This document shows, in pieces, positions 1-64,000 of a DNA stretch of 64,000 nt. The position numbers and the translations under genes are program-made. The notes beneath the pieces were generated by a model. It made no database searches, was not told the origin of the DNA, and saw only the letters and a program-made list of their open reading frames with translations. Where the stretch lies: positions 29,556 through 93,555 of the forward strand of contig CAYRQJ010000002.1 in the NCBI GenBank assembly GCA_964426555.1, read 5' to 3'. Positions within the stretch are counted from its first letter, which is position 1, and every line of letters starts with the position of its first letter. The stretch comes from an uncultured Candidatus Saccharibacteria bacterium (GTDB lineage: Bacteria; Patescibacteriota; Minisyncoccia; Phycocordibacterales; UBA9973).

Positions 1-985
1 AAGCAGCACTATTTATTCTTCTTGGCATATCAGTAGGGAAACCAGTAGCAATAAGAATAACTTTAATTTCGTGTTTGTTTAGTTTTTCGTCACGAATCAT
101 ACCAAATATAACTTTTGCATCTTTATCTACATTTTGTGTTATCAAGTTTGCAGCTTCAGAAACTTCGTGGATAGACAAATCATCACCTCCGGCAATAGCC
201 AAAAGCACACCCTTTGCTCCGTTAATAGAAAGATCAAGTAATGGAGAATTCAATGCTTCCATGGCTGCTTTTGTAGCGCGGCCTTCACCTTGCGCGCGGC
301 CAATACCCATTAATGCGCTACCAGCATTTGCCATAACTGCACGAATATCATTAAAGTCTACATTGATTGTTCCCGGAGTTGTAATAAGTTCTGAAATTCC
401 TTCTACGGCTTGTTTTAAAACATCATCACACATTGCAAAAGCATCTTTAATGCTTGTGTCTTTTGGTGCAACAGATAAAATTCTTTCGTTTGGAATTATA
501 ATAATTGCATCTACTTCTTGCTCAAGATCAGCAATACCTTTTTCAGCTAAACGCATTCTTTGTGTTCCTTCAAAAAAGAAAGGTTTTGTAACTACGGCAA
601 CTGTTAGTACTCCTTGTTCTTTTGCAGCAGCAGCAACAATTGGACTAGCTCCAGTTCCTGTACCTCCACCCATTCCACAAGCTATAAAAACCATGTCAGC
701 ACCTTTTACTGCATCTTGAATTTCAGCTTTTGTTTCTTCTGCAGCTTTACGACCCACATCTGGGTTCATACCAGCACCAAGACCACGAGTAAGGTTTTTA
801 CCTAAATGGATTTTTTTATCAGCAAGAGATTTGTGTAAATCTTGCGTGTCAGTATTCATGGCAATAAATTCCACACCTTTGACTTTGGAATCAATCATGT
901 GGTTAAGAGCATTGTTACCAGAGCCACCAACTCCTATAACTTTAATTCTTGCAAACGTTTCGATGGGTGTATCTACCTTTGGCAT
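1..985 (-). CDS. ftsZ: Cell division GTPase FtsZ, C-terminus truncated at window edge
   Basis: Minus-strand translation from ATG at 985 gives MPKVDTPIETFARIKVIGVGGSGNNALNHMIDS...FIAMNTD and, further in, the tubulin signature GGGTGTG (seen as cattccacaagc...ggtacaggaactgg on plus). The plus-strand track ORF 75..719 is its antisense. No stop before position 1. Confidence 0.9.
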   Translation of the reverse strand, partial: MPKVDTPIETFARIKVIGVGGSGNNALNHMIDSKVKGVEFIAMNTDTQDLHKSLADKKIHLGKNLTRGLGAGMNPDVGRKAAEETKAEIQDAVKGADMVFIACGMGGGTGTGASPIVAAAAKEQGVLTVAVVTKPFFFEGTQRMRLAEKGIADLEQEVDAIIIIPNERILSVAPKDTSIKDAFAMCDDVLKQAVEGISELITTPGTINVDFNDIRAVMANAGSALMGIGRAQGEGRATKAAMEALNSPLLDLSINGAKGVLLAIAGGDDLSIHEVSEAANLITQNVDKDAKVIFGMIRDEKLNKHEIKVILIATGFPTDMPRRINSAA

Positions 986-1062
986 ATGATTCATCAATTA
1001 ATGTATAACAAATGAACTATAACAAATTATAGTTAAATAGCCAATGTCTTGACAAGATTAAA

Positions 1063-2241
1063 TTATGGCATCAAATCATGTAAAAATGACTTGATTTTTG
1101 ACATGAAATTATCCCCATCACTAAAAGATTTTATCTTAGGATTTGAATTTTCTTCTTTATATAAAGTTAAACCATAAGCAACAACCCAAGATACATCACG
1201 CAGACGAGGTTTCATTTGTAGTAAATGTTCAGGAATACCTACTTTACATGGTAAGCGTAAAGAATTTCTTGCAAGAGATTCAATTTGTGAAATATGTGAA
1301 CCTCCGCCAGTTATAACTATTCCAGCTGGAAGCAATGCATCGCGGTTAATCTTTTTTAAATATTTTTCTAGTAGTTCAAAAATATCACGCAAGCGCGCTT
1401 CGATGATTTCATTTAATTTTCTTTCAGAATGTAATCCTTGGTTTTTACCAATTTTTACAAGTTCAGCTTCTTCTACTCCTATTTTTAAACCCAATGCAAT
1501 ATCTTTTGTAAAATCAGATCCACCAATAGGGAAGACATGTAGTGACAAAGGAACACCATGTTCGTAAACAATAGCTGAAACAGTCTCAGCTCCAATATTT
1601 GCAAGCATCACACCATTTTGTTTCTGAGTTTCAGTTAGTGCAACACAAGATGCGGCAATAGGAGATGCTACAATGTTTTGGATTTCAATTCCAAGATCTG
1701 AAAATAAATCTATGAGATCAAATAAATGTTGGGCTAAACAAATAACAAAGAATACTTTTACTTCCAGTTTACTACCACGCATTCCCAAAGGTCGCCCCAA
1801 GACTTCTTTACTGTCGATTTTATAAGATACAGGAATAGTATGTAGAATTTCTCGATTTATTAAATCAAGTTTGTTATGAGCTTCGCTAATTGCTTTATCA
1901 ATATCATTTTGACTGATTATGCCATCAGCTCGAGAAACTACCACATCTCCACTGGTTACTGAAGAATTTAAAGATATTCCACCAATGGAAATACTTGCTC
2001 TTCTAACATCTAGATTACCTTGTTCTTTTAGTTGTGATATTAAAGACTGAAGTGTTTCTTTCGTTCCCAGAGGGTTTGTAATATAACCACTGCGTAAACC
2101 TTTACTTTCAGCTTGGGCAACAGCAATAATCTCTGGAAATTCATTTTCAGACGAAGATAGTTTTGTTACAACTGCACGGGCAGTATGTGTACCAATATCA
2201 AAACCAATATTAAATTCTTGTTTGTTATTTCTGCGTAGCAT
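1063..2241 (-). CDS. ftsA: Cell division protein FtsA (actin-like ATPase)
   Basis: N-terminus FNIGFDIGTHTARAVV, C-terminal ITGGGSHISQI and amphipathic tail. Adjacent and upstream of ftsZ on the same strand. Confidence 0.85.
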   Translation of the reverse strand: MLRRNNKQEFNIGFDIGTHTARAVVTKLSSSENEFPEIIAVAQAESKGLRSGYITNPLGTKETLQSLISQLKEQGNLDVRRASISIGGISLNSSVTSGDVVVSRADGIISQNDIDKAISEAHNKLDLINREILHTIPVSYKIDSKEVLGRPLGMRGSKLEVKVFFVICLAQHLFDLIDLFSDLGIEIQNIVASPIAASCVALTETQKQNGVMLANIGAETVSAIVYEHGVPLSLHVFPIGGSDFTKDIALGLKIGVEEAELVKIGKNQGLHSERKLNEIIEARLRDIFELLEKYLKKINRDALLPAGIVITGGGSHISQIESLARNSLRLPCKVGIPEHLLQMKPRLRDVSWVVAYGLTLYKEENSNPKIKSFSDGDNFMSKIKSFLHDLMP

Positions 2242-2645
2242 TATTTAAAAGAAGATATTTTTGTAAACTTTTTTAAAAGCCTAATTTCTTCTTTTTCCAT
2301 TGTACTACTATGTTCGCTTCCTTTCAAATGCAAACATCCGTGGATAAACAAAAACAAGATGTAATCTTCAAAATTTAAATCAAAATCAGCATGCTGTTTT
2401 TTTGCTGTAGCTAAATGTATAAAAATATCTCCAGATTCTTTTGTATAAGGAAAAGACAAAATATTTGGTACATAGTCTTTTTGTCTGTGAGTGATATTTA
2501 ATTCTAAAGCTTTTTCTTTTGTAGTAAAAACTAAAGACATTTCATAGTCTTTACCTAAAATGTGATCTTTTACAACATGAAAAGGAAGACTTGGGGTCTT
2601 CCTTTTAGACATATTCTTTATAAAAAAATTGTCATCTTTCTGCAT
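2241..2645 (-). CDS. ybeY: Endoribonuclease YbeY (rRNA maturation factor)
   Basis: Zinc-binding signature HGCLHLKGSEH (H-G-x-L-H-L-x-G-x-x-H), about 130 aa. Confidence 0.75.
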   Translation of the reverse strand: MQKDDNFFIKNMSKRKTPSLPFHVVKDHILGKDYEMSLVFTTKEKALELNITHRQKDYVPNILSFPYTKESGDIFIHLATAKKQHADFDLNFEDYILFLFIHGCLHLKGSEHSSTMEKEEIRLLKKFTKISSFK

Positions 2646-2650
2646 ATTTA

Positions 2651-2905
2651 TTAACCGCGTTTTCGAAATACTTTTGGTTTTAGTTTGCCAAGCTTCTTTA
2701 ATTTTTCAAAATCAGCACGCTTTACAAGTTTTTTTACTGCACTATTTTTTTGTGCAAGTTTTGACTTTGGTCTTTCGTTATATCTCTTTGCGCGAACCTT
2801 TTTAACAATTTCAGAATCCTGAACTTTACGTTGAAAACGGCGCAATAGTGTAGCGCTAGATTCTGCGCCTGCTTTTGTTACTTCTACTTGGTATGTTGTT
2901 GACAT
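2651..2905 (-). CDS. rpsU: 30S ribosomal protein S21
   Basis: LLRRFQRKVQDSEIVKKVRAKRYNERPKSKLAQKNSAVKK matches the S21 core. Start taken at MSTTYQV, internal to the track ORF. Confidence 0.75.
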   Translation of the reverse strand: MSTTYQVEVTKAGAESSATLLRRFQRKVQDSEIVKKVRAKRYNERPKSKLAQKNSAVKKLVKRADFEKLKKLGKLKPKVFRKRG

Positions 2906-2950
2906 GGGACCACTATAGCACATTTACTATATTATGCAACATAAATATGT

Positions 2951-4615
2951 TTAATATAGCCTTAATTTGAGATATTTTTTAAAAGGCAATAAAATTTCGT
3001 TAATTTGATTAGCGATTTCAATATTTTTGGTATTTAGGTTATATTTTTGTGTATTAAAACTAGTATATATTGTGATTTCACCGTAAATATTTTTTTTGCT
3101 ATTACAACTACCAGGTAAAGCGATTAGAGATAAAGATTTAATAATTGAATTGATAACTTTTTCATTTTTACTAAAATATTGACCCAAATCAATTTCTAAA
3201 AATCTAGCATATGGTGGGAAAGATAAATGTTTACGATCTTTTAATTCTTCTTTTTTCCAAATATTATAGTCTTGCGATATAAATTCTTCTTCTTGTTTAT
3301 TTTGTACAACTATATACATTTTGTCATTACAAATTTCTAGATTTTTTAATAAATAAAAAATTTTTTCAGTAGATTCAAAATTTTGCCCATACAGCAGGGA
3401 ATTAATCGATGGCACAATTAAAACATCGGTATTAGCAACCTCGTTTATTGTAGAATAGCTTATTAGTTGAATGCCTCCATTTTTTTGCCAGTTATTAAAA
3501 TCAGTTTTACTAATTCTTTCGGTTGAATCATAGATATTTTTATAATTTTTACCCAAAATTTTATATAAATCTTCAATTACTTTTTCTTTTCCGTAACCCA
3601 AAGCCAACATATTCCAACTATTGCAGTTTCTACATTTTACAATTGAAGACTGTGCAATGTTACATTTTTTGCAAATATAAATATATTCACCAGCAACTCC
3701 ATATTTTTTTGCAAAATTTTTATTATTTTTAACCAAATAAAGATTTTCTTTGCAGGGTTCATTATTAATCAAATTATTACAAGTATATATAGTAGAGCAG
3801 TCTACGCATATGGTTTTGCTAGCAAACCCCGATTTAGTTGTAAGAATTAAAATTTGTTTATTTTCTAAAACTAAAGATTTTAAAATATCAGAAATATCAT
3901 TGTTTAATGCGTTTGATTTATCGCTAAATTGCTCTTCTTCCCGAGAAATTATGTTTACTTGTTTATCTGATTTGATTTTTTTATAAGTATTAACCAAGCC
4001 CCATTCTGTGTATCTTAAACGAGGTAGTTTGGAATTTATTGTAAATTCAATTTTTAATTCACTACAAATAAAGGCTAAAAATATAGTTGGGTCATAACCC
4101 AAAAAAGCTTGCCCATACTGAGCCAAGTCTTCAGGATTAAAAACTTCCAATTTTTTAATATTATTATTTAACCATGGATTTATAAAATTATGATAAGAAA
4201 ATAATTCTTCTTTTCTGTACTTTTCTTTATTTATAGTATCAATTTTTGAACTAATTATTAGATTTTCTATTTTTTGGTTTTTATAATTTGGATCATAAGA
4301 TTTAGTAATTGATCTAATTAAAGAAGACAGCTCACATAATGAAAATTTAGAAAATAAAATTAAAGATTCTAGAAATTTTTTATCTAATTTATTTAATATA
4401 TCTGGATTGTTTAATTTAACTAAGCTATAAGGTAGAGATTTTAAGTAATTTTTAGCGTCTATTGCGGGTACTGATTCTACAACTAATGCATATTCATTTT
4501 TCTTTTTAATCGGAACACTAATTATTGATCCAATAGGAATTTTAGTTGTAGTAATATATGACAAACTGCCCTCGGGAAGCTTTCTTTTTAAAGGAATTAC
4601 CGTGACTAAATGCAT
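2951..4615 (-). CDS. priA: Primosomal protein N' (PriA)-like protein with degenerate helicase motifs
   Basis: N-terminal 3'-DNA-binding-like fold (LVTVIPL..LSYITTTKIPIGSIISVPIKKKNEYALVVE). PriA-type Cys-rich zinc region (CVDCSTIYTCNN...CKKCNIAQSSIVKCRNCNS). C-terminal PPYARF-like segment. No GxGKT Walker A or DExH box found. Confidence 0.6.
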   Translation of the reverse strand: MHLVTVIPLKRKLPEGSLSYITTTKIPIGSIISVPIKKKNEYALVVESVPAIDAKNYLKSLPYSLVKLNNPDILNKLDKKFLESLILFSKFSLCELSSLIRSITKSYDPNYKNQKIENLIISSKIDTINKEKYRKEELFSYHNFINPWLNNNIKKLEVFNPEDLAQYGQAFLGYDPTIFLAFICSELKIEFTINSKLPRLRYTEWGLVNTYKKIKSDKQVNIISREEEQFSDKSNALNNDISDILKSLVLENKQILILTTKSGFASKTICVDCSTIYTCNNLINNEPCKENLYLVKNNKNFAKKYGVAGEYIYICKKCNIAQSSIVKCRNCNSWNMLALGYGKEKVIEDLYKILGKNYKNIYDSTERISKTDFNNWQKNGGIQLISYSTINEVANTDVLIVPSINSLLYGQNFESTEKIFYLLKNLEICNDKMYIVVQNKQEEEFISQDYNIWKKEELKDRKHLSFPPYARFLEIDLGQYFSKNEKVINSIIKSLSLIALPGSCNSKKNIYGEITIYTSFNTQKYNLNTKNIEIANQINEILLPFKKYLKLRLY

Positions 4616-4670
4616 ATATACAGAGTATCACAAATATATTTTTTTGTGCTATACTGCTCGCACATATGGG

Positions 4671-4789
4671 TCCCGTTAGAAGCCACGGTCACGCAAAACG
4701 GTATTACCATAGATTATTATATATGAATGAAATTATAAGACTAAATATGCAAAGTTACGGTATTAAGACTGTGACCTGCTTCTAACGGG
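4671..4789 (+). repeat. Structured leader cassette, copy A: inverted-repeat hairpin (tcccgttagaagc...gcttctaacggg) around an AT-rich core, directly abutting the mreB start codon
   Basis: Left arm 4671-4692 tcccgttagaagccacggtcac; right arm 4771-4790 gtgacctgcttctaacggga. Same architecture recurs at 49815-49932 and 53563-53679. Confidence 0.7.
4723..4785 (+). CDS. Putative leader peptide (uORF) MNEIIRLNMQSYGIKTVTCF; stop TAA lies 4 nt before the mreB ATG
   Basis: ORF embedded in copy A. Related peptides ending in CF-stop occur in the other two copies. Confidence 0.35.
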   Translation: MNEIIRLNMQSYGIKTVTCF

Positions 4790-5806
4790 ATGGGATTATT
4801 CAGAAAAAAACTAGGGATAGATTTAGGTACCGCAAATACGCTTGTTTATGTACCAGGGCGTGGAATTGTGTTGTCCGAACCTAGTGTTGTGGCTGTTTCT
4901 GAACAAGACAATAAAATAATGGCAGTTGGTAGTGAAGCTAAAGACATGATTGGTAAAACCCCAGACAGTATTATTGCTTATCGTCCAATGAGAGATGGTG
5001 TAATAGCTGATTATCGTGTTACTGAAGCCATGCTAAGGCATTATATTTCTAAAGCATTAGGTAAATGGTCTTTTGTAAAACCAGATGTATTAATTTCTGT
5101 ACCTGCTGGTATAACTTCAACTGAACGCCGTGCAGTTATAGAAGCAGCTCTAAAAGCTGGAGCTAAAAATGCTTATGTTGCCAAAGAACCAATTTTAGCG
5201 GCAATTGGTGCTGGAATACCGATTTACGAATCTCGTGGGCACATGGTGGTGGATATTGGCGGTGGTACTACAGATGTTGCGGTAATATCACTTGGTGGAA
5301 TCGTTGCATCAACATCAGTAAAATGTGCTGGAAATAAATTAGATGTTGCAATTACTGACTTTATAAAAAAATCTTTTAACTTAGCAATTGGGGACCGTAC
5401 CGCTGAACAAATTAAAATTCGCGTAGCTTCAGCTGTTCCAGTTGATGACGAAGTTACTATGCTTATAAAAGGCCGTGATTATATTACAGGCTTACCAAGG
5501 ACTGCTCAGGTTACTACTAACGAAGTATGTCGTGCAATTGATAAAGAGTTACGCATGATGATAAAAGCCATAAAAGATGTATTGCAAGATACTCCTCCTG
5601 AATTAGCTGCTGACATTATCGACCATGGAATAATAATGACAGGAGGAACATCACAACTGCGAGGGTTACCAGAATTAGTTTATCGCCGTACTGGAGTAAA
5701 AGCTCGTCTTGCCGAAGAACCAATGCTGTCAGTTGTAAAAGGTACAGGTGAAGCACTAGAACATTTAGAAGTTTACAAACGAGCATTACTTCTTAAACAA
5801 AAATAA
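4790..5806 (+). CDS. mreB: Rod shape-determining protein MreB
   Basis: KLGIDLGTANTLVYV..., DIGGGTTDVAVISLGG, actin-like ATPase motifs. Confidence 0.9.
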   Translation: MGLFRKKLGIDLGTANTLVYVPGRGIVLSEPSVVAVSEQDNKIMAVGSEAKDMIGKTPDSIIAYRPMRDGVIADYRVTEAMLRHYISKALGKWSFVKPDVLISVPAGITSTERRAVIEAALKAGAKNAYVAKEPILAAIGAGIPIYESRGHMVVDIGGGTTDVAVISLGGIVASTSVKCAGNKLDVAITDFIKKSFNLAIGDRTAEQIKIRVASAVPVDDEVTMLIKGRDYITGLPRTAQVTTNEVCRAIDKELRMMIKAIKDVLQDTPPELAADIIDHGIIMTGGTSQLRGLPELVYRRTGVKARLAEEPMLSVVKGTGEALEHLEVYKRALLLKQK

Positions 5807-5809
5807 ATT

Positions 5810-6475
5810 ATGTCTGCAAATAATTTTGCAAATTTAAAAAATAAAGAAAATTTATCCCATGCATTTTTGTATCGTGGTAAATACAATGATGTATTACCTG
5901 AATTCACAGAAGCTCTTACTAAACTAAGTATTCATTTAAATAAACCAGGTCATTTTGTTATAAATGGTGGAACTTTTGCTGTAGATCAGGCTCGTGAGTT
6001 AGTTTCTTGGCATAATCGCGGAGCAAATAGTGAAGATGATTTTACTGTAGCTATAATTGCACCCGATGTTTTTAAAAAAGATGCTCAACAAATGCTGTTA
6101 AAAATAATAGAAGAAACACGCGAGAATTTTTTAATTTTCCTTTTTCTAAATTCTGGAATTGATGTATTAGATACAATACTTTCTCGTGTACAAGTGCATT
6201 CTTTAGATACTTTAGAAAACTTGAAAATATCTAAATTTTTAAAACAAAAAACTGGTGATAAAATAAAAACTATTCAGGAAAAAACAAAAGGCATGGAAAG
6301 TAGTGAGATTCGAGAATATACTCAAAATTTAGTTAATGAAATTATAATTGAGCTAAGTAAAGACGTAGGAGATAATAAAAATATTTTAATTAAATTAAAC
6401 ACTGTTCAAAATTCACTGACAAATTCATATATTGCTCCAAAATTTATTTTGGATTATGTGATTACAATATTGTAA
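5810..6475 (+). CDS. holB: DNA polymerase III delta'-like subunit (clamp-loader family), degenerate P-loop
   Basis: Sensor motif TILSRVQVH (T-I/L-x-S-R-C/V-Q) typical of the delta'/gamma-tau family. No intact GKT Walker A. Confidence 0.4.
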   Translation: MSANNFANLKNKENLSHAFLYRGKYNDVLPEFTEALTKLSIHLNKPGHFVINGGTFAVDQARELVSWHNRGANSEDDFTVAIIAPDVFKKDAQQMLLKIIEETRENFLIFLFLNSGIDVLDTILSRVQVHSLDTLENLKISKFLKQKTGDKIKTIQEKTKGMESSEIREYTQNLVNEIIIELSKDVGDNKNILIKLNTVQNSLTNSYIAPKFILDYVITIL

Positions 6476-6496
6476 AATTATGCTATATTTATATAT

Positions 6497-7045
6497 ATGT
6501 CATACAATATTAAGAATGCACAAACTGAATTTAATAAAGCCGTAGAATGGCTAACTAATGAATACCAACAAATCCATACTGGGCGAGCAACACCGCTAGT
6601 TTTAGACGGTGTTCAAGTAGAACTGTACGATATGATGCAACCTATTCGTAATGTTGCCAGTATTTCTATTGAAGACCCAAAGACTATTCGTATTGCTCCG
6701 TGGGATAAAAATGCAGTAAAAGCCATAGAAAAATCATTAACTGATGGGAATTTAGGATTAGGAGTTGTAGCTGATAGCGATGGAATAAGACTGATTTTCC
6801 CAGCACTTACAACTGAGCGCCGTCAGCAAACTGTAAAAATTCTTGGGACTTTGCAAGAAGAAGCTCGTATTCGTGTACGAAAAACCAGAGAAAATGAAAT
6901 GAAAGAATTAGATGAAATAGCAAAAGAAGGTATGGGTGAAGATGAAAAGAAAAGACTGCAAGCAGATATTCAAAAAATAGTAGACGAAACAAATAAATCT
7001 CTTGAAGAAGTATTTAAGAAAAAAGAAATCGAAGTAATGAACTAA
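6497..7045 (+). CDS. frr: Ribosome recycling factor
   Basis: FNKAVEWLTNEYQQIHTGRATPLVLDGVQVELYD...IRIAPWDKN is the canonical RRF sequence. Confidence 0.9.
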   Translation: MSYNIKNAQTEFNKAVEWLTNEYQQIHTGRATPLVLDGVQVELYDMMQPIRNVASISIEDPKTIRIAPWDKNAVKAIEKSLTDGNLGLGVVADSDGIRLIFPALTTERRQQTVKILGTLQEEARIRVRKTRENEMKELDEIAKEGMGEDEKKRLQADIQKIVDETNKSLEEVFKKKEIEVMN

Positions 7046-7136
7046 AGAGCTAGGGGTTAGTTTCTAGTGAATAGTGATTAGGTTTTAAGAAAAATATAAA
7101 TTAGTGAATATCCAGATTTCCTTTAATAAATTTCCA

Positions 7137-7502
7137 ATGAGTGAAAGCAAAATAAAATCATATAAGGATCTAATTGTTTGGCAGAAAGGCTATGAGCTTG
7201 TTAAGCAAGTTTATAAAATCAGTGCTAAACTACCACAAAGTGAAGTATTTGCTTTACAATCACAAATGAGACGTTCTGCTGTTTCTATTGTTTCTAATAT
7301 TGCGGAAGGTAGTAGTAGAAAAACTAGAAAAGATTATTGTCAGTTTATACATATTGCATATGGGTCAACTTCCGAATTAGAAACTCAACTAATGCTTTGC
7401 AAAGATCTATACAATATTTCAGTTGAAAAAGAGCTTGAATTAATTACAGAAATCAGTAAAATGCTTAGAGCTATTATAAATAAACTAGAACCTAATCACT
7501 AA
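7137..7502 (+). CDS. Four-helix-bundle protein of the 23S rRNA intervening-sequence protein family
   Basis: KSYKDLIVWQKGYELVKQVYKIS...NIAEGSSRKTRKDYCQFIHIAYGSTSELETQL is the diagnostic pattern of this family. Start taken at MSESKIKSYKD. Confidence 0.7.
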   Translation: MSESKIKSYKDLIVWQKGYELVKQVYKISAKLPQSEVFALQSQMRRSAVSIVSNIAEGSSRKTRKDYCQFIHIAYGSTSELETQLMLCKDLYNISVEKELELITEISKMLRAIINKLEPNH

Positions 7503-7535
7503 AAACTAAAACCTTTTAAAATAATAAAAATAATT

Positions 7536-8606
7536 ATGACCATCATACTCTTCATTATCGTTTTGTTTCTTGTAGTCACAGTTCACGAGGCTGGGCATTT
7601 TTATGCTGCTAAAAAAATGGGAATGCGTGTAAAAGAATTTGCTTTTGGTTTTCCTCCAAAATTATTTGGTATAAAAAAGGGCGAAACAGAATATTCGTTT
7701 AATTTAATTCCATTAGGAGGTTATGTAGCAATAGATGGAGAAAATGGTAAAACTGACGAAGAAATAGCAGGTGACAGTAGACTATTTACTGCAAAATCTA
7801 AACTAGCCCAAGCAATAGTACTGTTTGCTGGGCCATTTATGAACTTTGTTTTGGCTTTTGTACTACTGTCCATGTCTTATATGATAGGGTATGGAAATAA
7901 TAAAACAGCAAATAATTTAGTTATTTTAGGAGTTCTACCTGGTTCTGTTTCTGAAAATTATGGATTAAAAGAAGGAGATATTATAAATGCTGTTTCCTCT
8001 ACAGTTACTGACTCAAAAATTAATAATCCTAAAGCTGAAGATTTTCAAAATATTGTAAAAAATAGTAATGGTCAGGAATTAGATATTGAAATAAAAAGGG
8101 GAAATGATGTTTTAAATATTAAACCAGTGCCACTGCTGGATACTGCTAGTAATGAATATAAATTAGGTGTTAGTATTGGAACTTTTGAAAGTAAAAAACT
8201 GGGGTTCTTTACTGCAATAAAAACTGGATTTATGGATACTGCAGAAATTACTTGGGGTACTATTAAAGGACTGGGGCAAATTATCGCATCATTATTTGGT
8301 TATGGAGATATAAAAGGTAGTGTGTCTGGGCCAGTAGGGATAGCAAAACAGGTAGGTGTTGCAGCAAATTTTGGTTTTGCCTTTCTGTTAAACTTTATTA
8401 CATTAATTTCTATAAATCTTGGGGTTATTAATTTATTCCCATTTCCAGCATTGGACGGGGGAAGACTACTATTTTTATTAATAGAAAAGATCAAAGGATC
8501 TCGCATAAGTGCTAAAACAACAAATATAGTAAATGCCGCTGGTTTTGGAATTTTAATATTGTTAATGATAATAGTTACTATTAAAGACGTAATTAAACTA
8601 TTTTAG
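7536..8606 (+). CDS. rseP: Site-2 zinc metalloprotease RseP (M50) with PDZ domain
   Basis: HEAGHFYAAKKMGMRVKEFAFGFPP (HExxH in TM1), internal PDZ-like segment, C-terminal LDGG motif (PFPALDGGRLLF). Confidence 0.85.
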   Translation: MTIILFIIVLFLVVTVHEAGHFYAAKKMGMRVKEFAFGFPPKLFGIKKGETEYSFNLIPLGGYVAIDGENGKTDEEIAGDSRLFTAKSKLAQAIVLFAGPFMNFVLAFVLLSMSYMIGYGNNKTANNLVILGVLPGSVSENYGLKEGDIINAVSSTVTDSKINNPKAEDFQNIVKNSNGQELDIEIKRGNDVLNIKPVPLLDTASNEYKLGVSIGTFESKKLGFFTAIKTGFMDTAEITWGTIKGLGQIIASLFGYGDIKGSVSGPVGIAKQVGVAANFGFAFLLNFITLISINLGVINLFPFPALDGGRLLFLLIEKIKGSRISAKTTNIVNAAGFGILILLMIIVTIKDVIKLF

Positions 8607-8613
8607 AATAAAG

Positions 8614-8646
8614 AAAACCGAACTAATTCAATAGTTCGGTTTTTTA
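8614..8646. terminator. Bidirectional intrinsic terminator hairpin between convergent genes
   Basis: aaaaccgaact-aattcaat-agttcggtttttt: 9-bp stem followed by a T-tract. Confidence 0.55.
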
Positions 8647-8666
8647 TTTTGCTTTTTAAAATTAAG

Positions 8667-9212
8667 CTAATAATCTTTTGTCTTTTTTGACATAAAAGCA
8701 ATAAAAATAAATTCTAAATATGATCCAAATGCCATAGATGCTGTTATAATTAAAGAATTATCAATTAATAATAAATCTAATAATAAAACAAAAATCACAG
8801 GTAAGAACATTTTTACATCTGCAAAATATTCATTATTTTCAAAAATTTCTTCTGGGTCAGGCTCTTCTTCTTTGTATTTTATTAAAATAAATTCGCATAA
8901 TATCCAAATTACAATAAATACAATCAACAGAACCCATTCAATTGGATTTCGAATAAACGACATCCAGCATGTAATTGTATAGATTATACCTATTGAATTT
9001 ACACGCTTTAATGAATTTGTATCTGGCAATGTGTTCGCTTCCTGTCTTATTACTATAGCAATGATTGCGCCTATAGCCATAAAACAAAGCACAGCAATAG
9101 TCATATCTTCTTGCTTGGGTTTTTGGCCTAAATCCGTAAAAAAATATGCCATAAAAAAAGATAAGAGCATTAATAAAATAATACTTGAACTGATTAATTT
9201 TTTTGTTTTCAT
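8667..9212 (-). CDS. Hypothetical polytopic membrane protein
   Basis: Four hydrophobic helices. No recognisable motif. Confidence 0.4.
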   Translation of the reverse strand: MKTKKLISSSIILLMLLSFFMAYFFTDLGQKPKQEDMTIAVLCFMAIGAIIAIVIRQEANTLPDTNSLKRVNSIGIIYTITCWMSFIRNPIEWVLLIVFIVIWILCEFILIKYKEEEPDPEEIFENNEYFADVKMFLPVIFVLLLDLLLIDNSLIITASMAFGSYLEFIFIAFMSKKTKDY

Positions 9213-9282
9213 AATTTTTTGATTTTAGTTTAAAGTTAACAAAATACTACTATTAGTAGATTTGAATGTCAATAACCTAAAT

Positions 9283-9311
9283 TTGCTATATTTTAAAATA
9301 TCTGTTAGAAT
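9283..9311 (+). promoter_or_regulatory. Putative sigma70-type promoter upstream of typA (TTGCTA-N17-TAGAAT)
   Basis: Hexamers at 9283-9288 and 9306-9311. A roughly 100-nt leader with a small hairpin plus T-tract (gcggtatttaccgc gtattatttttt) follows. Confidence 0.35.
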
Positions 9312-9412
9312 ATTGTTTATAAATATGCGGTATTTACCGCGTATTATTTTTTGCCCCTATGGAGAAGCTTAGCTTCCAATAGAGCCAGCCTTATTAAGTA
9401 AAATTAGACAAA

Positions 9413-11215
9413 ATGGAAATCAGAAATATTGCTATTATTGCCCACGTTGACCATGGAAAAACTACATTAACTGACAAGTTGATGGCTTTTTGTGGTAGTG
9501 GAGACGCTACATCTACAATGGATACTAATGATCTTGAAAAAGAACGTGGTATTACAATTTACTCTAAAAATACTTCGGTTAACTGGAAAGGTACAAAAAT
9601 AAACATTGTTGATACTCCGGGTCACGCGGACTTTGGTAGTGAAGTTGAACGAGTACTTCGTTCTATTGATTCTGTATTACTACTTGTGGATGCTCAAGAA
9701 GGGCCAATGCCTCAAACAAGATTTGTATTAAAAAAATCTCTAGAACTTGGTTTAAAACCAATCGTCGTATTAAACAAAATCGACAAACCAGCAGCTAACC
9801 CATCTCGCGCTCATGATGAAATTTTAGAACTATTTATTGAACTTGGTGCAGACCATGATCAATTAGATTTTCCAATGATTTATGCTATTGGTCGTGAAGG
9901 TGTTGCAATGAAAGAACTAAATGACGAAAGAAAAGACCTATCACCACTGTTAGATATGATTTTGGAACATGTACCAAATGCTGTAAAAGACGAAGATAAA
10001 CCATTACAAGCTCAAGTATTTTCTCTTGCTTATGATAATTTCTTGGGTCGTCTTGGAATCGTCCGCGTTTACGCAGGTGATTTAAAAGATGCTAGTACTA
10101 TTATGATTCACACAGCAGATGGGACTATCCGTGAAGGTAAAATTACAAAACTATTTCAATTCGAAGGAGTTAGCCGTGTTTCTACAAATGAATTAACTGC
10201 TGGAAATATTGGAGTAGTAGCTGGAATACCAAATATTACTATCAGTGAGACTATTATTGATAATAAAGATACTCCAAAAGTTGGTGAAATCACAATTGAT
10301 GAACCAACTATATCACTACGATTTCTAGTTAACGATTCACCATTTGCAGGACGCGAAGGTAAATACGTTACAAGTAGACAAATTCGTGAAAGATTAGAAA
10401 GAGAATTAGAAGTAAACGTGGGACTACGTGTAGAATTCCCAGAAGATGGAACAGCTTTAGTTTACGGACGTGGAGAACTACACGTTGCTGTATTAATTGA
10501 ACAAATGCGCCGTGAAGGTTTTGAAGTTCAAGTTTCAAACCCACAAGTTATCGTTAAAAAAATTGATGGTATTAAATATGAACCGTTTGAAGAAGTAACT
10601 ATCGATGTGCCTACTGAATATTCTGGTGCAGTTTTAGAAAAACTTACTCGTCGTCGTGGTCTTATTACAAATATGAATGAACGTGAAGGAATAACAAGAA
10701 TTACTTTGGATATTCCAACTCGTGGACTGTTGGGTTATCGTAACCAATTTGTTATTGATACAAAAGGTCTTGGGATTTTAGCTTCAAGATTTACAGACTT
10801 TAAAGAATACGCTGGTGAAATAAACCAACACGATGTGGGTTCAATGACTTCAATGATGACTGGTAAAGCTGTTTCTTTTGCATTATGGAATCTTGAAGAA
10901 CGCGGAACATTGTATATTGGACACGGTACAGAAGTGTACGAAGGTATGATAATTGGTAGTACAATGAAAGGAGATGAATTAGCTGTAAACCCAATCAAAG
11001 GTAAACAACTTACAAATATGCGTGCTTCTGGAACAGATGAAGCCGTAACATTGAAACCTCCTTATACTCTATCAATTGAACGAGGTTTAGAAATGATGAA
11101 AGATGATGAATATTTAGAAATCACACCACTGTCAGTAAGACTACGTAAGAAATATTTAACTGAACAAGAAAGATCTAAGAACAAAAGACAAACAATTGAC
11201 GCAGACAACAAGTAG
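9413..11215 (+). CDS. typA: Translational GTPase TypA/BipA
   Basis: IRNIAIIAHVDHGKTTLTDKLM, DTPGHADFGSEVER, NKIDKP. 600 aa with EF-G-like domains. Confidence 0.9.
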   Translation: MEIRNIAIIAHVDHGKTTLTDKLMAFCGSGDATSTMDTNDLEKERGITIYSKNTSVNWKGTKINIVDTPGHADFGSEVERVLRSIDSVLLLVDAQEGPMPQTRFVLKKSLELGLKPIVVLNKIDKPAANPSRAHDEILELFIELGADHDQLDFPMIYAIGREGVAMKELNDERKDLSPLLDMILEHVPNAVKDEDKPLQAQVFSLAYDNFLGRLGIVRVYAGDLKDASTIMIHTADGTIREGKITKLFQFEGVSRVSTNELTAGNIGVVAGIPNITISETIIDNKDTPKVGEITIDEPTISLRFLVNDSPFAGREGKYVTSRQIRERLERELEVNVGLRVEFPEDGTALVYGRGELHVAVLIEQMRREGFEVQVSNPQVIVKKIDGIKYEPFEEVTIDVPTEYSGAVLEKLTRRRGLITNMNEREGITRITLDIPTRGLLGYRNQFVIDTKGLGILASRFTDFKEYAGEINQHDVGSMTSMMTGKAVSFALWNLEERGTLYIGHGTEVYEGMIIGSTMKGDELAVNPIKGKQLTNMRASGTDEAVTLKPPYTLSIERGLEMMKDDEYLEITPLSVRLRKKYLTEQERSKNKRQTIDADNK

Positions 11216-11242
11216 TTATTAACACACTTGTCAAGAGTCAAT

Positions 11243-11271
11243 TTGACTTTTTGTAAAGTTTACCATATAAT
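11243..11271 (+). promoter_or_regulatory. Consensus sigma70 promoter TTGACT-N17-TATAAT upstream of 11306 ORF
   Basis: -35 at 11243-11248, 17-nt spacer, -10 at 11266-11271. ATG lies 35 nt downstream. Confidence 0.5.
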
Positions 11272-11305
11272 AGTTATATAATTTTATTATTTAGATTTAA
11301 TACAA

Positions 11306-12364
11306 ATGCCTACATTAAAAGAAAAACCTTCAAAAGGACAAAAATTGTCTTTTAAACCCAAACAGGTTACTAAAAAATTAATTGGACATCTACAAGACAG
11401 ATCAAGTGACGTTATCGTTAGTAGATTTGGTCTAGGAACTGATTTAGAACACAAAACTCTTGAAGCTATTGGTGAAAAATATGGTATAACTCGCGAACGT
11501 GTAAGACAAATCGAGCATGCAGCGCTTACCGCTATTCGTAAACATTCTTCATTTAAAGAAGAAAATCAAATTTTTGCTGAAATTAAAGTCTTAATGAAAG
11601 AGTTGGGATCAATGGTTGAAGAAGAAGAATTACTAACACATGTATCAAGTGATAAATCTACACAAAATCATATTCATTTCTATTTAGTTTTAGGTGATGA
11701 ATTTAAAAAAATAAAAGAAGATGAACATTTTAAAACAAGATGGCACATTGACGAAGAATTAGCTGGTCAAGTTCATGAAGCTTTGCATGATTTGTATAAA
11801 TCATTAAATGATGGCGAACTTGTGGCTGAAGGAGAATTCATTACATCTTTTATTGAAAGTTGCCGAAGTATTAATAAAGATATTTTATCTGAGGAAATTG
11901 CTAAAAGATATTTACGTACATCAAAAAAGATAGCAAAAAATCCATTAGGAGAATGGGGAAGAGCCGGAACTGCAGGAGTAAAAACTCGCGGGATTAAAGA
12001 TTATGCATATTTAATGATGCGTAAACATGGTTCACCAATGCATTTTCGTGAAGTAGCTAAAGCTATCAGCGAAACATTTGGTAAAAAAACTCACATTGCA
12101 ACATGTCACAATGAATTAATTAAAGACAATCGTTTTATTTTAGTTGGCCGTGGTATATATGCACTGAAAGAATGGGGTTATAAACCAGGAATTGTTCGCG
12201 AAGTAATTAAAGATATCATAAAAAAATATGGTCCAATGACAAAAGAAGATATAGTTGACCATGTAATGAAAGAAAGATATTTAAAGAAAAACACAATACT
12301 TGTTAATCTGCAAAATGCAAAATATTTTAAAAAAGATAAAAGTAATTTATTCACACTTGCATAA
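11306..12364 (+). CDS. Sigma-70 region-4 (HTH) domain protein with approximately 250-aa uncharacterised C-terminal extension
   Basis: VSRFGLGTDLEHKTLEAIGEKYGITRERVRQIEHAALTAIRK matches the sigma70 region 4 consensus. No regions 2 or 3. Confidence 0.55.
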   Translation: MPTLKEKPSKGQKLSFKPKQVTKKLIGHLQDRSSDVIVSRFGLGTDLEHKTLEAIGEKYGITRERVRQIEHAALTAIRKHSSFKEENQIFAEIKVLMKELGSMVEEEELLTHVSSDKSTQNHIHFYLVLGDEFKKIKEDEHFKTRWHIDEELAGQVHEALHDLYKSLNDGELVAEGEFITSFIESCRSINKDILSEEIAKRYLRTSKKIAKNPLGEWGRAGTAGVKTRGIKDYAYLMMRKHGSPMHFREVAKAISETFGKKTHIATCHNELIKDNRFILVGRGIYALKEWGYKPGIVREVIKDIIKKYGPMTKEDIVDHVMKERYLKKNTILVNLQNAKYFKKDKSNLFTLA

Positions 12365-12367
12365 CAT

Positions 12368-12398
12368 AAAACCCTCTTTAGTTTAAAGAGGGTTTTAT
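12368..12398 (+). terminator. Intrinsic terminator
   Basis: aaaccctcttta-gtt-taaagagggtttt. Confidence 0.6.
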
Positions 12399-12413
12399 GT
12401 TATAATAATATAT

Positions 12414-12962
12414 ATGTCATCAGGTCATGGAGAAAGTAAAAGTTCAGGAATATTATTGTTAATAATAGGGATTCTTTTAATAGGAGCTTTAATTGGAATA
12501 TTTTTTCCAAGTGGTTTTAAAAAGAAAACAGCTTATACTCCAGCTATTGATAAAATGGGGTTAGTTTTAGGGCAAGAAACACTACCTACCGACCAAAGAG
12601 AGACCGATGCTTATTATACAAAAGCAAATATAGATAAAAATATTTGTGGTATAAAGATTTTTTCACCATTACCTGGACAAAAAGTCAGTTTTCCAATTGA
12701 AGTTTCTGGTTATGTAAATGGCTGTAATTGGGTACCTTTTGAGGGGCAAGTTGGAACTTTGGAAATTAGAGATAAAAATAAAGCACTATCAAGATTAATA
12801 ATTCTTCCTGTTGATGGAGATAATTATACTTTACCAGCATATTTTAAAATTAAAGTAACTCCAGAATTTAATATTGAATCAAACGATGGTGTATTTATTT
12901 TCCACAACGAAGACCCAACTGGTGAAAAACCAGAGACCTTCCAAGTGCCTGTAATTTATTAA
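12414..12962 (+). CDS. Hypothetical membrane-anchored protein (possible Ig-like/Gmad2-like domain)
   Basis: N-terminal TM helix, then a beta-rich domain (KVSFPIEVSGYVNGCNWVPFEGQVGTLEIRD). Confidence 0.35.
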   Translation: MSSGHGESKSSGILLLIIGILLIGALIGIFFPSGFKKKTAYTPAIDKMGLVLGQETLPTDQRETDAYYTKANIDKNICGIKIFSPLPGQKVSFPIEVSGYVNGCNWVPFEGQVGTLEIRDKNKALSRLIILPVDGDNYTLPAYFKIKVTPEFNIESNDGVFIFHNEDPTGEKPETFQVPVIY

Positions 12963-12963
12963 T

Positions 12964-14223
12964 ATGATAGAAGTACAATTAGTAAATATTTTATACGGAA
13001 TACTAAAAGTACTTTTAGTATTATTACCTATTCCTTTGGCTTATGTTGCTTATCATATGTGGCATCACTATGTTAGCGAAGCTTTTGTTGCTGGAATTCA
13101 GTGGCAACTTTTAGAAGTTATAATTCCTCAGCAAATCAATAAAACACCATTAGCAATGGAGACCATATTAGCTAATGCAATGTATCACAAATCCCAAAAA
13201 GGTCTTTGGGAAGAATATTGGCAAGGTGCTGTACCTTTTTTCTTTTCATTAGAATTAGTATCAATAGAAGGTAAGATCCATTTTTATATAAATACTCCAT
13301 CACGAGTAGTCCCTCTGATCAAATCACAAATTTATGCACAATATCCGCAATCTAAAGTTTTAGAAGTGGAAGATTATGTATGGTCAGTTCCAAGAATTGG
13401 TAAAAAAACTGGCTGGAGTATGTGGGGTTGTGAATGGGCACTAGAAAAACCTGACCCATTTCCAATTCGTACATATGTAGAATATGGTTTAGATAAAGTA
13501 GTAAAAGACCCGTCAGAGCAAGTTGACCCACTTGTTTCTCTTATTGAATTTATGTCAACAATTGGTCCAGGTGAGCAAATTTGGACTCAATTGATAATTC
13601 GCTGGAATAAAAAAATATATTCTGATGGAAGAGATTTTCCTGGTGAGTGTGATTTTGAATTAAATAAATTAGTTGACCCTTATACAAAAAAAACATTTGA
13701 TGATATTACTGGTGAATTAAAATCTATGGAAGTAAGACCGCCGGATTATTTAAAAGACGAAGTTATGAGTATTTCAGACAAACAACATAAACTTTTGTTT
13801 GAATGTGGCATGCGTACTATCTATTTAGCAAAGACAGATATTTTTGATCAACAAAAACGTAGAGCACTTCGTATGATGTATCGTCAATATAACAGTGCAA
13901 ATTTTAATTCTATAAAGAGAATAAATGCAACACAGTATGATTCACCTTGGGAAGATCCTTTTGATATTGTTTTAACAGTTAGAAAAAATAGAATGCTTGA
14001 CTGGTATCGTTTCCGTACTTTTTTTCATCCACCATGGCAATACTCTTTTAAATATCCATTCCCATTAAATTTATTTATTGTTACAGATCCACCAACATCA
14101 TTTGTTTTAAACACAGAAGAAATAGCAACTCTTTATCATTTCCCAGCTGCATTTACTTCCACTCCGTCACTAAAACGTGTTGAAACAAAGACTAGTAAAG
14201 CTCCTACTGATTTACCTATATAA
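12964..14223 (+). CDS. Hypothetical protein with N-terminal TM anchor
   Basis: Long intact ORF, no recognised motif. Confidence 0.4.
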   Translation: MIEVQLVNILYGILKVLLVLLPIPLAYVAYHMWHHYVSEAFVAGIQWQLLEVIIPQQINKTPLAMETILANAMYHKSQKGLWEEYWQGAVPFFFSLELVSIEGKIHFYINTPSRVVPLIKSQIYAQYPQSKVLEVEDYVWSVPRIGKKTGWSMWGCEWALEKPDPFPIRTYVEYGLDKVVKDPSEQVDPLVSLIEFMSTIGPGEQIWTQLIIRWNKKIYSDGRDFPGECDFELNKLVDPYTKKTFDDITGELKSMEVRPPDYLKDEVMSISDKQHKLLFECGMRTIYLAKTDIFDQQKRRALRMMYRQYNSANFNSIKRINATQYDSPWEDPFDIVLTVRKNRMLDWYRFRTFFHPPWQYSFKYPFPLNLFIVTDPPTSFVLNTEEIATLYHFPAAFTSTPSLKRVETKTSKAPTDLPI

Positions 14224-14225
14224 TT

Positions 14226-15164
14226 ATGCGATTTTCTTACTTTATATTTATTGTTTTTTGTGTATTTGGTATTTATTTAATTTACTCATTCTTTACTCCA
14301 GTAAATTTAGGAGAAAATAATTTAGTAATTGAACTACCATATGGTACTTCAATTACTAAATCTTCTCAAATACTTGAAGATTCAGGAGTTATTCGGTCAA
14401 ATGAAGCTTATTTAATTCTTTCTAAGATAATTCATCCAACAGGTGTAGTTGCTGGGAGATATTCTTTTTCTGGAAAAGTTAGCATCTTTTCAGTTTTGTA
14501 TAATACATCCCACGGGCTATTTGGGCGAGAACAAACAAAATTAACAATTCCAGAAGGTTTTACTGTAAACCAAATAATAAAAAGGATTGAAAATTTGTTC
14601 CCTAATATTGACAAGCAAATTCTTGCTCAAAATTTAAACTCAAAAGAAGGTTATATTTTCCCAGAAACATATTTTTTTGATAAAGATGTTACTGCTGAAT
14701 ATTTAACTAACTATTTAATTACCGAAAGTGATAAAAAATTACAAAAAATACTTGGAACAAAAGATACGACCACGACTGCGGTTAAAAATAAAATAATTAT
14801 AGCTTCTCTTTTAGAATCCGAAGGGCGTACAAAAGAAGAACGCCACATGATAGCTGGAATAATTAATAACAGAATTGTAAAAGACATGCCGCTGCAATTA
14901 GATGCTACGATTACTTATCTTACAGGGAGAGATTCTAGTGAAATAACACTAAAAGATTTAAAAATAAATTCCCCATATAATACTTATTTATACAAAGGTC
15001 TCCCAGAAGGCCCAATATCTAACCCGGGAGAAGAATCTTTATTTGCAGCAATGAATCCAACGACTAATAGCTTTTTGTATTATTTGCATGCTCCAGATGG
15101 GGAAATATATTACGCAAAAACATACACAGAGCATTTAAAGAATAAAAATAAATATTTAAAATAA
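14226..15164 (+). CDS. mltG: Endolytic murein transglycosylase MltG (YceG family)
   Basis: ASLLESEGRTKEERHMIAGIINNRI, LQLDATITY, NTYLYKGLPEGPISNPG. Confidence 0.8.
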   Translation: MRFSYFIFIVFCVFGIYLIYSFFTPVNLGENNLVIELPYGTSITKSSQILEDSGVIRSNEAYLILSKIIHPTGVVAGRYSFSGKVSIFSVLYNTSHGLFGREQTKLTIPEGFTVNQIIKRIENLFPNIDKQILAQNLNSKEGYIFPETYFFDKDVTAEYLTNYLITESDKKLQKILGTKDTTTTAVKNKIIIASLLESEGRTKEERHMIAGIINNRIVKDMPLQLDATITYLTGRDSSEITLKDLKINSPYNTYLYKGLPEGPISNPGEESLFAAMNPTTNSFLYYLHAPDGEIYYAKTYTEHLKNKNKYLK

Positions 15165-15165
15165 T

Positions 15166-16023
15166 ATGTACATAACTCCAAAAGACAAAAATTATGAACT
15201 TATAGATTCCGGTGATGGAATGAAACTGGAGAGATTTGGTGATATTACGCTACTTCGTCCTGAGCCAGAAGCATTGTGGACTCCATTGCAAAAAAATCTT
15301 TGGGATAATGCTGACTATACTTATAACAGAATAGGTGCTTCAAAATGGCAAAAAGCTAAGAATATTCCTGAATCTTGGGAAATAAATTATGGTGGAATTA
15401 ATCTAGGTATTAAACCAACTGCGTTTAAGCATACTGGTTTATTTCCCGAACAACTTTCAAACTGGGAATATTTTAAAAAGACTACGAATGGTAAGAAAAA
15501 TTTAAAGGTATTAAATTTGTTTGGCTATACTGGCGCATTTAGTGTGTATGCATTAAGTTTGGGTCATAATGTTACCCATGTAGATTCATCTCAAGGTGTA
15601 AATAATTGGCTACTAGATAATGTACGATCCAATAATTTAGATAAAAATAAAATAAAAATTATTACAGATGATGTTGTAACTTTTGTAAAAAGATTAATAA
15701 AGCGTGGAGAAAAATTTGATGTAGTTGTAATGGATCCTCCGGCATTTGGCCATGGTACAAAAGCAAGCGAATTATGGAAGATCGAAGAAGATTTGCCAAG
15801 TTTAATAAACATGATAGGTATGATACTGGAAGACAAACCAACTTGTGTAATACTTTCTGGCTATGCAGCAGGGTACAGTGCTGAGACTTATAAAAATTTA
15901 TTACAACCAATTCAAAATTTTTATGGTGGCAAAATAGAATCTGACGTAATGACTATAGAAGAAAGTGGCTCAAAAAGAATGCTAACAGTCGGCATCGCTG
16001 CCCGGTGGAATGCATCCGCCTAA
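15166..16023 (+). CDS. RlmI-like class I SAM-dependent rRNA methyltransferase (catalytic domain only)
   Basis: LNLFGYTGAFSVYAL and GEKFDVVVMDPPAFG match the RlmI (YccW) signatures. No N-terminal PUA domain. Confidence 0.6.
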   Translation: MYITPKDKNYELIDSGDGMKLERFGDITLLRPEPEALWTPLQKNLWDNADYTYNRIGASKWQKAKNIPESWEINYGGINLGIKPTAFKHTGLFPEQLSNWEYFKKTTNGKKNLKVLNLFGYTGAFSVYALSLGHNVTHVDSSQGVNNWLLDNVRSNNLDKNKIKIITDDVVTFVKRLIKRGEKFDVVVMDPPAFGHGTKASELWKIEEDLPSLINMIGMILEDKPTCVILSGYAAGYSAETYKNLLQPIQNFYGGKIESDVMTIEESGSKRMLTVGIAARWNASA

Positions 16024-16060
16024 ACTTTCCATAATTTCTAATTTAGTGTATTAATAATAT

Positions 16061-17134
16061 ATGTTTAGAAAGTTTTGGCGGATAAATAAAAACAAAAATG
16101 CAAAAGTATATGTTGGTCTATCTGGCGGGGTAGACTCAGCTGTTTCGGCTGCATTATTGAAGAAGCAAGGTTACAATGTTACAGCTTGTTTTATAAAAAC
16201 TTGGGCACCAGATGGATACCCGTGTCCATATGAAGAAGACAAATTTGCATCAATGACTGTAGCTGCGCATTTAGGTATTCCATGGATAGAATTTGACGCT
16301 ACTGATTCTTATAAAAAAAATGTAGCTGACTATATAATAAATGGTTACAAATCTGGGATTACTCCAAATCCTGATGTATTTTGTAATAAAACAGTTAAAT
16401 TTGGTGTATTTTTTGACTGGGCAATAGCAAATGGGGCAGATTATGTAGCAACAGGGCATTATGCACAAATCGATAGGATAAATTATGAGATAAAATTTAT
16501 AGAAGGTGTAGACCCATCTAAAGATCAAACATATTTTTTATGGAGCGTAAGTTACGAAAAACTTAAAAAAACAATGTTTCCAATTGGTAGTTACCCTAAA
16601 ACCAAAGTACGTGAGTTGGCTAAAAAATTTAAATTACCAAACATGAATAGACCAGATTCTCAAGGGGTATGTTTTTTAGGTGAAATAGACATGAAAAAGT
16701 TTTTAAAAGAAAATTTAAACTTACAAACTGGAAATGTAATAAATACCAGTGGTGAAATAATTGGAACTCATGATGGCGTAGAAATTTATACTATTGGAGA
16801 AAGACACGGTTTTGTTGTGTTTAAAAATAATGACAAACCATATTATGTGATTAATAAAAATATTGAAAATAATGAATTAATTGTCGACACAACTCCTGCT
16901 TTAAAAAATTCTAATGATTTTATAATTACAGAAGAGAATTGGCTACCATTGAAACCAAAAGAAAATCAAATAATAGATGTGGTATTTAGATATCATGGGC
17001 AAAAATATAAATGTAAAATTTCTGAAAATAATATCCAAATAATTGGAGAAAAACCTATTGTAGCAATAGGTCAATCTGCTGTATTTTATATGGGTAATAT
17101 TTGCTTGGGTGGTGGAATTATAAATTTTAAATAA
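16061..17134 (+). CDS. mnmA: tRNA-specific 2-thiouridylase MnmA
   Basis: KVYVGLSGGVDSAVSAALL (PP-loop), CNKTVKFG, YATGHYA. Confidence 0.9.
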   Translation: MFRKFWRINKNKNAKVYVGLSGGVDSAVSAALLKKQGYNVTACFIKTWAPDGYPCPYEEDKFASMTVAAHLGIPWIEFDATDSYKKNVADYIINGYKSGITPNPDVFCNKTVKFGVFFDWAIANGADYVATGHYAQIDRINYEIKFIEGVDPSKDQTYFLWSVSYEKLKKTMFPIGSYPKTKVRELAKKFKLPNMNRPDSQGVCFLGEIDMKKFLKENLNLQTGNVINTSGEIIGTHDGVEIYTIGERHGFVVFKNNDKPYYVINKNIENNELIVDTTPALKNSNDFIITEENWLPLKPKENQIIDVVFRYHGQKYKCKISENNIQIIGEKPIVAIGQSAVFYMGNICLGGGIINFK

Positions 17135-17159
17135 ACAACATTTGTGTTATAATACACAA

Positions 17160-18911
17160 ATGTTAACTTCCCAAGAAATACAAAATCGATTCCTAAATTT
17201 TTTCAAAGAACGTGGCCATGCTGTTATTCCTTCAGCATCTTTAGTTCCAGAAAATGATCCATCCGTACTATTTAATACTGCCGGAATGCAACCATTAGTA
17301 CCTTATTTATTAGGGGAACCTCATCCGATGGGTAAAAGATTAGTCAATGCTCAAAAATGTGTCCGAACACAAGACATAGATGAAGTTGGGGATAATACTC
17401 ATGACACATTTTTTACAATGTTGGGTAACTGGTCATTAGGGGACTATTTTAAAGAAGATGCTATTAAATGGAGTTACGAATTTCTTACAAACAAAGAAAT
17501 TGGACTTGGTTTAGACATTGAAAGACTATATGTAACTATTTTTGAAGGTAACGATGATGCTCCAAAAGATACAGAATCTAAAGATATTTGGATATCGCTT
17601 GGAATTAAACCAGAACGGATTTACGAACTTGGCGCAAAAGATAACTGGTGGAGCCCAGGAGATAATGGTCCTTGTGGCCCAGACTCTGAAATGTTCTACG
17701 ACTTAACAGAAGATGGATTAGGTGATTTATCTAAAGAAGATTTCATAGCGGCATGTGACCGCCAAGACATTATGGAAATATGGAACGATGTTTTTATGGA
17801 ATATGAAAAGAAGGATGGAAAAGTTGTTGGTAAACTTGCTATGCAAAATGTAGACACAGGAGCAGGTCTGGAAAGAGTAGCTGTAGTTGTACAAAACAAA
17901 AAATCTATATTTGAAACTGATTTGTTTAGTGAAATCATGACTGAAATAAACAAACATAAAAATATTGAAAATACAAAAAGTGAACGTATTATTGCTGACC
18001 ATGTTCGTACAGCAGTATTTATGATTGCTGACGGGGTTATTCCTACTAATAGTGACCGTGGATATATTTTACGAAGACTTGTTCGTAGAGCAATAAGACA
18101 CATTGATAAAATTGAATCAAAACAAGATGCCATATTAAACATTACAAAAGTTGTAATTCAAAACTATGATTATATTTTAAAAGATTCACCCGTAAAAAAT
18201 AATGAGATAATTGATATTCTTAAAAAAGAAGAAGACAAATTTAGAATTACATTATCAAATGGTATGAAGGAATTTATACGCGGAGAAGATCCATTTGTTT
18301 TGTTTACAACATATGGTTTTCCTATTGAGCTAACTATTGAATTAGCTGAAGAATCTGGTAGAACAATAGACATTGATGCATTCAACACAAAAATGTTGCA
18401 TCATCAGGAATTGTCTCGTAGTGGTTCAGAACAAAAATTCAAAGGTGGTCTTGCTAATACTAACGAGCAAACAGTGCGTTTACATACTGCGCATCATTTA
18501 CTGTTAGCTGCATTACAAGAAATTGTTAGTCCTGAAATTAAACAGCGTGGTTCAAACATTACAGAAGAAAGAATGCGTATGGATTTTAACTTTGATCGTA
18601 AATTAACTCCAGAAGAATTACAAAAAGTTGAAAATCGTGTAAACGAAGAAATTCAAATGGGCTTAAATGTTAATCGCAAAGAAATGAAAAAAGAAGAGGC
18701 TATTTCCATTGGGGCTCAAATGGAATTTGGGGCAAAGTATCCAGATATTGTTTCAGTTTATGTTGTAGAAGATAATAATGGTGTTGCTTATAGTAAAGAA
18801 TTTTGTGGAGGGCCACATGTAGAAAATACAAAAGATTTGGGAATATTTAAAATTAAAAAAGAAGAAAGCGTTGCCAGTGGTATCAGGCGGATAAAAGCTG
18901 TGTTAGAATAA
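17160..18911 (+). CDS. alaS: Alanine--tRNA ligase, compact form without C-terminal C-Ala (DHHA1) domain
   Basis: FLNFFKERGHAVIPSASLVPENDPSVLFNTAGMQP (class II catalytic core). Editing-domain HxxxH (HTAHHLL) and CGGPHV zinc motifs. Ends right after the editing domain. Confidence 0.85.
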   Translation: MLTSQEIQNRFLNFFKERGHAVIPSASLVPENDPSVLFNTAGMQPLVPYLLGEPHPMGKRLVNAQKCVRTQDIDEVGDNTHDTFFTMLGNWSLGDYFKEDAIKWSYEFLTNKEIGLGLDIERLYVTIFEGNDDAPKDTESKDIWISLGIKPERIYELGAKDNWWSPGDNGPCGPDSEMFYDLTEDGLGDLSKEDFIAACDRQDIMEIWNDVFMEYEKKDGKVVGKLAMQNVDTGAGLERVAVVVQNKKSIFETDLFSEIMTEINKHKNIENTKSERIIADHVRTAVFMIADGVIPTNSDRGYILRRLVRRAIRHIDKIESKQDAILNITKVVIQNYDYILKDSPVKNNEIIDILKKEEDKFRITLSNGMKEFIRGEDPFVLFTTYGFPIELTIELAEESGRTIDIDAFNTKMLHHQELSRSGSEQKFKGGLANTNEQTVRLHTAHHLLLAALQEIVSPEIKQRGSNITEERMRMDFNFDRKLTPEELQKVENRVNEEIQMGLNVNRKEMKKEEAISIGAQMEFGAKYPDIVSVYVVEDNNGVAYSKEFCGGPHVENTKDLGIFKIKKEESVASGIRRIKAVLE

Positions 18912-18915
18912 GAGT

Positions 18916-19998
18916 ATGTTTTTTAAAAGAAATAAAAATCCTGATGAGCAAAATAACTTATACATCTCTATAGATGGACGCAGTATTGGTATTTCTTTTT
19001 ATACAGGTTTTATTTGTGATTATTCAGATAGAAGAATTCATATCGCAGGGGAATCAGTTAGACCAATCGAAGCTTTGTTTACTGATATTTTATATGGATT
19101 TAAACATGAAAATAAAAAACCAATAGATAATATTTATGTCATTTTAGAAAATCCTTGGGTAAAAGAAGTTTATACTACAATTAAAGATAAACGACTAAAA
19201 CCATTCGTAGTTACAGAGTCAACAATTAGTGATTTAATAAACAAAGATATAAAAAATAACCAGAATGACAATAAAAATGTCGGTCTTTCTTATGCAGTTG
19301 AACATATTAAGCTTAATGGTTATTCTTACGATGAACCTGTTGGAAAAATATCAGAAGAAATTGAAATCTCTTTAACTAAATTTTATGGGGATAAAGAGAT
19401 TATAGATACTACACAAAAAATTGTTAATGATTTTTGGAATAAAACAAAGATTAGTTATGTAACTGGTCCAGAGTATTTATTTAAGATTGGAAAAAATCTT
19501 TGTGCATTAAACGATATGTTTATAATGCTTGGTTCAACTGACACAACTATTCGGCTATATTCACAATGTATTGTTACTGAAAAAATTATAATCCCATATG
19601 GATACCAAAATTTACTACAAAAATTAAATCAAAAATGGAGTACAGCTTCAACTGATACTGCAAATTGGTTAAATTTATTTTTAAAAAATTCTTTAGATGA
19701 AAAAGAGAAAAATAGAATAGAGTCTGATTTAAAAGAAGCAATTCTTGATTATATTGATTTATTTAACAAAGCTAACTATCAAAAAACATCGTTTATTCTA
19801 GAAAGACCAATTACTGTTTTTGGGGCAGATGATAATTGGAATAAGCTTTTAATTTATATGTTAAAAAATAAATATTTTGGTGAAATTTTCCCACATATTG
19901 AAAATTCAAATATAGTCAATATAACTGATAAAATTAGAGATTTAAAAGGCGATCTTTTAATTGGTGTTTATTTTAGAATGAATACTTTACTTAAATAA
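18916..19998 (+). CDS. Hypothetical protein
   Basis: Intact 360-aa ORF, no recognised motif. Confidence 0.35.
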   Translation: MFFKRNKNPDEQNNLYISIDGRSIGISFYTGFICDYSDRRIHIAGESVRPIEALFTDILYGFKHENKKPIDNIYVILENPWVKEVYTTIKDKRLKPFVVTESTISDLINKDIKNNQNDNKNVGLSYAVEHIKLNGYSYDEPVGKISEEIEISLTKFYGDKEIIDTTQKIVNDFWNKTKISYVTGPEYLFKIGKNLCALNDMFIMLGSTDTTIRLYSQCIVTEKIIIPYGYQNLLQKLNQKWSTASTDTANWLNLFLKNSLDEKEKNRIESDLKEAILDYIDLFNKANYQKTSFILERPITVFGADDNWNKLLIYMLKNKYFGEIFPHIENSNIVNITDKIRDLKGDLLIGVYFRMNTLLK

Positions 19999-19999
19999 T

Positions 20000-20980
20000 A
20001 TGGCCAAAATTACAATAAAAGATATAAAAGTAAAACCTAAGAATGGTATAAATAAACAGGTAGTAATTAGAACATCGCAAACAGAGCCTCAAACTAATAA
20101 AGTTCAAAAATCTATAGAAAAAGAAAAACCCGTAAATGATTTAATAAAAAGCAGTTTTTCTAATAATGACGATACAGAATTTGAAAATTATAAAAAAATA
20201 CAAAAAACTTTAAATAAAACAAATAGAAAGCTGACTAAGTTTTTGGTTATTTTGTTTATCAGCATTTTATTTGTTGTGTTTGGTTTGTATTTTTTTACAA
20301 ATACGTATTTGACTATATCTCCTAAAAAAACAAAGATAAATGTCATATATACCATAAATCACTCGAACTGGAATTATCCAATAAAAGCACAAGTAATGGT
20401 TGTTAGCGATACAGTGTCGAATATAAATGAGTCAATACTTGAACAAGAAAAGGAAAAAATTACTACAAATTTAAATTCTCAAAAAGTATTTAATGCACCC
20501 AAAGGTTATTTAAATTATTCTGGGTGTTCCAGTGGTATTACTTTTTCAACTGAAATATTAGACGAGAAAACAAAAACATTAAATCTAACAGGTACTGAGT
20601 CTTTAATAATTATCGAGAAGCAAAGCCTATTTAATTATATATATAAACAAGGGAACTACGCTGATTCAAATATTAAAGATATCTCTGGATTAAAATGTTC
20701 ATTAAATTCAAACATAACATCTTACAAACAAGGAGTAGCCGCTAATGGGTTATCTTACAACATTACAGGGGAAATAATTTTTGAAAAAAAGATAGAAGAA
20801 GATAAATTTAAAAATTTAATTTCAGGAAATAAAAGAACTAGAATTTTAAATGAATTAAAACTAAATCAAAATATTCAAGAGTATAATTTTGTTTCAAAAC
20901 CTTTAAATTTTATGATGATTTTCCCTAAAAAGGTAAACCAAATTCATATTATTTATAGAGAATCCACAATAATTAATTAA
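20000..20980 (+). CDS. Hypothetical membrane-anchored protein
   Basis: Single TM helix (LVILFISILFVVFGLYFF), then an N/S/T-rich ectodomain. Confidence 0.35.
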   Translation: MAKITIKDIKVKPKNGINKQVVIRTSQTEPQTNKVQKSIEKEKPVNDLIKSSFSNNDDTEFENYKKIQKTLNKTNRKLTKFLVILFISILFVVFGLYFFTNTYLTISPKKTKINVIYTINHSNWNYPIKAQVMVVSDTVSNINESILEQEKEKITTNLNSQKVFNAPKGYLNYSGCSSGITFSTEILDEKTKTLNLTGTESLIIIEKQSLFNYIYKQGNYADSNIKDISGLKCSLNSNITSYKQGVAANGLSYNITGEIIFEKKIEEDKFKNLISGNKRTRILNELKLNQNIQEYNFVSKPLNFMMIFPKKVNQIHIIYRESTIIN

Positions 20981-20984
20981 TTAA

Positions 20985-21518
20985 TTAATTTTGGTTTTTT
21001 ACAAACTCAGCTTCAGTTTCTGGGTCAATATTTTCACTTACTATTATCATTAGTTCTGTTGTTAAACCAAGATCTCTTTTGATGTTGTAAAACATATGTT
21101 CAAAAGGGTAGGGTGATACCCAAACAGAATTTTTAATACAAATAAAACCAGCTTTTTTTAATAAATAACGTAATGATTCTCTTTCGTTTTTACGATTTTC
21201 AGGTAAATCAAGTAATATTATTCGCCATTTACCATCCCAAGTTGTGCTAATTGTCTCTCCACTATCCAGTTTAATACTCATAGCCTTTTTCTTACCTTGC
21301 TTTGTAAGCCTTGTGTATTCATTTTGACCAGAATGTATGCGTTCTATTAAACCAGCCTCTTCCAGGCCCTTTATAGAGCGAATAATTGCATATTTAGACT
21401 TACCTGAACCGTCTCTTGTTAGCTCATTTAAAGAAACTACTGGCTTTTCCGTTAGTATTTTTATGATTTTATTTGAATTATTTGGACTTTTGGCCATATA
21501 GTGCAAGATACTACACAA
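20985..21518 (-). CDS. PaaX-family transcriptional regulator
   Basis: Winged-helix N-terminus. C-terminal WDGKWRIILLDLPENRKNERESLRYLLKKAGF..NSVWVSP matches the PaaX C-terminal domain pattern. Confidence 0.5.
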   Translation of the reverse strand: MCSILHYMAKSPNNSNKIIKILTEKPVVSLNELTRDGSGKSKYAIIRSIKGLEEAGLIERIHSGQNEYTRLTKQGKKKAMSIKLDSGETISTTWDGKWRIILLDLPENRKNERESLRYLLKKAGFICIKNSVWVSPYPFEHMFYNIKRDLGLTTELMIIVSENIDPETEAEFVKNQN

Positions 21519-21555
21519 TTGTATTTTTTACAAGTATTTCGTGACCGCTAAATAC

Positions 21556-21583
21556 TTGCATAAATTCATAATTTGTATATAAT
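21556..21583 (+). promoter_or_regulatory. Putative sigma70 promoter of dnaK (TTGCAT-N16-TATAAT)
   Basis: Hexamers at 21556-21561 and 21578-21583. A direct repeat of TTGCATA flanks it. No CIRCE or HAIR element found. Confidence 0.45.
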
Positions 21584-21617
21584 ACATTGCATACAAGTAG
21601 TAAATTTATAAAATATT

Positions 21618-23510
21618 ATGTCAAAAATCATTGGTATCGATCTTGGTACAACAAATAGCGCAGTTTCTATAATTGAAGCTGGTCAGCCTAAGATAATCGA
21701 AAATATCGAAGGTAACAGAACTACACCTTCTATTGTTGCTCAAAACAAAACTGGAGAAAGACTGGTTGGTCTTTTAGCTAAAAGACAAGCAGTAACAAAC
21801 CCTGAAAATACTATTTTCGGAATCAAAAGATTCATGGGGCACAATTTTAGTGACCCAGAAATAATGAAATCTGTTGGAAATCTTCCTTATAAAATTAGTG
21901 AAGGTAAGGATGGTGGAGTAGAAGTTGCTCTTAATGGAGTAGCTACTAGACCTGAAGAAATTTCAGCAATGATATTGTCAAAAATCAAAGCAGATGTTGA
22001 AGCTAAATTAGGCGAAAAAGTTACAGAAGCGGTTATTACTGTTCCTGCATATTTTAATGATGCTCAAAGAAAAGCTACAGTTGATGCTGGTAAAATTGCA
22101 GGGCTTGATGTAAAGCGAATAATTAATGAACCAACAGCAGCAGCGTTAGCTTATGGTTTTAATAAAAAAACAAATGAAAAAATTGCAGTCTATGACTTTG
22201 GAGGTGGAACATTTGATGTATCAATTCTTGAAATTGGAGATGATGTTATTGAAGTAAAATCTACCGATGGTGATTCACATATGGGCGGTGAAGATATCGA
22301 CCATAAAATAATTTCATTCATTGCAGACGAATATAAAAAAGAAAGTGGTATTGATGTAACAAAAGATACACTAGCTCTACAAAGACTTAAAGAAGCAGCG
22401 GAAAAAGCAAAGCATGAATTATCTACTACTAACGAAACTGAAATAAATATTCCATTTATTACATCTGATGCAAATGGCCCTAAACATTTATTACTTAAAA
22501 TTACCCGTGCTAAATTAGAAGAACTAGCTGCTGAATATATAAACCGCTCAATTGAAATTACAAAAAGAGCAATAGAAGCTAGTGGTATTAAAGCTAGTGA
22601 AATTGATGAAATTATTCTTGTAGGAGGACAAACCAGAATGCCTAGAATAATTGAAGCAGTTAAAGATTTGTTTGGTAAAGAACCAAATAGATCTATTAAC
22701 CCAGATGAAGTTGTGGCTTTGGGGGCTGCTGTTCAAGGTGGGGTTTTGCAAGGTGAAGTTAGAGATGTATTACTTTTAGATGTTATTCCACTATCACTGG
22801 GTATTGAAACACTAGGAGGTGTTGCAACAAAATTAATCGAAAGAAACACAACAATTCCTGCAACAAAATCTCAAATATTCTCTACTGCTGGTGATAACCA
22901 AACATCGGTTGAAATTCATATTGTTCAAGGAGAAAGACAAATGGCACAAGACAATAAACCACTGGGAAGATTTATTCTAGATGGAATTCCACCAGCTCCA
23001 CGTGGAATGCCACAAATTGAAGTTAGCTTTGATGTTGATGCAAATGGAATACTTAGTGTAAAAGCTAAAGATAAAGCTTCTGGAAAAGAACAAAGTATTC
23101 GTATTGAAGCTAGTTCTGGATTAACTGATTCTGAAATTGAAAAAATGAGAAAAGACGCAGAATTATATGCTGAAGAAGATGCAAAGTTAAAAGAGCTTGT
23201 TGATGTAAAAAATACTGCAGAAATGCTTGTTTATACTGCAGAAAAATCTTTAAAAGATGCTGAAGGCAAGATAAGTGAAGAAATAAAAAAATCAGTTGAA
23301 GATGCTATCGGTGAATTAAAAACAGTAAAAGACAATGGATCTATCGAAGAAATTAAATCTAAAACTGAAGCATTAAGCAGTGTTTTGTCTAAAATTGGAG
23401 AAGAAATGAATAAAGCAAATCCTGAAAATAATAATTCTACAGAAAACCAAGAGAATGTAAAAGAAGCAGATTTTGAAGAAAAAAATACAAACAATGAAAA
23501 ATCTGAATAA
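21618..23510 (+). CDS. dnaK: Chaperone DnaK (Hsp70)
   Basis: [34 protein letters not shown]. 630 aa. Confidence 0.95.
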
Positions 23511-24069
23511 GAAAAGTACCAGACATGTTTCTGTTAAATATAAAAAAGATATAATTAAATCTGATAAAAAAGACCAGTCTCTTCGTGGTGTCTTAAATAA
23601 AATAAAAGACAAACAAAATGCCTGTGTAATTATACTGGACGAATTAACCGATGTTCATAATGTCGGAGCGATAATTCGTTCAGCTGTAGCTACTGATGCT
23701 GATGCTATTGTTGTTAGTAAGCACAACCAAGCTCCAATTAACGATACTGTAATTAAAACTTCGGCTAATACTGCCCATATGATTACTGTCGTAGAGAGTA
23801 ATGTAAATGAAGCTATTAGAACACTAAAAGAAAATGGTTTTTGGGTACATGGTTTGTTTATGGATGGTGAAAGTAATCTTTGGCAAAGTGATTTAAAAGG
23901 CAAGGTTGCAATTGTTGTTGGGTCAGAAGGTGAAGGTATACATGTTTCAACTCGTAAATTATGTGATTTTTCTTTAGCTATACCAATGAACAAAAGTGTA
24001 GAATCATTAAATGCATCCGTTAGTGCTGCTGTTGCAATGTATGAAAGACTAAGACAAATAAATAATTAA
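23494..24069 (+). CDS. SpoU/TrmH-family RNA 2'-O-methyltransferase
   Basis: [30 protein letters not shown] are the SPOUT motifs. Start uncertain (23473 or 23494); it overlaps the dnaK 3' end. Confidence 0.7.
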
Positions 24070-24070
24070 T

Positions 24071-24940
24071 ATGGCCTCAAAAGATTATTATGAAATATTG
24101 GGGGTAAATAAAGGTGCAAGTAAAGATGAAATCAAAAAAGCTTTTCATAAGCTTGCACACAAATACCATCCTGATAAAAACAAAGGTGATGATACTAAAT
24201 TCAAAGAAGTAAACGAAGCTTATCAAATCCTATCAGACGATAATAAGCGTTCAAGTTATGACCAGTTTGGCAGTGCTGATGGCGCACAAGGCTTTGGTGG
24301 ATTTGGCGGTGGGCAATCTGGAGGCTTTGGAGGTTTTGATTTTTCTGGGTTTGGTGGTAACCAAGCTGGATTTGATATGGGAGATTTGGGTGATATTTTT
24401 GGTGACTTTTTTGGATCAGGTAGACAATCTAATGCTCAAAGACAAAAAAAGGGGCGCGATATTGTAACTGAATTAAACATTCAATTAAGCGAATTAATCT
24501 TGGGTTCTAAAAAAGAAATTCGTATTAAAAAACTTTCAAAATGTGATACATGTAGTGGTAATGGTGGAGCAAAAGGTGAAAAAGAAATTACATGCGACAA
24601 ATGTTCTGGTAAAGGTAGACTTGTTCGCATTAGAAAAACGATACTTGGAGCAATACAAGAAGCTTACGAATGTGATAAATGTGATGGCGAAGGTAGTATT
24701 GTTAAACATAAATGTAATACTTGTCATGGTTCTGGAAGTATCCAAAAAGAAGCAGAATTTAGTGTAAACATTCCAGCTGGAAGTAATAACGGCGATACAC
24801 TGAGACTGTCTGACGCTGGTGAATATATCAAACGCGGAATAAATGGAGATTTGTACATTAAACTTAGACTTGATTTCCCTCGTAAATTAAACGAAAAACA
24901 AAAGAAAGCACTAGAAGAATTACAGCGAGAAGGTCTGTAA
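24071..24940 (+). CDS. dnaJ: DnaJ-like co-chaperone (J domain, G/F region, four CxxCxGxG repeats), C-terminally short
   Basis: [33 protein letters not shown] (HPD). Four zinc-finger repeats [32 protein letters not shown]. Only about 70 aa follow, versus two full CTDs in canonical DnaJ. Confidence 0.8.
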
Positions 24941-24970
24941 TTAACTTTTTCATGTTATAATATATTTGTT

Positions 24971-25972
24971 ATGAAAAGTTTTTTATTAAAAATAATTATA
25001 CTAAGTTTGATCTTTGTAGGTTTTTTTAAATACAAAACTGAAATATTAAACCGCGCAAAGCCAGTCATAGATCATTATCGAAATATAATTTCTTCTGTAT
25101 TGCCAAATTCTAATAATTCTATTACTGGTCCGTGTGATGAACCAATTTATTATAATTTGGGTATTATTGATGCTAAATTTAATTTAGAAGATAAATATGT
25201 ATTGGCTGCATTAATTGAAGCTGAGTCTGTATGGGAAAAGGCAATAAATAAAAATTTATTTGAATACAATCAAAACCAAGAAAACCCAATGAAAATTAAT
25301 TTTCTTTATGATTATAGGCAAGAAGCCAGTAATACTATGGCTAAAATTGGCATCAAGGTGGAACAAACCCAAGATTCTTATAATGAAGTTAAAGCCAAGT
25401 ATTTTTCTTTAAAACAAGAATACTATTCTCTAAAAATAACATACGACAAAAAATTAAGTTCTTTTAATAAAAAAAATAAAGACTTGCAGGCGCAAATTAA
25501 TATATGGAATAGCAAAGGTGGTGCTCCAAAAGAAGAATATGATAAATTAATAAAAATTCAACAAGAACTAACTAAAGAATTCAATGAAATTAGTTTACTT
25601 GGTCAAAAAATTAATACACTAGTAATTAATGTTAACTCACTAGCAACAACTCTTAACTCTTTAGCCAATGTATTAAATATTAATGTTGGTGAATACAATA
25701 AAATCGGTCAAAGTTTAGGAACATCTTACGAAGAAGGTCTATACAAAAGCAATGGGCTAACTTCGTCTATTGATATTTATGAATTTAAAAATCATGATCA
25801 ATTAGTTAAAATTTTAACTCACGAACTGGGCCACGCATTAGGTTTTGAGCATGTAGAAGACACAAAAGCTGTGATGTATAAAATAAACAATAGTAATAGT
25901 TTAGTTTTAAGCCAATCTGATATATCACTTTTAAATACAAAATGTAGCTTGGGTATTAACATTGCTAAATAA
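24971..25972 (+). CDS. Membrane-anchored metzincin-type zinc metalloprotease with coiled-coil region
   Basis: HELGHALGFEHVEDTKAVMY (HExxHxxGxxH plus Met-turn). N-terminal hydrophobic anchor. Confidence 0.55.
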   Translation: MKSFLLKIIILSLIFVGFFKYKTEILNRAKPVIDHYRNIISSVLPNSNNSITGPCDEPIYYNLGIIDAKFNLEDKYVLAALIEAESVWEKAINKNLFEYNQNQENPMKINFLYDYRQEASNTMAKIGIKVEQTQDSYNEVKAKYFSLKQEYYSLKITYDKKLSSFNKKNKDLQAQINIWNSKGGAPKEEYDKLIKIQQELTKEFNEISLLGQKINTLVINVNSLATTLNSLANVLNINVGEYNKIGQSLGTSYEEGLYKSNGLTSSIDIYEFKNHDQLVKILTHELGHALGFEHVEDTKAVMYKINNSNSLVLSQSDISLLNTKCSLGINIAK

Positions 25973-27224
25973 ATTTATGAAATTTGATTACGATGTTATT
26001 GTTATTGGTGGAGGTGCAAGTGGAATGATGGCGGGAATTTTTGCCGCAAAAAACAAAAAGAAAGTTTTAATTATTGAAAAAAATAATGTTTTAGGTAAAA
26101 AACTAAGCATATCCGGAGGAGGACGATGCAACATCACAAATAACGAAGAAGATCTTCAAAAATTCTTAAAGCATTATAGTAAAGTAAAAGGAACTGAGCA
26201 GTATTTATATTCGGCTTTTTCTAAATTCGATAAAAATGATTCATTTGATTTTTTTACAAAAAATGGGTTGCCTTTGGTAGTTGAAGCAAACAAAAGAGCT
26301 TTTCCGGCATCACACAAAGCAGAAGATGTAGTAAGTTTAATGGTAAAAATGTTAAAAGAACTTAATGTTTTGATACTAACCAATAGCTCTGTATCAAACA
26401 TAGAAGAAATAGATAATAAAATTGTATCAGTTACAGCTGGCGGTAAAACAATAACTGCGAATAGTTATATTTTAGCAACCGGGGGTCTTTCTCATCCTGA
26501 AACTGGGTCAACAGGGGATGGTTTTAAATGGCTTACATATTTGAGACACACTGTTAAAGACCCAACACCATCGATTGTGCCATTATCGGTAAAAGAAAAA
26601 TACATAAAAGAAATGACTGGGGTAACAGCTGAGAATATAAAAATTACTTTTTATGTTGACGAAAAAAAGTCATTTAGTAAAAAAGGGAACATCTTGTTTA
26701 CTCATTTTGGTGTCTCTGGGCCAATGATATTAAACAGCGCAAGTAAAGTTTCAGATTTATTAATCGAAGGAATTGTAACTGCAAAAATTGACCTTTATCC
26801 CAGTTTAGATATTGGTAGTCTTGATCAAAAAATTATTCAAATATTTGATAATAATAAAAATAAATTATTTAAAAATGTATTACCCGAATGTGTACAAACT
26901 GGTATGGCAAAGTCTTTAATAAAAATTAGTGGTATTGATCCTGAAATTAAAGTACACAGTATTAGTAAAATTGACCGTCGCAAATTTGTGGATTTATTAA
27001 AATCTTTAACTTTTACAATAAACGGTTTGATGGGGTACGACCGTGCAGTAGTAGCTGATGGTGGAATAAATTTAAATGAAATTGATATGAGAACAATGAG
27101 ATCTAAAATTATAGACAATCTTTATGTAACAGGGGATTTACTGGATATTAACCGCCCATCCGGAGGTTTTTCCTTGCAACTTTGTTGGACTACAGGCTAT
27201 GTCGCCGGAGTAAATGCCAAATAA
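25962..27224 (+). CDS. FAD-dependent oxidoreductase (HI0933/aminoacetone-oxidase-like flavoprotein family)
   Basis: YDVIVIGGGASGMMAGIFAA (GxGxxG dinucleotide fold), LSISGGGRCNITN. Confidence 0.65.
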   Translation: MLNKFMKFDYDVIVIGGGASGMMAGIFAAKNKKKVLIIEKNNVLGKKLSISGGGRCNITNNEEDLQKFLKHYSKVKGTEQYLYSAFSKFDKNDSFDFFTKNGLPLVVEANKRAFPASHKAEDVVSLMVKMLKELNVLILTNSSVSNIEEIDNKIVSVTAGGKTITANSYILATGGLSHPETGSTGDGFKWLTYLRHTVKDPTPSIVPLSVKEKYIKEMTGVTAENIKITFYVDEKKSFSKKGNILFTHFGVSGPMILNSASKVSDLLIEGIVTAKIDLYPSLDIGSLDQKIIQIFDNNKNKLFKNVLPECVQTGMAKSLIKISGIDPEIKVHSISKIDRRKFVDLLKSLTFTINGLMGYDRAVVADGGINLNEIDMRTMRSKIIDNLYVTGDLLDINRPSGGFSLQLCWTTGYVAGVNAK

Positions 27225-27228
27225 ACCT

Positions 27229-28620
27229 TTATTTTAAAGGATTTATTGCAACAATAGATGAATCTTTAGTGTCAATAACAATATAACCATTGGAATTTAG
27301 GGTCTCACGAAGCTCATCACTTTTATTGTAATCTTTGCTTATTCTCGCGTTACTTCTTTCTGTAATTAATGCTTGAATATTTTCAGGAATAGTTTTATCT
27401 AGTCTGTAATATTCATTAAAACCAAGACCAAGAACTGAATCTATATTTAGAATTGTATTTAATTTTTCTTGTTCAGCTATATTCTCGTCGTCAAATATTG
27501 CAATAAATGTAGCAATAGCTTCAGCGGAATTTAGATTATTATTTAATGAATTTTTAATTTTAGATAAATAATCTTGATTTATTATATTACTGTCAGTATT
27601 AATTGTATTATTAATTAGTATTACAAATTTTTCATACATTCTTATTAATGATGTTTCGGCAGCGGAAACAGCATCCCAAGTAAAGTTGGCTTGAGTTTGG
27701 TAATGTGTACCATACAAAAATAATTTATACGCAAGAGATGAAATAGATTTAGATTTTAAATCATCAAGCATTAAGAAATTGCCATCCCTTTTTGCCATTT
27801 TTTTACCGTCAATTAATAAATGTTCACAATGTAAAAAATAGTTTGAAAAAATTGCATCATTTGCACATTCAGACTGCGCAATTTCATTTTCGTGATGGGG
27901 AAACATATTGTCTACACCACCAGTATGAATATCTATAGTAGTACCTAAAAATTCTTGCGCCATAGCACTACATTCAATATGCCAACCAGGACGGCCTTTA
28001 CCCCAAGGTGAATTCCAAAAAATTGTTCCGTCAGTTTCATCGTAAGCTTTCCATAAAGCAAAATCTTGAATACTGTCCAATTCGTATTCATCATTATTCA
28101 TACGACCAGATGCATTTTGTTTCAAGCTATCTTTATCCAGTGCAACTAATTTACCGTAATTTTTATCTTGGTCTACTTTAAAATAAACACTGCCATCATG
28201 TGCTAAATAAGCAAAACCTTTCGCAATTAATGCAGTAATGATTTCTATCATTGTAGGAATACTGTTTGTAGCACGAGGATATAGTTCTGCAGGTAATAGG
28301 TTTAAACTTTCTCTACCACTATAAAAATCTAATTCGTATTTTGTTGTTAATTCTTTCAAACTAATACCCAGTTCATTTGCAGATTTTATAGTCTTATCAT
28401 CTACATCGGTTAAATTTATTACTTGTTTTACTTTAAAATCATTTAAAATCAAAACTCGTTTTAGCAAATCAGCAAAAATATAAGATCTATAATTACCAAG
28501 ATGAGGATAGTTATAAACCGTAGGGCCACATGTGTACATTAAAACTGACCCATCTAAATTAATAGGATTAAATGCTTCATTTTTTTTAGTTAATGAATTG
28601 TATAGTTCTAAAGAAGCCAT
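27229..28620 (-). CDS. cysS: Cysteine--tRNA ligase
   Basis: MYTCGPTVYNYPHLGNYRS (HIGH-type), KMAKRDGNF (KMSKS-type), zinc-binding Cys. Confidence 0.85.
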   Translation of the reverse strand: MASLELYNSLTKKNEAFNPINLDGSVLMYTCGPTVYNYPHLGNYRSYIFADLLKRVLILNDFKVKQVINLTDVDDKTIKSANELGISLKELTTKYELDFYSGRESLNLLPAELYPRATNSIPTMIEIITALIAKGFAYLAHDGSVYFKVDQDKNYGKLVALDKDSLKQNASGRMNNDEYELDSIQDFALWKAYDETDGTIFWNSPWGKGRPGWHIECSAMAQEFLGTTIDIHTGGVDNMFPHHENEIAQSECANDAIFSNYFLHCEHLLIDGKKMAKRDGNFLMLDDLKSKSISSLAYKLFLYGTHYQTQANFTWDAVSAAETSLIRMYEKFVILINNTINTDSNIINQDYLSKIKNSLNNNLNSAEAIATFIAIFDDENIAEQEKLNTILNIDSVLGLGFNEYYRLDKTIPENIQALITERSNARISKDYNKSDELRETLNSNGYIVIDTKDSSIVAINPLK

Positions 28621-29519
28621 TTTTTGTGCTTGAAATGAAGAATAATCAAAGTTCCAATTAATAATAGCGACACTGCTATGTATATAAATTGTTCAGGGGT
28701 TTCAATAATATGTACATTTGTAATCATAGCTATCATTGTAGCCACCAGTGTTAAAGGGAAAGTAGTAAACGACATAATTGTTAAGATACGCATTGTTTTA
28801 TTTGTCTTTGCAGACAAAAGAGAGTCGTTTGTTTCGCGTAAATCTAGCAATAATTCTTTGTGTCCATCCAATATACTTGAAATTTTATGTAATTCACCAC
28901 GCATAGATTCAATAGATATAGTAAATTCTTCATTAAAAATTTGGACTGTTGGTTTGTCTAATGATTTAAAGATTGCGTCATGAAAACGTAATGCTTGTTT
29001 AAAATCTAAAATTTTTCTATTTACTTCAGAAAGTTCTATTACCATACGGTCTTCGTGACCTTTGTATATTTGTTCTTTAACACCTTCAAGCATTTGATAC
29101 AGGTCATCTAATTTATGATTTGCTTGTTTATAAGATTCATTAATTATAGCTTGGAAAACATGTCCCGCATGTTTAACGGGCAAATTTTTATTTAAAATTA
29201 ATTCTAATTCTAAATTTCTTGTAAAATCGTGTATTGCATTAGAAAATTCATAATGTACCGTAATAAGAAAATCTTTACCGATTATAAAGTCAATCTCAAG
29301 ATCGGGCATTCTTTTTTCATTATGAACTCGGGGAAAATGAAGAACCAAATAAACCATATTTTCATATGTATTTACTTTAGATAAAATAGTTTCAGTCACT
29401 AATTCTTCAGTGAGATATTCTGGGACATTATATTGACTAAGAACATGTAATAATTCATCTTCGGTGGGGGTCTCAAGATCAATCCATGTTACTCCTTGGT
29501 ATTTATATGTTGAAAGCAT
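28608..29519 (-). CDS. CorA-family divalent cation transporter with non-canonical signature
   Basis: Soluble N-domain plus two C-terminal TM helices and a KHKKWLL tail, as in CorA. The position of GMN reads AMITN. Confidence 0.5.
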   Translation of the reverse strand: MLSTYKYQGVTWIDLETPTEDELLHVLSQYNVPEYLTEELVTETILSKVNTYENMVYLVLHFPRVHNEKRMPDLEIDFIIGKDFLITVHYEFSNAIHDFTRNLELELILNKNLPVKHAGHVFQAIINESYKQANHKLDDLYQMLEGVKEQIYKGHEDRMVIELSEVNRKILDFKQALRFHDAIFKSLDKPTVQIFNEEFTISIESMRGELHKISSILDGHKELLLDLRETNDSLLSAKTNKTMRILTIMSFTTFPLTLVATMIAMITNVHIIETPEQFIYIAVSLLLIGTLIILHFKHKKWLL

Positions 29520-29622
29520 GAACGTATTATAGCAAACAAATTGCTATTTTGTATATATTTATATTAAAATTAATGTTTGACAATGATCATAAAAATATTG
29601 TATTGTTTTAAAAAACATAGCT

Positions 29623-30006
29623 ATGATTATTATTAGAAAAAATTCGCATTTTGTAAAAGCAGATGTACCAGAAAGAATAAGTATTATCAAATTTCTAATG
29701 CAGAAAAAAAGAGTATTATGTCTGCATAGTAAAAAATCTTTTGCCAAGTATTTAAAAAGTAAATACGCAGAATATTATGGAGATTACATTTCGGATAAAA
29801 CAATCCATGCTGAAATTCGACTTTTTATTTTTATCACAAAATTAAAAGAAGATGGCGAAGGTTCAAGCATAAAAGCCAGATTATACGAATATAGCTCAAA
29901 AGATAAAACTCTTAGAGCTATAAAGCTTTTTGTAAGACCAGAACACCCAAATGGTCTTGAGTTAATAATCCCCTTAAGGGAAATATATAGTTTAACTCTG
30001 TATTAA
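29623..30006 (+). CDS. Hypothetical protein
   Basis: 127-aa ORF after a TTGACA-containing upstream region. No motif. Confidence 0.3.
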   Translation: MIIIRKNSHFVKADVPERISIIKFLMQKKRVLCLHSKKSFAKYLKSKYAEYYGDYISDKTIHAEIRLFIFITKLKEDGEGSSIKARLYEYSSKDKTLRAIKLFVRPEHPNGLELIIPLREIYSLTLY

Positions 30007-30116
30007 TACAAAAAAAATATTACATAATAGCCTTGGTAAAAAAACCAGGGCTATTTTTATACCCTTTACTTTTTTGAATAAATATTGTACTATATTTATA
30101 AATAAAACTTAAAAAT

Positions 30117-30812
30117 ATGAAGAAATTGATCTTAATTATCGTAATGGCAGTATTACCTTTAGAGTACATATCTGCTCAGTGTGGAAACTCACCGGAGTTT
30201 GTAAAAAATCTTACTAATTACAATAAGCTTTATGCTCATGGTGACACCAGTTTTACCTCATCTGCTGAAAGCTTAAAAGTAGATATCGAAAAAATTAAAA
30301 GAGCTATTAAAGCTCTAGAATCAGTCAAAACTGAGGAAGATTACGCAATCATTCTTGTACTGTGGCCTTTTAGTGAAATTGATGATGAAACTAAAATAGA
30401 CTGGCATTTTGAATACGGGGATAGCAGTTATTGGACTTTTAAACATGGAGATTACACATTACACAAAGAAATTAACAGGCTCTATAATTTGTATCTTGAA
30501 AAACTAGCCAAGAATGAATTTACAATAAAAGCCCTGGCTTTTATTAATGACGAATCAAAAAACATTTCAATGGGGGCAACTAAAAAATTTGAAATTGTTC
30601 CAAAATTTACTTTGCGTAAAAAAATTAACGAGTATTCAAATTATGAAATTTATATTCTTGTTCATTTTTGTTATGAAAAAGAGATGGGGGATTTATCTTC
30701 TATCTTAGATGACAAAGAAGCCCTGCGATTAGCTGCAGATAAATTAGTAAAATCTGATTGTTTGTTGTATAAAGAACTGGGGAAAGAAATGCGAGAAGAA
30801 GTAAATCAATAA
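30117..30812 (+). CDS. Hypothetical secreted protein (signal peptide)
   Basis: MKKLILIIVMAVLPLEYISAQ looks like a signal peptide. Hairpin at 30836-30862 downstream. Confidence 0.4.
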   Translation: MKKLILIIVMAVLPLEYISAQCGNSPEFVKNLTNYNKLYAHGDTSFTSSAESLKVDIEKIKRAIKALESVKTEEDYAIILVLWPFSEIDDETKIDWHFEYGDSSYWTFKHGDYTLHKEINRLYNLYLEKLAKNEFTIKALAFINDESKNISMGATKKFEIVPKFTLRKKINEYSNYEIYILVHFCYEKEMGDLSSILDDKEALRLAADKLVKSDCLLYKELGKEMREEVNQ

Positions 30813-30908
30813 AATTGTTTACAACTATAAAATCAGAGCCTGCTATTTTAGTAGGCTTTTTTATTTGTAAAATTTAAATAATGATTATATTATTAAAAAA
30901 GATATTTT

Positions 30909-31385
30909 ATGAAAAACACAGAAAAAGCATTTATTTGGATAACTGATATTCTTGAGAAAAAGAGAATCAAATACAAAATATCTGGTGGTTTTGCTGTAAG
31001 AATTTATGGATCAAATCGAGAACTGGCAGATATCGATATCGAGGTTGCAGATGAAGATATTCTATTAGTTAAAAAAGAGGTAGAAGAATATATTATATAT
31101 GGCCCAAAAAGGTATTTAGATGAGGACTGGAACCTTAATCTTATGACACTAAATTATGCAGATCAGGAAATTGACATAGCCGGAATAGATGCAAAGATTT
31201 TTAATAAAAAAACAAAACAATGGGAAAATTTATCAAGTAACTTAGACACAATTGAAATCAAGGAAATTTTTGGTAAAATGGTGCCTATAGAATCACTAAA
31301 GTCTCTAATTAATTATAAAACAAGGCTTGGTAGGGAAGTTGACGTAGATGACATAAAACAACTAAGCTTGCATAAAAAGCCTTAA
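30909..31385 (+). CDS. Nucleotidyltransferase of the Lnu(A)/ANT(2'')-like family (lincosamide/aminoglycoside nucleotidyltransferase-like)
   Basis: YKISGGFAVRIYGSNRELADIDIEVADED aligns with Lnu(A) Y-W-L-D-G-G-W-G-V-D...RE.RDIDIDFDA. Similar size (158 aa). Confidence 0.5.
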   Translation: MKNTEKAFIWITDILEKKRIKYKISGGFAVRIYGSNRELADIDIEVADEDILLVKKEVEEYIIYGPKRYLDEDWNLNLMTLNYADQEIDIAGIDAKIFNKKTKQWENLSSNLDTIEIKEIFGKMVPIESLKSLINYKTRLGREVDVDDIKQLSLHKKP

Positions 31386-31402
31386 TATGCTATATTTGCC
31401 CT

Positions 31403-31720
31403 ATGGAATTCGCAGTTATTAAAACAGGAGGTAAGCAATACCGTGTCTCAAAAGGGGACACTATTCGTATTGAAAAAATGAAAGACATTGCAGAAGTTGG
31501 CCAAAAGGTAACTTTTGACGAAGTTCTTTTAGTTGATAATGGAAAAGATACAACAATTGGTATGCCATTAATTGATGGGGCAAAAGTTGAAGCAGAAGTT
31601 TCAAAAATTGGCCGTGCTGATAAAGTAATGGTTGTGAAATATTTACAAAAATCTCGCTACCATAAAAAGAACGGTCACCGTCAACCATTTGTAGAAGTAA
31701 AAATTACTGCAATTAAATAA
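31403..31720 (+). CDS. rplU: 50S ribosomal protein L21
   Basis: MEFAVIKTGGKQYRVSKGDTIRIEK is the canonical L21 start. Confidence 0.9.
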   Translation: MEFAVIKTGGKQYRVSKGDTIRIEKMKDIAEVGQKVTFDEVLLVDNGKDTTIGMPLIDGAKVEAEVSKIGRADKVMVVKYLQKSRYHKKNGHRQPFVEVKITAIK

Positions 31721-31730
31721 TACTATTATA

Positions 31731-31759
31731 AAAAACCGCTATGCATAGCGGTTTTTTAT
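31731..31759 (+). terminator. Intrinsic terminator after rplU
   Basis: aaaaaccgctatgcatagcggtttttt. Confidence 0.65.
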
Positions 31760-31781
31760 GTGATATAATTGTAAACAGATT

Positions 31782-34088
31782 ATGCAAAATCCACACATGC
31801 CCGACATACCAATGAACCGTGATGTTACGTATTTTGCTCGTACTAATTTTCGTGGCGGAAATCAAATTTTTGGTATCAAAAGAAAAGACCGTCGTCAGCA
31901 TATGTATGTGTTGGGTAAATCTGGTACAGGTAAATCAGCTCTACTTTCAAATTTGATTATTCAAAATGTTTGGAATGGTGAAGGTGTATGTGTGGTAGAT
32001 CCACACGGAGAGCTTGTTGAGACTGTATTAAAAATGATTCCTGAACATCGACTAAATGATGTTGTATATTTTAACCCAGCAGATACAGAATACTGTATAG
32101 GATTTAACCCACTTGAACTACCTGATCCAAAATATAAACATTTAGTGGCATCTGGGCTAATGGGAATATTTACAAAAATTTGGGCAAATGTATGGTCGTC
32201 TCGTATGGAATACATTATGAACAATACTATCTTAGCATTGCTTGATACTCCAAATTCAACACTACTGGGAATCCCTAGAATGTTAGTGGACAAAGACTAC
32301 CGTCAAGTGATAATTGAGAACCTGAAAGACCCAATTGTTAAAGCTTTTTGGGTACACGAATACGAACAATGGAAAGAACAATTTCGTAACGAAGCTATTG
32401 CTCCTATTCAAAATAAAGTTGGACAATTTCTTTCGTCTTCCATAATTCGTAATATAGTTGGCCAACAAGAAAGTACAATCGACATCTTCAAAATGATGAA
32501 CGAAGGTAAAATTTTCTTAGTCAATGTATCCAAAGGTAGAATAGGTGAAGATAATTCCGCACTACTTGGTGCAATGATTATTACAAAACTTCAGCTTGCT
32601 GCGATGGAACGTGTTCGTATTCCAGAAGACGAAAGAAGAGATTTTTATTTATACGTAGATGAATTCCAAAACTTTGTTACTGATTCTTTTGCTAGTATTT
32701 TATCTGAAGCTAGAAAATACCGTTTGTGTCTTATACTAGCTCACCAATATACTGCCCAAATCGAAGGTGGTGATAATGATTTAAAAGATGCTGTTTTTGG
32801 GAACGTAGGATCAATGGTTATTTTTCGAATTGGATCAGAAGATGCAAAATTATTTGAAAAAGAATTTGCCCCAGAATTTATTCCAGAAGATTTTGTTGGG
32901 CTACCTAACTACCAAGTATTTTTAAAATTAATGATAGACGGGGTAACTAGTAGACCTTTTTCTGCAAATACTCTTCCACCAATTAGAACAAACATTAGTT
33001 TTGATAGTAGCGCCCGAGCAATAGCAGAGTCAAGAAATACTTATTGCCGACCACAAATCCAAGTTGAAAACAATATTAATGCATGGAGCTCGACTTCTGG
33101 TGGAACCACGGTAGAAGCTAAATCAAACCCAGTTACTGGCGGTAAAATGTACCCAGCTGTATGTGTAAATTGTAATAAAGACATAATGGTTCCTTTTGAA
33201 CCTAAAGACGGAAAACCAATTTATTGTAAAGAATGTTTAAATAAAATCAAAGTTGGCGAATTAAAGCCGAATAAAGGTTATTACGATAAAAATTCAAATT
33301 CTGGCCCTAAACCAGCAGAATCATTAGCTATGCTTGGTATTGAATATGATGATTCTATAATAAATTCCAACAATCGAAATAACAAATCAACAAATTTTGT
33401 CAGAACTGGGAATAGTAGTAGCATGGCAAACAACACAGAACCAACTAAGAAATCTTTTGCTCCTAAAAAAGAACCAGAAGATAGTTATAAAGAAAAATTA
33501 TTAAAAGAAGACCCCGTAAAAAAACAAGATGGCTTTGGGTCTTTGAAAGATTTATTAAATAAAGTAGCTCCAACAAATAAAATCCCTCAAGAAAAACCAG
33601 TTTCAAATAATACTCCTATACAAAATGACCCCAAAAAAATAACCCTGCATTCACATACTATTAAAAAAGAAAACAATTTTCCTGAAACTAACACAATACT
33701 AAAAACAAAAGCTGCTAGCTACGAATCTCAACAAATGTTAAAAAATTTAATTGAAACAACAAAACAAACAGTAAATAATTCACCAGTAGTTAGTACTCCA
33801 ATTCAAAAAACCGAGGAGAAAGAAATTGTGGCAACAAAAGAACCTGAAGCAAAAATTGAAAACAAAAAAATAGTAGAACCTGTAGTTGAAGTTACTGAAA
33901 GAAAAATTGAACATATTGTGGAAGATAAGCCAGAGAATGCTGCTGTACCTAAACCACCAGAATCATACAGTAAAAGAACACCAGCAAAAGAAGTTCCTGA
34001 AGATATTTTAAAGCAGGTTTTAAATGATGAAGAAAAACCAGCCAGTACAAATACTAATGTTAATAGTAACCCAAATATAGACCAATAG
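31782..34088 (+). CDS. Soluble VirD4/TraG (T4CP)-type P-loop ATPase paralog 1, with C-terminal zinc ribbon and long low-complexity tail
   Basis: FGIKRKDRRQHMYVLGKSGTGKS (Walker A), DPHGE, FYLYVDEFQNF (Walker B), EARKYRLCLILAHQY. No TM segments. CVNCNKDIMVPFEPKDGKPIYCKEC at nt 33163-33236, then a K/E/P/N-rich tail. Confidence 0.65.
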   Translation: MQNPHMPDIPMNRDVTYFARTNFRGGNQIFGIKRKDRRQHMYVLGKSGTGKSALLSNLIIQNVWNGEGVCVVDPHGELVETVLKMIPEHRLNDVVYFNPADTEYCIGFNPLELPDPKYKHLVASGLMGIFTKIWANVWSSRMEYIMNNTILALLDTPNSTLLGIPRMLVDKDYRQVIIENLKDPIVKAFWVHEYEQWKEQFRNEAIAPIQNKVGQFLSSSIIRNIVGQQESTIDIFKMMNEGKIFLVNVSKGRIGEDNSALLGAMIITKLQLAAMERVRIPEDERRDFYLYVDEFQNFVTDSFASILSEARKYRLCLILAHQYTAQIEGGDNDLKDAVFGNVGSMVIFRIGSEDAKLFEKEFAPEFIPEDFVGLPNYQVFLKLMIDGVTSRPFSANTLPPIRTNISFDSSARAIAESRNTYCRPQIQVENNINAWSSTSGGTTVEAKSNPVTGGKMYPAVCVNCNKDIMVPFEPKDGKPIYCKECLNKIKVGELKPNKGYYDKNSNSGPKPAESLAMLGIEYDDSIINSNNRNNKSTNFVRTGNSSSMANNTEPTKKSFAPKKEPEDSYKEKLLKEDPVKKQDGFGSLKDLLNKVAPTNKIPQEKPVSNNTPIQNDPKKITLHSHTIKKENNFPETNTILKTKAASYESQQMLKNLIETTKQTVNNSPVVSTPIQKTEEKEIVATKEPEAKIENKKIVEPVVEVTERKIEHIVEDKPENAAVPKPPESYSKRTPAKEVPEDILKQVLNDEEKPASTNTNVNSNPNIDQ

Positions 34089-34089
34089 T

Positions 34090-35226
34090 ATGAAAATTTT
34101 ATTAACCGGAGGCGGAACAGGTGGTCATTTTTATCCGCTTATTGCAATAGCAGAAAGAATAAATACTCTTTCAAGAGAAAAGAAGATTCTTGAAGTTGAT
34201 TTGTATTACATGAGTAATGGAAAATATGACGAAAAATCTTTGACTCAAAATAATATTAGTTTTGTATATGTACCTACAGGTAAATTGCGTTTGTATCCAT
34301 CTATAAAAAATGTTACTGATTCATTTAAAATAGTAACCGGTATTATAACTGCATGTTTTAAAATGTTTTTTATTTACCCAGATGTAGTAATTTCCAAAGG
34401 TGGGCATGGTGCGGTACCAGCATTATTTGCAGCTAGATTACTAAAAATTCCAATTATTATTCATGAATCAGATACTTATCCAGGCCGTACAAATGTATGG
34501 TCAGGAAAATTTGCAAAACTAATTACCTTGGCATATAAAGACAGTAACGAAATTTTTGATAAAAATAAAACTGCAGTTATTGGACTACCTATTCGAAATG
34601 AATTATTACATGTGCCAGCTCCAAGCGATGGAGCAAAATATTACGGGCTGGATGAACATATTCCAACTATTTTTGTATACGCAGGGTCACTGGGAGCTGA
34701 AAAAATTAATAATCTAATCTTAGAATCATTACCCGAATTATTAAAAAGTTATCAAATTATTCATCAGTGTGGTATTAAAAATGAAACAGAAGTAAGAAGT
34801 CGGACAAGTATAATACTGGAAGATCATCCTTATAAAAATCGCTATATTATAAAACCGTTTCTGGATGTAATAGACACCAGGCACGCTGCTGCAATTGCAT
34901 CTCTTGTAATTGCCCGCGGTAATTCAACTTTGTTTGAAGTAGCTGCTTGGAAAATACCAGCAATAGTAATACCTATTACTAAAAGTAACGGCAACCACCA
35001 GCACACTAATGCCGTAGCATTTGTCTCTATGGGAGCAGGAGTACTACTGGAAGAACAAAATGCATTGTCGCATTTATTTATTTCAAAAATTAATGAAATA
35101 TTACTACACCCTGATGTATGGCAAAAAATGCATAACTCTATGAAAGATTTTGGAGATATTGACGCAGCTGTTGAAATAGCTCGTGAAGCCATATTAATAG
35201 GCGAATCTCACGAAATAGACGATTAA
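34090..35226 (+). CDS. murG: MurG-type glycosyltransferase (GT28), UDP-GlcNAc:lipid I transferase
   Basis: MKILLTGGGTGGHFYPLIAIAE, GGHGAVP, IIIHESD, AGSLGAEKIN. Collinear with the MurG motifs GGTGGH, HEQN, GGSQGA. Confidence 0.75.
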   Translation: MKILLTGGGTGGHFYPLIAIAERINTLSREKKILEVDLYYMSNGKYDEKSLTQNNISFVYVPTGKLRLYPSIKNVTDSFKIVTGIITACFKMFFIYPDVVISKGGHGAVPALFAARLLKIPIIIHESDTYPGRTNVWSGKFAKLITLAYKDSNEIFDKNKTAVIGLPIRNELLHVPAPSDGAKYYGLDEHIPTIFVYAGSLGAEKINNLILESLPELLKSYQIIHQCGIKNETEVRSRTSIILEDHPYKNRYIIKPFLDVIDTRHAAAIASLVIARGNSTLFEVAAWKIPAIVIPITKSNGNHQHTNAVAFVSMGAGVLLEEQNALSHLFISKINEILLHPDVWQKMHNSMKDFGDIDAAVEIAREAILIGESHEIDD

Positions 35227-35234
35227 AAAAGATT

Positions 35235-36704
35235 ATGTCTTCATTAAAACCCAATAAAATTCAAATCATCAAATATAGTCCGCCGCCATCAGAACTGCCG
35301 GTTCTTGGTGATATGAATCCATCTGAAGTTTCTTTTATTGGGCGAACAAATTATGCTGCAGCGTTGGAAGAAAAAAGATATGTTTTTGGAATTAAACGAA
35401 TAGACCGAAGACGCCATTTATATATTGTTGGAAAATCTGGGGTTGGAAAATCTAAACTTCAAGAATTAATGATTCGTCAAGATATAGCATATGGTTACGG
35501 TGTATGTGTTATAGACCCGCACGGCGAATTAATTGAAGATATTTTAGAATTTGTACCTGAAGACAGAATCGATGATGTTTGTATTATTGACCCGTCTGAC
35601 GATCAATACCCAGTATCTTTTAATCCACTGGCAAATATTGATAGCGGATTTAAACACCAACTTACTCAAGGTCTTATTGAAGTATTAAAAAAACAATTTG
35701 GATCAAACTGGACACCAAGATTGGAACACGTGTTTCGTTTTACCGTATTGGCGCTACTAGACTACCCATACGCTACAATGCGTGGAATGATTAGTATGCT
35801 GACCGACCGTAACTACCGTCAAAAAGTGGTGGAATACATTGAAGACGACATGGTAAAACGTTTTTGGGCAATTGAATTTGCGGACTGGAGTGAAAAATTT
35901 GATACCGATGCGATTATTCCATTGGTTAATAAGCTGGGACAATTTTTGTCTGACCCAATGTTACGAAACATTTTTGGGCAAATTGAGAACAAAGTTGATT
36001 TAGAAAAATTAATGAATGACAAAAAAATTGTTTTTATTAATTTATCCAAAGGTAAAATTGGGGAAGAAAATTCGTCTTTCTTTGGAGCTATGTTTATTAC
36101 AAAAATTAAACAAGCTGGTATGAGCCGTGCAAAATTAGATAAAGCTGATAGACACGACTTTTATTTATATGTAGACGAGTTTCAAAACCTTGTGACTGAT
36201 ACTTTTGAAAACATTTTATCTGAAGCTCGTAAATATGGACTAAATCTTACTGTTGCTCACCAGTATGTAAACCAACTTTTACCTAAAGTTCAGCAAGCCG
36301 TAATGGGAAATGTTGGGTCAATGATTACGTTTCGTGTTGGTGGAGAAGACGCTGTAAAACTAAAGCCCGAATATGCTCCAATATTTGATGTAAAAGACAT
36401 GATTAATCTTGGGGTAGGGGAATTTTATATTAAAATGACAATAGACGGCGAAAGTTACGACCCATTCTCTGCAGAAACATTAAAAGTTTTACCTCCAACA
36501 CATCCGTCTTATAGAGACAGAATTGTACAAGCATCTCGCGAAAAATATTCTATGCCAGTAGACGAAGTTAAGAAGATTTACGAACAAGAAGAATCTATGA
36601 TTGTTCGTAGTGCGTCTGAAAAAGCCGCAGTTACTCGTAGTAATACTGGTGGTGAATCAAACGATGCTCCCGCAAAGATAGTTGAAAGCGAACCATTAAT
36701 TTAG
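35235..36704 (+). CDS. Soluble VirD4/TraG (T4CP)-type P-loop ATPase paralog 2
   Basis: FGIKRIDRRRHLYIVGKSGVGKS, DPHGE, FYLYVDEFQNL, EARKYGLNLTVAHQY. Paralog of 31782..34088 without the tail. Confidence 0.65.
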   Translation: MSSLKPNKIQIIKYSPPPSELPVLGDMNPSEVSFIGRTNYAAALEEKRYVFGIKRIDRRRHLYIVGKSGVGKSKLQELMIRQDIAYGYGVCVIDPHGELIEDILEFVPEDRIDDVCIIDPSDDQYPVSFNPLANIDSGFKHQLTQGLIEVLKKQFGSNWTPRLEHVFRFTVLALLDYPYATMRGMISMLTDRNYRQKVVEYIEDDMVKRFWAIEFADWSEKFDTDAIIPLVNKLGQFLSDPMLRNIFGQIENKVDLEKLMNDKKIVFINLSKGKIGEENSSFFGAMFITKIKQAGMSRAKLDKADRHDFYLYVDEFQNLVTDTFENILSEARKYGLNLTVAHQYVNQLLPKVQQAVMGNVGSMITFRVGGEDAVKLKPEYAPIFDVKDMINLGVGEFYIKMTIDGESYDPFSAETLKVLPPTHPSYRDRIVQASREKYSMPVDEVKKIYEQEESMIVRSASEKAAVTRSNTGGESNDAPAKIVESEPLI

Positions 36705-36743
36705 CTATTAAAATTTAGTTTATAAAAATACAGAATATACTTT

Positions 36744-38441
36744 ATGAATTCCGAAACCCGAAACTGCCAAAATTGTAAATCTGACTTTGTAATAGAGCCA
36801 GATGATTTTGATTTTTATAGCAAAATTGGCGTACCAGCACCAACATGGTGCCCGGAATGCAGAATGATCCGAAGATTTAATTTTCGTAATGAAAAAATGC
36901 TATTTCGTAGACCAGACGGTTTAACCGGTCAAGACATATTTTCTACGTTTTCTCCTGAATCAGAAGTAACTACTTATGAAAACAACTACTGGTTTGGATC
37001 AGAATGGGATCCAAATATTACAGGAAAAGATTACGATTTTAATAAAACTTTCTTTACACAATTTAAAGATCTTTTAAAAGTTGCTCCAATTCCAGCAAGA
37101 TCTGTATTTAAAATGGTAAATTCTGATTATTGTAATGAGGCTAGTGAATCAAAAAATTGTTATTTATGTTTTAATACAGACTTTATAGAAGATTCTGCTT
37201 ATTTAAGGAAAATTAGACAAGTAAAGAATTCATTTGATTTATATGAATGCGAGAACTGTGAACTTAGCTATGAAGGATTAGTTTTAGATAAATGCTATAG
37301 GACATTTTATTCTTTTGGTTTAGAAAATTGTGTAGATGTATGGTTTTCAAAAAATTTACGAGGATGTACTAATTGTTTTGGTTGCGTAAATTTAGTAAAT
37401 AAATCAAATTGTTATTTTAATGAGCAATTAACCAAGGAAGAATATAATAAAAAAATTAGTGAATTTAATTCTGGGTCATATTTTGAAATTGAACAAATAT
37501 TAAAAAAATCTAAGGAATTTTGGATGAAATTCCCAGTTAAATATAACTACAGTTTAAAGAACATAAATGCAACAGGGGATAGGATATTTAATTCTAAAGA
37601 TATCAAGGATTCATACTATATAAAGAATTCTCAAAATTTAACTTACTGCCAAGATGTTTGGAATAAAAGTTCAGACTGTTACGACTATTCAGTATGGGGG
37701 GACGGAGCACAAAATGTATATGAATCAATGACATGTGGGTTAGGAATTTCAAATATAAAATTTTGTTTTAATTGTTGGGAGAATGAACAAAATTTAGAAT
37801 ATTGTGGATACTGTATTGGTTCAAACGATTGTTTTGGATGTATTGGTTTATACAAAAAACAATATTGCATATTAAATAAACAATATACAAAAGAAGAATA
37901 CTTTGAATTACTTCCCAAAATAAAACAGCATATGATGAATATGCCGTATGTTGATTCAAGTAATAGAGTTTTTAAATATGGTGAATTTTTTCCTTATGAC
38001 ATATCACCTGTAGCTTATAACGAAAGCTTAGCTCAAGATTTTTTTCCACTTAATCCTAATAAAATAATAGAAAACGGTTATCAATATAGAGAGATAAAAA
38101 ATAGAGAATTTGAAAAAACTATTTTAGCTAAAGACATACCAGACAATATAAAGGATTTAAATGAAGATTTTATTAAAGAAATTATTGAATGCGAAAACTG
38201 TACAAAAGCATTTAGAATCATACCAATTGAATTTCAATTCTACAAAAATATAAATATCCCTATTCCTAGAAAATGTCAAGATTGCAGATTTACGGAAAGA
38301 TTTAAATTTGTTACAGTTCCAAAATTTTATAATAGAAATTGTATGAATAACGATTGTAATAATACTTTTATTACGCCATACGCTCCAGATAGGCCAGAAA
38401 TAGTGTACTGTGAAAAGTGTTACCAGCAAGAAATGATTTAA
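36744..38441 (+). CDS. Cysteine-rich protein, paralog 1, with N- and C-terminal zinc-ribbon motifs and internally duplicated Cys modules
   Basis: CQNCKSDFVIEPDDFDFYSKIGVPAPTWCPEC at the N-terminus and CENCTKAFRIIPIEFQFYKNINIPIPRKCQDC near the C-terminus. Many CxxC pairs. No signal peptide. Confidence 0.6.
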   Translation: MNSETRNCQNCKSDFVIEPDDFDFYSKIGVPAPTWCPECRMIRRFNFRNEKMLFRRPDGLTGQDIFSTFSPESEVTTYENNYWFGSEWDPNITGKDYDFNKTFFTQFKDLLKVAPIPARSVFKMVNSDYCNEASESKNCYLCFNTDFIEDSAYLRKIRQVKNSFDLYECENCELSYEGLVLDKCYRTFYSFGLENCVDVWFSKNLRGCTNCFGCVNLVNKSNCYFNEQLTKEEYNKKISEFNSGSYFEIEQILKKSKEFWMKFPVKYNYSLKNINATGDRIFNSKDIKDSYYIKNSQNLTYCQDVWNKSSDCYDYSVWGDGAQNVYESMTCGLGISNIKFCFNCWENEQNLEYCGYCIGSNDCFGCIGLYKKQYCILNKQYTKEEYFELLPKIKQHMMNMPYVDSSNRVFKYGEFFPYDISPVAYNESLAQDFFPLNPNKIIENGYQYREIKNREFEKTILAKDIPDNIKDLNEDFIKEIIECENCTKAFRIIPIEFQFYKNINIPIPRKCQDCRFTERFKFVTVPKFYNRNCMNNDCNNTFITPYAPDRPEIVYCEKCYQQEMI

Positions 38442-38447
38442 TTACTT

Positions 38448-38525
38448 TATGAATTCCGAAACCCGAAACTGCCAAAACCCCAAAGAAAATCATATTTCAT
38501 TGCTTTCTACGGGGCAAACTGTAAA
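38448..38525 (+). pseudogene. Duplicated 5' fragment of the Cys-rich gene (MNSETRNCQ...) ending in an early stop
   Basis: 33 nt at 38445-38477 are identical to 36741-36773, which holds the start of paralog 1. Reading frame decays after 9 codons. Confidence 0.5.
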
Positions 38526-38533
38526 ATAAATAT

Positions 38534-40270
38534 ATGGAGAATAGAGAATGTCAGAATTGTCATAATAATTTCACGATTGAGCCGGATGATTTTGGCTTTT
38601 ACGAAAAAATTGGTGTACCAGTACCAACCTTTTGCCGAATTTGCATGAATCAAAGAAGGCTTTCTTTTCGTAATACTCATTCGTTATACAAAAGAAAAGA
38701 TTCATTTACTGGTAAAGATATAATTACAATATATTCTCCAGACAAAGATTTAACTGTAATGGCACAAAAAGATTGGTGGGGTGACAGTTGGAACGCAATG
38801 GATTATGCACAAGATTATGATTTTTCAAAACCATTTTTTACACAGTGGGATAATTTGCGTAACAATGTTCCTATGCAAAGTTTGTCTAATTCCAAAGCAG
38901 TAAATAGTGACTACTGTAATGTTGCCGAAGAAAGCTACGACTGTTATCTTGTTTCTGCATCATGGCGATGTGAAAGATCAATGTATTGTGATGCAGTAAG
39001 CCAAATTAAAGATACTATGGACTGTCATGTAGTAAACAAGTCTGACTTTTGTTATGACGATGTATTATGCCAATCATCTTACAAGCTTTTCTACAGTCAG
39101 GACTGTCATGCTTGTACAGATTCATATTTCCTATACGACTGCAGTGGTTGTACTGATTGTTTTATGTCTTCAAACTTACGTAACAAAAGTTATTGTTTTA
39201 ATAACGTTCAATTAACTAAAGAAGCTTACAAAGAAAAAATGAGTCAAATAAATTTAGGAAGTTTTGAGACTGTGCAATACTTAAAATCCGAATTTGAAAA
39301 AATGCGTTTAAATTCGTTTCATCGATTTAGTAATACATTAAATTCTGTAAATGTTACAGGTAATAACATTGAGAACGCAAAAAATTGTTATTATGCTTTT
39401 GATGCTTTTGAAGGATTAGAAGATTCTAAATATGTATTTTGGGCTGGGTACAAAGGTAAGGAATTTTTCCATTCTGGTCCAGGAGTAGGGGAAGGTGAAT
39501 TAATGTATGAATGTACTGATTGTGGTATAGGTGGTAACCGTAATTTATTTGCTAACGTAACTTATGGTTGCCAAAATATTGAATACTGTATCAACTGTCA
39601 TAATTCTTCAAATTTGTTTGGTTGTATTGGTTTGCGCAGTAAACAATATTGTATTTTCAACAAACAATATACAAAAGAAGAATGGCTGGAATTAATTCCA
39701 AAAATAAAACAACATATGAATGATATGCCATATATAGACAAAGCTGGTGTTGTTTATAAATACGGGGAATTTTTTCCAATTGAATTATCACATTTTTGTT
39801 ATAACGAAACGGTGGCTATGGACTATTATCCACTTACAAAAGAAGAATGTTTAGCCCGGGGTTATAAATGGAAAGACCCTGAAATAAAAAACTACGTGCC
39901 AACAGTTAAATCTACTGATCTACCTGACGATATTGCAATGGTAGGAGACAACATACTAGGAGATATTATTGAATGTGCTCATAAAGGTGAATGTAGCGAT
40001 AGATGTTCCACTGCATTTAAAATTACTGAAAATGAATTAAATTTTTATAAAAGATTCAACATTCCATTACCAAGACTATGTAACGGTTGCAGACATTATG
40101 AAAGATTACATAAAAGAACTCCTATGGATTTATGGCACAGACAATGTATGTGTAATAAATCAAACCATAATCACAGTAGTCAATGTCCCGTAGAATTTGA
40201 AACCGCATACGCCCCAGACAGACCAGAAATAGTGTACTGTGAAAAATGCTATCAACAAGAAGTAATATAA
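38534..40270 (+). CDS. Cysteine-rich protein, paralog 2
   Basis: CQNCHNNFTIEPDDFGFYEKIGVPVPTFCRIC N-terminus; CSTAFKITENELNFYKRFNIPLPRLCNGC C-terminus. Same C-terminal YAPDRPEIVYCEKCYQQE as paralog 1. Confidence 0.6.
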   Translation: MENRECQNCHNNFTIEPDDFGFYEKIGVPVPTFCRICMNQRRLSFRNTHSLYKRKDSFTGKDIITIYSPDKDLTVMAQKDWWGDSWNAMDYAQDYDFSKPFFTQWDNLRNNVPMQSLSNSKAVNSDYCNVAEESYDCYLVSASWRCERSMYCDAVSQIKDTMDCHVVNKSDFCYDDVLCQSSYKLFYSQDCHACTDSYFLYDCSGCTDCFMSSNLRNKSYCFNNVQLTKEAYKEKMSQINLGSFETVQYLKSEFEKMRLNSFHRFSNTLNSVNVTGNNIENAKNCYYAFDAFEGLEDSKYVFWAGYKGKEFFHSGPGVGEGELMYECTDCGIGGNRNLFANVTYGCQNIEYCINCHNSSNLFGCIGLRSKQYCIFNKQYTKEEWLELIPKIKQHMNDMPYIDKAGVVYKYGEFFPIELSHFCYNETVAMDYYPLTKEECLARGYKWKDPEIKNYVPTVKSTDLPDDIAMVGDNILGDIIECAHKGECSDRCSTAFKITENELNFYKRFNIPLPRLCNGCRHYERLHKRTPMDLWHRQCMCNKSNHNHSSQCPVEFETAYAPDRPEIVYCEKCYQQEVI

Positions 40271-40279
40271 ATCAAAAGA

Positions 40280-40310
40280 AAAAAGCTACAAATACATGTA
40301 GCTTTTAAAA
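40280..40310. terminator. Intrinsic terminator (bidirectional)
   Basis: aaaagctacaaatacatgtagctttt. Confidence 0.6.
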
Positions 40311-40329
40311 AATAAGATTTAGAAATGTT

Positions 40330-40461
40330 TTAAAAAACATCTGTCATAATGCCTTTATCGGCATCATCAAGAGCTTTTTGTCCACCAGGAGTTTGAAAGT
40401 ACAGGATTGCTACTGCTATTACAAGCAGTGCGATTGCGATTTTTTTAAGTAAATTTTTCAT
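40330..40461 (-). CDS. Possible small membrane protein (43 aa) MKNLLKKIAIALLVIAVAILYFQTPGGQKALDDADKGIMTDVF
   Basis: Short ORF with one TM helix, below the track threshold. Lies between two terminators. Confidence 0.25.
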   Translation of the reverse strand: MKNLLKKIAIALLVIAVAILYFQTPGGQKALDDADKGIMTDVF

Positions 40462-40532
40462 ATTGTTATATTGAAAATATTATAACACAATATAATTTAT
40501 TAGCAAACATAGTAGGGTAGTGGTGCAATATA

Positions 40533-40560
40533 AAAACCCTTCAGTAAAATGAAGGGTTTT
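40533..40560. terminator. Intrinsic terminator downstream of rpmA
   Basis: aaaacccttcagtaaaatgaagggtttt. Confidence 0.6.
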
Positions 40561-40568
40561 TATATAAA

Positions 40569-40856
40569 CTATTTAGTTGCAGGTAATACTACATGAACTT
40601 GTTTACGAACAGAAGTTGATCCATCGAAATTGTTTTTTCTTTTGTTAGTAAATTTTACTGTACCATCTTTAAGAGCAAACAATGTGTGGTCACGTCCCAT
40701 ACCTATGTTTTCACCAGGAATGATTTTTGTTCCACGTTGACGAATGATGATGTTTCCTGCAATGACTTTTTCTCCAGCGTATTTTTTAGTACCAAGATAC
40801 TTTGGGTTTGAGTCGTTCAGGTTCTTGGCGCTACCGCCGGCTTTTCTATGTGCCAT
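40569..40856 (-). CDS. rpmA: 50S ribosomal protein L27
   Basis: [44 protein letters not shown] is canonical L27. Confidence 0.9.
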
Positions 40857-40955
40857 ATAATATAATTAAATTTAAACGAATACTACTAAACATTTCGTAA
40901 TACTGGCAGACAGGCAAGCATACTAGATATTTATATTGTATAATAAGGTAACGGT

Positions 40956-41447
40956 ATGAATATAACAGATATTTGGACTAAAATCAAGAGCTTCTTAAAT
41001 TCGAAGACTGGGGAACTGGTAATCATTTTATTAGTATTAATAGCTTCTAATATTGCTAGCTTCTATATTGGTAAAAATACAGGTAATACCCCAAACAATG
41101 ACAATTCTAGTAGTGAATATGCTCAAATTAAAACTAATGACTATAGTTTAGCTGACCCAGTTTACAAGGCTGGATCTTTTGCTATGGCAGCTTATAAAAG
41201 CTCTAAAACTGCCCCACAAAGCCCTGAAATAGCCCAAAATGGGGAAGTAGCAGTCAATACTACAAATAGCGGGAATATTACCACCAATCCCCGCTATGTA
41301 GCCAGTAAGAATGGCCGGGTCTACTACTATACTTGGTGCTCGGGTGCTAAAAATATTAAAGACGACATGCGTAGATATTTTAATTCTGGGGCTGACGCTA
41401 GGGCAGCGGGATATACACCATCCAAAGCTTGCGCTGGGCTGGATTAG
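40956..41447 (+). CDS. Membrane-anchored protein with C-terminal Ada-like metal-binding domain
   Basis: TM helix (LVIILLVLIASNIASFYI). C-terminus YYYTWCSGAKNIKDDMRRYFNSGADARAAGYTPSKAC resembles the Ada N-terminal Zn-binding module. Confidence 0.4.
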   Translation: MNITDIWTKIKSFLNSKTGELVIILLVLIASNIASFYIGKNTGNTPNNDNSSSEYAQIKTNDYSLADPVYKAGSFAMAAYKSSKTAPQSPEIAQNGEVAVNTTNSGNITTNPRYVASKNGRVYYYTWCSGAKNIKDDMRRYFNSGADARAAGYTPSKACAGLD

Positions 41448-41537
41448 TTATAGTATTGTAGCCACAGGGCTTTATTAGTATAAGCGTCGCACAAGATTTA
41501 TTTTACGACATACCTTATATATAGGCCTGCAAGCTAT

Positions 41538-43373
41538 TTATTCTTTAAAGAAAGCTTCATGCCACAGTTCTAACATATATAATGCAAATAGTTTTCTAGA
41601 TGTATCTGCTGTTCCTGCCTTGTGTATACTTAACAATTTTGCAATTTCTTCTTTTTTTATAAAACTTGATGCAAACTCGCCACCAATTAGTTTTGTTTCA
41701 AATTCAGTTATATCGTTTCTTAGCCAACCAGCTAATGCTGTTGGAAAGCCCAACTTTCGCCTTTTACTGGTACTACGCGGTATAAGCCGTTTAAAGGCCT
41801 GACGCAGTGCATATTTGGTAGTATGGCCCGCAAACTTTAGCCTGTCAGGCAGATGTTTAGCGTACTCTGCTACGCGTACATCTAAGAATGGAACACGAAG
41901 TTCTAATGAATGCGCCATGGTCATTTTATCAGCCTTGGCTAAAATATCACCAATAAGCCAAGTATGAATATCTATATATTGCATTTGCATTGGTTCAGAA
42001 TAATATTTTGCTTTATTAAATAAATATTCAATACTAAAAACTTCATCTATTTTTTTTCCTGCCCAAACTTTTTCTAATTCATCTTTGGTATAAATTTTTG
42101 CATTACCAATGTAACGATCTTTTAGTGGTGTAAAATATCTTATTAAATAATTTTTACCAAAGAATTTAAAGTCACTAAATGCCAAGCGTCGCAAAATATT
42201 GTTACGTATAAATTTAGGAATTACATCTAATTTGCGTCTATCATAATATTCGCGGTATATAGTATATCCACCAAAGAATTCATCAGCACCTTCACCAGAA
42301 AGAACCACGGTGACGTGTTTACGGGCTTCTGCTGACATCATATATAGTAATATTGCTGATGGGTCTGCAACTGGTTCATCAAAATGATACACTGCCCTAC
42401 TTAATACGCTCATGTATTCATTTTTGGATACTTTTACTTCATGATGATTGCTACCTAACATATCACTGGTTTCTTTGGCGGCAGCAAATTCACCACGCTC
42501 CTTAGACCCAATAGTAAATGTGTGAACTTTCTTGTTTAAATGCTTTGTAAGCAATGTTGCATTTATACTACTGTCTATACCACCAGAGAGAAATGACCCT
42601 ACAGGAACTTCGGCTATGGCATGATGTGCTACAGAATCTTTAAGTAAGATTTGTATATCTGCCATTGTGCCAGATAAATTCATATTTTTATCTACAGAAA
42701 AAGAAAAATCATAATATTTAAATACAGTAAATACGCCACTATTTAAATCCACATCCATATAACATCCAGGATTTAATTTATGAATATTTTGAAAAAAAGT
42801 TTCGGTTAATGGGTTGTATTGGTATTGTAAATAAGCATAAATAGCATTTGTGTTTACACGTTTATTATATCTTGGGTCTTTTAAAATAGATTTTATTTCT
42901 GAACCAAAAGAACATAGTTTGTTTTCTTCAGTAAAATAATATAATGGTTTAATACCAAAATGGTCTCGCGCAATAAATAAACTATTTTTTACACTGTCGT
43001 ATATACAAAATACAAACATTCCACGTAAAAATTTAGGAGTATCTGCGCCGTATTCTTCATACATTGCCAAGATAGTTTCAGTATCAGAATTTGTTTTAAA
43101 TTCGTAGTTTGGTAGTAGTTCACTGCGTAGTTCTAAATAGTTATAAATTTCACCATTAAAGAAGATACATTTTGTTTTGTCTTTATTCCATATTGGTTGG
43201 TCACCATGAGCCACGTCAATTATAGCCAAACGGCGCATACCCAGTGCAACATTTTCATTTACAAATGTACCAGCACCATCAGGGCCACGGTGAAATATGG
43301 CATCGTTCATAAGATTTATGATTTTTTCATTTTCAGTTTTATTGTTATTTATATAACCAACTATTCCACACAT
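41538..43373 (-). CDS. asnB: Asparagine synthase (glutamine-hydrolysing) family
   Basis: MCGIVGY (N-terminal nucleophile Cys), SGGIDSS PP-loop. 611 aa. Confidence 0.8.
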   Translation of the reverse strand: MCGIVGYINNNKTENEKIINLMNDAIFHRGPDGAGTFVNENVALGMRRLAIIDVAHGDQPIWNKDKTKCIFFNGEIYNYLELRSELLPNYEFKTNSDTETILAMYEEYGADTPKFLRGMFVFCIYDSVKNSLFIARDHFGIKPLYYFTEENKLCSFGSEIKSILKDPRYNKRVNTNAIYAYLQYQYNPLTETFFQNIHKLNPGCYMDVDLNSGVFTVFKYYDFSFSVDKNMNLSGTMADIQILLKDSVAHHAIAEVPVGSFLSGGIDSSINATLLTKHLNKKVHTFTIGSKERGEFAAAKETSDMLGSNHHEVKVSKNEYMSVLSRAVYHFDEPVADPSAILLYMMSAEARKHVTVVLSGEGADEFFGGYTIYREYYDRRKLDVIPKFIRNNILRRLAFSDFKFFGKNYLIRYFTPLKDRYIGNAKIYTKDELEKVWAGKKIDEVFSIEYLFNKAKYYSEPMQMQYIDIHTWLIGDILAKADKMTMAHSLELRVPFLDVRVAEYAKHLPDRLKFAGHTTKYALRQAFKRLIPRSTSKRRKLGFPTALAGWLRNDITEFETKLIGGEFASSFIKKEEIAKLLSIHKAGTADTSRKLFALYMLELWHEAFFKE

Positions 43374-43481
43374 ATAAGACTATTTTAGCATATTTATATA
43401 TACATTCATAAATTAAATGTAATTAGTTGACAAAAAGCACATTTATGTGTTAATATATAAACAACATTTAAAATATTAGAT

Positions 43482-43742
43482 ATGGGAAACGAACAAAATG
43501 ACAAGATCATTAAAGACAGAACACCTGAAGGGGTCAAAGGTTTAACAACTGAAGTATTGAATGAAGAGTATTTAACAACAAAGAACACGTTGGAAAATAT
43601 TATTTCAGATTGTACTAAAGAGAAAGATAGTATGATTCAAACAATATTATCAATCTATATCCAAGAATTTAAAAATCGTGGATTAAAACTTCCAACAAGA
43701 ATTTCTTCTCCAAACCAAAATTTAGACGGAGACGCTTGTTAG
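43482..43742 (+). CDS. Hypothetical small protein
   Basis: 86-aa ORF preceded by a TTGACA-N17-TTAATA-like promoter and followed by a terminator. Confidence 0.3.
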   Translation: MGNEQNDKIIKDRTPEGVKGLTTEVLNEEYLTTKNTLENIISDCTKEKDSMIQTILSIYIQEFKNRGLKLPTRISSPNQNLDGDAC

Positions 43743-43767
43743 CCCCACCAATTAAAACAAAAAAAAC

Positions 43768-43800
43768 GCCACTTGTATGTTTACAAGTGGTATTTTTTTA
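43768..43800. terminator. Bidirectional intrinsic terminator
   Basis: ccacttgtatgtttacaagtgg followed by tattttttta. Sits between convergent genes. Confidence 0.6.
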
Positions 43801-43815
43801 TTTAATTTTTATATT

Positions 43816-45132
43816 TTAAAGTCTACTTAATGTTTCCGTTTTACCTAATACACTTGATACAGTAAATGGGTCTGGAGATTTAGCTTGACCAGTCAAAGCT
43901 ACGCGCATAGCCCATAGTACATCTCCCCTGCCATGCTCATCCGCATAAACCATTACCTTGTCTTTTATACTTTCTGTATGAAAGTCGTGTTCGTCTATGG
44001 TAGATAAAATATTTTTTATTCCACTTAGAAATTCTTTAATTTTCTCATTCTTATCTTCGCCTAATTTTGTTTTGGGAGATATCAGCAACGCACTATTAAA
44101 TTCAGGTTTATTAAAGAAAAATTCCATTTCTCCATTTTTACCAAATAAATTTTTTACATCACTAAATTTGTTTATATGGTCACGAATAATAAATAAAATA
44201 TTATTTATTATCTTAGAATTTTTAACGTTATCAGGTAAATATGAATTTATATAATTTAAAAATTCAGTGTCTGATAATTTCTTGATATATTCTTTATTAA
44301 ACCAATTTAATTTTTCTTCATTAAATACAGCAGGAGATTTTTGAACTTTTGCTAAATCAAATTCTTTAATAAGTTCATCTTTAGTAAATAATTCTTGTTC
44401 AGTTCCAGGATTCCATCCAACCATAGATACCATGTTTAATATAGCTTCTGGCATATATCCCAAATCTTTATATTCAGTTATTGCTAATGCACCTTTACGT
44501 TTTGAAAGCTTTTGTTTATCTACGCCCAGTACTAAAGGCAAATGAACATATACCGGTGTAGGCGCACCAATTGCACGCTGAATAAGAATTTGTCTTGGAG
44601 TATTTGACACATGATCTTCACCACGAACAACATGAGTTACACCTTCATCCATATCGTCCACTACAACAGCTAAATGAAATAATGGTTCGTTAATATTTTT
44701 AGCAATTACAAAATCACCCAAATCAGCAGTATGCATTGTAACACTACCTTTGATAGCGTCAGTAAATGTTACATCCTCATTGGGATTTTTAAATCTTACT
44801 ATTTCTTTTATTACACCACTACCGTCTTTAGCTTCTTCGTGTGATATATAAGCATGACCAGAATCTATCATTTTTAATAATATTTCTTTATGTCTTGCTA
44901 CGTGTTCAGACTGAATATATTTTTCGTCATATTTAATACCAAGCCATTCTAGAGAATCTAATATATTTTCTTCGTTTTCTTTTGTGGATCTATCTTTGTC
45001 TGTATCTTCAATTCTTAAGATAAATTTACCGCCATTTTTATGGGCAAATAAATAAGCAAAAATAGCCGTACGGTATGCACCGGCATGTAATTTCCCAGTT
45101 GGGCTGGGTGCAAATCTTGTAACTATGTTCAT
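43816..45132 (-). CDS. gltX: Glutamate--tRNA ligase
   Basis: IVTRFAPSPTGKLHAGAYRTAIFAYLFA (HIGH region), KLSKRKG (KMSKS). Confidence 0.8.
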   Translation of the reverse strand: MNIVTRFAPSPTGKLHAGAYRTAIFAYLFAHKNGGKFILRIEDTDKDRSTKENEENILDSLEWLGIKYDEKYIQSEHVARHKEILLKMIDSGHAYISHEEAKDGSGVIKEIVRFKNPNEDVTFTDAIKGSVTMHTADLGDFVIAKNINEPLFHLAVVVDDMDEGVTHVVRGEDHVSNTPRQILIQRAIGAPTPVYVHLPLVLGVDKQKLSKRKGALAITEYKDLGYMPEAILNMVSMVGWNPGTEQELFTKDELIKEFDLAKVQKSPAVFNEEKLNWFNKEYIKKLSDTEFLNYINSYLPDNVKNSKIINNILFIIRDHINKFSDVKNLFGKNGEMEFFFNKPEFNSALLISPKTKLGEDKNEKIKEFLSGIKNILSTIDEHDFHTESIKDKVMVYADEHGRGDVLWAMRVALTGQAKSPDPFTVSSVLGKTETLSRL

Positions 45133-45154
45133 AAAATTAGTATATCACAATCTA

Positions 45155-46963
45155 TTAAATATCCTCTTCTTCGTTATTTTCTTCTTTTATAAAGCCTCCG
45201 GCCTGTAAATCCCATAGCTTTTTATAAATACTGCCACTATTTTGCAATAATTCATCATGACTTCCATCTTCTATAATTTTACCTTTTTCTAAAACTAAAA
45301 TCCGATCCATCATTTTAATAGTTGACAGTCTATGAGCAATAGCAATAACAGTTTTGCCTTTCATTAATTCTTGTAATGCTTCTTGAATTTTTATTTCTGT
45401 TTCAGAATCTAGAGCTGACGTTGCTTCGTCCAGTACTAATATTGGTGCATTTTTAAGAATTGCGCGCGCTATTGCAATACGTTGCCTTTCTCCACCAGAG
45501 AGTTTTACACCACGTTCACCAACTAATGTATCGTAACCATTTGGAAATTTTGAGATAAATTCATGAGCATGGGCTTTTTTTGCAGCTTTAATTATTTCTT
45601 CTTCGGTTGCATCATGTCTACCATAATTTATATTTTCTCTTATGCTGCGATGGAATAATACTGATTCTTGTGGAACAAAACCAATTATTTTATGTAAATC
45701 TTCCTGTCTAAGATTTCTTATGTCATTACCATCAATATTAATACTGCCTTTTTGTACATCAAACAATCTAAATAATAGTTTAACTAAAGTAGTTTTACCT
45801 GCTCCTGATTGTCCAATTAACGCAATCTTTTGACCTTTGCTAATTTCCAAACTAAGATTATCTAAGACTAAATTTTGAGTATCACCTTTGTTATATTCAT
45901 AAGTTATACCGTCAAAATTTATTTCACCTTTTGTTTTCTTTATCTCAACTGGATTTTGCGTATCAGTAATCTCAAACGGGGCTTCCATAATTTCAACAAT
46001 ATCAACCGCATCAACATAAGCTTCACTCATGTCTTTAAAAATTCCACTAATACTCCACATGTCTTCTGATAACTTTTTTATATAAGTATATGCTAAATAG
46101 AAAAAACCAACACTTACTAAATCAAGTTTAAAATAGTACAAACCAAATATAAAAATTAAAATTTCAACAAATACAGTAATTGAAGATTGGAACATAAAAA
46201 ATTTATCATCTCTTGTTGTTCTAATTTTATACAATCCAATTAATCTACTAATTTTACTCCAAGCATTATTTTTTTCTTTACTGAAACCCGTAAAAAGCTG
46301 TACAGTCAGATGATTTGAAAAACTGTCTACATAATCTCCGTTGATTTTTGATTTTAATTTAGATATTTCTTTTCTATTTTCTCTTACATACTGGCTATAC
46401 CAATAATTTGTAGAAATAAATATTACAAACCACACAGTCATTATCAAACCTATCGTTTTATTAAAATAAAATAAAACAATAGTAAACCCAATTGATCTTA
46501 CTAAATTGGGTAATATATCGTTACTGAAATTTTTCCATAAAGTCCCAAAACTATTTCGATATTTGTCTATTTTATGAGCTAATGTACCAGCTGAATTTGA
46601 TACAAAAAAATTATGCGCATGATTTAATATTCTATTATAAGCATCAAAATATAGACTAAATTCTATAGAATTGAACATTTTTCTATGTAGATATGATGTT
46701 ATTCTACGAAGTAAAAATCGTACTAAAATTATAGAAATCACAACCATCAAAACAACGTAAGCTTGATTATATATAACTTGTCTTGATATTGGTTGAGTTA
46801 ATACATCAAAAAACTTTTTAACATATATTGGTGAGATTATTTCAGTAAATGCAGAAATTATCACAAGTGACCAGTACAAAATAATTTTATATTTGTATTC
46901 TTTAGCAATATTCCAATAATTTCGGAGTACATCTCGTAATCCGATTTTTTTATTTGTATTCAT
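45155..46963 (-). CDS. ABC transporter, fused permease/ATPase (MsbA-like exporter)
   Basis: Six N-terminal TM helices. GQSGAGKTTLVKLL, LSGGERQRIAIARA, ILVLDEATSALD. Confidence 0.85.
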   Translation of the reverse strand: MNTNKKIGLRDVLRNYWNIAKEYKYKIILYWSLVIISAFTEIISPIYVKKFFDVLTQPISRQVIYNQAYVVLMVVISIILVRFLLRRITSYLHRKMFNSIEFSLYFDAYNRILNHAHNFFVSNSAGTLAHKIDKYRNSFGTLWKNFSNDILPNLVRSIGFTIVLFYFNKTIGLIMTVWFVIFISTNYWYSQYVRENRKEISKLKSKINGDYVDSFSNHLTVQLFTGFSKEKNNAWSKISRLIGLYKIRTTRDDKFFMFQSSITVFVEILIFIFGLYYFKLDLVSVGFFYLAYTYIKKLSEDMWSISGIFKDMSEAYVDAVDIVEIMEAPFEITDTQNPVEIKKTKGEINFDGITYEYNKGDTQNLVLDNLSLEISKGQKIALIGQSGAGKTTLVKLLFRLFDVQKGSINIDGNDIRNLRQEDLHKIIGFVPQESVLFHRSIRENINYGRHDATEEEIIKAAKKAHAHEFISKFPNGYDTLVGERGVKLSGGERQRIAIARAILKNAPILVLDEATSALDSETEIKIQEALQELMKGKTVIAIAHRLSTIKMMDRILVLEKGKIIEDGSHDELLQNSGSIYKKLWDLQAGGFIKEENNEEEDI

Positions 46964-46974
46964 ATAATTTAACT

Positions 46975-47352
46975 TTATTTTATGGGCATGTCTGAGCGAA
47001 TTTTTTTGAATTCGTTAGATAGTTTTGCCAGCTCTTCTTCAGTAGTATCTTCAAGGTCAATAAAATCGTTACGGGCTGCTTTTATAGAATGGATTAGTTC
47101 GTCTAATTTAAGATGAACAGCCTTAGAATCTCGGTTTTGCATATTTTGAATAAGAAAAACCATTAGAAATGTAATTATAGTTGTACCAGTATTTATAACC
47201 AGTTGCCATGTATCTGAGAAATCAAACATTGGACCAGTCACAAGCCAAATTATTATAACCAATAATGCAGCAGCAAATGCCCAAGGGCTACCTGTATTTT
47301 CGCCTACTTTGTGAGAAATTTTGTGGAATAATTCATTTATATTCATATGCAA
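46975..47352 (-). CDS. Small membrane protein resembling the bacterial low-affinity iron permease (DUF1003-like) family
   Basis: SPWAFAAALLVIIIWLVTGPMFDFSDTWQLVINTGTTIITFLMVFLIQN. Confidence 0.4.
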   Translation of the reverse strand: MHMNINELFHKISHKVGENTGSPWAFAAALLVIIIWLVTGPMFDFSDTWQLVINTGTTIITFLMVFLIQNMQNRDSKAVHLKLDELIHSIKAARNDFIDLEDTTEEELAKLSNEFKKIRSDMPIK

Positions 47353-47470
47353 AATTGTACCATATGTTATAAAAACAGCAAAATTAGTTTAATATTGAAT
47401 TTAATACTTTACCTAATCAAATTATTGCTAAATATAGTTTTTTGTGGTATTTTAAACAAAATAAAAACAT

Positions 47471-47788
47471 ATGGAAAGCGAAATAAATTCTGCTATTGAT
47501 ATGCGGAAAATACAAAATATTGCACAAGCTAATAAAGCTATGGCAATTGTTACCGGCTACTGTATAGCTGAATCTGAAACCCCCCAAAAATCTCACCGCG
47601 GTGATTATTTAGCGGTTAAAAGATGGTTAAGAAACATTGCAACAATTCATGGATATCCTTCATTTCAAGGAAAATGCAGAGAATTATTAAAAAGTTTAGA
47701 ATTAACCTTGCAAAAGGCTAACCACTACAATTCACCACGAACACAAAAATTAAAAAAATATAAATCAAACTTTAAAAATAGGAGGTAA
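47471..47788 (+). CDS. Hypothetical small protein
   Basis: 105 aa, basic C-terminus. Confidence 0.3.
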   Translation: MESEINSAIDMRKIQNIAQANKAMAIVTGYCIAESETPQKSHRGDYLAVKRWLRNIATIHGYPSFQGKCRELLKSLELTLQKANHYNSPRTQKLKKYKSNFKNRR

Positions 47789-47792
47789 AAAA

Positions 47793-48182
47793 ATGACAAC
47801 AACATCAACAATTACAGAAAGAAAAATGAGGACTATAATCGAGTCTGAAAATGAAATTCTTAAACACTACCAAGTTTTTTTTAAAAAACTGGAAAGAAAT
47901 ACATCTTCAACAGAATCTGATTTAAATGATTTCGTAGAGCTTTACAAAAACCATTTGGCGAATTTTCAAATCAGAGCCAGATATTATGCTAATGTATTTT
48001 TCCACCAACACGAAAAACAATACGGATTAGTTGAAAATTCTGAAGCATGGCAAACAGCACAAGAAATAAAAGTAATTGCCGAAGAAAATGTATTGAAATA
48101 TCTGAAAATTGCAAAAGAGGCATTAGATCGCGACTATGAAGAAATAATAAGCAAAATACCAGAAAAACCAGATGAATCCTGA
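47793..48182 (+). CDS. Hypothetical small protein
   Basis: 129 aa. Preceded by aggagg 8 nt upstream, an SD that is rare in this window. Confidence 0.35.
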   Translation: MTTTSTITERKMRTIIESENEILKHYQVFFKKLERNTSSTESDLNDFVELYKNHLANFQIRARYYANVFFHQHEKQYGLVENSEAWQTAQEIKVIAEENVLKYLKIAKEALDRDYEEIISKIPEKPDES

Positions 48183-48202
48183 AAATAAAAAAACAAAAAA
48201 TA

Positions 48203-48228
48203 CACCGGCCCTCGTGCCGGTTTTTTTA
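48203..48228 (+). terminator. Intrinsic terminator
   Basis: caccggc-cctcgt-gccgg followed by ttttttt. Confidence 0.6.
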
Positions 48229-48252
48229 TTATGTATGTGTTATAGTATTTTT

Positions 48253-49377
48253 ATGACAAATTTCAAGATAATTAATTTTATTGTATTCTTTTTAGCCTTT
48301 GGAGGAATATTATTTATAGGCTCTTTTAGTGTTTATAAAACATACACTGCTTTTGGTAATTTCCCTACAATTTTTAATAAAATACTACTAATTTTACTTA
48401 TTGTAATGCCTGTGTTATTTATTGGAACTACTTTAATCAGTATGAAGCAGTACAGCCAAATTAATTCTATTTTTTATACAATTTCATCATCTTGGCTACC
48501 AATATTAGCTTATTTATTCTTGGGATCAATTATTCTCACTATTTTAAATGTGACTATTTCTAGTACAATATTATTCCCTGTTATTTATAAATACACTGTT
48601 TATGGATTACTTTTATTATCTTTTGGTTTAAATGTTTATGGTTTAATTAATTCAAATAATTTTATAATTAAAACAATTAATATTTCAAAAGAAAATGAAT
48701 TATCTGGACCCCTTTATGGTAAAAAAGTTGTTTTATTTGCTGACACACACATTGGTGTAGTTCATAAAAAAAACTTTTTAAATAAAGTAGTAAAGTTAAT
48801 AAACAAACAAAATCCAGATATTGTATTACTTGCCGGAGATTTAATAGATGGACCTAAAATACCATTTAATGATTTCCTATCCCCTATTAAAGATATAAAA
48901 TCAAATATTGGCACATTCTACACTCCCGGAAATCATGAAATTTATTACGGAGACCAAGAAGAAATATATAAATTTACAGACCAATACACCGTTGGTTTAC
49001 GAAACAAAATCACCCAATTAGAAGGTTTCAATATAATTGGTCTTACTTATGATGCTAAAGAAGGCCCAGATGCCACGCTGAACCGTCTATATGCCTCTCA
49101 GTACGATAAAAATACACCAACTATAGTTATTCTTCACGAACCTAAAAATAACAAAACACTGCAAAATGAAGGCGTAGATTTAGTTGTTTCTGGGCATACT
49201 CATGGTGGTCAATTTTGGCCATTTAGCTTACTAGTAAAAGGTATTTACAAAGAATACACTACAGGGCTTGTAATGGTTGGCAATAATGCTTCTATTACAA
49301 CAACCGGTATTGGTACATGGGGTCCAGCAGCACGTATTGGAACAAATCCTGAAATAGTAATTATTAATTTTGAATAA
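48253..49377 (+). CDS. Membrane-bound metallophosphoesterase (calcineurin-like)
   Basis: VVLFADTHIG, LLAGDLIDGP, GNHE, VVSGHTHGGQ. Multiple N-terminal TM helices. Start moved downstream of the terminator hairpin that the track ORF (48172) would translate through. Confidence 0.75.
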   Translation: MTNFKIINFIVFFLAFGGILFIGSFSVYKTYTAFGNFPTIFNKILLILLIVMPVLFIGTTLISMKQYSQINSIFYTISSSWLPILAYLFLGSIILTILNVTISSTILFPVIYKYTVYGLLLLSFGLNVYGLINSNNFIIKTINISKENELSGPLYGKKVVLFADTHIGVVHKKNFLNKVVKLINKQNPDIVLLAGDLIDGPKIPFNDFLSPIKDIKSNIGTFYTPGNHEIYYGDQEEIYKFTDQYTVGLRNKITQLEGFNIIGLTYDAKEGPDATLNRLYASQYDKNTPTIVILHEPKNNKTLQNEGVDLVVSGHTHGGQFWPFSLLVKGIYKEYTTGLVMVGNNASITTTGIGTWGPAARIGTNPEIVIINFE

Positions 49378-49379
49378 TA

Positions 49380-49814
49380 TTATTCAACAATTATTTTAAA
49401 TTTTTTAGTTTTACCAAGAAGATTTATCTCTCCAACATGCTCTCCAAGATTCTTTATATGAAATGGTGTAAACATGTTTTCATTTAATTCTAAATTAGTT
49501 TCTTTAGAAAGTATCGGTAACACATCTTTTATCGTAACAGCTTTAAATAACACACCTTTATTATTTGTGCTAGTTTTTATTACAATCTCTTTACCTTCAA
49601 CTTCTTTTAAGATAGTTTCATTCTTTGCTTTTAGAAAAACGTCTTTAGTTTGATTAGACATTATGCGATCTTTTAATTTTTGTACAGCTTCAGGGGTTGC
49701 AGGAATAGCTAATTTTTGTGGAATAAGAAAATTTCTAGCATAGCCTTCGCCTATGTCTTTGATTTCATCTTTCTTTCCTTGTTTTGGAACGTCTTTTAAA
49801 AAGATAATTTTCAT
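49380..49814 (-). CDS. rplI: 50S ribosomal protein L9
   Basis: [32 protein letters not shown] is canonical L9. Confidence 0.9.
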
Positions 49815-49932
49815 CCCGTTAGAAGCAGATCGCGATCAAATCACGATTTTGCTTAATTATTCTTATAATATTATTTTTATTTAAATTCATAATTCTCCTT
49901 GTACATTAATTGCGATCGCGGCTTCTAACGGG
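49815..49932 (-). repeat. Structured leader cassette, copy B (precedes rplI)
   Basis: Arms cccgttagaagcagatcgcgatc and gcgatcgcggcttctaacggga on plus. Gene-strand end reads ttctaacgggATG. Confidence 0.7.
49819..49890 (-). CDS. Putative leader peptide (uORF) [23 protein letters not shown], with aaggag SD 5 nt upstream
   Basis: Stop TAA lies 4 nt before the rplI ATG. Confidence 0.4.
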
Positions 49933-49942
49933 ATTCATTCCT

Positions 49943-51163
49943 TTATTGTTTTACTATTTCTATTGCTTTATCTAGCTGGTTATCTAGTTTTGGATTTTTA
50001 TCATCATAAATTCGCTTTACTTCAACATCAGGTTTTATACCATTTTTATCTATGGCATCACCATTTGGAGTTAACCATTTTGCAATAGTTATTTTTAGAT
50101 TTGTTCCATTTTTCATTGGTAATAATTCTTGAACAGATCCTTTACCAAAACTTTTTACTCCAACTAATTTAGCTATTTTATTATCACGCAATGCTCCGGC
50201 TACAATTTCAGATGCTGAAGCAGAACCTGCATCAATTAACACAACGACATTAGATTTATTTTTAATTGTATTATAGCCATAACTAACGTGTACTTGTTTT
50301 TTAGAATTTTTAACAAAATCTTCACTAACAATTGTTTTACCTTTTGGTACAAAATAACTACTAATATCTACTGCAGCATCTAAATAACCACCTGGGTCTT
50401 CTCTTAAATCAATAATCAAATATGGTAAATTTGAATTATTGTATTCTTTAACAGCATTAGCAAATTCAGTTTTTACTTTTTCTCCAAAAGTATAAATATG
50501 GATTATAAATACACCATCTTTTATTTCAGTTTTAATTGTGGGCACCACAATAGTATCTCTAGTTACTTTAATACTTCTAGTTTCTTTTTCGCCACTACGA
50601 TATATTTCTAAATCAACAATAGTTCCTTTTTTACCACGAATTTTTGAAATAGCATTATCAATTGTCATATCAGCAGTAGAAATACCATCGATTTTTACTA
50701 TTTTATCTCCAGCTCTAATACCTGCAATTTGCGCAGGTGAATCTTTTAATGGAGCAATAATTGTTAAAATTTGATCTTTAGTACCAACTTCAGCCCCTAT
50801 TCCGTCAAAAGAACCCGAAATTGATTCATTGAATTCTTTTGCTTTCTGAGGTGGCATGAATTGTGTATACGGGTCACCCAGTGACGCAGCTAACCCTTCT
50901 ATGGCACCATAAATCATATCTTCGTCTTTTACATTTTTAACATAAATAGATTTTTCTTTTAAAGTATTCCAAACACTAAAAAATAAATCTAAATCGGTAT
51001 TTTTAACAGTAGCAGCTTCAGCAATATTTCTGTTACCAAAAGGAATATTTACAACTTTTTTTTGTGCAGCATAAACACCAAAAACAAAAGAAAAAACAGC
51101 AATGGATACAAATCCAAATACTAATACTAATTTTTTATAATGATTGTTATTTTGGTTATTCAT
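49943..51163 (-). CDS. ctpA: Carboxy-terminal processing protease (S41) with PDZ domain
   Basis: GSASASEIVAGALRDNKIAKLVGVKSFGKGSVQ (catalytic Ser/Lys region), PDZ segment, N-terminal TM anchor. Confidence 0.85.
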   Translation of the reverse strand: MNNQNNNHYKKLVLVFGFVSIAVFSFVFGVYAAQKKVVNIPFGNRNIAEAATVKNTDLDLFFSVWNTLKEKSIYVKNVKDEDMIYGAIEGLAASLGDPYTQFMPPQKAKEFNESISGSFDGIGAEVGTKDQILTIIAPLKDSPAQIAGIRAGDKIVKIDGISTADMTIDNAISKIRGKKGTIVDLEIYRSGEKETRSIKVTRDTIVVPTIKTEIKDGVFIIHIYTFGEKVKTEFANAVKEYNNSNLPYLIIDLREDPGGYLDAAVDISSYFVPKGKTIVSEDFVKNSKKQVHVSYGYNTIKNKSNVVVLIDAGSASASEIVAGALRDNKIAKLVGVKSFGKGSVQELLPMKNGTNLKITIAKWLTPNGDAIDKNGIKPDVEVKRIYDDKNPKLDNQLDKAIEIVKQ

Positions 51164-51671
51164 TACTGTTTTCTAAACTATCAAACGAAATTGCTTTTAT
51201 TGTTTTCTTGGGTCTTTGGGAAACTATTTCTAATTTTCTTTTTGGTTTTATAACTTTGGGTTTATCTTCTTCAGAATAAATATTTATTCTTTCAATCTTT
51301 TCTTGGACTAATACAGGTTCTTCTTTTGGTATACTATTAACAATTTCAGAATTAAAAGATGCAAAGCTACTTTCGTTAGAAGAAGATACATTGCTAAGTT
51401 GTGTTTCATTTTTATAAGTATCTAAAATAATTTCAGGTTCTGTATAAATATGATTATTTATGGGTTCAGTTGAAGATGTAACCTTTGGACTATTGTCTAT
51501 ATGTGTTTTTTTATGTATATTTTTAGCTTCACCATAATGCTTGTTGCCTATATAAAGTAGCAGTAAACCAGTTAAAGAAAAAAGTACTGTTTTTGTGTCC
51601 CAAGAAAACCCAAGCCAAGGCATAACTAATGCCCAAAGCCCAATATAAGATATAATTCTTTTTGATTTCAT
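51156..51671 (-). CDS. Hypothetical membrane protein
   Basis: Two N-terminal TM helices, then a low-complexity tail. Confidence 0.35.
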   Translation of the reverse strand: MKSKRIISYIGLWALVMPWLGFSWDTKTVLFSLTGLLLLYIGNKHYGEAKNIHKKTHIDNSPKVTSSTEPINNHIYTEPEIILDTYKNETQLSNVSSSNESSFASFNSEIVNSIPKEEPVLVQEKIERINIYSEEDKPKVIKPKRKLEIVSQRPKKTIKAISFDSLENSNE

Positions 51672-51707
51672 AGATACTATTTTACCATATTTACCAAACG
51701 GTTTCTA

Positions 51708-52883
51708 CTAGTCTGTAACTTTAACCAAAGCGTCAGTAGTATATTTATTTTTAGGATCCCATAGTAACCATGAATGTAACCCCAAATCTTCTAATGCTTT
51801 TATTTGCTCTCTTACCATGTGTGTATCATAATTTACACCATCTAATGAGAAATCTTGAAGCCATGGACGAATTTCGGTATTAGAATTTATTAATTCTCTT
51901 CTTTTTATTGCATCTTGCATTGAAAGACTGACTGTTTCGTATGGACTATTAACTGGAGATTTAATATTTTTATAACCAGCGTAAAAATGGCTTGGGTATA
52001 TCATAGGAGCAATGGCATTAGAATATAATAATAAATCTTCATAATACTGCCCTATTCCCATATCATCTTGTGTTGATACTATTTGCCCAAACACGTCTAA
52101 AGATATTGGAATATTTTTTGCAGATAATTCTGTATACATATGTTTACTAAAATTTGTAATTACTGTTTGTTTACTTTCATTTTTAGATATAGGAAAAATT
52201 TTATCTTTACTACCATCAGTTGGAAAACGAATATAATCAAAATTTATTTCATCAAATCCAATATCATATGCTTCATTAGCAAGATCAAGAATATATTTAT
52301 GGAATTCAGGACTACTAGCATCAACCCAAGATAATCCGTGCCGGTCTACCCAAAGACTTCCATTAGGATTTTGTACAGATAAATTTTTATGATTTTTAGA
52401 ATACACAGGGTCTTCAAATACAGCAATTCGCGCAATAGCATATATACCTTTACTGTGTAATTCTTCTATATACTGCGGCAAATCAACTACTCGTTTTGAT
52501 GCAGCATTTTTTCTATCTATACTGGCATTCTCTCCTGCTGGAGTAGATACAACACCTGTTGAATCTTTAAAGTCTATAACTATCGCATTTATTTCTGTAT
52601 CATCAGCTAATTTTGTTAATCTGTCTCGTATAGATTTAGTCCCAGCAACCCAAGAAGACATATAAATACCTTTTATGTGTTCAGGTTTTGCAATGTGAAT
52701 TTCTTTTTTAGTTTCTTCTTTTGTTTCATTTTTTTCTTTGTTTAAAATATTGACTTGATTAAAATCAAAAGTAAAAAAATTCTCAACAGTTTTAGAATTT
52801 GTAATAGATATATTTATTACAAACAAAGCCAAAGAAATAAATCCTAGGACAAAAACAGTAACACGTAATATTTTTCTAAGCAT
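51708..52883 (-). CDS. Putative glycoside-hydrolase-like TIM-barrel protein (COG1306/DUF4015-like)
   Basis: TM anchor, then GIYMSSWVAG...INAIVIDFKD...FDEINFDYIRFPTDG pattern of this family. Confidence 0.45.
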   Translation of the reverse strand: MLRKILRVTVFVLGFISLALFVINISITNSKTVENFFTFDFNQVNILNKEKNETKEETKKEIHIAKPEHIKGIYMSSWVAGTKSIRDRLTKLADDTEINAIVIDFKDSTGVVSTPAGENASIDRKNAASKRVVDLPQYIEELHSKGIYAIARIAVFEDPVYSKNHKNLSVQNPNGSLWVDRHGLSWVDASSPEFHKYILDLANEAYDIGFDEINFDYIRFPTDGSKDKIFPISKNESKQTVITNFSKHMYTELSAKNIPISLDVFGQIVSTQDDMGIGQYYEDLLLYSNAIAPMIYPSHFYAGYKNIKSPVNSPYETVSLSMQDAIKRRELINSNTEIRPWLQDFSLDGVNYDTHMVREQIKALEDLGLHSWLLWDPKNKYTTDALVKVTD

Positions 52884-53562
52884 AAATTATTATAGTAAAT
52901 TCACCTTTTAATTCTTTTTTATCTAATTCAATTTTTTCTAAATGCTCCACTGCAGTTAGTACACGGATTGTTTCAAACATTTTTGTAACTTCACGAGCTA
53001 CCATTATCTTTGCATCTGGGGCATTATCTTTATACCAATTTAATGTATGTAATATTCTGTGGCATGATTCATAAAATACACACGGTATTTCAGAATTTAT
53101 AGTTTTATTAAAAAAAGTCTCTCGGCCTTTTTTATGCGGAACAAACCCCATAAAAGTAAAGCTATTCCCCATCATTCCAGATACTGATACAGCAGAAATT
53201 ACCGCACTAGCTCCTGGTATTGGAACTATTTTTATTTCTTTATAATTTTCTATTATGTGGTTTATAATTAGTGACCCAGGGTCGGAAATTCCTGGTGTAC
53301 CAGCATCACTAACTAAAGCAACATCCAGCCCGTCTAAAAGTAAATTTACAATATTATCATGAGTTTTTTTACTTGCATGAGCATTATAAGTAGCAGTTTT
53401 AGTTTTTATATTATATTTTTTTGCAATTTTACCGAATTCTCTGGTATCTTCTGCATAAATGTATTGAACACTGGATAGTATCTCCACAGCACGATAAGTA
53501 ATGTCCCCCATGTTACCAATAGGTGTTGCAACTACATATAACGTACCCGGATTTTCGTTCAT
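52876..53562 (-). CDS. rsmI: 16S rRNA (cytidine1402-2'-O)-methyltransferase RsmI
   Basis: GTLYVVATPIGNMGDITYRAVEILSSVQYIYAEDTR is the tetrapyrrole-methylase fold N-terminus. Confidence 0.85.
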   Translation of the reverse strand: MNENPGTLYVVATPIGNMGDITYRAVEILSSVQYIYAEDTREFGKIAKKYNIKTKTATYNAHASKKTHDNIVNLLLDGLDVALVSDAGTPGISDPGSLIINHIIENYKEIKIVPIPGASAVISAVSVSGMMGNSFTFMGFVPHKKGRETFFNKTINSEIPCVFYESCHRILHTLNWYKDNAPDAKIMVAREVTKMFETIRVLTAVEHLEKIELDKKELKGEFTIIIYA

Positions 53563-53679
53563 CCCGTTAGAAACAGATCGCGATCAGTACGCGGTCTTGT
53601 TTATTTATTCTTTTAATGTTGATTAAATGTATTTTCATATTTATGTTTTTTATTATTGCGATCGCGGTTTCTAACGGGA
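53563..53679 (-). repeat. Structured leader cassette, copy C (precedes rsmI)
   Basis: Arms cccgttagaaacagatcgcgatc and gcgatcgcggtttctaacggga on plus. Confidence 0.7.
53567..53638 (-). CDS. Putative leader peptide (uORF) MKIHLINIKRINKQDRVLIAICF
   Basis: Stop TAA lies 4 nt before the rsmI ATG. Confidence 0.35.
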   Translation of the reverse strand: MKIHLINIKRINKQDRVLIAICF

Positions 53680-53690
53680 CAGGTATAACC

Positions 53691-54593
53691 TTAGATATTT
53701 ACTAAATTCTTTTGATGTAAAATTCTACATTCTTCTTTACAGTATGCGCTGTGTTCTTCGACACATTCCGGGCAACCTAGAAATTGTTGATGGCAAAATG
53801 GATACGCGCAGTCAAAATAATTTTCTGTTTTATCTTTACAATAATGACATATTCCAATTACAGTATGTTTATCCATATCATCAAAAGTTACAGTTTTTCT
53901 TTGGTCAAAAACATAAAGAGAACCTTTGAATTCTTTATTAGGAAATTCTTTCATATATGTAACCATTCCATTGTGAAGCTGAGCTACATCTTTAAAACCT
54001 TGAGACAGTAAAAATCCACTGGCTTTCTCACATCTCACTCCACCAGTACAAACTGTTACAACTTTTTTTTCTTTAAGATGTTCAATCTCTTTTACTCGTT
54101 CACGTAAATCTCGAAAATTCTTAAGTCCAGGAAAAACTGTTTTTGTAAATTTGCCAACTTCTAGTTCGTAATCGTTACGCATATCGACAATGTAGAATTC
54201 TTCTCCATTTTCGTACATTTTATCCAGTTCGGCTGCTTTTAGTCTTTTACCAGTTATTTTGTGTGGATCAATATCTCGATTATCATCGACTAAATGTAGT
54301 GATACAATTTCTGTGCGGACTTTTACAGAAAGTCGTGGAAAAGCATTACCAATACCAGTAGACTTTTTCCAGTCAATATTTCTAAACTTTTTTTCAGTTT
54401 CCATCCATTTAATATATTTTTCACAGTCTTCGGTTTTACCTTCAACTGTTCCATTTATGCCTTCATTTGCCACTATAATGCGCCCAGTTAACCCCAAAGC
54501 CTCGCAAGCTATCATTTGACGCTGTTTTTCCAACTCGGGTTCCTTAATCCGGACATATTTATAATATAAGAGTATTGTATATTCACTATTCAT
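53691..54593 (-). CDS. trhO: Rhodanese-domain tRNA uridine(34) hydroxylase TrhO (UPF0176) with Cys-rich C-terminal extension
   Basis: VCTGGVRCEKASGFL (rhodanese active-site Cys loop). C-terminal CHYC...CAYPFC...CPEC...C. Confidence 0.75.
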   Translation of the reverse strand: MNSEYTILLYYKYVRIKEPELEKQRQMIACEALGLTGRIIVANEGINGTVEGKTEDCEKYIKWMETEKKFRNIDWKKSTGIGNAFPRLSVKVRTEIVSLHLVDDNRDIDPHKITGKRLKAAELDKMYENGEEFYIVDMRNDYELEVGKFTKTVFPGLKNFRDLRERVKEIEHLKEKKVVTVCTGGVRCEKASGFLLSQGFKDVAQLHNGMVTYMKEFPNKEFKGSLYVFDQRKTVTFDDMDKHTVIGICHYCKDKTENYFDCAYPFCHQQFLGCPECVEEHSAYCKEECRILHQKNLVNI

Positions 54594-54635
54594 ACGTAAC
54601 TACTATAGCAAATTATGGCTATTTTTCAAACAAAT

Positions 54636-54670
54636 AAAAAATCCCCGCATAGAATTGCGGGGATTTTTTG
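54636..54670 (-). terminator. Intrinsic terminator at the end of the atp operon
   Basis: aaaaaatccccgcatagaattgcggggatttttt: 9-bp GC-rich stem with T-tracts on both strands. Confidence 0.75.
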
Positions 54671-54684
54671 TGTAGATTATTATT

Positions 54685-55092
54685 TTAAAGACCACGTCTT
54701 TTTGCAGTTTTGATACGAGCAAGATTTCTCTCAAGTGAACTTTGGAATCTAGCAAAATCAATATCTGAAAGAGTAGATTTTTGTTCCATAGCAACTCTAG
54801 CTCTTTCGTATGCTTCTTCTGCTTGAGCAAGATCAATTTCTTCAGCTATTTCTGAATGAGTAACAAGTAATGTAACACTATTGTCTCCACCAATTTGTAA
54901 AACTCCTCTAGTTACAGCAAAATAATTATCTTTACCGTCTAGTCGTAAAGTTAAAATGCCTGGCTTTGCTAAAGTTACTAACTCTGTATGATGTGGCAAT
55001 ATTGTAATTTCACCAGATTCTGTAGGAATACTTATTGAATCTGCAAAAGACTGATACACAACTTTTTCTGGTGTAACAATACGTAGACTCAT
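54685..55092 (-). CDS. atpC: ATP synthase F1 epsilon subunit
   Basis: MSLRIVTPEKVVYQSFADSISIPTESGEITILPHH. Start chosen after the aaggaa SD. Confidence 0.85.
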   Translation of the reverse strand: MSLRIVTPEKVVYQSFADSISIPTESGEITILPHHTELVTLAKPGILTLRLDGKDNYFAVTRGVLQIGGDNSVTLLVTHSEIAEEIDLAQAEEAYERARVAMEQKSTLSDIDFARFQSSLERNLARIKTAKRRGL

Positions 55093-55122
55093 TTTATTAT
55101 TTCCTTGAAAATCCATATAATA

Positions 55123-56532
<1,410 letters not shown>

Positions 56533-57444
56533 TTAATCTACTTGTAATGCGCTGGCTCCACCAACAATTTCACTAATTTCCTGAGTAATCGCACTTTGTC
56601 GAGCATTATTATACGTCAACTGTAAATCATCAAGCAAATCAGAAGCGTTATCTCCGGCATTTTTCATGGCAAACATACGAGCACTGTGTTCTGAAGCATG
56701 AGATTCGGCAAGAGCTTGATAAAGAGTAGTTGTAACCATAGAAGGTAAAATTGCATCTAATATTGCAGAGAGAGACGGTTCAAATGTTGTGTTTGAGAAA
56801 TCATATTCGGTATGAGATTCTCTAGAATTTTGGTCTCCAATTGTATCAACAATATTTGTGAATAAGTCCATAGAAGCTGGCAGTAATTTTGTATAAATTG
56901 GTTTATACATAGTTGTTTTAATAAACTCGGTATAACACATATAGACATTATCGTATTCGGCTTCAAGAAACTTTTTTTGAATCATCTTCGATATAACTTC
57001 TAAAGATTCATTATTTGATGATTCATTAAACTCTACAAAACTAGCAATTATTTTATATTTAAGCTTATTTGCTATTTTTTCAGCATATTTCCCTATCGTA
57101 ATAACATGTACTTCGTCTTTTGTGTTTTTTAAAGATGAAGATAACATTTTAAATAAATTAACATGATATCCTCCACATAATCCTTTATTTCCACCATAAA
57201 GTACAACTAAGATTTTACCTACTTTGGTTTCTTTCTCTGACATTAGAGAATGTGTACCAGGTGCCATTTTTTGTAAATATGCAACCAACTTTAGACCAAG
57301 TATGGCATATGTTCTGGAACCAAGAGTTCGTATTGTTGATTTTCTCATTTTTGATACAGAAACCATTTCCATAGTTTTTGTTATCTTTTTGATATTTGCA
57401 ACAGACTTTATCTTTTGTTTAATAATTTTAGATTGTACAGGCAT
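56533..57444 (-). CDS. atpG: ATP synthase F1 gamma subunit
   Basis: N- and C-terminal coiled-coil helices (IKQKIKSVANIKKITKTMEMVSVSK ... ITQEISEIVGGA). Confidence 0.85.
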   Translation of the reverse strand: MPVQSKIIKQKIKSVANIKKITKTMEMVSVSKMRKSTIRTLGSRTYAILGLKLVAYLQKMAPGTHSLMSEKETKVGKILVVLYGGNKGLCGGYHVNLFKMLSSSLKNTKDEVHVITIGKYAEKIANKLKYKIIASFVEFNESSNNESLEVISKMIQKKFLEAEYDNVYMCYTEFIKTTMYKPIYTKLLPASMDLFTNIVDTIGDQNSRESHTEYDFSNTTFEPSLSAILDAILPSMVTTTLYQALAESHASEHSARMFAMKNAGDNASDLLDDLQLTYNNARQSAITQEISEIVGGASALQVD

Positions 57445-57453
57445 AGTATAATA

Positions 57454-58947
57454 TTATGAAATAATTTCTGTAGCATCTTTTAAAGCAACAGCAAGAGAAG
57501 CTTCTATGTCATCATTCCAATTTTTTTCCAAATCTTTCAATAATGTTCCATAACTATTTTTCATATAAGTAAGAAAAGCTTCTTGTTTTTCTTTTATAGC
57601 TGAAACATCAAAAGAATCAAAGAACCCATTATTAGCTGCAAAAATAACAGCAACTTGTTCTCCTACTGGCATTGGTGCATATTGAACTTGTTTTAAAAGT
57701 TCAGTAATTCTTTTTCCGCGGTTAAGTTGTTTTTTTGTTTCTGGATCAAGGTCTGAATCAAATTGAGCAAAACTTTCTAATTCACGATACTGCGCCATAG
57801 CTAATTTTAGTTTACCTGCTGTTTTTTTCATTGGCTTTGTTTGAGCACTAGAACCAACACGAGAAACAGATAATCCAACGTTAATCGCAGGACGAATACC
57901 TTTGTAGAAAAGCCCTGATTCAAGAAAGATTTGTCCATCTGTAATTGAAATAACGTTTGTAGGAACATAAGCAGAAATATCTCCAGCTTGAGTTTCAATA
58001 ATTGGCAACGCTGTTATAGAACCACCTCCCGCTTCAATGTTGCGACGACATGCTCTTTCAAGTAAACGAGAATGCAAATAAAACACATCCCCCGGATACG
58101 CTTCACGGCCTGGTGGACGACGTAATAGCAATGAAATTTCACGATACGCTACAGCGTGTTTTGATAAATCATCATATACAATTAATACATCGTTACCTTT
58201 GTCCATGTAGTATTCAGCAATTGCAACACCCACATATGGTGCCAAATAAGAATAAGCTGGACCTTCGGCAGCACCTGCTGCAACAATTGTTGTGTATTCC
58301 ATTGCTCCAGACTTACGCAAGATTTCAATAGTTCTAGCAATTTTAGATTGTTTTTGTCCAATGGCTACATATACACAAAGCATATTTTGGCCACGCTGGT
58401 TTATTATTGTGTCTATAGCAACAGCACTTTTACCTGTTTGGCGGTCACCAATAATTAGCTCACGTTGACCACGACCAATTGGGATCATAGCATCAATTGC
58501 AAGAATTCCAGTTTGTACAGGTTGATCAACACCTTGACGATCCATAACACCTGGAGCTGTTTTTTCTACAGGATAATAATCTTTTGTAATTACAGCTTTA
58601 CCACCATCAACAGTTTCTCCGATTGGGTTAACAACGCGTCCAACCAAATCCATAGAGACAGGAATAGAAAGTATTCTTTTTGTACGTAAAACTTGATCTC
58701 CTTCTTTTAAAGAAGTATAATCTCCTAAAATAATTACTCCGATTGAATCTTCTTCCAGGTTAAGAGCGATACCAAAAATTCCATTTGGAAATGATAGCAT
58801 TTCATTTGATTGACATCCTGGCAAACCAGAGACACGAGCAATACCGTCAGTAATAGAAAGTATATTCCCGTATTCTTCTGTAGAAATTGAAATATCAAAA
58901 TTTTTGATATTTTCTTGTATGTTTTGTATTAGTGAATCTATTTTCAT
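57454..58947 (-). CDS. atpA: ATP synthase F1 alpha subunit
   Basis: GDRQTGKSAVAIDTIINQ, classic alpha sequence. Confidence 0.95.
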   Translation of the reverse strand: MKIDSLIQNIQENIKNFDISISTEEYGNILSITDGIARVSGLPGCQSNEMLSFPNGIFGIALNLEEDSIGVIILGDYTSLKEGDQVLRTKRILSIPVSMDLVGRVVNPIGETVDGGKAVITKDYYPVEKTAPGVMDRQGVDQPVQTGILAIDAMIPIGRGQRELIIGDRQTGKSAVAIDTIINQRGQNMLCVYVAIGQKQSKIARTIEILRKSGAMEYTTIVAAGAAEGPAYSYLAPYVGVAIAEYYMDKGNDVLIVYDDLSKHAVAYREISLLLRRPPGREAYPGDVFYLHSRLLERACRRNIEAGGGSITALPIIETQAGDISAYVPTNVISITDGQIFLESGLFYKGIRPAINVGLSVSRVGSSAQTKPMKKTAGKLKLAMAQYRELESFAQFDSDLDPETKKQLNRGKRITELLKQVQYAPMPVGEQVAVIFAANNGFFDSFDVSAIKEKQEAFLTYMKNSYGTLLKDLEKNWNDDIEASLAVALKDATEIIS

Positions 58948-58948
58948 A

Positions 58949-59344
58949 TTATGCAGTTAAATTTTCTTCTAATTTGTTGAGCATGCTTTTGATAGACGCA
59001 TCGTATATGGTACCATTTTGTTTTAAAACAAAACCCCCAAGAAGTGAAGAATCAACAAAAGACTCTATATGAACTTCTCCTGCACCTTCTTTAAGAAAAC
59101 CTTTTACTAAATTATTCATAGTTTCTTTACTTAGTTCATGAGAACTAGTTAAATGACATTCACGTAAGACTGTATCTTTTTCTTGAATTCTTTTTAAATG
59201 AGAAAGAATCTTAGGTAAAGAAGATACCATATGGTGTCTTTTTAAAAAAGAAGTAAGAGATTGTGCCATTTCTTGTGCATCTTTTCCATTATGCGCAATA
59301 TGATGTGCATATAAAGATTCAGCGATTGTGCGAGATTTAATCAT
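58949..59344 (-). CDS. atpH: ATP synthase F1 delta subunit (short, 131 aa)
   Basis: Position between atpF and atpA. OSCP-like helical sequence. Confidence 0.65.
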   Translation of the reverse strand: MIKSRTIAESLYAHHIAHNGKDAQEMAQSLTSFLKRHHMVSSLPKILSHLKRIQEKDTVLRECHLTSSHELSKETMNNLVKGFLKEGAGEVHIESFVDSSLLGGFVLKQNGTIYDASIKSMLNKLEENLTA

Positions 59345-59347
59345 ACT

Positions 59348-59845
59348 TTATGAATTTTTCTTACTAATACCCGCAGTGAATCGTTCATTATCTTCTTTTG
59401 TAAATCCAGTAGAAAGAATTTTTTCTAGACTATTTTTTATTAAAATAGCTGTTTCTTTTTGGATATTTGCAGTCATTTCATCTTTTTCTCTGGCTAATTC
59501 CTTTTTCCCTGATTCTAAAATCTGCTCTTTTTGTATTTGAGCTTCTTGTGAAGACGCGTCAATGATACTTTTAGATTTTTCTTCTGCGGAACTCAAAAGA
59601 TCACGAACTGTATTTTGAGTTTCAGTAAGTATTTCTGATTTTTTAGATTCTGCTTCTAAAAGCTTTTTCTCTGCGCGTTCGGCCTTGTTAAGACCTTCGC
59701 GTATTTTGCCATCTCGAACTCTCATCATTTTCATAAGAGGTTTACCAAGAACAAAATAAACAAGCACAAGCACAATTGCAAAGTTAATTACTTGAGCAAT
59801 AATAAGTTTTAGATCGATGTGAAAAGTTGAAATGATTGCATCCAT
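59348..59845 (-). CDS. atpF: ATP synthase Fo subunit b
   Basis: N-terminal TM helix, then a long charged coiled coil. Confidence 0.75.
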   Translation of the reverse strand: MDAIISTFHIDLKLIIAQVINFAIVLVLVYFVLGKPLMKMMRVRDGKIREGLNKAERAEKKLLEAESKKSEILTETQNTVRDLLSSAEEKSKSIIDASSQEAQIQKEQILESGKKELAREKDEMTANIQKETAILIKNSLEKILSTGFTKEDNERFTAGISKKNS

Positions 59846-59880
59846 AAGGAAAGTTTACGTTAAAAGATAATAATAAAATA

Positions 59881-60111
<231 letters not shown>

Positions 60112-60127
60112 TTAATAAATAATAATA

Positions 60128-61072
60128 CTACACCGAGCTTGGCACATTTTCGTGTGCTAAATGTTTTTCATCATGAGATTCTGACTCGTGAGAGTCATGT
60201 TCATCATGGTCGGTTGCTTGAATTGAGAAATAAACAGTAGTGAGCATTGAAAAAATAAATGCTTGTATAATACCAACAAAGAATTCCAAGAAAAGGAAAG
60301 GTATAGGTAAGAAGAATGCAAGCAAAGCGCTCATTGAAGCAAGTAACACTTCTCCGGCAAATACATTACCATACAAACGGAAAGAAAGTGATGCTACTTT
60401 TGCTATTTCACCAACAGCTTCTAATGCTCCAACAAAAAAATGAATTGGTGCAACAACTAATATTGTTGGATCTTTTAAAAAGTGTCTCATTTTTAATAGT
60501 TCACCAATTTTTATATATTTGTTTATTCCCTTCCATAAACCAAGAACTACTATACCGAAAATATTAGAAGCAATAACAGTAAATATAGCAATTGCTAATG
60601 TTGTATTAATATCTGCAGTTGCTCCGCGAAGCATCGGTATAAATACATTGTGCCCATCATGATTTACAATATGTCCAAATGCTCCCACACCTGGCAATAT
60701 TCCAACCCAGTTATTAATAAGAACAAACATAAACAAAGAAAAAGATATTGGAAATATTTTTAAAGAAAGTTTTCTTGAGCCAGTTACTTGGTCACATAGA
60801 TTTAATGCGCCATCTATTATAAGTTCAAAAAAATTCTGAACTTTACCAGGTATTAATCTAAGTTTTCTTATTCTAACAAACAGAACAATCAATAAAACAA
60901 AACCTACAGCAACCCAGCTTGTCAAAAGCGAATTTGTAACAGTAAAACTACCAATATTAAAAATTGGTTCTGCATACAATGTTGCTTCATGGCTAACATT
61001 TTCAGTAGCGGTAGAAGCATGATTATCTTCTACAGTTTCAGTATTATGATTTAAATTATTTTCTTGACTCAT
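60128..61072 (-). CDS. atpB: ATP synthase Fo subunit a, with His/Asp/Glu-rich C-terminal tail
   Basis: LSFRLYGNVFAGEVLL (essential Arg helix). C-terminal HDEHDSHESESHDEKHLAHE. Confidence 0.85.
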   Translation of the reverse strand: MSQENNLNHNTETVEDNHASTATENVSHEATLYAEPIFNIGSFTVTNSLLTSWVAVGFVLLIVLFVRIRKLRLIPGKVQNFFELIIDGALNLCDQVTGSRKLSLKIFPISFSLFMFVLINNWVGILPGVGAFGHIVNHDGHNVFIPMLRGATADINTTLAIAIFTVIASNIFGIVVLGLWKGINKYIKIGELLKMRHFLKDPTILVVAPIHFFVGALEAVGEIAKVASLSFRLYGNVFAGEVLLASMSALLAFFLPIPFLFLEFFVGIIQAFIFSMLTTVYFSIQATDHDEHDSHESESHDEKHLAHENVPSSV

Positions 61073-61077
61073 GTAAA

Positions 61078-61416
61078 TTAATTATTCTTAGTATCTGTAT
61101 CTTCTAAATGTATATTATGGTAAGACAGTTCTCTGATTGACTGCACATCATTTTCTTTTTTGTTTTTTTCTTCATTTTCACTATTTACTAAAGATTTTAC
61201 ATATTTTTTTGATTCTTTAATAAGTCCATAGAAAGAAAAAATTACAGAACCAATCACACATATTAAAAATACATATTGTGGTGCGTGGATTTTATCAACA
61301 AGAAAATTTCCTAAGAAAAAACCACATAAAACAGGAAATGCAATCCAACCAGAAAGACTTAAACCAAATCCTAATTGCTGGGTCATTAGACCTTGCTGTT
61401 TTTGTTTTTTACTCAT
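61078..61416 (-). CDS. AtpZ/AtpI-like small membrane protein preceding the atp operon
   Basis: Two TM helices, GFGLSLSGWIAFPVLCGFFLGNFLVDK. The track start (61437) would abut the tRNA, so an internal Met (MSKKQKQQ) is used. Confidence 0.5.
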   Translation of the reverse strand: MSKKQKQQGLMTQQLGFGLSLSGWIAFPVLCGFFLGNFLVDKIHAPQYVFLICVIGSVIFSFYGLIKESKKYVKSLVNSENEEKNKKENDVQSIRELSYHNIHLEDTDTKNN

Positions 61417-61438
61417 GTTGATTTTTTTATCATCCATG

Positions 61439-61510
61439 TGCGTGTACTTGGAATCGGACCAAGGGCCTCTGTCTTATCAGGACAGCGTTCTACCACTGAA
61501 CTATACACGC
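61439..61510 (-). tRNA. tRNA-Ile (anticodon GAT)
   Basis: Minus-strand GCGTGTA-TA-GTTC-AGTGGTA-GAAC-G-CTGTC-CTGATAA-GACAG-AGGCC-CTTGG-TCCGATT-CCAAG-TACACGC-A. Perfect 7-bp acceptor stem, 4-bp D stem, 5-bp anticodon stem with U33 and A37, 5-bp T stem. T-loop has C at position 55. No encoded CCA. Confidence 0.75.
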
Positions 61511-61556
61511 AACTACAAATAAAATTTCGCCAGTAGAATTTCCACTAAGCGCCTAG

Positions 61557-61586
61557 ATTATAGCAAAATTATGTCTTTAAAGCAAA
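61557..61586 (-). promoter_or_regulatory. Putative sigma70 promoter (TTGCTT-N17-TATAAT) driving tRNA-Ile and the atp operon
   Basis: Read on the minus strand: -35 at plus 61580-61585, -10 at plus 61557-61562. About 40 nt upstream of the tRNA 5' end. Confidence 0.4.
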
Positions 61587-61594
61587 TAAAAAGG

Positions 61595-61858
61595 TCAGTC
61601 CACTTTGGGTGGAACTGACCATGTTTTTGTCATAAAGATAATGTTTAGCAATAATGGCATAAACATTAACCCCATGTTTTGAGGAGTAAAACCGAGATTA
61701 AACAAATCAAACTTCATCTCATAAGACATAACGTTGATTTGGAAGAACCAGACTACAATGGCTACCAAAATATTTTTATACAACTTACTATAATGTTCAG
61801 CTTTATGCATAAAACTAAGTGGTGCTATAAGCAAAATTAAGTAAACAAATACTTTCAT
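61595..61858 (-). CDS. Hypothetical small membrane protein
   Basis: 87-aa hydrophobic ORF. Its 3' end overlaps a hairpin (ggtcagtccac/gtggaactgacc), so it is uncertain. Confidence 0.25.
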   Translation of the reverse strand: MKVFVYLILLIAPLSFMHKAEHYSKLYKNILVAIVVWFFQINVMSYEMKFDLFNLGFTPQNMGLMFMPLLLNIIFMTKTWSVPPKVD

Positions 61859-61870
61859 ATAATATATGAT

Positions 61871-62713
61871 TTACCAGTTTTTACCTTTTTTAGGAGCAGT
61901 CTGAATCAGTGAAAACCTAAGAAAACCATAAACTGCATGAAAATGGTAGTTTTCAAACGATACAGTTGTACCCAATATTAATCTTTCGTCTAATATTTTT
62001 TTATGCCTGAGACCTAAATCTATTTCTAGTAGACTGGTTTTACCTCGAGATAAAAAATATGTTTCGGTAGATAAGATAGAATTTTTATACCTCAATGGTT
62101 GAGTCTGTATAAATATTGAGTGCTGTATACCATTTCTTTGAGTTGAAGTATCACTTTCCCCTTTGTGATAAAAATGATACCCAGTAGAATAACGAAATAT
62201 ATGGAACACTTTATGAAATTTCTTCATATCACTAAGATACAAAGTAGTTCCTAAGAATTCCGAACGGCGATATGGATTATGACCAAGTCGATCATTGTCT
62301 ATACCAAACGACAAATCTATTGGAAACTTAAAGATTGTTAAATCTATAGCTCCCGTAGAGAAATGCCCAACTTTTTCGTCAACGTGTTTTTTATTCACAC
62401 GAAATGATGATAAGAATAAACGTCCAGAAAATACTTCGTTGATTGGAAACTGGCATTGCATAAAAAACGCAAAATCCATTGCATTATTAATACCGATTTC
62501 CAAATTTTCAATACGAACAAATGAATCAACTTGTTCGCAGTCCATACCAATTAATCTTTTCTTCTCGCAACTCGTATGAGCAGTGTCATGAGTTGTAATT
62601 ATTTTGATACTGTCTTCGTCGGCATTGTCAGTATTTAGCATACTTTGTGCCAAAATTTCTTTTGGTAAAATCAGGATAATAATCCCGAACGTGATTTTGT
62701 ATATTTTTTTCAT
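61871..62713 (-). CDS. Hypothetical secreted beta-rich protein (signal peptide)
   Basis: MKKIYKITFGIIILILPKEILAQ looks like a signal peptide. Alternating hydrophobic pattern. Confidence 0.4.
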   Translation of the reverse strand: MKKIYKITFGIIILILPKEILAQSMLNTDNADEDSIKIITTHDTAHTSCEKKRLIGMDCEQVDSFVRIENLEIGINNAMDFAFFMQCQFPINEVFSGRLFLSSFRVNKKHVDEKVGHFSTGAIDLTIFKFPIDLSFGIDNDRLGHNPYRRSEFLGTTLYLSDMKKFHKVFHIFRYSTGYHFYHKGESDTSTQRNGIQHSIFIQTQPLRYKNSILSTETYFLSRGKTSLLEIDLGLRHKKILDERLILGTTVSFENYHFHAVYGFLRFSLIQTAPKKGKNW

Positions 62714-62809
62714 AGCTTTAGTTTTTTATATTTTGAATTTTGTGAATTATATCACAAAAAAGACCACAAATCAAGTAGTTATGTCAAGTATTTGTGGATA
62801 AACTATGTT

Positions 62810-63751
62810 TTATTCTTCGTCTCCAGCGTCGCCGATTATTCCATTTTGAAAAGCTTCTATAATAGGATCTATTTCCCCCATCATTAATTTAGGTAAATTA
62901 TGCCAAGACATTTTTATGCGGTGGTCAGTCAGTCTATCTTGTGGAAAATTATATGTACGAATCTTTTCACTTCTATCTGCTGTACCAATTTGACTTGCTC
63001 TATCCCCTGCATATTTTGCAGCTTCTTCTTCGTCTTTTTGCATTTGTAGTTTCGCCATTAGCATCTTCATTGCAGTTTCGCGGTTGCCCAGCTGAGTTCT
63101 CTCCATTGTACAGCGTACAGCCATCCCAGACGGCTTGTGGATTAATCTTACGGCAGTTTCTACTTTGTTAACGTTTTGACCACCAGCACCACCAGCACGA
63201 GATGTTTCCATTTCAATATCTGCTGGGTTTATAACAATATTAGTTTTTTTATAAATCGGTAAAACTGCAACTGATGCAGTAGATGTATGGATACGTCCAT
63301 TTTTTTCTGTAAGTGGAATTCGTTGTACGCGGTGTACTCCGGTTTCGTAGCGCATTAGTTTGTATACATCAGTACCACGTAATTGAAAAGTTTCATCATC
63401 AAGTAATTTTACTTGCCAACCTTTTTTACTGGCATATCTTTGATACATGTCCCCCAATTCACGAGCAAAAATTGTAGCTTCGTCTCCACCAGCACCTGCA
63501 CGCAATTCCACTACTACTTCATTTGGAAATTCTTCCTCGGCAGCTTCGGCTTTTTCTATCTCAGTTACTTGATCTTCGATACCTTTAATTTGCATATCAA
63601 TAATTGATAGTTCTTCCACTGCCATGTCTGCCATTTCAGGATTATCATTTATCATTTTTTCTACATCGCCACGCTCGTTCAAAAGCTTCTCGTACTGACG
63701 TGCAAGAAATTCGGTTTTGTAATTCTCTTTTAGTTTTTCAATATCTAACAT
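62810..63751 (-). CDS. prfA: Peptide chain release factor 1 (class I RF with GGQ and PxT-type PLT motif)
   Basis: [14 protein letters not shown] (RF1-type tripeptide region; RF2 would have SPF) and [21 protein letters not shown]. Start set at MLDIEKL, downstream of the GC hairpin. Confidence 0.8.
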
Positions 63752-63773
63752 GGTTATATTATAACAAATAAAC

Positions 63774-63829
63774 ACCCCCTCTGTCCTTTGGACATCTACC
63801 CCTTGGTAGGGGGAGAAAAAGAGGGGGTG
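63774..63829 (-). terminator. GC-rich nested hairpin followed (on minus strand) by a T-tract; terminator of rpmE
   Basis: caccccctct...cccct-tggt-agggg...agagggggtg. 10-bp outer stem, inner 5-bp stem. Confidence 0.55.
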
Positions 63830-63841
63830 CAATTTTTTTAG

Positions 63842-64000
63842 TTATGCCTTTTTCTTTGTAGAAAGTGAAGCGCGTTTCTTGAATTTATCAACACGTCCAG
63901 CAGTATCCAATACTCTTTCTTGTCCAGTATAAAATGGATGTGAGTCTGAAGAAATTTCAACAAAATATGCTGGGTATTCTTGGTTGTCTCCTGCATATTT
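63842..64000 (-). CDS. rpmE: 50S ribosomal protein L31, N-terminus beyond window
   Basis: Minus-strand translation ...[51 protein letters not shown]-stop matches the L31 C-terminus (HPFYTG..GRVDKF). Stop at 63842-63844. Confidence 0.8.

What the first reader, a model, noticed from the sequence alone, without database searches (positions are those of the whole stretch)
31782..40270. Same-strand five-gene module: paired soluble VirD4/TraG-type ATPases bracketing murG, followed by paired Cys-rich zinc-ribbon proteins
Five consecutive + strand genes run 31782-40270 with short or no gaps. (i) A P-loop ATPase with the T4 coupling-protein motif set but no transmembrane segment: FGIKRxDRRxHxYxxGKSGxGKS, DPHGE, YLYVDEFQNF, EARKY...AHQY. 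(ii) A MurG-type GT28 glycosyltransferase. (iii) A second paralogous ATPase with the same motifs. (iv, v) Two tandem paralogous proteins of about 570 aa and roughly 10 percent cysteine. Both gene families occur as paralog pairs. murG is detached from ftsA-ftsZ, which sit at 1-2241 beside ybeY, rpsU and priA. The module is wedged between rplU (31403) and rpmA (40569, opposite strand), which are normally adjacent. The first ATPase ends in a CVNC-x17-CKEC zinc ribbon with the same CxNC...CxxC organisation as the ribbons at both ends of the Cys-rich proteins. This hints at a shared docking or metal-binding module. The overall shape is an ATP-driven assembly/translocation pair plus a lipid-II glycosyltransferase plus Cys-rich partners. 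I cannot map this to a described system.
Basis: partly seen in the sequence, partly recalled or inferred. Interest (0 to 1): 0.8.

Follow-up and report, generated by a model that had tools for sequence, protein, structure and literature searches.

The report
Coupling-ATPase pair with zinc-protein gene array
In this ultra-small (Patescibacteria) genome, two very highly conserved secretion-type motor ATPases sit next to genes for an uncharacterised family of zinc-binding proteins; this pairing recurs in related genomes and may show what these motors act on, while murG is only a passenger.

Summary
The five + strand genes are real. The conserved unit differs from the one proposed.

- **Linkage.** In 160 related Patescibacteria loci, orthologues of both VirD4/TrwB-type ATPases lie beside same-strand arrays of the ~570-aa Cys-rich proteins (0 to at least 11 copies). 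This holds in three different genomic contexts.
- **murG.** It sits between the ATPases only in the closest relatives, so it is a passenger.
- **Conservation.** The ATPases are as conserved as DnaK (72-77%).
- **Cys-rich proteins.** They have no TM segment and about 6% Cys, not 10%. The layout is treble-clef ribbon, variable beta-solenoid, two ribbons. No PDB structure matches and no Pfam model covers the body. The family holds about 4,650 clusters at 50% identity.

Best reading (inferred, about 0.4): a domesticated, membrane-tethered coupling-protein motor whose clients or cargo are the Cys-rich proteins, probably feeding the separately encoded T4SS. A cytoplasmic, RNA-related role remains a serious rival. 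I found no published description.

The parts
12964..14223 (+). TMN: a 419-aa membrane-anchored DUF8128 protein with a VirB4-N-terminal-domain-like fold. It is the split-off N-part of the coupling-type ATPase, encoded 18 kb upstream of the ATPases.
31782..34088 (+). ATP1: a T4CP-type (VirD4/TrwB) P-loop ATPase with no TM segment. It has Walker A GKSGTGKS and Walker B YLYVDEF, then a treble-clef ribbon, then a ~280-aa disordered K/E/P-rich tail containing KEVPEDILKQVL.
   Evidence: Pfam PF10412 49.6 bits, PF01935, PF12696. phrog_5156 E 2.9e-62. Orthologues are 63-77% identical, and 24 of 29 keep the ribbon. In the same loci it is as conserved as DnaK.
33144..33248 (+). CxxC-x17-CxxC treble-clef zinc ribbon inside ATP1 (aa 455-489).
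   Evidence: PF23477 zf_Tbcl_2 47.3 bits (cut-off 27) and TIGR04272 50.1 bits (cut-off 36). E 5.3e-15 when scanned as an isolated segment.
34090..35226 (+). MurG-type GT28 glycosyltransferase. It is a lineage-specific passenger, not a conserved member of the module.
   Evidence: PF03033 92.4 bits and PF04101 95.7 bits. TIGR01133 198.9 bits against a cut-off of 250.25. It sits between the ATPases only in L082-L085 and is otherwise absent from the module.
35235..36704 (+). ATP2: the second T4CP-type ATPase (GKSGVGKS, YLYVDEF). It has a conserved N-terminal junction peptide (KPNKIQIIKYSPPPSELP) and an acidic tail ending in E-P-L-I.
   Evidence: PF02534 34.5 bits, PF10412 30.0 bits, PF01935, PF12696. 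Over 6,400 homologues, about 80% identical across Paceibacteria. All 28 orthologues examined end in EP[LMI][IV], 26 of them in EP[LM]I. TrwB is the best PDB sequence match (E 0.0027).
36744..38441 (+). Cys1: a 565-aa protein with no TM segment or signal peptide. Layout: zf_Tbcl ribbon (C8, C11, C36, C39), helices, beta-solenoid lobe 1 with a CFGC cap, helical hairpin, beta-solenoid lobe 2 with a CFGC cap, a conserved 400-440 block, a second ribbon (C483, C486, C511, C514), and a zf_Tbcl_2-like ribbon (C533, C538, C556, C559).
38534..40270 (+). Cys2: a 578-aa paralogue of Cys1 (41% identical). It has no close orthologue at this position in the nearest relatives.
40281..40306 (.). Palindromic hairpin flanked by A/T runs, 11 bp after the Cys2 stop codon and downstream of the convergent rpmA. 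It is the likely end of the transcription unit.
   Evidence: Terminator-like site. It is a consensus match only.

Best explanation
**Shown**
The window carries a chromosomal, vertically inherited derivative of a monoderm-type conjugative coupling protein (T4CP). The ancestral single protein had a TM helix, a DUF8128 / VirB4-N-domain-like domain and a VirD4/TrwB-type ATPase. Here it is split into a membrane-anchor subunit (12964-14223) and an ATPase, and the ATPase is duplicated. ATP1 carries a treble-clef zinc ribbon and a disordered tail. ATP2 carries an acidic tail ending in EPLI. These genes are linked, on the same strand, to a variable array of ~570-aa zinc-ribbon / beta-solenoid proteins. 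Those proteins have constant ends and caps and variable solenoid surfaces. murG is a passenger.

**Inferred**
The two ATPases form membrane-tethered hexameric motors docked on the DUF8128 subunit. Through the all-alpha domain and the tail motifs, they recognise the constant ribbon ends of the Cys-rich proteins. They then use ATP to hand these clients to the envelope, most likely to the separately encoded monoderm-type T4SS of Patescibacteria. On this reading the Cys-rich proteins are cargo, or cargo adaptors, and the ATPase pair is their receptor.

**Confidence in each step**
- About 0.8 that the ATPases, DUF8128 subunit and Cys array form one functional system.
- About 0.4 that the relation is coupling protein to exported client.
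For: - **Linkage both ways.** Cys-seeded GTDB loci and ATP2-seeded metagenome loci show the two families together, with 543 of 546 module genes on one strand.
- **Linkage survives changes of context**:
  - SecD-SecF-x8-TMN-ATP2-CutA-Cys..ATP1.
  - DnaK-ATP1-Cys..ATP2-DnaJ.
  - L21-ATP1-MurG-ATP2-Cys-Cys (this window).
  - Seven Cys genes followed by a fused DUF8128::T4CP protein (L172).
- **T4CP ancestry.**
  - Pfam T4CP models score above their cut-offs.
  - TrwB is the best PDB sequence hit.
  - phrog_5156 covers both TMN and the ATPase.
  - In a B. subtilis plasmid the homologous 886-aa fused protein lies next to a relaxase-family gene, TcpE and a conjugal transfer protein. Its N-part matches the TMN profile (hhalign probability 95.9%).
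- **Membrane tether.** TMN has a TM helix and a VirB4-N-domain fold. The fission junction peptide is kept on both halves.
- **Client-like features of the Cys family.**
  - No signal peptide or TM segment.
  - Constant ribbons and caps with variable solenoid surfaces, and almost no indels.
  - Array content turns over among close relatives while the ATPases stay 87-92% identical.
  - The last ribbon belongs weakly to the same family as the ATP1 ribbon.
- **Literature.**
[quoted passage not shown] The authors do not rule out exaptation to other functions (PMC12102498).
  - The S. epibionticum T4SS cluster lacks recognisable coupling and relaxase proteins, and its authors suggest it may export proteins (PMC10633639).
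Against: - No translocation channel, virB4 or relaxase lies within 10 kb in any locus inspected. The link to the T4SS is therefore purely inferential.
- The Cys-rich proteins are compact, multi-zinc proteins (pTM 0.87), which makes them awkward substrates for unfolding.
- 94% of them have a closer relative in another genome than in their own locus (median 59% against 43%). The subtypes are therefore ancient and conserved, unlike fast-evolving effectors.
- No immunity-like genes accompany the arrays.
- The ATPases are as conserved as DnaK, which fits a housekeeping hub better than an accessory secretion function.
- Single-copy homologues exist without any T4CP in non-Patescibacteria-like contigs. 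One is fused to a GNAT acetyltransferase beside mnmA, a miaB-like gene, rnc and der.
- The t4cp homologue of S. epibionticum was reported as non-essential.
Confidence: 0.4

Rival explanations
1. Cytoplasmic hub. The Cys-rich proteins are intracellular zinc-ribbon factors that act on RNA, ribosomes or other proteins, with each paralogue having its own target. The very conserved ATPase pair loads, remodels or recycles them. Nothing is exported.
For: - ATP1 and ATP2 are as conserved as DnaK.
- The paralogue subtypes are ancient and conserved.
- In one large clade the module lies inside the grpE-dnaK-dnaJ cluster (DnaK>ATP1 in 12 loci, ATP2>DnaJ in 19, GrpE>Cys in 5).
- A non-Patescibacteria homologue is fused to a GNAT acetyltransferase after iscS-like, mnmA, miaB-like, rnc and der genes.
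- Other single-copy homologues lie near TrmD, a GNAT and YchF, or near MiaA.
- Treble-clef ribbons are commonly nucleic-acid or protein binders (general knowledge).
Against: - A TM anchor is conserved on the DUF8128 subunit and on the fused forms. A purely cytoplasmic machine would not need one.
- The ancestry is a conjugative coupling protein.
- Translation genes are so dense in these genomes that such neighbourhoods are expected by chance.
- No RNA-binding or enzymatic domain is detectable in the Cys family.
Confidence: 0.25
2. DNA motor. The membrane-tethered T4CP/FtsK-like pair translocates DNA, for uptake, export or segregation. The zinc-ribbon proteins are DNA-binding or DNA-mimicking accessories, standing where the relaxosome proteins of a conjugative system would be.
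For: - T4CPs are DNA-dependent ATPases of the FtsK/HerA superfamily (established knowledge).
- The plasmid homologue sits beside a relaxase-family gene.
- High conservation would suit a cell-cycle role.
- The Cys-rich proteins are mildly acidic (median pI 6.2) and built on a solenoid, as some DNA mimics are.
Against: - No relaxase, nuclease or known DNA-binding domain occurs in the module.
- Ten or more diversified paralogues per genome are hard to explain as DNA accessories.
- Relaxases are rare in Patescibacteria (109 in 103 genomes).
Confidence: 0.1
3. No functional link. These are two vertically inherited, Patescibacteria-rich families that happen to be neighbours through shared ancestry of gene order.
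For: - 13 of 32 long Cys-seeded loci have no ATPase within 10 kb.
- Many housekeeping genes interrupt the arrays.
- Single-copy homologues occur without T4CPs.
Against: - The pair is kept together through at least three independent rearrangements of flanking genes, and in lineages with the fused ATPase.
- Strand co-orientation is near-perfect.
- Intergenic gaps are short.
Confidence: 0.1
4. An anti-phage defence system built on a HerA/DUF87-type ATPase, with diversified sensor proteins.
For: PADLOC mad8 (46-55 bits) and HerA models hit the ATPases. The paralogue arrays are variable.
Against: - Only the ATPase fold matches. Cys1, Cys2 and TMN have no PADLOC hit.
- No other defence genes were seen in the flanks inspected.
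- DnaK-level conservation and a broad spread across Paceibacteria are unlike defence islands.
Confidence: 0.04
5. One reading: the ATPase pair, MurG and the Cys-rich proteins form one module that couples lipid II synthesis to an ATP-driven assembly or translocation step.
For: In the window murG is separated from ATP1 and ATP2 by 1 and 8 bp. The same order occurs in the closest relatives (L084).
Against: murG is absent from the module in all relatives whose ATP2 is below 87% identity. It appears in only 8 of 160 loci, mostly in a separate mur context.
Confidence: 0.03

Closest known systems
Type IV coupling proteins (VirD4, TrwB of R388, TraD); Pfam PF02534, PF10412, PF12696
   Same: FtsK/HerA-type P-loop ATPase with Walker A and B. 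The Pfam T4CP models score above their cut-offs across the core. TrwB is the best PDB sequence match. ATP2 has an acidic C-terminal tail with a conserved end motif, comparable to the TraD tail that binds TraM (TraD comparison from my own knowledge).
   Different: - No TM domain in the ATPase polypeptide.
- Duplicated.
- Chromosomal, and as conserved as DnaK.
- No virB4, relaxase or channel genes nearby.
- ATP1 carries a zinc ribbon and a long disordered tail.
- The NCBIfam T4CP models score far below their cut-offs.
DUF8128-T4CP fusion proteins of monoderm conjugative plasmids and phages (B. subtilis plasmid NZ_CP032854 WP_121549396.1, SPO1 gp27.4, phage G gp156, phrog_5156)
   Same: The same two modules in the same order: a DUF8128 N-domain and a DUF87/T4CP ATPase. 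This is the likely ancestral form. Fused versions also occur next to Cys arrays in L048 and L172.
   Different: In the window the protein is split, with the junction peptide duplicated, and its halves lie 18 kb apart. The plasmid protein neighbours relaxase and Tcp conjugation genes, not Cys-rich proteins. Identity is only 23-28%.
VirB4 N-terminal domain, and TrsD (the free-standing VirB4-N-like protein of pGO1-type systems)
   Different: There is no detectable sequence similarity to solved VirB4 structures. TMN pairs with a VirD4-type ATPase, not a VirB4-type one, and lies away from virB4.
Type VII secretion: EccC/EssC ATPases, EccE, and adjacent variable substrate arrays
   Different: The window's ATPases show no FtsK_SpoIIIE match and no WXG100 or LXG domain; only the fused L048 relative has a weak, below-cut-off FtsK_SpoIIIE hit at its P-loop. 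No EccB or EccD was seen. The ATPase lineage is different.
Legionella DotL coupling complex with adaptors (DotM, DotN, IcmS/W, LvgA)
   Same: A T4CP that works with dedicated soluble partner proteins, one of which (DotN) binds zinc. This comparison rests on my own knowledge and was not tested here.
   Different: There is no sequence or fold relation to the Cys family. The Dot/Icm adaptors are small, single-copy proteins.
Beta-solenoid proteins (left-handed beta-helix acyltransferases, gamma-carbonic anhydrase, curli CsgA, insect and plant antifreeze proteins)
   Different: No hexapeptide-repeat Pfam hit. TM-scores are 0.12 or less relative to the query. No solved structure combines three terminal zinc ribbons, two CFGC caps and the conserved 400-440 block.

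Membership tests
Type IV coupling protein (VirD4/TrwB/TraD) | FtsK/HerA-type nucleotide-binding domain with Walker A and B, matching T4CP profile models above their curated cut-offs | tested here: met
   ATP1: PF10412 49.6 bits (cut-off 20.5) and PF12696 24.4 (cut-off 22). ATP2: PF02534 34.5 (cut-off 20.1), PF10412 30.0, PF12696 23.1. Motifs GKSGxGKS and YLYVDEF are present.
Type IV coupling protein (VirD4/TrwB/TraD) | All-alpha domain inserted in the nucleotide-binding domain | tested here: inconclusive
   The TrwB_AAD_bind match spans profile positions 11-311 of 387, including the insertion.
Type IV coupling protein (VirD4/TrwB/TraD) | N-terminal transmembrane anchor in the same polypeptide | tested here: not met
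   Highest 19-residue hydropathy is 1.21 (ATP1) and 1.01 (ATP2), so there is no TM segment. The anchor is supplied in trans by the DUF8128 protein at 12964-14223.
Type IV coupling protein (VirD4/TrwB/TraD) | Encoded with a T4SS (virB4, channel genes) or a relaxase | tested here: not met
   None was found in the annotated parts of the window. None was found among the recurrent or large neighbours in the first 80 related loci. The literature reports only 148 of 5,713 Patescibacteria T4CPs near virB4.
Type IV coupling protein (VirD4/TrwB/TraD) | NCBIfam TraD / CD1115 T4CP model cut-offs | tested here: not met
   Best scores are 55.9 bits against a cut-off of 366 (SXT_TraD, a subfamily model) and 53.9 against 250 (conju_CD1115, an equivalog model).
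DUF8128-T4CP fusion family (phrog_5156; monoderm plasmid and phage proteins) | DUF8128 (PF26449) N-domain followed by a DUF87/T4CP ATPase | tested here: met
   - Homologues of 12964-14223 carry PF26449, which labels DUF8128.
- ATP1 and ATP2 hit the C-half of phrog_5156 (E 2.9e-62 and 1.7e-57). TMN hits its N-part (E 2.3e-4).
- The TMN profile matches the B. subtilis plasmid protein with hhalign probability 95.9%.
DUF8128-T4CP fusion family (phrog_5156; monoderm plasmid and phage proteins) | Both modules in one polypeptide | tested here: not met
   They are split in the window, 18 kb apart. They are fused in L048 (790 aa) and L172 (747 aa).
VirB4 N-terminal domain fold | Structural superposition on a solved VirB4 N-domain | tested here: met
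MurG (GT28 lipid II glycosyltransferase) | Both GT28 domains present | tested here: met
   PF03033 92.4 bits and PF04101 95.7 bits.
MurG (GT28 lipid II glycosyltransferase) | Equivalog-level score (TIGR01133) | tested here: not met
   198.9 bits against a cut-off of 250.25, with full-length alignment. This probably reflects divergence in Patescibacteria, but the curated cut-off is not reached.
zf_Tbcl_2 / CxxC-x17-CxxC treble-clef ribbon (PF23477, TIGR04272) | Profile match above the cut-off | tested here: met
   ATP1 aa 455-489: 47.3 bits (cut-off 27) and 50.1 bits (cut-off 36).
zf_Tbcl_2 / CxxC-x17-CxxC treble-clef ribbon (PF23477, TIGR04272) | The same domain at the C-terminus of the Cys-rich proteins | tested here: inconclusive
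   Cys1 scores 18.5 bits (E 0.0016) and Cys2 15.9 bits (E 0.011). Both are below the cut-off of 27. The first Cys pair is C-x4-C rather than CxxC.
zf_Tbcl treble-clef ribbon (PF13451) | Profile match at the N-terminus of the Cys-rich proteins | tested here: inconclusive
   The isolated Cys1 N-terminal segment scores 25.0 bits against a cut-off of 24. The whole protein scores 18.5. The Cys2 N-terminus gives no hit. The second ribbon scores E 0.053.
Type VII secretion system | EccC/EssC multi-domain FtsK_SpoIIIE ATPase and WXG100/LXG substrates | tested here: not met
Known anti-phage defence systems (PADLOC) | A full set of system components | tested here: not met
   Only ATPase-level hits (mad8, HerA). 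Cys1, Cys2 and TMN have none.
Left-handed beta-helix acyltransferases | Hexapeptide-repeat profile and a close fold match | tested here: not met

The most novel reading that the evidence does not exclude
The zinc-ribbon / beta-solenoid arrays are the missing cargo repertoire of the Patescibacteria type IV secretion system. The DnaK-conserved, split and duplicated coupling-ATPase pair is their dedicated receptor. If so, these would be the first candidate molecules that these ultra-small episymbionts deliver to, or display towards, their hosts.
Probability: 0.3. Interest if true: 0.9.

Novelty: new variant of a known kind. Interest (0 to 1): 0.72.

Why it matters
Patescibacteria (the CPR) form a large share of bacterial diversity and live attached to other microbes. 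In the one genetically tractable species their T4SS is essential, yet nobody knows what it moves. The roughly two 'orphan' coupling-protein homologues per genome have no assigned role (PMC12102498, PMC10633639).

This analysis ties those orphan ATPases to three concrete things:
- a specific membrane anchor;
- a huge, unannotated protein family of about 4,650 clusters at 50% identity, with no Pfam model for its body and no PDB counterpart;
- a clear fission-and-duplication history from a conjugative coupling protein.

That turns an open question into testable predictions. Which proteins bind the ATPases? Do the Cys-rich proteins leave the cell? Does the module track the T4SS phylogenetically?

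Even if the cytoplasmic reading proves right, a T4CP-derived ATPase as conserved as Hsp70, serving a family of zinc beta-solenoid proteins, would be a new housekeeping machine.

Tried and rejected
1. **murG as a member.** Rejected on comparative grounds.
2. **A 'third ATPase' at 12964-14223.** Single-linkage clustering suggested one, but direct comparison shows no ATPase homology. The link runs through fused proteins. The gene is the split-off N-domain.
3. **A canonical T4SS or conjugative locus.** The large and recurrent neighbours are housekeeping genes: ValRS, SecA, UvrB, RNR, P-type ATPase, DnaK/J, SecDF, ABC transporters.
4. **Phage or plasmid origin of the Cys family.** No tblastn hit in 50,697 phage records. 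In plasmids only the GNAT part of the fusion protein hits. One marginal fragment was found in 2.9 million viral contigs.
5. **A defence system.** Only ATPase-level PADLOC hits.
7. **The best plasmid hit for ATP2** (Sulfitobacter, 35% identical). It is an isolated gene among transposases and is uninformative.
8. **SPO1 gp27.4 N-part against the TMN profile.** Not significant.
9. **Recovering the window's own contig.** The look-up returned only a 1.7-kb fragment, so a second murG, virB4 or ftsK elsewhere in this genome could not be checked.
10. **Literature.** Searches for the Cys family, DUF8128, PF13451, PF23477 and TIGR04272 found nothing.

Full report
**1. The observation**

The gaps between them are 1, 8, 39 and 92 bp.

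A promoter-like site lies upstream of rplU. A palindromic hairpin lies 11 bp after the last stop codon (both are consensus matches only).

Pfam and NCBIfam give these assignments:
- Both ATPases match the coupling-protein family (TrwB_AAD_bind, T4SS-DNA_transf, TraG-D_C, DUF87).
- ATPase 1 carries a CxxC-x17-CxxC treble-clef ribbon (zf_Tbcl_2 / TIGR04272).
- The middle gene has both GT28 (MurG) domains.

The ATPases are 46% identical to each other and the Cys-rich proteins 41%. None of the four has a TM-like segment. The window holds no further copies of any of them and no second murG.

- Cysteine content is 5.8% and 6.4%, not about 10%.
- Only the last ribbon of the Cys-rich proteins resembles the ATPase-1 ribbon, and it scores below Pfam's cut-off. 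The N-terminal ribbon is the related zf_Tbcl type.

The window has about 31% GC. Its closest relatives are Nomurabacteria/Paceibacteria-type Patescibacteria.

**2. What is conserved**

I fetched two sets of loci: 80 from GTDB species representatives seeded on the Cys family, and 80 metagenome loci seeded on ATPase 2.

The Cys-family genes form same-strand tandem arrays. The mean is 3.0 copies per locus, with up to 11 in 20 kb. Summing separate loci from the same assemblies gives at least 9-11 copies in several genomes.

Co-location, for loci of at least 18 kb:

| Seed | Loci | With a Cys gene | With ATP1 | With any ATPase |
|---|---|---|---|---|
| ATP2 | 18 | 15 | 15 | all (seed) |
| Cys family | 32 | all (seed) | 18 | 19 |

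543 of 546 module genes lie on one strand.

The association survives changes of context:
- Layout I: SecD-SecF-x8-TMN-ATP2-CutA1-Cys...ATP1.
- Layout II: PaaX-like< DnaK-ATP1-Cys...ATP2-DnaJ-CysRS<-L21.
- This window and its nearest relatives: L21-ATP1-MurG-ATP2-Cys-Cys.
- A more distant lineage (L172): seven Cys genes followed by one fused ATPase gene.

The window still holds the flanking genes of layout II: the PaaX-like gene at 20985, dnaK at 21618, dnaJ at 24071, cysS at 27229 and rplU at 31403. The module therefore appears to have moved as a unit.

murG lies between the ATPases only in loci whose ATP2 is at least 87% identical (L082-L085). Elsewhere it is absent, or sits in its own mur context. 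It is a passenger.

Other genes found inside the arrays are heterogeneous housekeeping genes. The exception is CutA1, which directly follows ATP2 in 37 loci but is absent from this window.

**3. A missing part: the membrane anchor**

Clustering linked a 419-aa ORF at 12964-14223 to the ATPases only through fused proteins.

What the ORF is:
- It has one N-terminal TM helix.
- It has no hit in the local Pfam copy. Its homologues carry PF26449, which names DUF8128.

How it relates to the ATPases:
- Homologues lie directly upstream of ATP2 (23 loci) or ATP1 (5 loci).
- They are fused to the ATPase in L048 and L172.
- An alignment of fused and split forms shows a clean fission. The window protein ends in ...TPSLKRVETKTSKAPTDLP. 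ATP2 begins ...KPNKIQIIKYSPPPSELP. Both correspond to a single junction segment of the fused protein.
- The fused L172 protein also ends in EEPLI, like ATP2.

The same fused architecture occurs outside Patescibacteria:
- In phage proteins: phrog_5156, SPO1 gp27.4 and phage G gp156.
- In an 886-aa protein of a 24.7-kb B. subtilis plasmid, which lies directly upstream of a replication-relaxation protein, a conjugal transfer protein, TcpE and an ATP-binding protein. Its N-part matches the TMN profile with hhalign probability 95.9%.

By sequence, the closest solved relative of the ATPase core is TrwB.

The 'soluble' ATPases are therefore the split and duplicated halves of a monoderm-type coupling protein.

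**4. Properties of the ATPases**

Both keep intact Walker A and B motifs. Each orthologue group has its own appendage:
- ATP1: the treble-clef ribbon (24 of 29 orthologues) and a long disordered tail that often ends in KEVPEDVLRKILE.
- ATP2: an acidic tail ending in E-P-L/M-I in 26 of 28 orthologues (EPIV and EPLV in the other two).

Identity to the window proteins, measured within the same loci:

| Protein | Identity |
|---|---|
| ATP1, ATP2 | 72-77% |
| DnaK | 74-77% |
| L21 | 58-68% |
| DnaJ | 41-51% |
| CysRS | 39-49% |

This is housekeeping-grade constraint. It is unlike a mobile-element gene. No virB4, channel or relaxase genes were found among the neighbours.

This agrees with a published census that found 5,713 VirD4-like genes in 2,918 Patescibacteria genomes, only 148 of them near virB4. 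The authors raised exaptation as a possibility (PMC12102498).

**5. Properties of the Cys-rich family**

Size and annotation:
- The word-indexed search returned 7,391 hits and was capped.
- The exhaustive search found 4,654 clusters at 50% identity, 2,020 of them at E 1e-30 or better. Lengths are tightly 550-600 aa.
- All named members are 'hypothetical'. No Pfam model covers the body.

Structure. The AF2 model is confident (pLDDT 86, pTM 0.87). In order, it shows:
- an N-terminal treble-clef ribbon;
- a helical linker;
- a narrow beta-solenoid in two lobes, each closed by a conserved 'CFGC..L..K..C..N.Q.TKEEY' cap and helix;
- a conserved block at 400-440;
- two C-terminal ribbons.

Variation:
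- Across 205 full-length members, the ribbons, caps and the 400-440 block are conserved. The solenoid bodies (141-200 and 241-360) vary, with almost no indels.
- 94% of members have a closer relative in another genome (median 59%) than in their own locus (43%). The paralogue subtypes are therefore old.
- Yet the content of the array next to ATP2 is fluid. Among relatives with 87-92% identical ATP2, the count of Cys genes before the convergent rpmA is 0, 1, 2, 2, 4 and at least 5. Only a few pairs are orthologous, and Cys2 of the window has no close counterpart.

Distribution:
- The family is essentially absent from phage, plasmid and viral-contig collections.
- It is not strictly confined to Patescibacteria. 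One 53% GC contig carries flagellar, purine-synthesis and POR genes. On it, a full-length homologue with degenerate ribbons is fused to a GNAT acetyltransferase. That gene follows iscS-like, mnmA, miaB-like, rnc and der genes.
- Other single-copy homologues lie near TrmD, a GNAT and YchF; near MiaA; or beside amino-acid transporters.

**6. How it most likely works**

Shown:
- The ancestry and the fission.
- The membrane tether.
- The linkage to the arrays.
- The constant-ends, variable-surface design of the Cys family.
- The passenger status of murG.

Inferred: the ATPases assemble as hexameric motors on the DUF8128 anchor and engage the Cys-rich proteins as clients. I favour hand-over to the envelope, probably to the separately encoded T4SS, for four reasons:
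- A conserved membrane anchor and a VirB4-N-like docking domain make most sense for a trans-envelope process.
- Coupling proteins exist to recognise substrates.
- The neighbouring proteins lack signal peptides and form variable cassette-like arrays.
- The substrates of the Patescibacteria T4SS are unknown (PMC10633639).

I put this at about 0.4.

The main rival, at about 0.25, is a cytoplasmic hub acting on RNA- or protein-directed zinc-ribbon factors. Its support:
- the DnaK-like conservation of the ATPases;
- the old, conserved paralogue subtypes;
- the position inside the grpE-dnaK-dnaJ cluster in one clade;
- the GNAT fusion and translation-related neighbourhoods of the single-copy homologues.

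Lesser rivals:
- A DNA motor (0.1).
- Mere synteny (0.1).
- A defence system (0.04; only ATPase-level PADLOC hits).

**7. Comparison with known systems, and novelty**

By domain content the ATPases belong to the coupling-protein family. They fail three of its usual features: an anchor in the same polypeptide, a T4SS or relaxase neighbourhood, and the curated NCBIfam T4CP cut-offs.

The nearest described form is the fused DUF8128-T4CP of monoderm plasmids and phages.

The Cys family has no described relative.

No searchable paper describes the full combination: a split DUF8128 anchor, a duplicated DnaK-conserved T4CP pair, zinc-ribbon / beta-solenoid arrays, and often CutA1. The existence of orphan T4CP homologues in Patescibacteria was already published.

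I rate the finding a new variant of a known kind, with interest 0.72.

**8. Limits**

- I could not see the rest of this genome. The presence of virB4, ftsK, a second murG or further Cys arrays is therefore unknown.
- Organism labels on many MAGs are coarse.
- Gene neighbourhood in genomes this dense in translation genes is weak functional evidence.

Noticed in passing
window 11306-12364 (+): A 352-aa protein with Sigma70_r4 and HARE-HTH domains. Its orthologues lie directly upstream of the DUF8128 anchor gene in all 26 loci where they were found, usually preceded by secD-secF. In the window a 182-aa TM / Ig-like ORF (12414-12962) lies between it and the anchor gene. Whether it belongs to the system or is only conserved synteny is open.
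   Followed up: partly
window 20985-24940: A PaaX-like regulator (-), then dnaK, a SpoU methylase and dnaJ. In many relatives the whole ATP1-Cys-ATP2 module lies between dnaK and dnaJ, and further Cys arrays lie between grpE and dnaK (DnaK>ATP1 in 12 loci, ATP2>DnaJ in 19, GrpE>Cys in 5). Two insertions into one chaperone cluster may hint at a proteostasis link.
   Followed up: partly
L008, L010, L012, L014 and about 50 other loci (for example L010:5250-5555): A CutA1 gene (PF03091, E 2e-24) occurs in 52 of 160 loci and directly follows ATP2 in 37. It is absent from this window. A small, supposedly metal-related trimer beside multi-zinc proteins is suggestive but unexplained.
   Followed up: partly
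L165:10001-12196: A 731-aa fusion of a GNAT acetyltransferase with a full-length Cys-family protein whose three terminal ribbons have lost their cysteines. It lies on a 53% GC contig with fliI/fliH, guaB/guaA and POR genes, so it is not from Patescibacteria. It directly follows iscS-like, mnmA, miaB-like, rnc and der genes. It shows the family is older than its expansion in Patescibacteria.
   Followed up: partly
L082-L086 compared with window 36744-40270: Among genomes with 87-92% identical ATP2, the number of Cys genes between ATP2 and the convergent rpmA is 0, 1, 2, 2, 4 and at least 5. Few pairs are orthologous. The site behaves like a cassette hot spot.
   Followed up: yes
window 2951-4615 (-): A 554-aa ORF next to ybeY has no Pfam hit at E 0.001 or better.
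   Followed up: no
window 18916-19998 and 20000-20980 (+): Two adjacent ORFs of 360 and 326 aa downstream of alaS have no Pfam match.
   Followed up: no
window about 40300-40560: Gene orientation switches here: mostly + strand genes from 4.8 to 40.3 kb, mostly - strand genes afterwards. Cumulative GC skew peaks at 38-42 kb. A palindromic hairpin at 40281-40306 lies between the convergent Cys2 and rpmA.
   Followed up: no
window 24971-25972 (+) and 30909-31385 (+): A matrixin-like (Peptidase_M10) protein of 333 aa, and a 158-aa protein that weakly matches aminoglycoside 2''-adenylyltransferase (22 bits against a cut-off of 21). The second lies just upstream of rplU.
   Followed up: no
window 61438-61510 (-): tRNA-Ile (GAT) is the only tRNA and the only Rfam match in the 64 kb.
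   Followed up: no
Cys1 aa 120-243 (window 37101-37472): The solenoid region of Cys1 and Cys2 matches phrog_15341, a 276-position viral family of unknown function (E 1.2e-6 and 5.3e-4). Yet no phage genome in the collection encodes a detectable homologue.
   Followed up: no

Follow-up and report, generated by a model that had tools for sequence, protein, structure and literature searches.

The longer of two VirD4-like ATPases encoded in a 64 kb stretch of DNA (the window) from a tiny-celled Patescibacteria bacterium ends in a zinc finger and a long tail, which consists of five collinear conserved motifs split by fast-evolving linkers. We propose, with moderate confidence, that this C-terminal extension is a flexible partner-recruiting arm on a soluble TrwB/VirD4-type motor. 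The established ground comprises the domain identities, the absence of transmembrane segments, the conserved asymmetry of the two paralogs, the anatomy of motifs and linkers, the homology of the finger and the linkage of the genes; the recruiting role is probable, judging from this anatomy and from an analogy with the C-terminal extensions of T4CPs.

Patescibacteria carry about two VirD4-like genes per genome, the role of which is an acknowledged open question (PMC12102498). Their T4SS is of the monoderm type, virB4 is close to just 148 of 5713 VirD4 homologues from Patescibacteria and an exaptation has been suggested (PMC12102498). Here, we report that in Paceibacteria the two VirD4-like copies make up a pair of fixed asymmetry, with a finger and a motif-bearing arm on one member, and that the pair is linked to a Cys-rich family sharing the finger. 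The asymmetric pair and the linked finger family offer concrete handles on the orphan VirD4 question. If the tail does recruit partners to a T4SS-independent motor, a conjugation ATPase would have been exapted for the core biology of ultra-small bacteria.

The asymmetric ATPase pair

The two ATPase genes and the gene between them are arranged as follows.

31782..34088, + strand: long paralog gene (ORF call), 768 aa, ATPase core followed by zinc finger and tail
31782..33131, + strand: ATPase core of the long paralog, aa 1-450, without a transmembrane segment
31914-31937, + strand: Walker A of the long paralog, GKSGTGKS (aa 45-52), invariant in the homologue alignment
32646-32666, + strand: Walker B of the long paralog, YLYVDEF (~aa 289-295), with YVDEF invariant in the homologue alignment
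34090..35226, + strand: murG, between the paralogs, its start 1 nt past the stop of the long paralog
35235..36704, + strand: short paralog, 489 aa, with an ATPase core like that of the long paralog, no zinc finger and a 48-aa C-terminal stub

The long paralog belongs to the TrwB/VirD4-like P-loop ATPases and lacks a transmembrane domain. It matches the Pfam families TrwB_AAD_bind (PF10412; 49.6 bits, cut-off 20.5) and TraG-D_C (PF12696; 24.4 bits, cut-off 22), with further matches to DUF87 (36.2 bits) and zf_Tbcl_2 (47.3 bits), and its sole match in a profile search of the PDB is TrwB itself (1e9r/1gl6; E 5e-7). At least 8000 homologues are present in the database, and the core shares a mean identity of 77% with the aligned homologues. 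The two paralogs, which are 46% identical over 418 aa, both retain intact, conserved Walker A and Walker B motifs. Neither protein has a transmembrane segment, the maximal 19-aa Kyte-Doolittle mean being 1.2 in the long and 1.0 in the short paralog; Walker A of the long paralog begins at aa 45, and the N-terminal transmembrane domain of two or more helices is missing.

In their conservation and synteny, both genes resemble core genes. The neighbours of the long paralog are L21, murG, the short ATPase and the Cys-rich proteins described below, with no small polytopic membrane protein among them, and a Pfam survey of 45 of the 50 window ORFs of at least 150 aa found no gene for a T4SS (VirB4 etc.), a relaxase or a small membrane partner. 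The murG assignment comes from matches above the Pfam cut-offs to both the N- and C-terminal Glyco_transf_28 domains and from a TIGR01133 score of 198.9 bits, which is under the equivalog cut-off of 250.25; the gene also lies between the two ATPase genes in the closest relatives (L003-L011). In most relatives, the gene of the long paralog is followed by one for an LTD protein.

The first-pass annotation had described the second paralog as stopping soon after its core and had drawn attention to the asymmetry of the pair, and both observations were borne out. The core of the short paralog extends to aa 441 and is followed by just 48 aa, in which neither Pfam nor NCBIfam detects a zinc finger; at its N-terminus the protein bears a conserved peptide of its own, and at its C-terminus EPLI. 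Its gene lies on the same strand as the long gene, within 8 kb of it. Flank-encoded short orthologues were found in 56 of 81 species-level loci, and all 56 (445-536 aa) lack the finger; every short paralog near a long gene is without finger and without tail. Where the flanks are complete, the short paralog is present in 34 of 37 loci, and in the remaining three the Cys-rich arrays reach the locus edge. The long orthologues, for their part, keep a finger and an in-frame tail of 125-534 aa in all 81 species-level genomes and in the 120 best database homologues, so the asymmetry is evolutionarily fixed. Since none of the related genomes examined departs from this layout, the tail is real and probably partner-recruiting rather than junk. 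The compared loci are fairly close kin (Nomurabacteria, Paceibacteria), and the linkage of the genes may therefore partly reflect inherited synteny instead of functional coupling.

The zinc finger and the Cys-rich neighbours

Directly past the core, the long paralog carries a finger of a type that recurs at the ends of two downstream proteins.

33144..33248, + strand: CxxC-x17-CxxC zinc finger of the long paralog, aa 455-489, with Cys codons at 33162-33236, followed by a conserved KIKxGELKP
36744..38441, + strand: Cys-rich protein 1, 565 aa, with an N-terminal treble clef, a beta-solenoid and a terminal CxxxxC-x17-CxxC finger at 38340-38420
38534..40270, + strand: Cys-rich protein 2, 578 aa, a paralog of Cys-rich protein 1 (41% identical), terminal finger matching PF23477 at E 9e-3

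The peptide CVNCNKDIMVPFEPKDGKPIYCKEC, originally placed at 33163-33236, is present, although the first Cys codon begins at 33162. Its four cysteines (C461-x2-C464-x17-C482-x2-C485) are invariant in the homologue alignment. The finger scores 47.3 bits on PF23477 (zf_Tbcl_2; cut-off 27), a match that covers aa 455-489, and 50.1 bits on TIGR04272 (CxxC-x17-CxxC; cut-off 36); these matches are far above chance and identify a bona fide domain. The AF2 pLDDT over the finger is 70-86. [quoted passage not shown]

A kinship between this finger and the terminal ribbons of the Cys-rich proteins, raised as a check at first reading, is confirmed by profile alignment (HHalign 95.2%, E 2.7e-8). The terminal fingers of the Cys-rich proteins also give sub-threshold matches to PF23477 (E 5e-4 and 9e-3), which support the relation, and among 1065 locus ORFs the finger HMM matches only the long ATPase and the Cys-rich families. 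The treble clef at the N-terminus of the same proteins (PF13451) was also considered as a relative of the ATPase finger, which the profile alignment does not support (HHalign 7%). Cys-rich genes occur in 44 of the 81 loci, mostly between or beside the ATPase genes, with none within 8 kb in the other 37; the solenoid family comprises at least 7,000 uncharacterised proteins.

Motifs and linkers of the tail

The tail occupies aa 486-768. It was expected after the finger and is found there, at 283 aa instead of the estimated length of about 300 aa. Lysine (14.5%), asparagine (11.3%), glutamate (10.6%), proline (8.8%), serine (7.8%) and threonine (7.4%) dominate its composition, and its entropy is 3.83 bits, versus 4.18 bits for the core. 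The mean hydropathy is -1.08, and by its charge and hydropathy the tail falls among disordered sequences; together with the composition, this indicates that the tail is probably intrinsically disordered. An AF2 model built with 62 homologues is poor (mean pLDDT 53.7, much of the core below 50), so that low pLDDT in the tail is a weak sign of disorder. By our own arithmetic, a 283-codon open frame would arise by chance in DNA of 33% GC with p ~3e-10, and the opposite strand of the region has no ORF of 60 aa or more. TRF found no tandem DNA repeats in the tail; with this result and a weak likeness of M2 to M4 (E 0.49), the notion that the tail is a DNA or protein repeat was rejected.

Embedded in the tail are the following elements.

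33315..33347, + strand: M1, aa 512-522, AESLAMLGIEY; consensus PLAxLGIEF
33519..33566, + strand: M2, aa 580-595, KKQDGFGSLKDLLNKV; consensus KxxGPSPLLKGLLxKI
33636..33659, + strand: M3, aa 619-626, KITLHSHT; consensus P[IM]SLSxLK, degenerate in the window protein
33708..33752, + strand: M4, aa 643-657, KAASYESQQMLKNLI; consensus KEASEEKKxSLKDLL
33963..34025, + strand: M5, the C-terminal peptide, aa 728-748, SYSKRTPAKEVPEDILKQVLN; consensus SWQKRKxKKEVPEDVLRKVLE
34026..34088, + strand: extension after M5 and stop codon, 20 aa, N/T-rich and lineage-specific, gapped in 84% of the aligned homologues and with 3% identity

The label 'low-complexity' given to the tail at first thus holds for its biased composition and lower entropy, but not for its organization, since the five conserved islands show that it is not featureless. 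Identity to the window protein is 31-60% within the islands versus 12-16% in the linkers. The HMM of M1 finds its motif in 77 of 81 species loci, at a fixed 10-19 aa past the finger, with L515, G519, I520 and E521 conserved at 97% or more. M2 (68 of 81 loci) has an invariant L588 and L591 and L592 conserved at 96% or more, and M4 (66 of 81) retains K643, A645 and L653 at 97% or more. M3 is detected in 26 of 81 loci and scores 6.9 bits in the window protein; its L622 is 97% conserved. M5 (KEVPEDVLRKVLE) has four invariant residues (E737, P739, E740 and L743). It is present in 77 of 81 species loci, where it forms the exact C-terminus in 57 and lies at most 13 aa from it in all 77, and it also ends finger-less relatives with long tails. 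The order M1 to M5 is constant in all loci while the spacers vary, the M4-M5 gap ranging from 11 to 201 aa. The HMMs of the five motifs matched no other ORF in the window, in the near-identical relative L084 or in a set of 83 loci (1065 ORFs), and the literature on CxxC-x17-CxxC proteins, patescibacterial VirD4, parcubacterial TrwB and disordered T4CP tails yielded no description of such an M1-M5 tail.

These data bear directly on the view that the tail is a non-functional appendage, i.e. a tolerated low-complexity extension or read-through without a specific role. Its linkers have indeed diverged to near-random identity (12-16%) and differ four-fold in length, and its composition is biased. 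Nevertheless, the frame is open in every orthologue, five islands with invariant residues stand in fixed order and M5 is the very C-terminus in 57 of 77 species; the conservation data thus already contradict this view, and we consider it extremely improbable.

The short helices predicted by AF2 coincide exactly with M1, M2, M4 and M5: helices are predicted at 511-517 in the M1 region, at 588-595 in M2 and at 647-664 in the M4 region (pLDDT 57-72). The hydrophobic moments of M2 (about 0.5), M4 and M5 are 0.47-0.63, within the range computed for the targeting helices of E. coli FtsA and MinD. The amphipathic helices of M2, M4 and possibly M5 might accordingly bind the membrane peripherally and replace the N-terminal transmembrane domain of T4CPs, a segment that neither paralog possesses. 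Among 136 diverse relatives, those with an N-terminal extension of 150-540 aa (30 of them with clear transmembrane helices) mostly have a short C-terminal tail and those without one mostly a long tail, which fits alternative solutions to anchoring. However, the motifs are on average only weakly hydrophobic, neither M1 nor M3 is amphipathic, and M5 is highly charged with its invariant E737, P739 and E740, a pattern typical of protein docking and not of lipid binding; five distinct conserved motifs also exceed what a tether needs. We regard membrane tethering as unlikely.

Small zinc fingers are often nucleic-acid binders, and lysine is the commonest residue of the tail. TrwB, among other T4CPs, is a DNA-dependent ATPase (PMC7434980). 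It is therefore conceivable that DNA or RNA is bound by the finger together with the lysine-rich tail and passed on to a DNA-translocating ring, for example in chromosome segregation or DNA uptake, independently of a T4SS. The rarity of virB4 near patescibacterial VirD4-like genes and the suggested exaptation (PMC12102498) agree with such a role, as does a setting amid envelope and division genes (murG here; murB, ddl, alr and an M23 peptidase at locus L001). On the other hand, the tail is not polycationic: 45 K+R are set against 42 D+E, leaving it near neutral, and the median net charge over 81 orthologues is +0.027 per residue. Leucines and acidic residues are conserved rather than basic patches, and neither FtsK gamma nor another known DNA-binding domain was matched. 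A nucleic-acid handle is thus an improbable role for the extension.

The layout of core, variable disordered linker and C-terminal peptide parallels that of FtsZ, and ftsA, ftsZ, mreB and murG all lie in the same window. M5 (EVPEDVLRK) could in principle mimic the C-terminal peptide of FtsZ, bind FtsA or SepF and direct the motor to the septum, where it would act like FtsK: the FtsZ peptide of this lineage reads SVPAFLRR, FtsZ of L084 ends in SVPAFLRRNKR, and V-P...L-R-[KR] is shared. The alignment of the peptides, however, needs a one-residue insertion within the helix, and the likeness is short enough to be due to chance. Moreover, the M5 HMM misses the FtsZ C-terminus among the ORFs of at least 60 codons in the window and L084, its best non-self match (E 5.9) not being FtsZ; mimicry of FtsZ is for this reason kept only as a very unlikely alternative.

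In the recruitment reading that we prefer, the long paralog would be a soluble hexameric P-loop ATPase with an arm directly past its core, made up of a zinc-binding finger and a disordered linker bearing M1-M5, with M5 as its conserved C-terminal peptide. The motifs, mostly amphipathic mini-helices of the form L-x-x-[LV]-[LK], would dock partner proteins to the motor, and the short paralog, which has no tail, would provide bare ATPase subunits, whether within a mixed ring or as a second one. Among candidate partners, the products of the conserved neighbours would be the likeliest: the Cys-rich beta-solenoid proteins, which have the same finger type, and the short paralog. Docking, the identity of the partners, hetero-oligomerization and the cargo of the motor, like the disorder of the linker, are what we infer here. 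A wider proposal, which we hold to be speculative and rather doubtful, is that both orphan ATPases and the tandem zinc-finger-capped Cys-rich solenoids constitute an unrecognized T4SS-independent housekeeping machine. It would be widely distributed among Paceibacteria and derive by exaptation from the coupling proteins of conjugation, and in it the tail of the long subunit and the shared finger type would recruit the solenoids or attach the motor to either the envelope or the divisome.

Comparison with coupling proteins and other motors

Several ATPase families and systems were compared with the pair. A Pfam scan gave no match to FtsK_SpoIIIE or Ftsk_gamma at E <= 0.01. The DUF87 match (36.2 bits; cut-off 23.2) that recalls HerA overlaps the T4CP models on the P-loop region, with no HAS-barrel match and weak PADLOC HerA matches. 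An anti-phage defence ATPase was considered and rejected: PADLOC returned generic P-loop matches (mad8, 46-55 bits, and the weak HerA) and none for the Cys-rich proteins. The curated NCBIfam models for TraD, CD1115 and CedD were not reached, the long paralog scoring at best 43.5 bits against a cut-off of 366 and the short paralog 55.9 bits (cut-off 366) and 53.9 bits (cut-off 250).

The closest likeness is to TrwB of R388 and the VirD4 T4CPs, with which the long paralog has in common the P-loop nucleotide-binding domain with an all-alpha insertion and Walker A and B. It differs in the lack of an N-terminal transmembrane domain and of T4SS or relaxase neighbours, and in being chromosomal, core-like and duplicated. 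TraJ (Orf10) of pIP501 is a T4CP without a transmembrane domain that works with the membrane protein TraI (Orf9) in a monoderm-type system (PMC7434980). Both TraJ and the long paralog are soluble coupling-protein ATPases of monoderm-type systems; TraJ, however, is encoded in a conjugation operon beside its membrane partner, whereas the long paralog has neither and carries a finger and a tail of ~280 aa.

The C-terminal extensions of T4CPs recruit substrates and adaptors; TraD binds TraM, and DotL binds IcmSW, LvgA and DotN (PMC7434980), interactions that would serve as the models for docking by M1-M5. The extensions of F TraD and Legionella DotL are likewise flexible and carry short recruiting segments, which in TraD include the extreme C-terminal peptide. 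Nevertheless, they have no sequence similarity to the tail of the long paralog and, like the known T4CP tails in general, are acidic where it is near neutral, and the long paralog has leucine-based motifs and a finger before its tail. The CxxC-x17-CxxC proteins of M. mazei share the Cys spacing of the finger but are small and stand alone, whereas here the module is fused to an ATPase, with variants in the Cys-rich neighbours. Finally, a conserved terminal peptide on a variable linker follows the same logic as in the FtsZ and SSB hubs, although the long paralog belongs to another fold and family, has four extra internal motifs and ends in a peptide whose profile does not match that of FtsZ.

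The paralog pair and its surroundings

The window encodes two paralogous ATPases, long and short, and the surroundings of the long paralog are housekeeping in character: ftsZ/ftsA, mreB, frr, typA, alaS, dnaK/dnaJ, cysS, asnB, gltX and ATP synthase genes.

Features of the window
1-1040 (-): ftsZ, cut by the window start
1063-2241 (-): ftsA, upstream of ftsZ
31782-34088 (+): long paralog (ATPase paralog 1), ORF of 768 aa
35235-36704 (+): short paralog (ATPase paralog 2), 489 aa, 46% identical to the long paralog over 418 aa
36744-38441 (+): Cys-rich 1
38534-40270 (+): Cys-rich 2, a paralog of Cys-rich 1

Residues 34-351 of the long paralog match models of type IV coupling proteins (T4CPs; TrwB_AAD_bind, 49.6 bits; DUF87, 36.2; TraG-D_C, 24.4). 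Residues 455-489 match PF23477 zf_Tbcl_2 (47.3 bits, cut-off 27) and TIGR04272 CxxC-x17-CxxC (50.1 bits, cut-off 36); judged by these profiles, the finger is a genuine member of TIGR04272/PF23477. [quoted passage not shown] The first-pass annotation, which had described a zinc ribbon and a long tail after the ATPase core, is confirmed by the two above-cut-off matches and by a tail of 283 aa after the last Cys; its finger start of 33163 is one nucleotide off, since the four Cys codons occupy nt 33162-33236. The tail is rich in K (14.5%), N (11.3%), E (10.6%), P (8.8%), S (7.8%) and T (7.4%), with a net charge near zero (45 K+R, 42 D+E). With a mean hydropathy of -1.08, it falls in the disordered region of a charge-hydropathy plot, in keeping with the disorder suspected earlier. 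Neither tandem repeats (TRF) nor a competing ORF on the opposite strand were found in the tail, and neither paralog contains a stretch hydrophobic enough for a TM helix.

The short paralog stops 48 aa past the part of the core that aligns, and no zinc-finger model of Pfam or NCBIfam matches it, so the view that it ends soon after its core without ribbon or tail holds. The asymmetry runs both ways, since the short paralog carries conserved terminal peptides of its own: KPNKIQIIKYxPPPxxLPxLG at the N-terminus (window 35235-35330) and EPLI at the C-terminus (36690-36701), each at least 70% conserved among 56 orthologues and absent from the long paralog.

Elsewhere in the window, a 352-aa protein (11306-12364, +) unusually combines an N-terminal Sigma70 region-4 (aa 26-79) with a HARE-HTH (aa 230-290). 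ORFs of 231-554 aa at 2951-4615 (-), 12964-14223 (+), 18916-19998 (+), 20000-20980 (+) and 30117-30812 (+) have no Pfam match at the thresholds used; the 554-aa protein is conserved beside ybeY and ftsA in two relatives' loci (L084, L085). In a near-identical relative, complete FtsZ (L084, 5093-6328) contains a linker of about 70 aa and terminates in DDWSSVPAFLRRNKR.

Conservation of the tail and its motifs

A search of 5.8 billion proteins gave at least 8000 homologues of the long paralog, and the best 120 (54-99% identical, 686-843 aa) all have CxxC-x17-CxxC followed by 203-370 aa. A one-genome-per-species scan yielded 505 confirmed loci; the best 80 and three from contig look-ups were analysed, and removal of two duplicates left 81, which carry labels such as Nomurabacteria or Paceibacteria. 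In every one of the 81, the long paralog has the finger, followed by 125-534 aa of tail (median 263). Orthologues thus keep the tail, and a read-through or frameshift origin is excluded for all those examined. At 56 of the 81 loci a short paralog is encoded on the same strand no more than 8 kb away; it is always 445-536 aa long and never has a finger. Of the 37 loci with 7 kb or more of sequence on each flank, 34 have it; in the other three, Cys-rich gene arrays extend to the locus edge. BLAST splits long and short paralogs cleanly (about 700 versus 400 bits), from which we infer that the duplication predates the radiation of the compared loci.

Alignment of 121 tails revealed five islands amid unalignable linker.

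Tail motifs (numbering of the window protein) and species with an HMM match
M1, aa 512-522: PLAxLGIEF; 77 of 81
M2, aa 580-595: KxxGPSPLLKGLLxKI; 68 of 81
M3, aa 619-626: P[IM]SLSxLK; 26 of 81 (motif short, HMM low-powered)
M4, aa 643-657: KEASEEKKxSLKDLL; 66 of 81
M5, aa 728-748: SWQKRKxKKEVPEDVLRKVLE; 77 of 81

Compared with the window protein, identity is 0.77 for the core, 0.69 for the finger, 0.31-0.60 for the islands and 0.12-0.16 for the linkers; an alignment of 62 sequences shows no variation at L588, A645, E737, P739, E740 and L743, and an L-x-x-[LV]-[LK] core is common to most islands. Motif order is constant across the 81 species while spacers vary (M4 to M5, 11-201 aa). M5 is the exact C-terminus of 57 of 77 proteins and lies within 13 aa of the end in all 77. 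The window protein is unusual in its 20-aa N/T-rich extension past M5 (DEEKPASTNTNVNSNPNIDQ, 34026-34085), which is missing in 84% of homologues, where M5 is the true C-terminus. Such conservation contradicts a functionless appendage, which we consider highly improbable. The motif HMMs matched no other protein of the window or loci. Some relatives with an altered finger (P0241, P0244; fourth zinc ligand Cys to His, …YCKEH…, or a longer first knuckle, CSRFDEC) still have the tail and M5.

Possible roles of the tail

The window gene order is rplU (L21), long paralog, murG, short paralog, Cys-rich 1, Cys-rich 2; murG begins 1 nt past the long paralog's stop, and no terminator-like site was found on the + strand from 31461 to 40684. 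A 10-bp palindromic hairpin between A- and T-runs (40281-40306), 11 nt past the Cys-rich 2 stop, was reported by the scan for the minus strand only; being symmetric, it may also terminate the gene string from L21 to Cys-rich 2. The closest relatives (loci L003-L011) have the identical order, and the larger clade has short paralog, 0-5 Cys-rich genes, long paralog and LTD-domain protein. The last, a secreted lamin-tail (PF00932) protein of about 480 aa, directly follows the long paralog in 65 of 83 loci (e.g. L001, 12197-13675), a position taken by murG in the window's clade.

Cys-rich genes occur at 44 of 81 loci (94 copies), starting at most 200 nt past the short paralog's stop in 18. The suspected similarity of the ATPase ribbon to their terminal ribbons was borne out by profile comparison (HHalign probability 95.2%, E 2.7e-8, 31 columns); the N-terminal treble clef of these proteins gave no alignment (7%). 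A canonical CxxC-x17-CxxC is found at the C-terminus of many members of the family, and some have another near aa 52-82; a window copy has CxxxxC as first knuckle, and both window fingers match PF23477 below threshold (E 5e-4, 9e-3).

A conserved finger after the core, fast-evolving linkers of variable length, short, apparently helical motifs in fixed order and a terminal peptide would make the tail a disordered arm presenting docking motifs. As this anatomy is a docking-arm signature, we lean towards an arm that recruits or tethers, carried by one of the subunits in a two-paralog motor, a reading with roughly even odds of being correct; its most plausible partners are the short paralog encoded nearby and the Cys-rich proteins, which share the finger. 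An AF2 model places short helices on M1, M2, M4 and M5, to which we give little weight because it is poor overall (pLDDT 53.7). The resemblance to an adaptor-tailed motor pair suggested earlier has partial support: the asymmetry is real and fixed in 81 of 81 loci, and recruitment itself is the favoured reading. A nucleic-acid handle formed by finger and tail is unlikely, given the tail's neutral charge and conserved positions that are leucines and acidic residues. Mimicry of the FtsZ peptide by M5 is rated lower still, because the M5 profile does not pick up SVPAFLRRNKR, with which FtsZ ends in this lineage.

Searching 1.84 billion representatives with the core alone (aa 1-450) gave 23,692 relatives, 6,571 at E 1e-30 or better. 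Among 136 complete sequences from the best 150, 62 lack an N-extension and have 150 aa or more of C-tail (at least 17 with the finger), 58 have an N-terminal extension of 150-540 aa and mostly short C-tails (clear TM helices in 30), and 16 are short or mid-length; M5 also ends at least eight finger-less family members. Long C-tail and N-terminal membrane module thus seem to be alternative additions to a common ATPase core. This complementary distribution, and the amphipathic M2 and M4, would suit a peripheral membrane tether, to which we assign a low probability. Close relatives with an N-extension (P0273, P0274, P0277, P0286, P0289 and about 50 other representatives; core 48-57% identical) carry 300-540 aa that include TM helices and a conserved region, TPLAAEQMFAxLHG, without a Pfam match; with C-tails that are usually short, they represent an alternative family architecture.

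Comparison with known coupling proteins

Reviews of T4CPs recognize a subfamily lacking the transmembrane domain (TMD), as in pIP501 TraJ with membrane TraI, and heterogeneous C-terminal domains that recruit partners, as in TraD-TraM and the DotL tail with IcmSW (PMC7434980). In Patescibacteria, a 2025 census counted 5,713 VirD4 homologues in 2,918 genomes, only 148 near virB4, and held that exaptation 'cannot be ruled out' (PMC12102498). Scanning 45 of the 50 window ORFs of at least 150 aa against Pfam found no VirB4, other type IV secretion system (T4SS) part or relaxase. The long paralog resembles T4CPs in its HMM match, but it lacks the defining TMD and T4SS linkage and reaches none of the curated equivalog cut-offs; the right name for it is T4CP-like, not coupling protein. 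On our analysis it is a coupling-protein-type ATPase with a putative C-terminal recruitment extension. The family is already labelled by domains in databases; a description of the five-motif tail was not found in the literature searched, and neither this tail nor the fixed paralog asymmetry nor the link with the Cys-rich family appears to have been described. These three features make the question of orphan patescibacterial T4CPs testable.

Follow-up and report, generated by a model that had tools for sequence, protein, structure and literature searches.

The described systems that come closest to the cysteine-rich protein family considered here are: the zf_Tbcl and TIGR04272/PF23477 zinc fingers, for its termini; the Tenebrio molitor antifreeze protein (PDB 1ezg; repeat TCTxSxxCxxAx), for its central body; and the VirD4/TraD/TrwB coupling proteins with their substrates, for its gene neighbourhood. 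Beta-helices with 12-residue coils and a Cys/Ser core are otherwise familiar from secreted, disulfide-bonded insect antifreeze proteins. The X-Tfe effectors of Xanthomonas have a conserved C-terminal domain that interacts with VirD4, and the T4SS channel requires unfolded substrates. Every named source of the present family belongs to the Patescibacteria, ultra-small episymbionts with tiny genomes that account for much of bacterial diversity. [quoted passage not shown]

In the window, meaning the whole 64,000-nt stretch of DNA that was analysed, the family is represented by p1 and p2 (Table 1). As the first-pass annotation had proposed, these are tandem paralogues, both on the + strand: they are 41% identical over their full length (E 3e-150), and p2 scores 767 bits against the family HMM. 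Both are real genes under purifying selection, with a dN/dS of 0.09 between p1 and its orthologue in locus L088 (565 ungapped codons). A protein identical to p1 is already in the database; >7,391 homologues were found, and all the named ones are annotated 'hypothetical'.

The family comprises 4,685 clusters at 50% identity (E <= 1e-3). Among the best 150 of these, nearly all have a single ~550-600 aa architecture, and the remainder are mostly truncated. Searches returned no Pfam or NCBIfam model for the family, no PDB fold match and no published description, leaving thousands of clusters with neither annotation nor a solved structural relative. The earlier statement that the proteins fall in no named family holds for the whole protein, which no named family spans; the termini can be placed, as zf_Tbcl-like and TIGR04272/PF23477-related. 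Members are arranged in tandem, 2 to 10 divergent paralogues to an array, with copy numbers from 1 up to at least 12 in some genomes, where this 1.7-kb gene takes up ~2% of the genome by our estimate. Arrays of close relatives show turnover in content and hold different sets of paralogues. Orthologues across species are 55-80% identical, and paralogues at 30-45% identity keep nearly constant domain lengths.

Table 1. Features of the p1/p2 locus, in window positions
Feature	Position	Strand	Basis
ATPl, long soluble T4CP-like ATPase, 768 aa	31782-34088	+	TrwB_AAD_bind + zf_Tbcl_2
ATPs, short soluble T4CP/VirD4-like ATPase, 489 aa, 39 nt 5' of p1	35235-36704	+	DUF87, T4SS-DNA_transf, TrwB_AAD_bind, TraG-D_C
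35-nt exact direct repeat, copy 1: spans the leader and nt 1-29 of p1	36738-36772	+	repeat family D5
p1, Cys-rich family member, 565 aa	36744-38441	+	ORF; similarity cluster A
p1 N-terminal treble-clef ribbon C8xxC11-x24-C36xxC39, then basic helix (R40, R43, R44)	36744-36899	+	PF13451 E 0.002; Cys conservation
p1 degenerate second finger, residues 53-92; positions 58/61/79/82 = D/T/E/Y	36900-37019	+	alignment to relatives, hhalign
p1 predicted beta-helix module A, residues 125-234; ~8.5 coils of 12 residues, Cys/Ser core	37116-37445	+	hhalign vs B
p1 predicted beta-helix module B, residues 263-386, duplicate of module A	37530-37901	+	hhalign A vs B 98%, E 2.9e-13
p1 conserved region, residues 387-478 (YGEFFP...YNE...G.W motif)	37902-38177	+	pLDDT >90 in full-length model
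p1 C-terminal ribbon (C483/486/511/514) + C-x4-C-x17-CxxC finger (C533/538/556/559)	38178-38438	+	Cys pattern, hhalign
35-nt exact direct repeat, copy 2, immediately 3' of p1 stop codon	38443-38477	+	exact match to copy 1
p2, paralogue with the architecture of p1, 578 aa	38534-40270	+	ORF; similarity cluster B
Palindromic hairpin 3' of p2 stop codon	40281-40306	none	terminator-like

Each end of p1 and p2 consists of a zf_Tbcl-like CxxC-x24-CxxC ribbon followed by a finger of CxxC-x17-CxxC type. The likeness to zf_Tbcl and TIGR04272/PF23477 lies in ligand spacing, CxxC-x24-CxxC in the ribbon and (C-x2/4-C)-x17-CxxC in the finger, and in HMM matches that range from sub-threshold to significant in part of the family. 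The difference is that here the two finger types are paired as a unit, of which this 570-aa protein has one copy at each terminus. All the motif peptides quoted in the first-pass annotation, including the N-terminal ribbon, were located in p1 and p2. The second ribbon spans residues 483-514, 82 aa before the end of p1 (~90 aa had been claimed); that it is a second copy of the first is borne out by comparison of the N and C ribbons (hhalign probability 98.3%, E 1.3e-14), and the conserved tail YAPDRPEIVYCEKCYQQE is indeed common to both C-termini.

The p1 ribbon scores 18.5 bits against PF13451 zf_Tbcl (E 0.002), under the gathering score of 24, and p2 gives no match to this model; among 50 close homologues, 15 match at E < 0.01, the best at 2.4e-6. 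The zf_Tbcl spacing itself is present, with two CxxC pairs ~24 residues apart in a treble-clef arrangement and the second CxxC at the start of a helix in the AlphaFold2 model. The p1 ribbon is a borderline zf_Tbcl, a divergent relative that falls short of scored membership. Its ligand cysteines are 98-100% conserved among 212 members.

As for the second finger, its N-terminal copy has lost the ligands in both p1 and p2, and exact CxxC-x17-CxxC spacing at positions 58/61/79/82 is found in 84 of 212 relatives; the family N and C-terminal fingers are matched by hhalign at 98% (E 5e-14). In the C-terminal copy the first ligand pair is C-x4-C in p1 (C538-x17-C556xxC559 follows the standard spacing) and C-x12-C in p2. 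Neither protein reaches the TIGR04272/PF23477 cut-off, no NCBIfam match appears even at E <= 10, and PF23477 is matched by 2 of 50 homologues. A LIM domain was rejected for the C-terminal region: the only likeness is to CRP LIM over residues 511-563 (E 0.05-0.2), and no Pfam LIM match was obtained.

Across the family the zinc ligands are 91-100% conserved and are kept or lost as blocks (phi 0.92-1.0). Because of this conservation and all-or-none covariation, p1 and p2 are each predicted to hold three Zn(Cys)4 sites, in p1 at C8/11/36/39, C483/486/511/514 and C533/538/556/559, and a putative fourth (58/61/79/82) would be added in the 84 relatives with an intact N finger. These zinc sites would be structural.

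The central body behaves differently from the termini. The first-pass annotation gave 55-60 cysteines per protein, mostly in CxxC pairs and serving multiple metal sites. The actual counts are 33 in p1 (5.8%) and 37 in p2 (6.4%). CxxC motifs do hold the majority in p1 (23 of 33, in 12 motifs); in p2 they do not (17 of 37, in nine). The multi-metal claim is overstated: the evidence supports just the three terminal sites, and the ~20 central cysteines do not behave as ligands. They recur with an exact period of three residues, in register every 12, along two predicted beta-helices with 12-residue coils. Their columns are 12-72% Cys, with exchange for Ser, Val, Leu, Ile, Thr and Ala and no covariation (phi <= 0.39, versus 0.92-1.0 at the zinc sites). 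Since they are freely replaced and lack covariation, most of the central cysteines look like packing residues of the beta-helix core, not ligands.

The internal duplication that had been noticed is confirmed by alignment of the two helical modules, at 98.0% hhalign probability. Each ends in one of the two CFGC...N.Q.TKEEY blocks, which fall at residues 211-234 and 363-386 and are both those of p1. Module A closes with C208-x2-C211-x2-C214 and the N.Q.TKEEY cap; in module B, C366 is 95% and C375 87% conserved. AlphaFold2 models full-length p1 with pLDDT 82 and pTM 0.85, confidence in the beta-helices being just 52-71. The predicted structure is a stiff, rod-like body of two homologous, tight beta-helices with zinc fingers capping both ends; in each coil, every third side chain would face the interior and be Cys, Ser or a small aliphatic. 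The conserved region that follows module B folds poorly when modelled alone (pTM 0.43) and therefore probably packs on the protein body; a search for a fold match to residues 387-478 found none.

As modelled, this body shares with the Tenebrio antifreeze protein 12-residue coils, Cys, Ser or Ala at every third residue, and a very narrow core. Unlike that protein, the family shows no sequence homology to it, is cytoplasmic and not secreted, has no TxT ice-binding face, and embeds two modules in a larger protein. No covariation links its Cys columns at i/i+6, and hence there is no disulfide signature. Membership was rejected on the absent TxT face, the absent covarying Cys pairs and the absence by hydropathy of a signal peptide; the likeness is a resemblance of predicted fold type. 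Bactofilin, pentapeptide-repeat and curli-type beta-solenoids also have a repetitive solenoid body. They differ from the family in its repeat of 12 with a 3-residue inner period, its zinc-finger caps and its Cys/Ser core, in place of a hydrophobic or Asn/Gln one, and no HMM match to these families was obtained. The earlier view that the proteins lack a signal peptide or TM segment agrees with hydropathy, the maximum 19-residue Kyte-Doolittle mean being 1.56 over 212 members, and this absence supports the cytoplasmic location proposed with it.

The second element of the locus is a pair of ATPases. ATPs has a Walker A near residue 64, no TM segment, and NCBIfam TraD/VirD4 matches that are all under cut-off; its best 120 homologues are 78-98% identical. 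ATPl carries a CxxC-x17-CxxC finger at residues 461-485 (nt 33162-33236), plus a K/E/P/N-rich tail. This finger passes TIGR04272 (E 1.6e-13, 50.1 bits versus a cut-off of 36) and occurs in 26 of 31 ATPl homologues versus none of 29 ATPs homologues. By hhalign it matches the family N finger at 97% (E 1e-10) and the C finger at 95% (E 2e-8), so that homology and spacing both place the family finger with the CxxC-x17-CxxC type.

The window order is L21-ATPl-MurG-ATPs-p1-p2, all co-oriented, with gaps of 61, 1, 8, 39 and 92 nt. Over 31000-40270, no intergenic + strand terminator-like site precedes 40281, the only such sites lying inside the L21 gene (31443) and the ATPl gene (32559); the hairpin beyond p2 is likely a bidirectional terminator closing the operon. 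Arrays usually share their orientation with the two ATPases: gene-order strings are sC..CL or LC..Cs on a single strand (s, ATPs; L, ATPl; C, family gene). The ATPase family is present in 39 of 83 loci, versus 17 for the next commonest neighbour family. Within ~10 kb, an ATPase is found at 34 of 79 species-representative loci, where our estimate of the chance expectation is ~4% for two random genes in a ~0.8-1 Mb genome (the one complete chromosome encountered is 808 kb). Reciprocally, three of four ATPs homologues, picked solely for a long contig, have family genes <=7.5 kb downstream. At locus L085 no family gene lies closer than 10 kb to the ATPase pair, and many family genes sit in arrays or as singletons distant from ATPases. 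PADLOC defence HMMs leave p1 and p2 unmatched and give just weak mad8/HerA matches to the ATPases.

Taken together, these data tentatively suggest, at a little under an even chance, that the family consists of cytoplasmic zinc-capped beta-helix proteins acting as interchangeable clients or adaptors of the soluble ATPase pair. The proteins would act together with the neighbouring pair of soluble VirD4/TraD-like ATPases of hexameric type, with which they are probably co-transcribed. Because ATPl bears a family-type finger on a flexible tail, the CxxC-x17-CxxC finger may be a common docking module, for one shared partner or for mutual contact. The divergent paralogues would then be clients or adaptors that lend the motor pair different specificities. 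What the analysis shows is the architecture and size of the family, its zinc-ligand pattern, the organisation of its arrays and their linkage to the ATPases; the physical interaction, the client or adaptor role and the nature of the material handled are what we infer here. Through this linkage, the two soluble VirD4-like ATPases gain a defined set of candidate partners that can be tested. A recent survey left roughly two T4CP homologues in each genome as unexplained 'orphans'; ATPs and ATPl may be these, in which case the linkage would bear on their role.

A broader form of this proposal is doubtful: the arrays and the soluble pair would constitute an unrecognised machine outside the T4SS, so far confined to Patescibacteria, in which a near-invariant two-motor core loads, moves or assembles changeable, rigid, rod-like clients via shared zinc-finger docking. 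If true, it could give episymbionts a new route for handling macromolecules or building a cell structure, and would assign a function to the 'orphan' homologues. Independent of function, the predicted protein, a cytoplasmic beta-helix of 12-residue coils packed around Cys and Ser and closed by treble-clef zinc fingers at both ends, is of structural interest.

One alternative, which we consider unlikely, is that the arrays are an effector repertoire whose conserved C-terminal unit is recognised by the ATPases and handed to the Patescibacteria T4SS for delivery into a host cell. As with the described coupling proteins and their substrates, VirD4/TraD-clade P-loop ATPases here stand beside multiple proteins sharing conserved terminal modules. 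Variable copy number, turnover of array content among close relatives, the strongly conserved family C terminus and the reported importance of the T4SS to epibiotic growth are consistent with this, as is the analogy with X-Tfe effectors. However, ATPs and ATPl form a conserved, soluble pair without the membrane anchor of a coupling protein, TM-anchored T4CPs being encoded separately (L051 and L064), and the finger is common to motor and proposed client. There is no T4SS gene among the 22 window proteins scanned, nor are T4SS channel genes adjacent to the arrays. Searches turned up neither a toxin or enzyme domain nor a small, immunity-like partner gene; three to four tight Zn(Cys)4 modules fit poorly with a channel whose substrates must be unfolded; and the orthologue identity and dN/dS given above are slow for effectors.

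It is also distinctly unlikely that the linkage is incidental, the family being independent zinc-finger proteins that bind nucleic acid or act as regulators, and ATPase proximity reflecting housekeeping synteny only. The treble-clef fingers are followed by conserved Arg (R40, R43, R44, R515, R519), many family loci lack an ATPase, and rplU, murG, dnaK and dnaJ recur near family loci; part of the synteny may be plain conservation of a housekeeping neighbourhood. Yet the ATPase family is by far the commonest neighbour, the genes share one strand with short gaps, and ATPl and the family share a finger type. N-ribbon remnants also adjoin cluster genes, following ATPs in L084 and p1 in the window. 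Moreover, with a pI of about 5.2-6.2 the proteins are slightly acidic, and the charge of their ribbons is only +2 to +4, which does not point to strong binding of nucleic acids.

A third possibility, very unlikely in our view, is a multi-paralogue cytoplasmic filament or scaffold in which rods join end-to-end or side-by-side via the terminal fingers, with the ATPases as assembly and disassembly motors. Constant domain lengths across paralogues and an identical unit type on both ends would suit such a polymer, and the paralogous ATPase pair resembles assembly/retraction motors, which come as such pairs. Copy numbers from 1 to at least 12 and paralogue sets that differ in close relatives are, in contrast, unlike a fixed multi-subunit structure, and to our knowledge no T4CP-type ATPase drives polymerisation.

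Most improbable is an extension of the multi-metal view of the first-pass annotation, a protein for metal storage, buffering or redox/Fe-S chemistry with most cysteines as ligands: the 33-37 cysteines, a CxxCxxCxxC on one coil (C205/208/211/214, 71-97% conserved) and the neighbours CutA1 (divalent-cation tolerance; nine loci) and Nramp (three) speak for it, but the central columns vary without covariation, ~6% Cys is far under metallothionein-like levels, no Fer4 or other Fe-S Pfam match was found, and storage leaves a dozen ancient fixed-length paralogues and the ATPase link unexplained.

With respect to that coil, C208, C211 and C214 are 85-97% conserved and might bind an additional metal ion or Fe-S cluster, which the client/adaptor model does not explain. 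A ferredoxin-type 4Fe-4S site was rejected: there is no Fer4 match, and after C208xxC211xxC214 the next Cys is at +9 and merely 46% conserved. Elsewhere, a Gracilibacteria-labelled family copy has Prim-Pol and DUF2326 genes in its surroundings, where no ATPase is encoded. In the window, the repeat copy that follows the p1 stop codon is probably a recombination scar.

The two neighbouring Cys-rich ORFs, p1 and p2, are present as the first-pass annotation had them (table), and their paralogy is borne out by 41% identity end to end (E 3e-150). All peptides quoted in that annotation are found in the two proteins, and both duplications it described hold. The N-terminal ribbon region of p1 aligns with the segment near residue 483 (98.3% probability in hhalign, E 1.3e-14), and central module A (residues ~125-234) aligns with module B (~263-386; 98.0%, E 2.9e-13). 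The cysteine count had been put at 55-60 per protein; it is 33 and 37. Between p1 and its orthologue in the closest relative, 565 codons align gap-free with a dN/dS of ~0.09, and judged by codon comparison the p1/p2 genes are under strong purifying selection. Antisense ORFs within p1 (63-90 aa) are unsupported. Proteins of the family are mildly acidic and contain no hydrophobic segment. The family consists of real, constrained, cytoplasmic proteins.

A word-indexed search returns more than 7,391 homologues; all those with names are "hypothetical" and come from Patescibacteria (Paceibacterota, Nomurabacteria, Gracilibacteria, "Patescibacteria group"). When 1.84 billion cluster representatives are searched exhaustively with HMMER, matching clusters number 4,685 at E <= 1e-3, 3,486 at <= 1e-10 and 2,036 at <= 1e-30. 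Among the best 150 of these clusters, a single architecture of 550-600 aa prevails nearly throughout, the exceptions being a few truncated entries and a single fusion of 731 aa. The latter, P0407, is the sole member with a GNAT-like N-terminal extension (~180 aa); only half of the Cys ligands remain in each of its two ribbons (CEIS...CPEE), and either true gene fusion or the merging of two genes during gene calling could account for it. As a single and possibly merged case, the GNAT-like fusion is set aside as a family feature. A search with the N-terminal 120 aa yields nothing but truncated family fragments and reveals no other architectures. At least 579 stretches in a collection of species-representative genomes encode relatives, and all 79 retained loci from this collection lie in MAGs that are Patescibacteria-labelled or unlabelled, many MAG taxon labels being generic.

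Pfam, NCBIfam and PADLOC contain no model for p1 or p2 as whole proteins. Single-sequence and profile searches of the PDB give chance-level or weak LIM-like matches only, with no related sequence, and Foldseek finds no match in the PDB. Apart from a weak match to phrog_15341, p1 has no phage relatives, either by tblastn against 50,697 phage records or in a scan of IMG/VR. A tblastn of phages with ATPs, the short soluble ATPase encoded upstream of p1, retrieves only hypothetical phage proteins at 22-28% identity, chiefly from Bacillus phages. Treble-clef fingers, beta-solenoids and coupling-protein-type ATPases are each of kinds already known. What appears undescribed is the protein as a whole, together with its scale in tiny genomes and its combination with soluble ATPases: no publication describing the family was found in the literature, and it goes unmentioned in the main text of a metatranscriptome paper on Paceibacteria.

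Conservation figures refer to 212 aligned full-length members, drawn from the window and 83 loci. A unit of two fingers stands at each end of the protein. The first of them, a CxxC-x24-CxxC ribbon, has a helix starting at its second pair, as in treble-clef geometry; PF13451 (zf_Tbcl) matches p1 below threshold and 15 of 50 homologues at E < 0.01. The second finger at the C-terminus is C-x4-C-x17-CxxC. Its N-terminal equivalent, positions 58/61/79/82, is Cys in 84 of the 212 members, giving an exact CxxC-x17-CxxC; in p1 these residues are D/T/E/Y, and p2 is degenerate there too. The N- and C-terminal fingers match each other in profile-profile comparison (98%, E 5e-14). The long soluble ATPase, ATPl, contains a bona fide TIGR04272 CxxC-x17-CxxC finger, which matches the family N and C fingers at 97% and 95%. 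Such a domain binds zinc in small proteins of Methanosarcina mazei (PMC12704099). The 12 terminal ligands are 91-100% conserved across the 212 members, and ligands are lost as whole sites (phi 0.92-1.0 for 61/79/82 and 486/511/514). By their ligand sets, p1 and p2 have three structural sites of the Zn(Cys)4 type, and four are present in the 84 relatives whose N finger is intact; zinc is the probable metal because of the ligand pattern, its conservation and the domain homology.

ATPs (489 aa) and ATPl (768 aa) are ~45% identical P-loop proteins of the VirD4/TraD/TrwB clade, with DUF87, TrwB_AAD_bind and TraG-D_C domains. Neither has a membrane anchor; the Walker A motif is found near residue 64 of ATPs and residue 42 of ATPl. 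The finger is confined to ATPl (26 of 31 ATPl homologues vs 0 of 29 ATPs homologues). In those 26 homologues a K/E/P-rich tail comes next, 99-534 aa long. In the window, ATPl residues 461-768 hold the finger and then a low-complexity tail of ~280 aa. ATPs is far more conserved than the Cys-rich family, since identity is 78-98% among its top 120 homologues vs 52-81% among the non-identical top homologues of the family. Near some arrays (L051, L064) lies a different coupling-protein homologue, with ATPase genes of 790-801 aa, an N-terminal TM segment, Walker A near residue 400 and no finger; it resembles a canonical T4CP rather than either member of the soluble pair. A survey of 2,918 Patescibacteria genomes recorded 5,713 VirD4-like T4CP homologues, only 148 of them near virB4, and its authors left another function open (PMC12102498). 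The survey's roughly two homologues per genome fit, as we infer, the ATPs/ATPl pair.

In the window the gene order is L21, ATPl, MurG, ATPs, p1, p2, all on the plus strand, with gaps of 61, 1, 8, 39 and 92 nt. Terminator-like sites on this strand before the end of p2 fall only within the L21 and ATPl genes, and a palindromic hairpin lies directly 3' of p2. Across loci, the Cys-rich genes (C) usually stand between ATPs (s) and ATPl (L) on a single strand, as s-C...C-L or L-C...C-s. The ATPase family occurs in 39 of the 83 loci, a sample skewed to p1's relatives, and the next commonest neighbour family in 17. Reciprocally, of four ATPs homologues selected on contig size alone, three have family genes <=7.5 kb downstream, and the fourth stands as the ATPase pair alone. 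Gene linkage of the family to the soluble T4CP-like ATPase pair is strong, and ATPl has the common finger.

Taken in aggregate, these data suggest that the family proteins may be interchangeable clients or adaptors of an ATPs/ATPl motor pair. The finger common to the family and ATPl would serve as the docking module, and specificity would come from the variable surfaces of the central beta-helices. This whole reading, function included, is tentative and somewhat more apt to fail than to hold. That the arrays and the soluble ATPase pair together form a new type of machine is doubtful.

Alternatively, the Cys-rich proteins could be cargo or effectors of a T4SS. This is unlikely: the ATPases are without a membrane anchor, T4SS genes are not adjacent, the zinc modules are folded and the family evolves slowly. 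The linkage could also be synteny only, with the proteins having an independent nucleic-acid-binding role, which we consider quite improbable. A mobile element or defence island is rejected, as the neighbourhood is housekeeping in character.

The number of family genes varies by locus. Across the 83 loci and the window, arrays hold 2 to 10 tandem genes (10 in L030, 9 in L075, 8 in L019 and L047), and a single MAG has at least 12 copies over two loci, L049 and L063. Paralogues of the same locus are old by this sequence measure, because their median best identity is 44% within the locus vs 61% in another species. L088, the closest relative, is 79% identical to the window at the nucleotide level over ATPs and p1. 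Its p1-L27 interval is occupied by a 180-aa Ser_hydrolase-like gene and by another paralogue with just 42% identity to p2, which shows turnover of array content among close relatives. A filament or scaffold is a very unlikely role for proteins whose paralogue set is so changeable.

An exact 35-nt direct repeat comprises the leader and first 29 nt of p1, and its second copy lies directly after the p1 stop codon, where it opens a dead-end ORF of 25 codons. A public 1,730-bp Logan contig has its start and its end within the two copies, as would fit a loop in the k=31 assembly graph; p1 copy number could vary in the population. In L084, a called 57-aa gene directly after the ATPs homologue matches the family N-terminal ribbon only (HMM positions 3-40, E 2e-16). 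This gene is a truncated leftover comparable to the window's 35-nt remnant. Both are probably scars of recombination between conserved paralogue 5' ends.

Coordinates of features in the window and in related loci
Locus	Positions	Strand	Feature
Window	31403-31720	+	rplU (L21)
Window	33162-34088		ATPl, finger and tail
Window	35159-40988		region compared with L088
Window	36738-36772		35-nt repeat, first copy
Window	36744-38441	+	p1, 565 aa
Window	38443-38477		35-nt repeat, second copy
Window	38534-40270	+	p2, 578 aa
Window	40300-40480	-	hydrophobic ORF, ~43 aa
Window	40569-40856	-	rpmA (L27)
Window	40956-41447	+	163-aa ORF
L088	1-9282		region compared with the window
L088	5597-5728	-	counterpart of the ~43-aa ORF, called as a gene
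L084	11524-11697		57-aa ribbon remnant
L004	7281-8017		CutA1/cytidylyltransferase-like example
L085	11553-11858		CutA1/cytidylyltransferase-like example
L086	11467-11886		CutA1/cytidylyltransferase-like example

The cysteines of the central modules behave unlike those of the terminal fingers. A full-length AlphaFold2 model built from 50 sequences (pLDDT 82, pTM 0.85) is of good confidence for the ends and residues 380-565 and lower, 52-71, for the two modules. The Cys columns of module A share one phase, with a Fourier peak at exactly 3.00 residues; small or aliphatic residues make up 88% of phase-1 positions (31% Cys; Cys+Ser 52%), and the other two phases contain 0% Cys. Central columns hold Cys at just 12-72%, exchanged with Ser, Val, Leu, Ile, Thr and Ala, and covariation is absent (phi <= 0.39). 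The coil fits a 12-residue register, [CS]-[YF]-[YF]-[SC]-x-[ND]-[CLA]-x-[NG]-[CS]-[EK]-[ND]. From the phase, the free substitution, the lack of covariation and this register, most central cysteines would therefore be core residues, and modules A and B are predicted to be two very tight beta-helices with a Cys/Ser core and 12 residues per coil. The Tenebrio antifreeze protein, with its beta-helix motif TCTxSxxCxxAx, follows a like coil logic. Domain lengths are nearly invariant among paralogues (module A 104-111 aa, module B 115-126 aa). A disulfide-bonded core is rejected given the absence of i/i+6 covariation, and a left-handed hexapeptide beta-helix given a period of 3, not 2 or 6.

A multi-metal protein, as the first-pass annotation proposed, or a redox protein is hardly tenable, since the way in which the central cysteines are substituted and fail to covary speaks against it. 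One exception to the core-residue reading may lie in the last coil of module A, where C205, C208, C211 and C214 are conserved at 71, 92, 97 and 85% and fill all four inward positions. By this conservation they could form a candidate site for a further metal; their counterparts in module B are C366 and C375.

Several minor features accompany the arrays. rplU and rpmA are usually adjacent; in the window they are ~9 kb apart on opposite strands, with ATPl, MurG, ATPs, p1 and p2 between them. L21 also lies within ~6 kb of arrays in six other loci (L005, L032, L050, L052, L064, L066). Genes for CutA1 (divalent-cation tolerance) and a small cytidylyltransferase-like protein often stand between ATPs and the first Cys-rich gene, in nine and seven loci, respectively. 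An Nramp metal transporter gene is found just upstream of ATPs in three loci, and a lamin-tail-domain (LTD) protein is encoded downstream of ATPl in three (L002, L004, L085). The hydrophobic ~43-aa ORF between p2 and L27 has its L088 counterpart at the equivalent place. The 163-aa ORF, which matches nothing in Pfam or NCBIfam, carries a hydrophobic segment N-terminally and the motif ...YYYTWCSG...AGYTPSKAC C-terminally.
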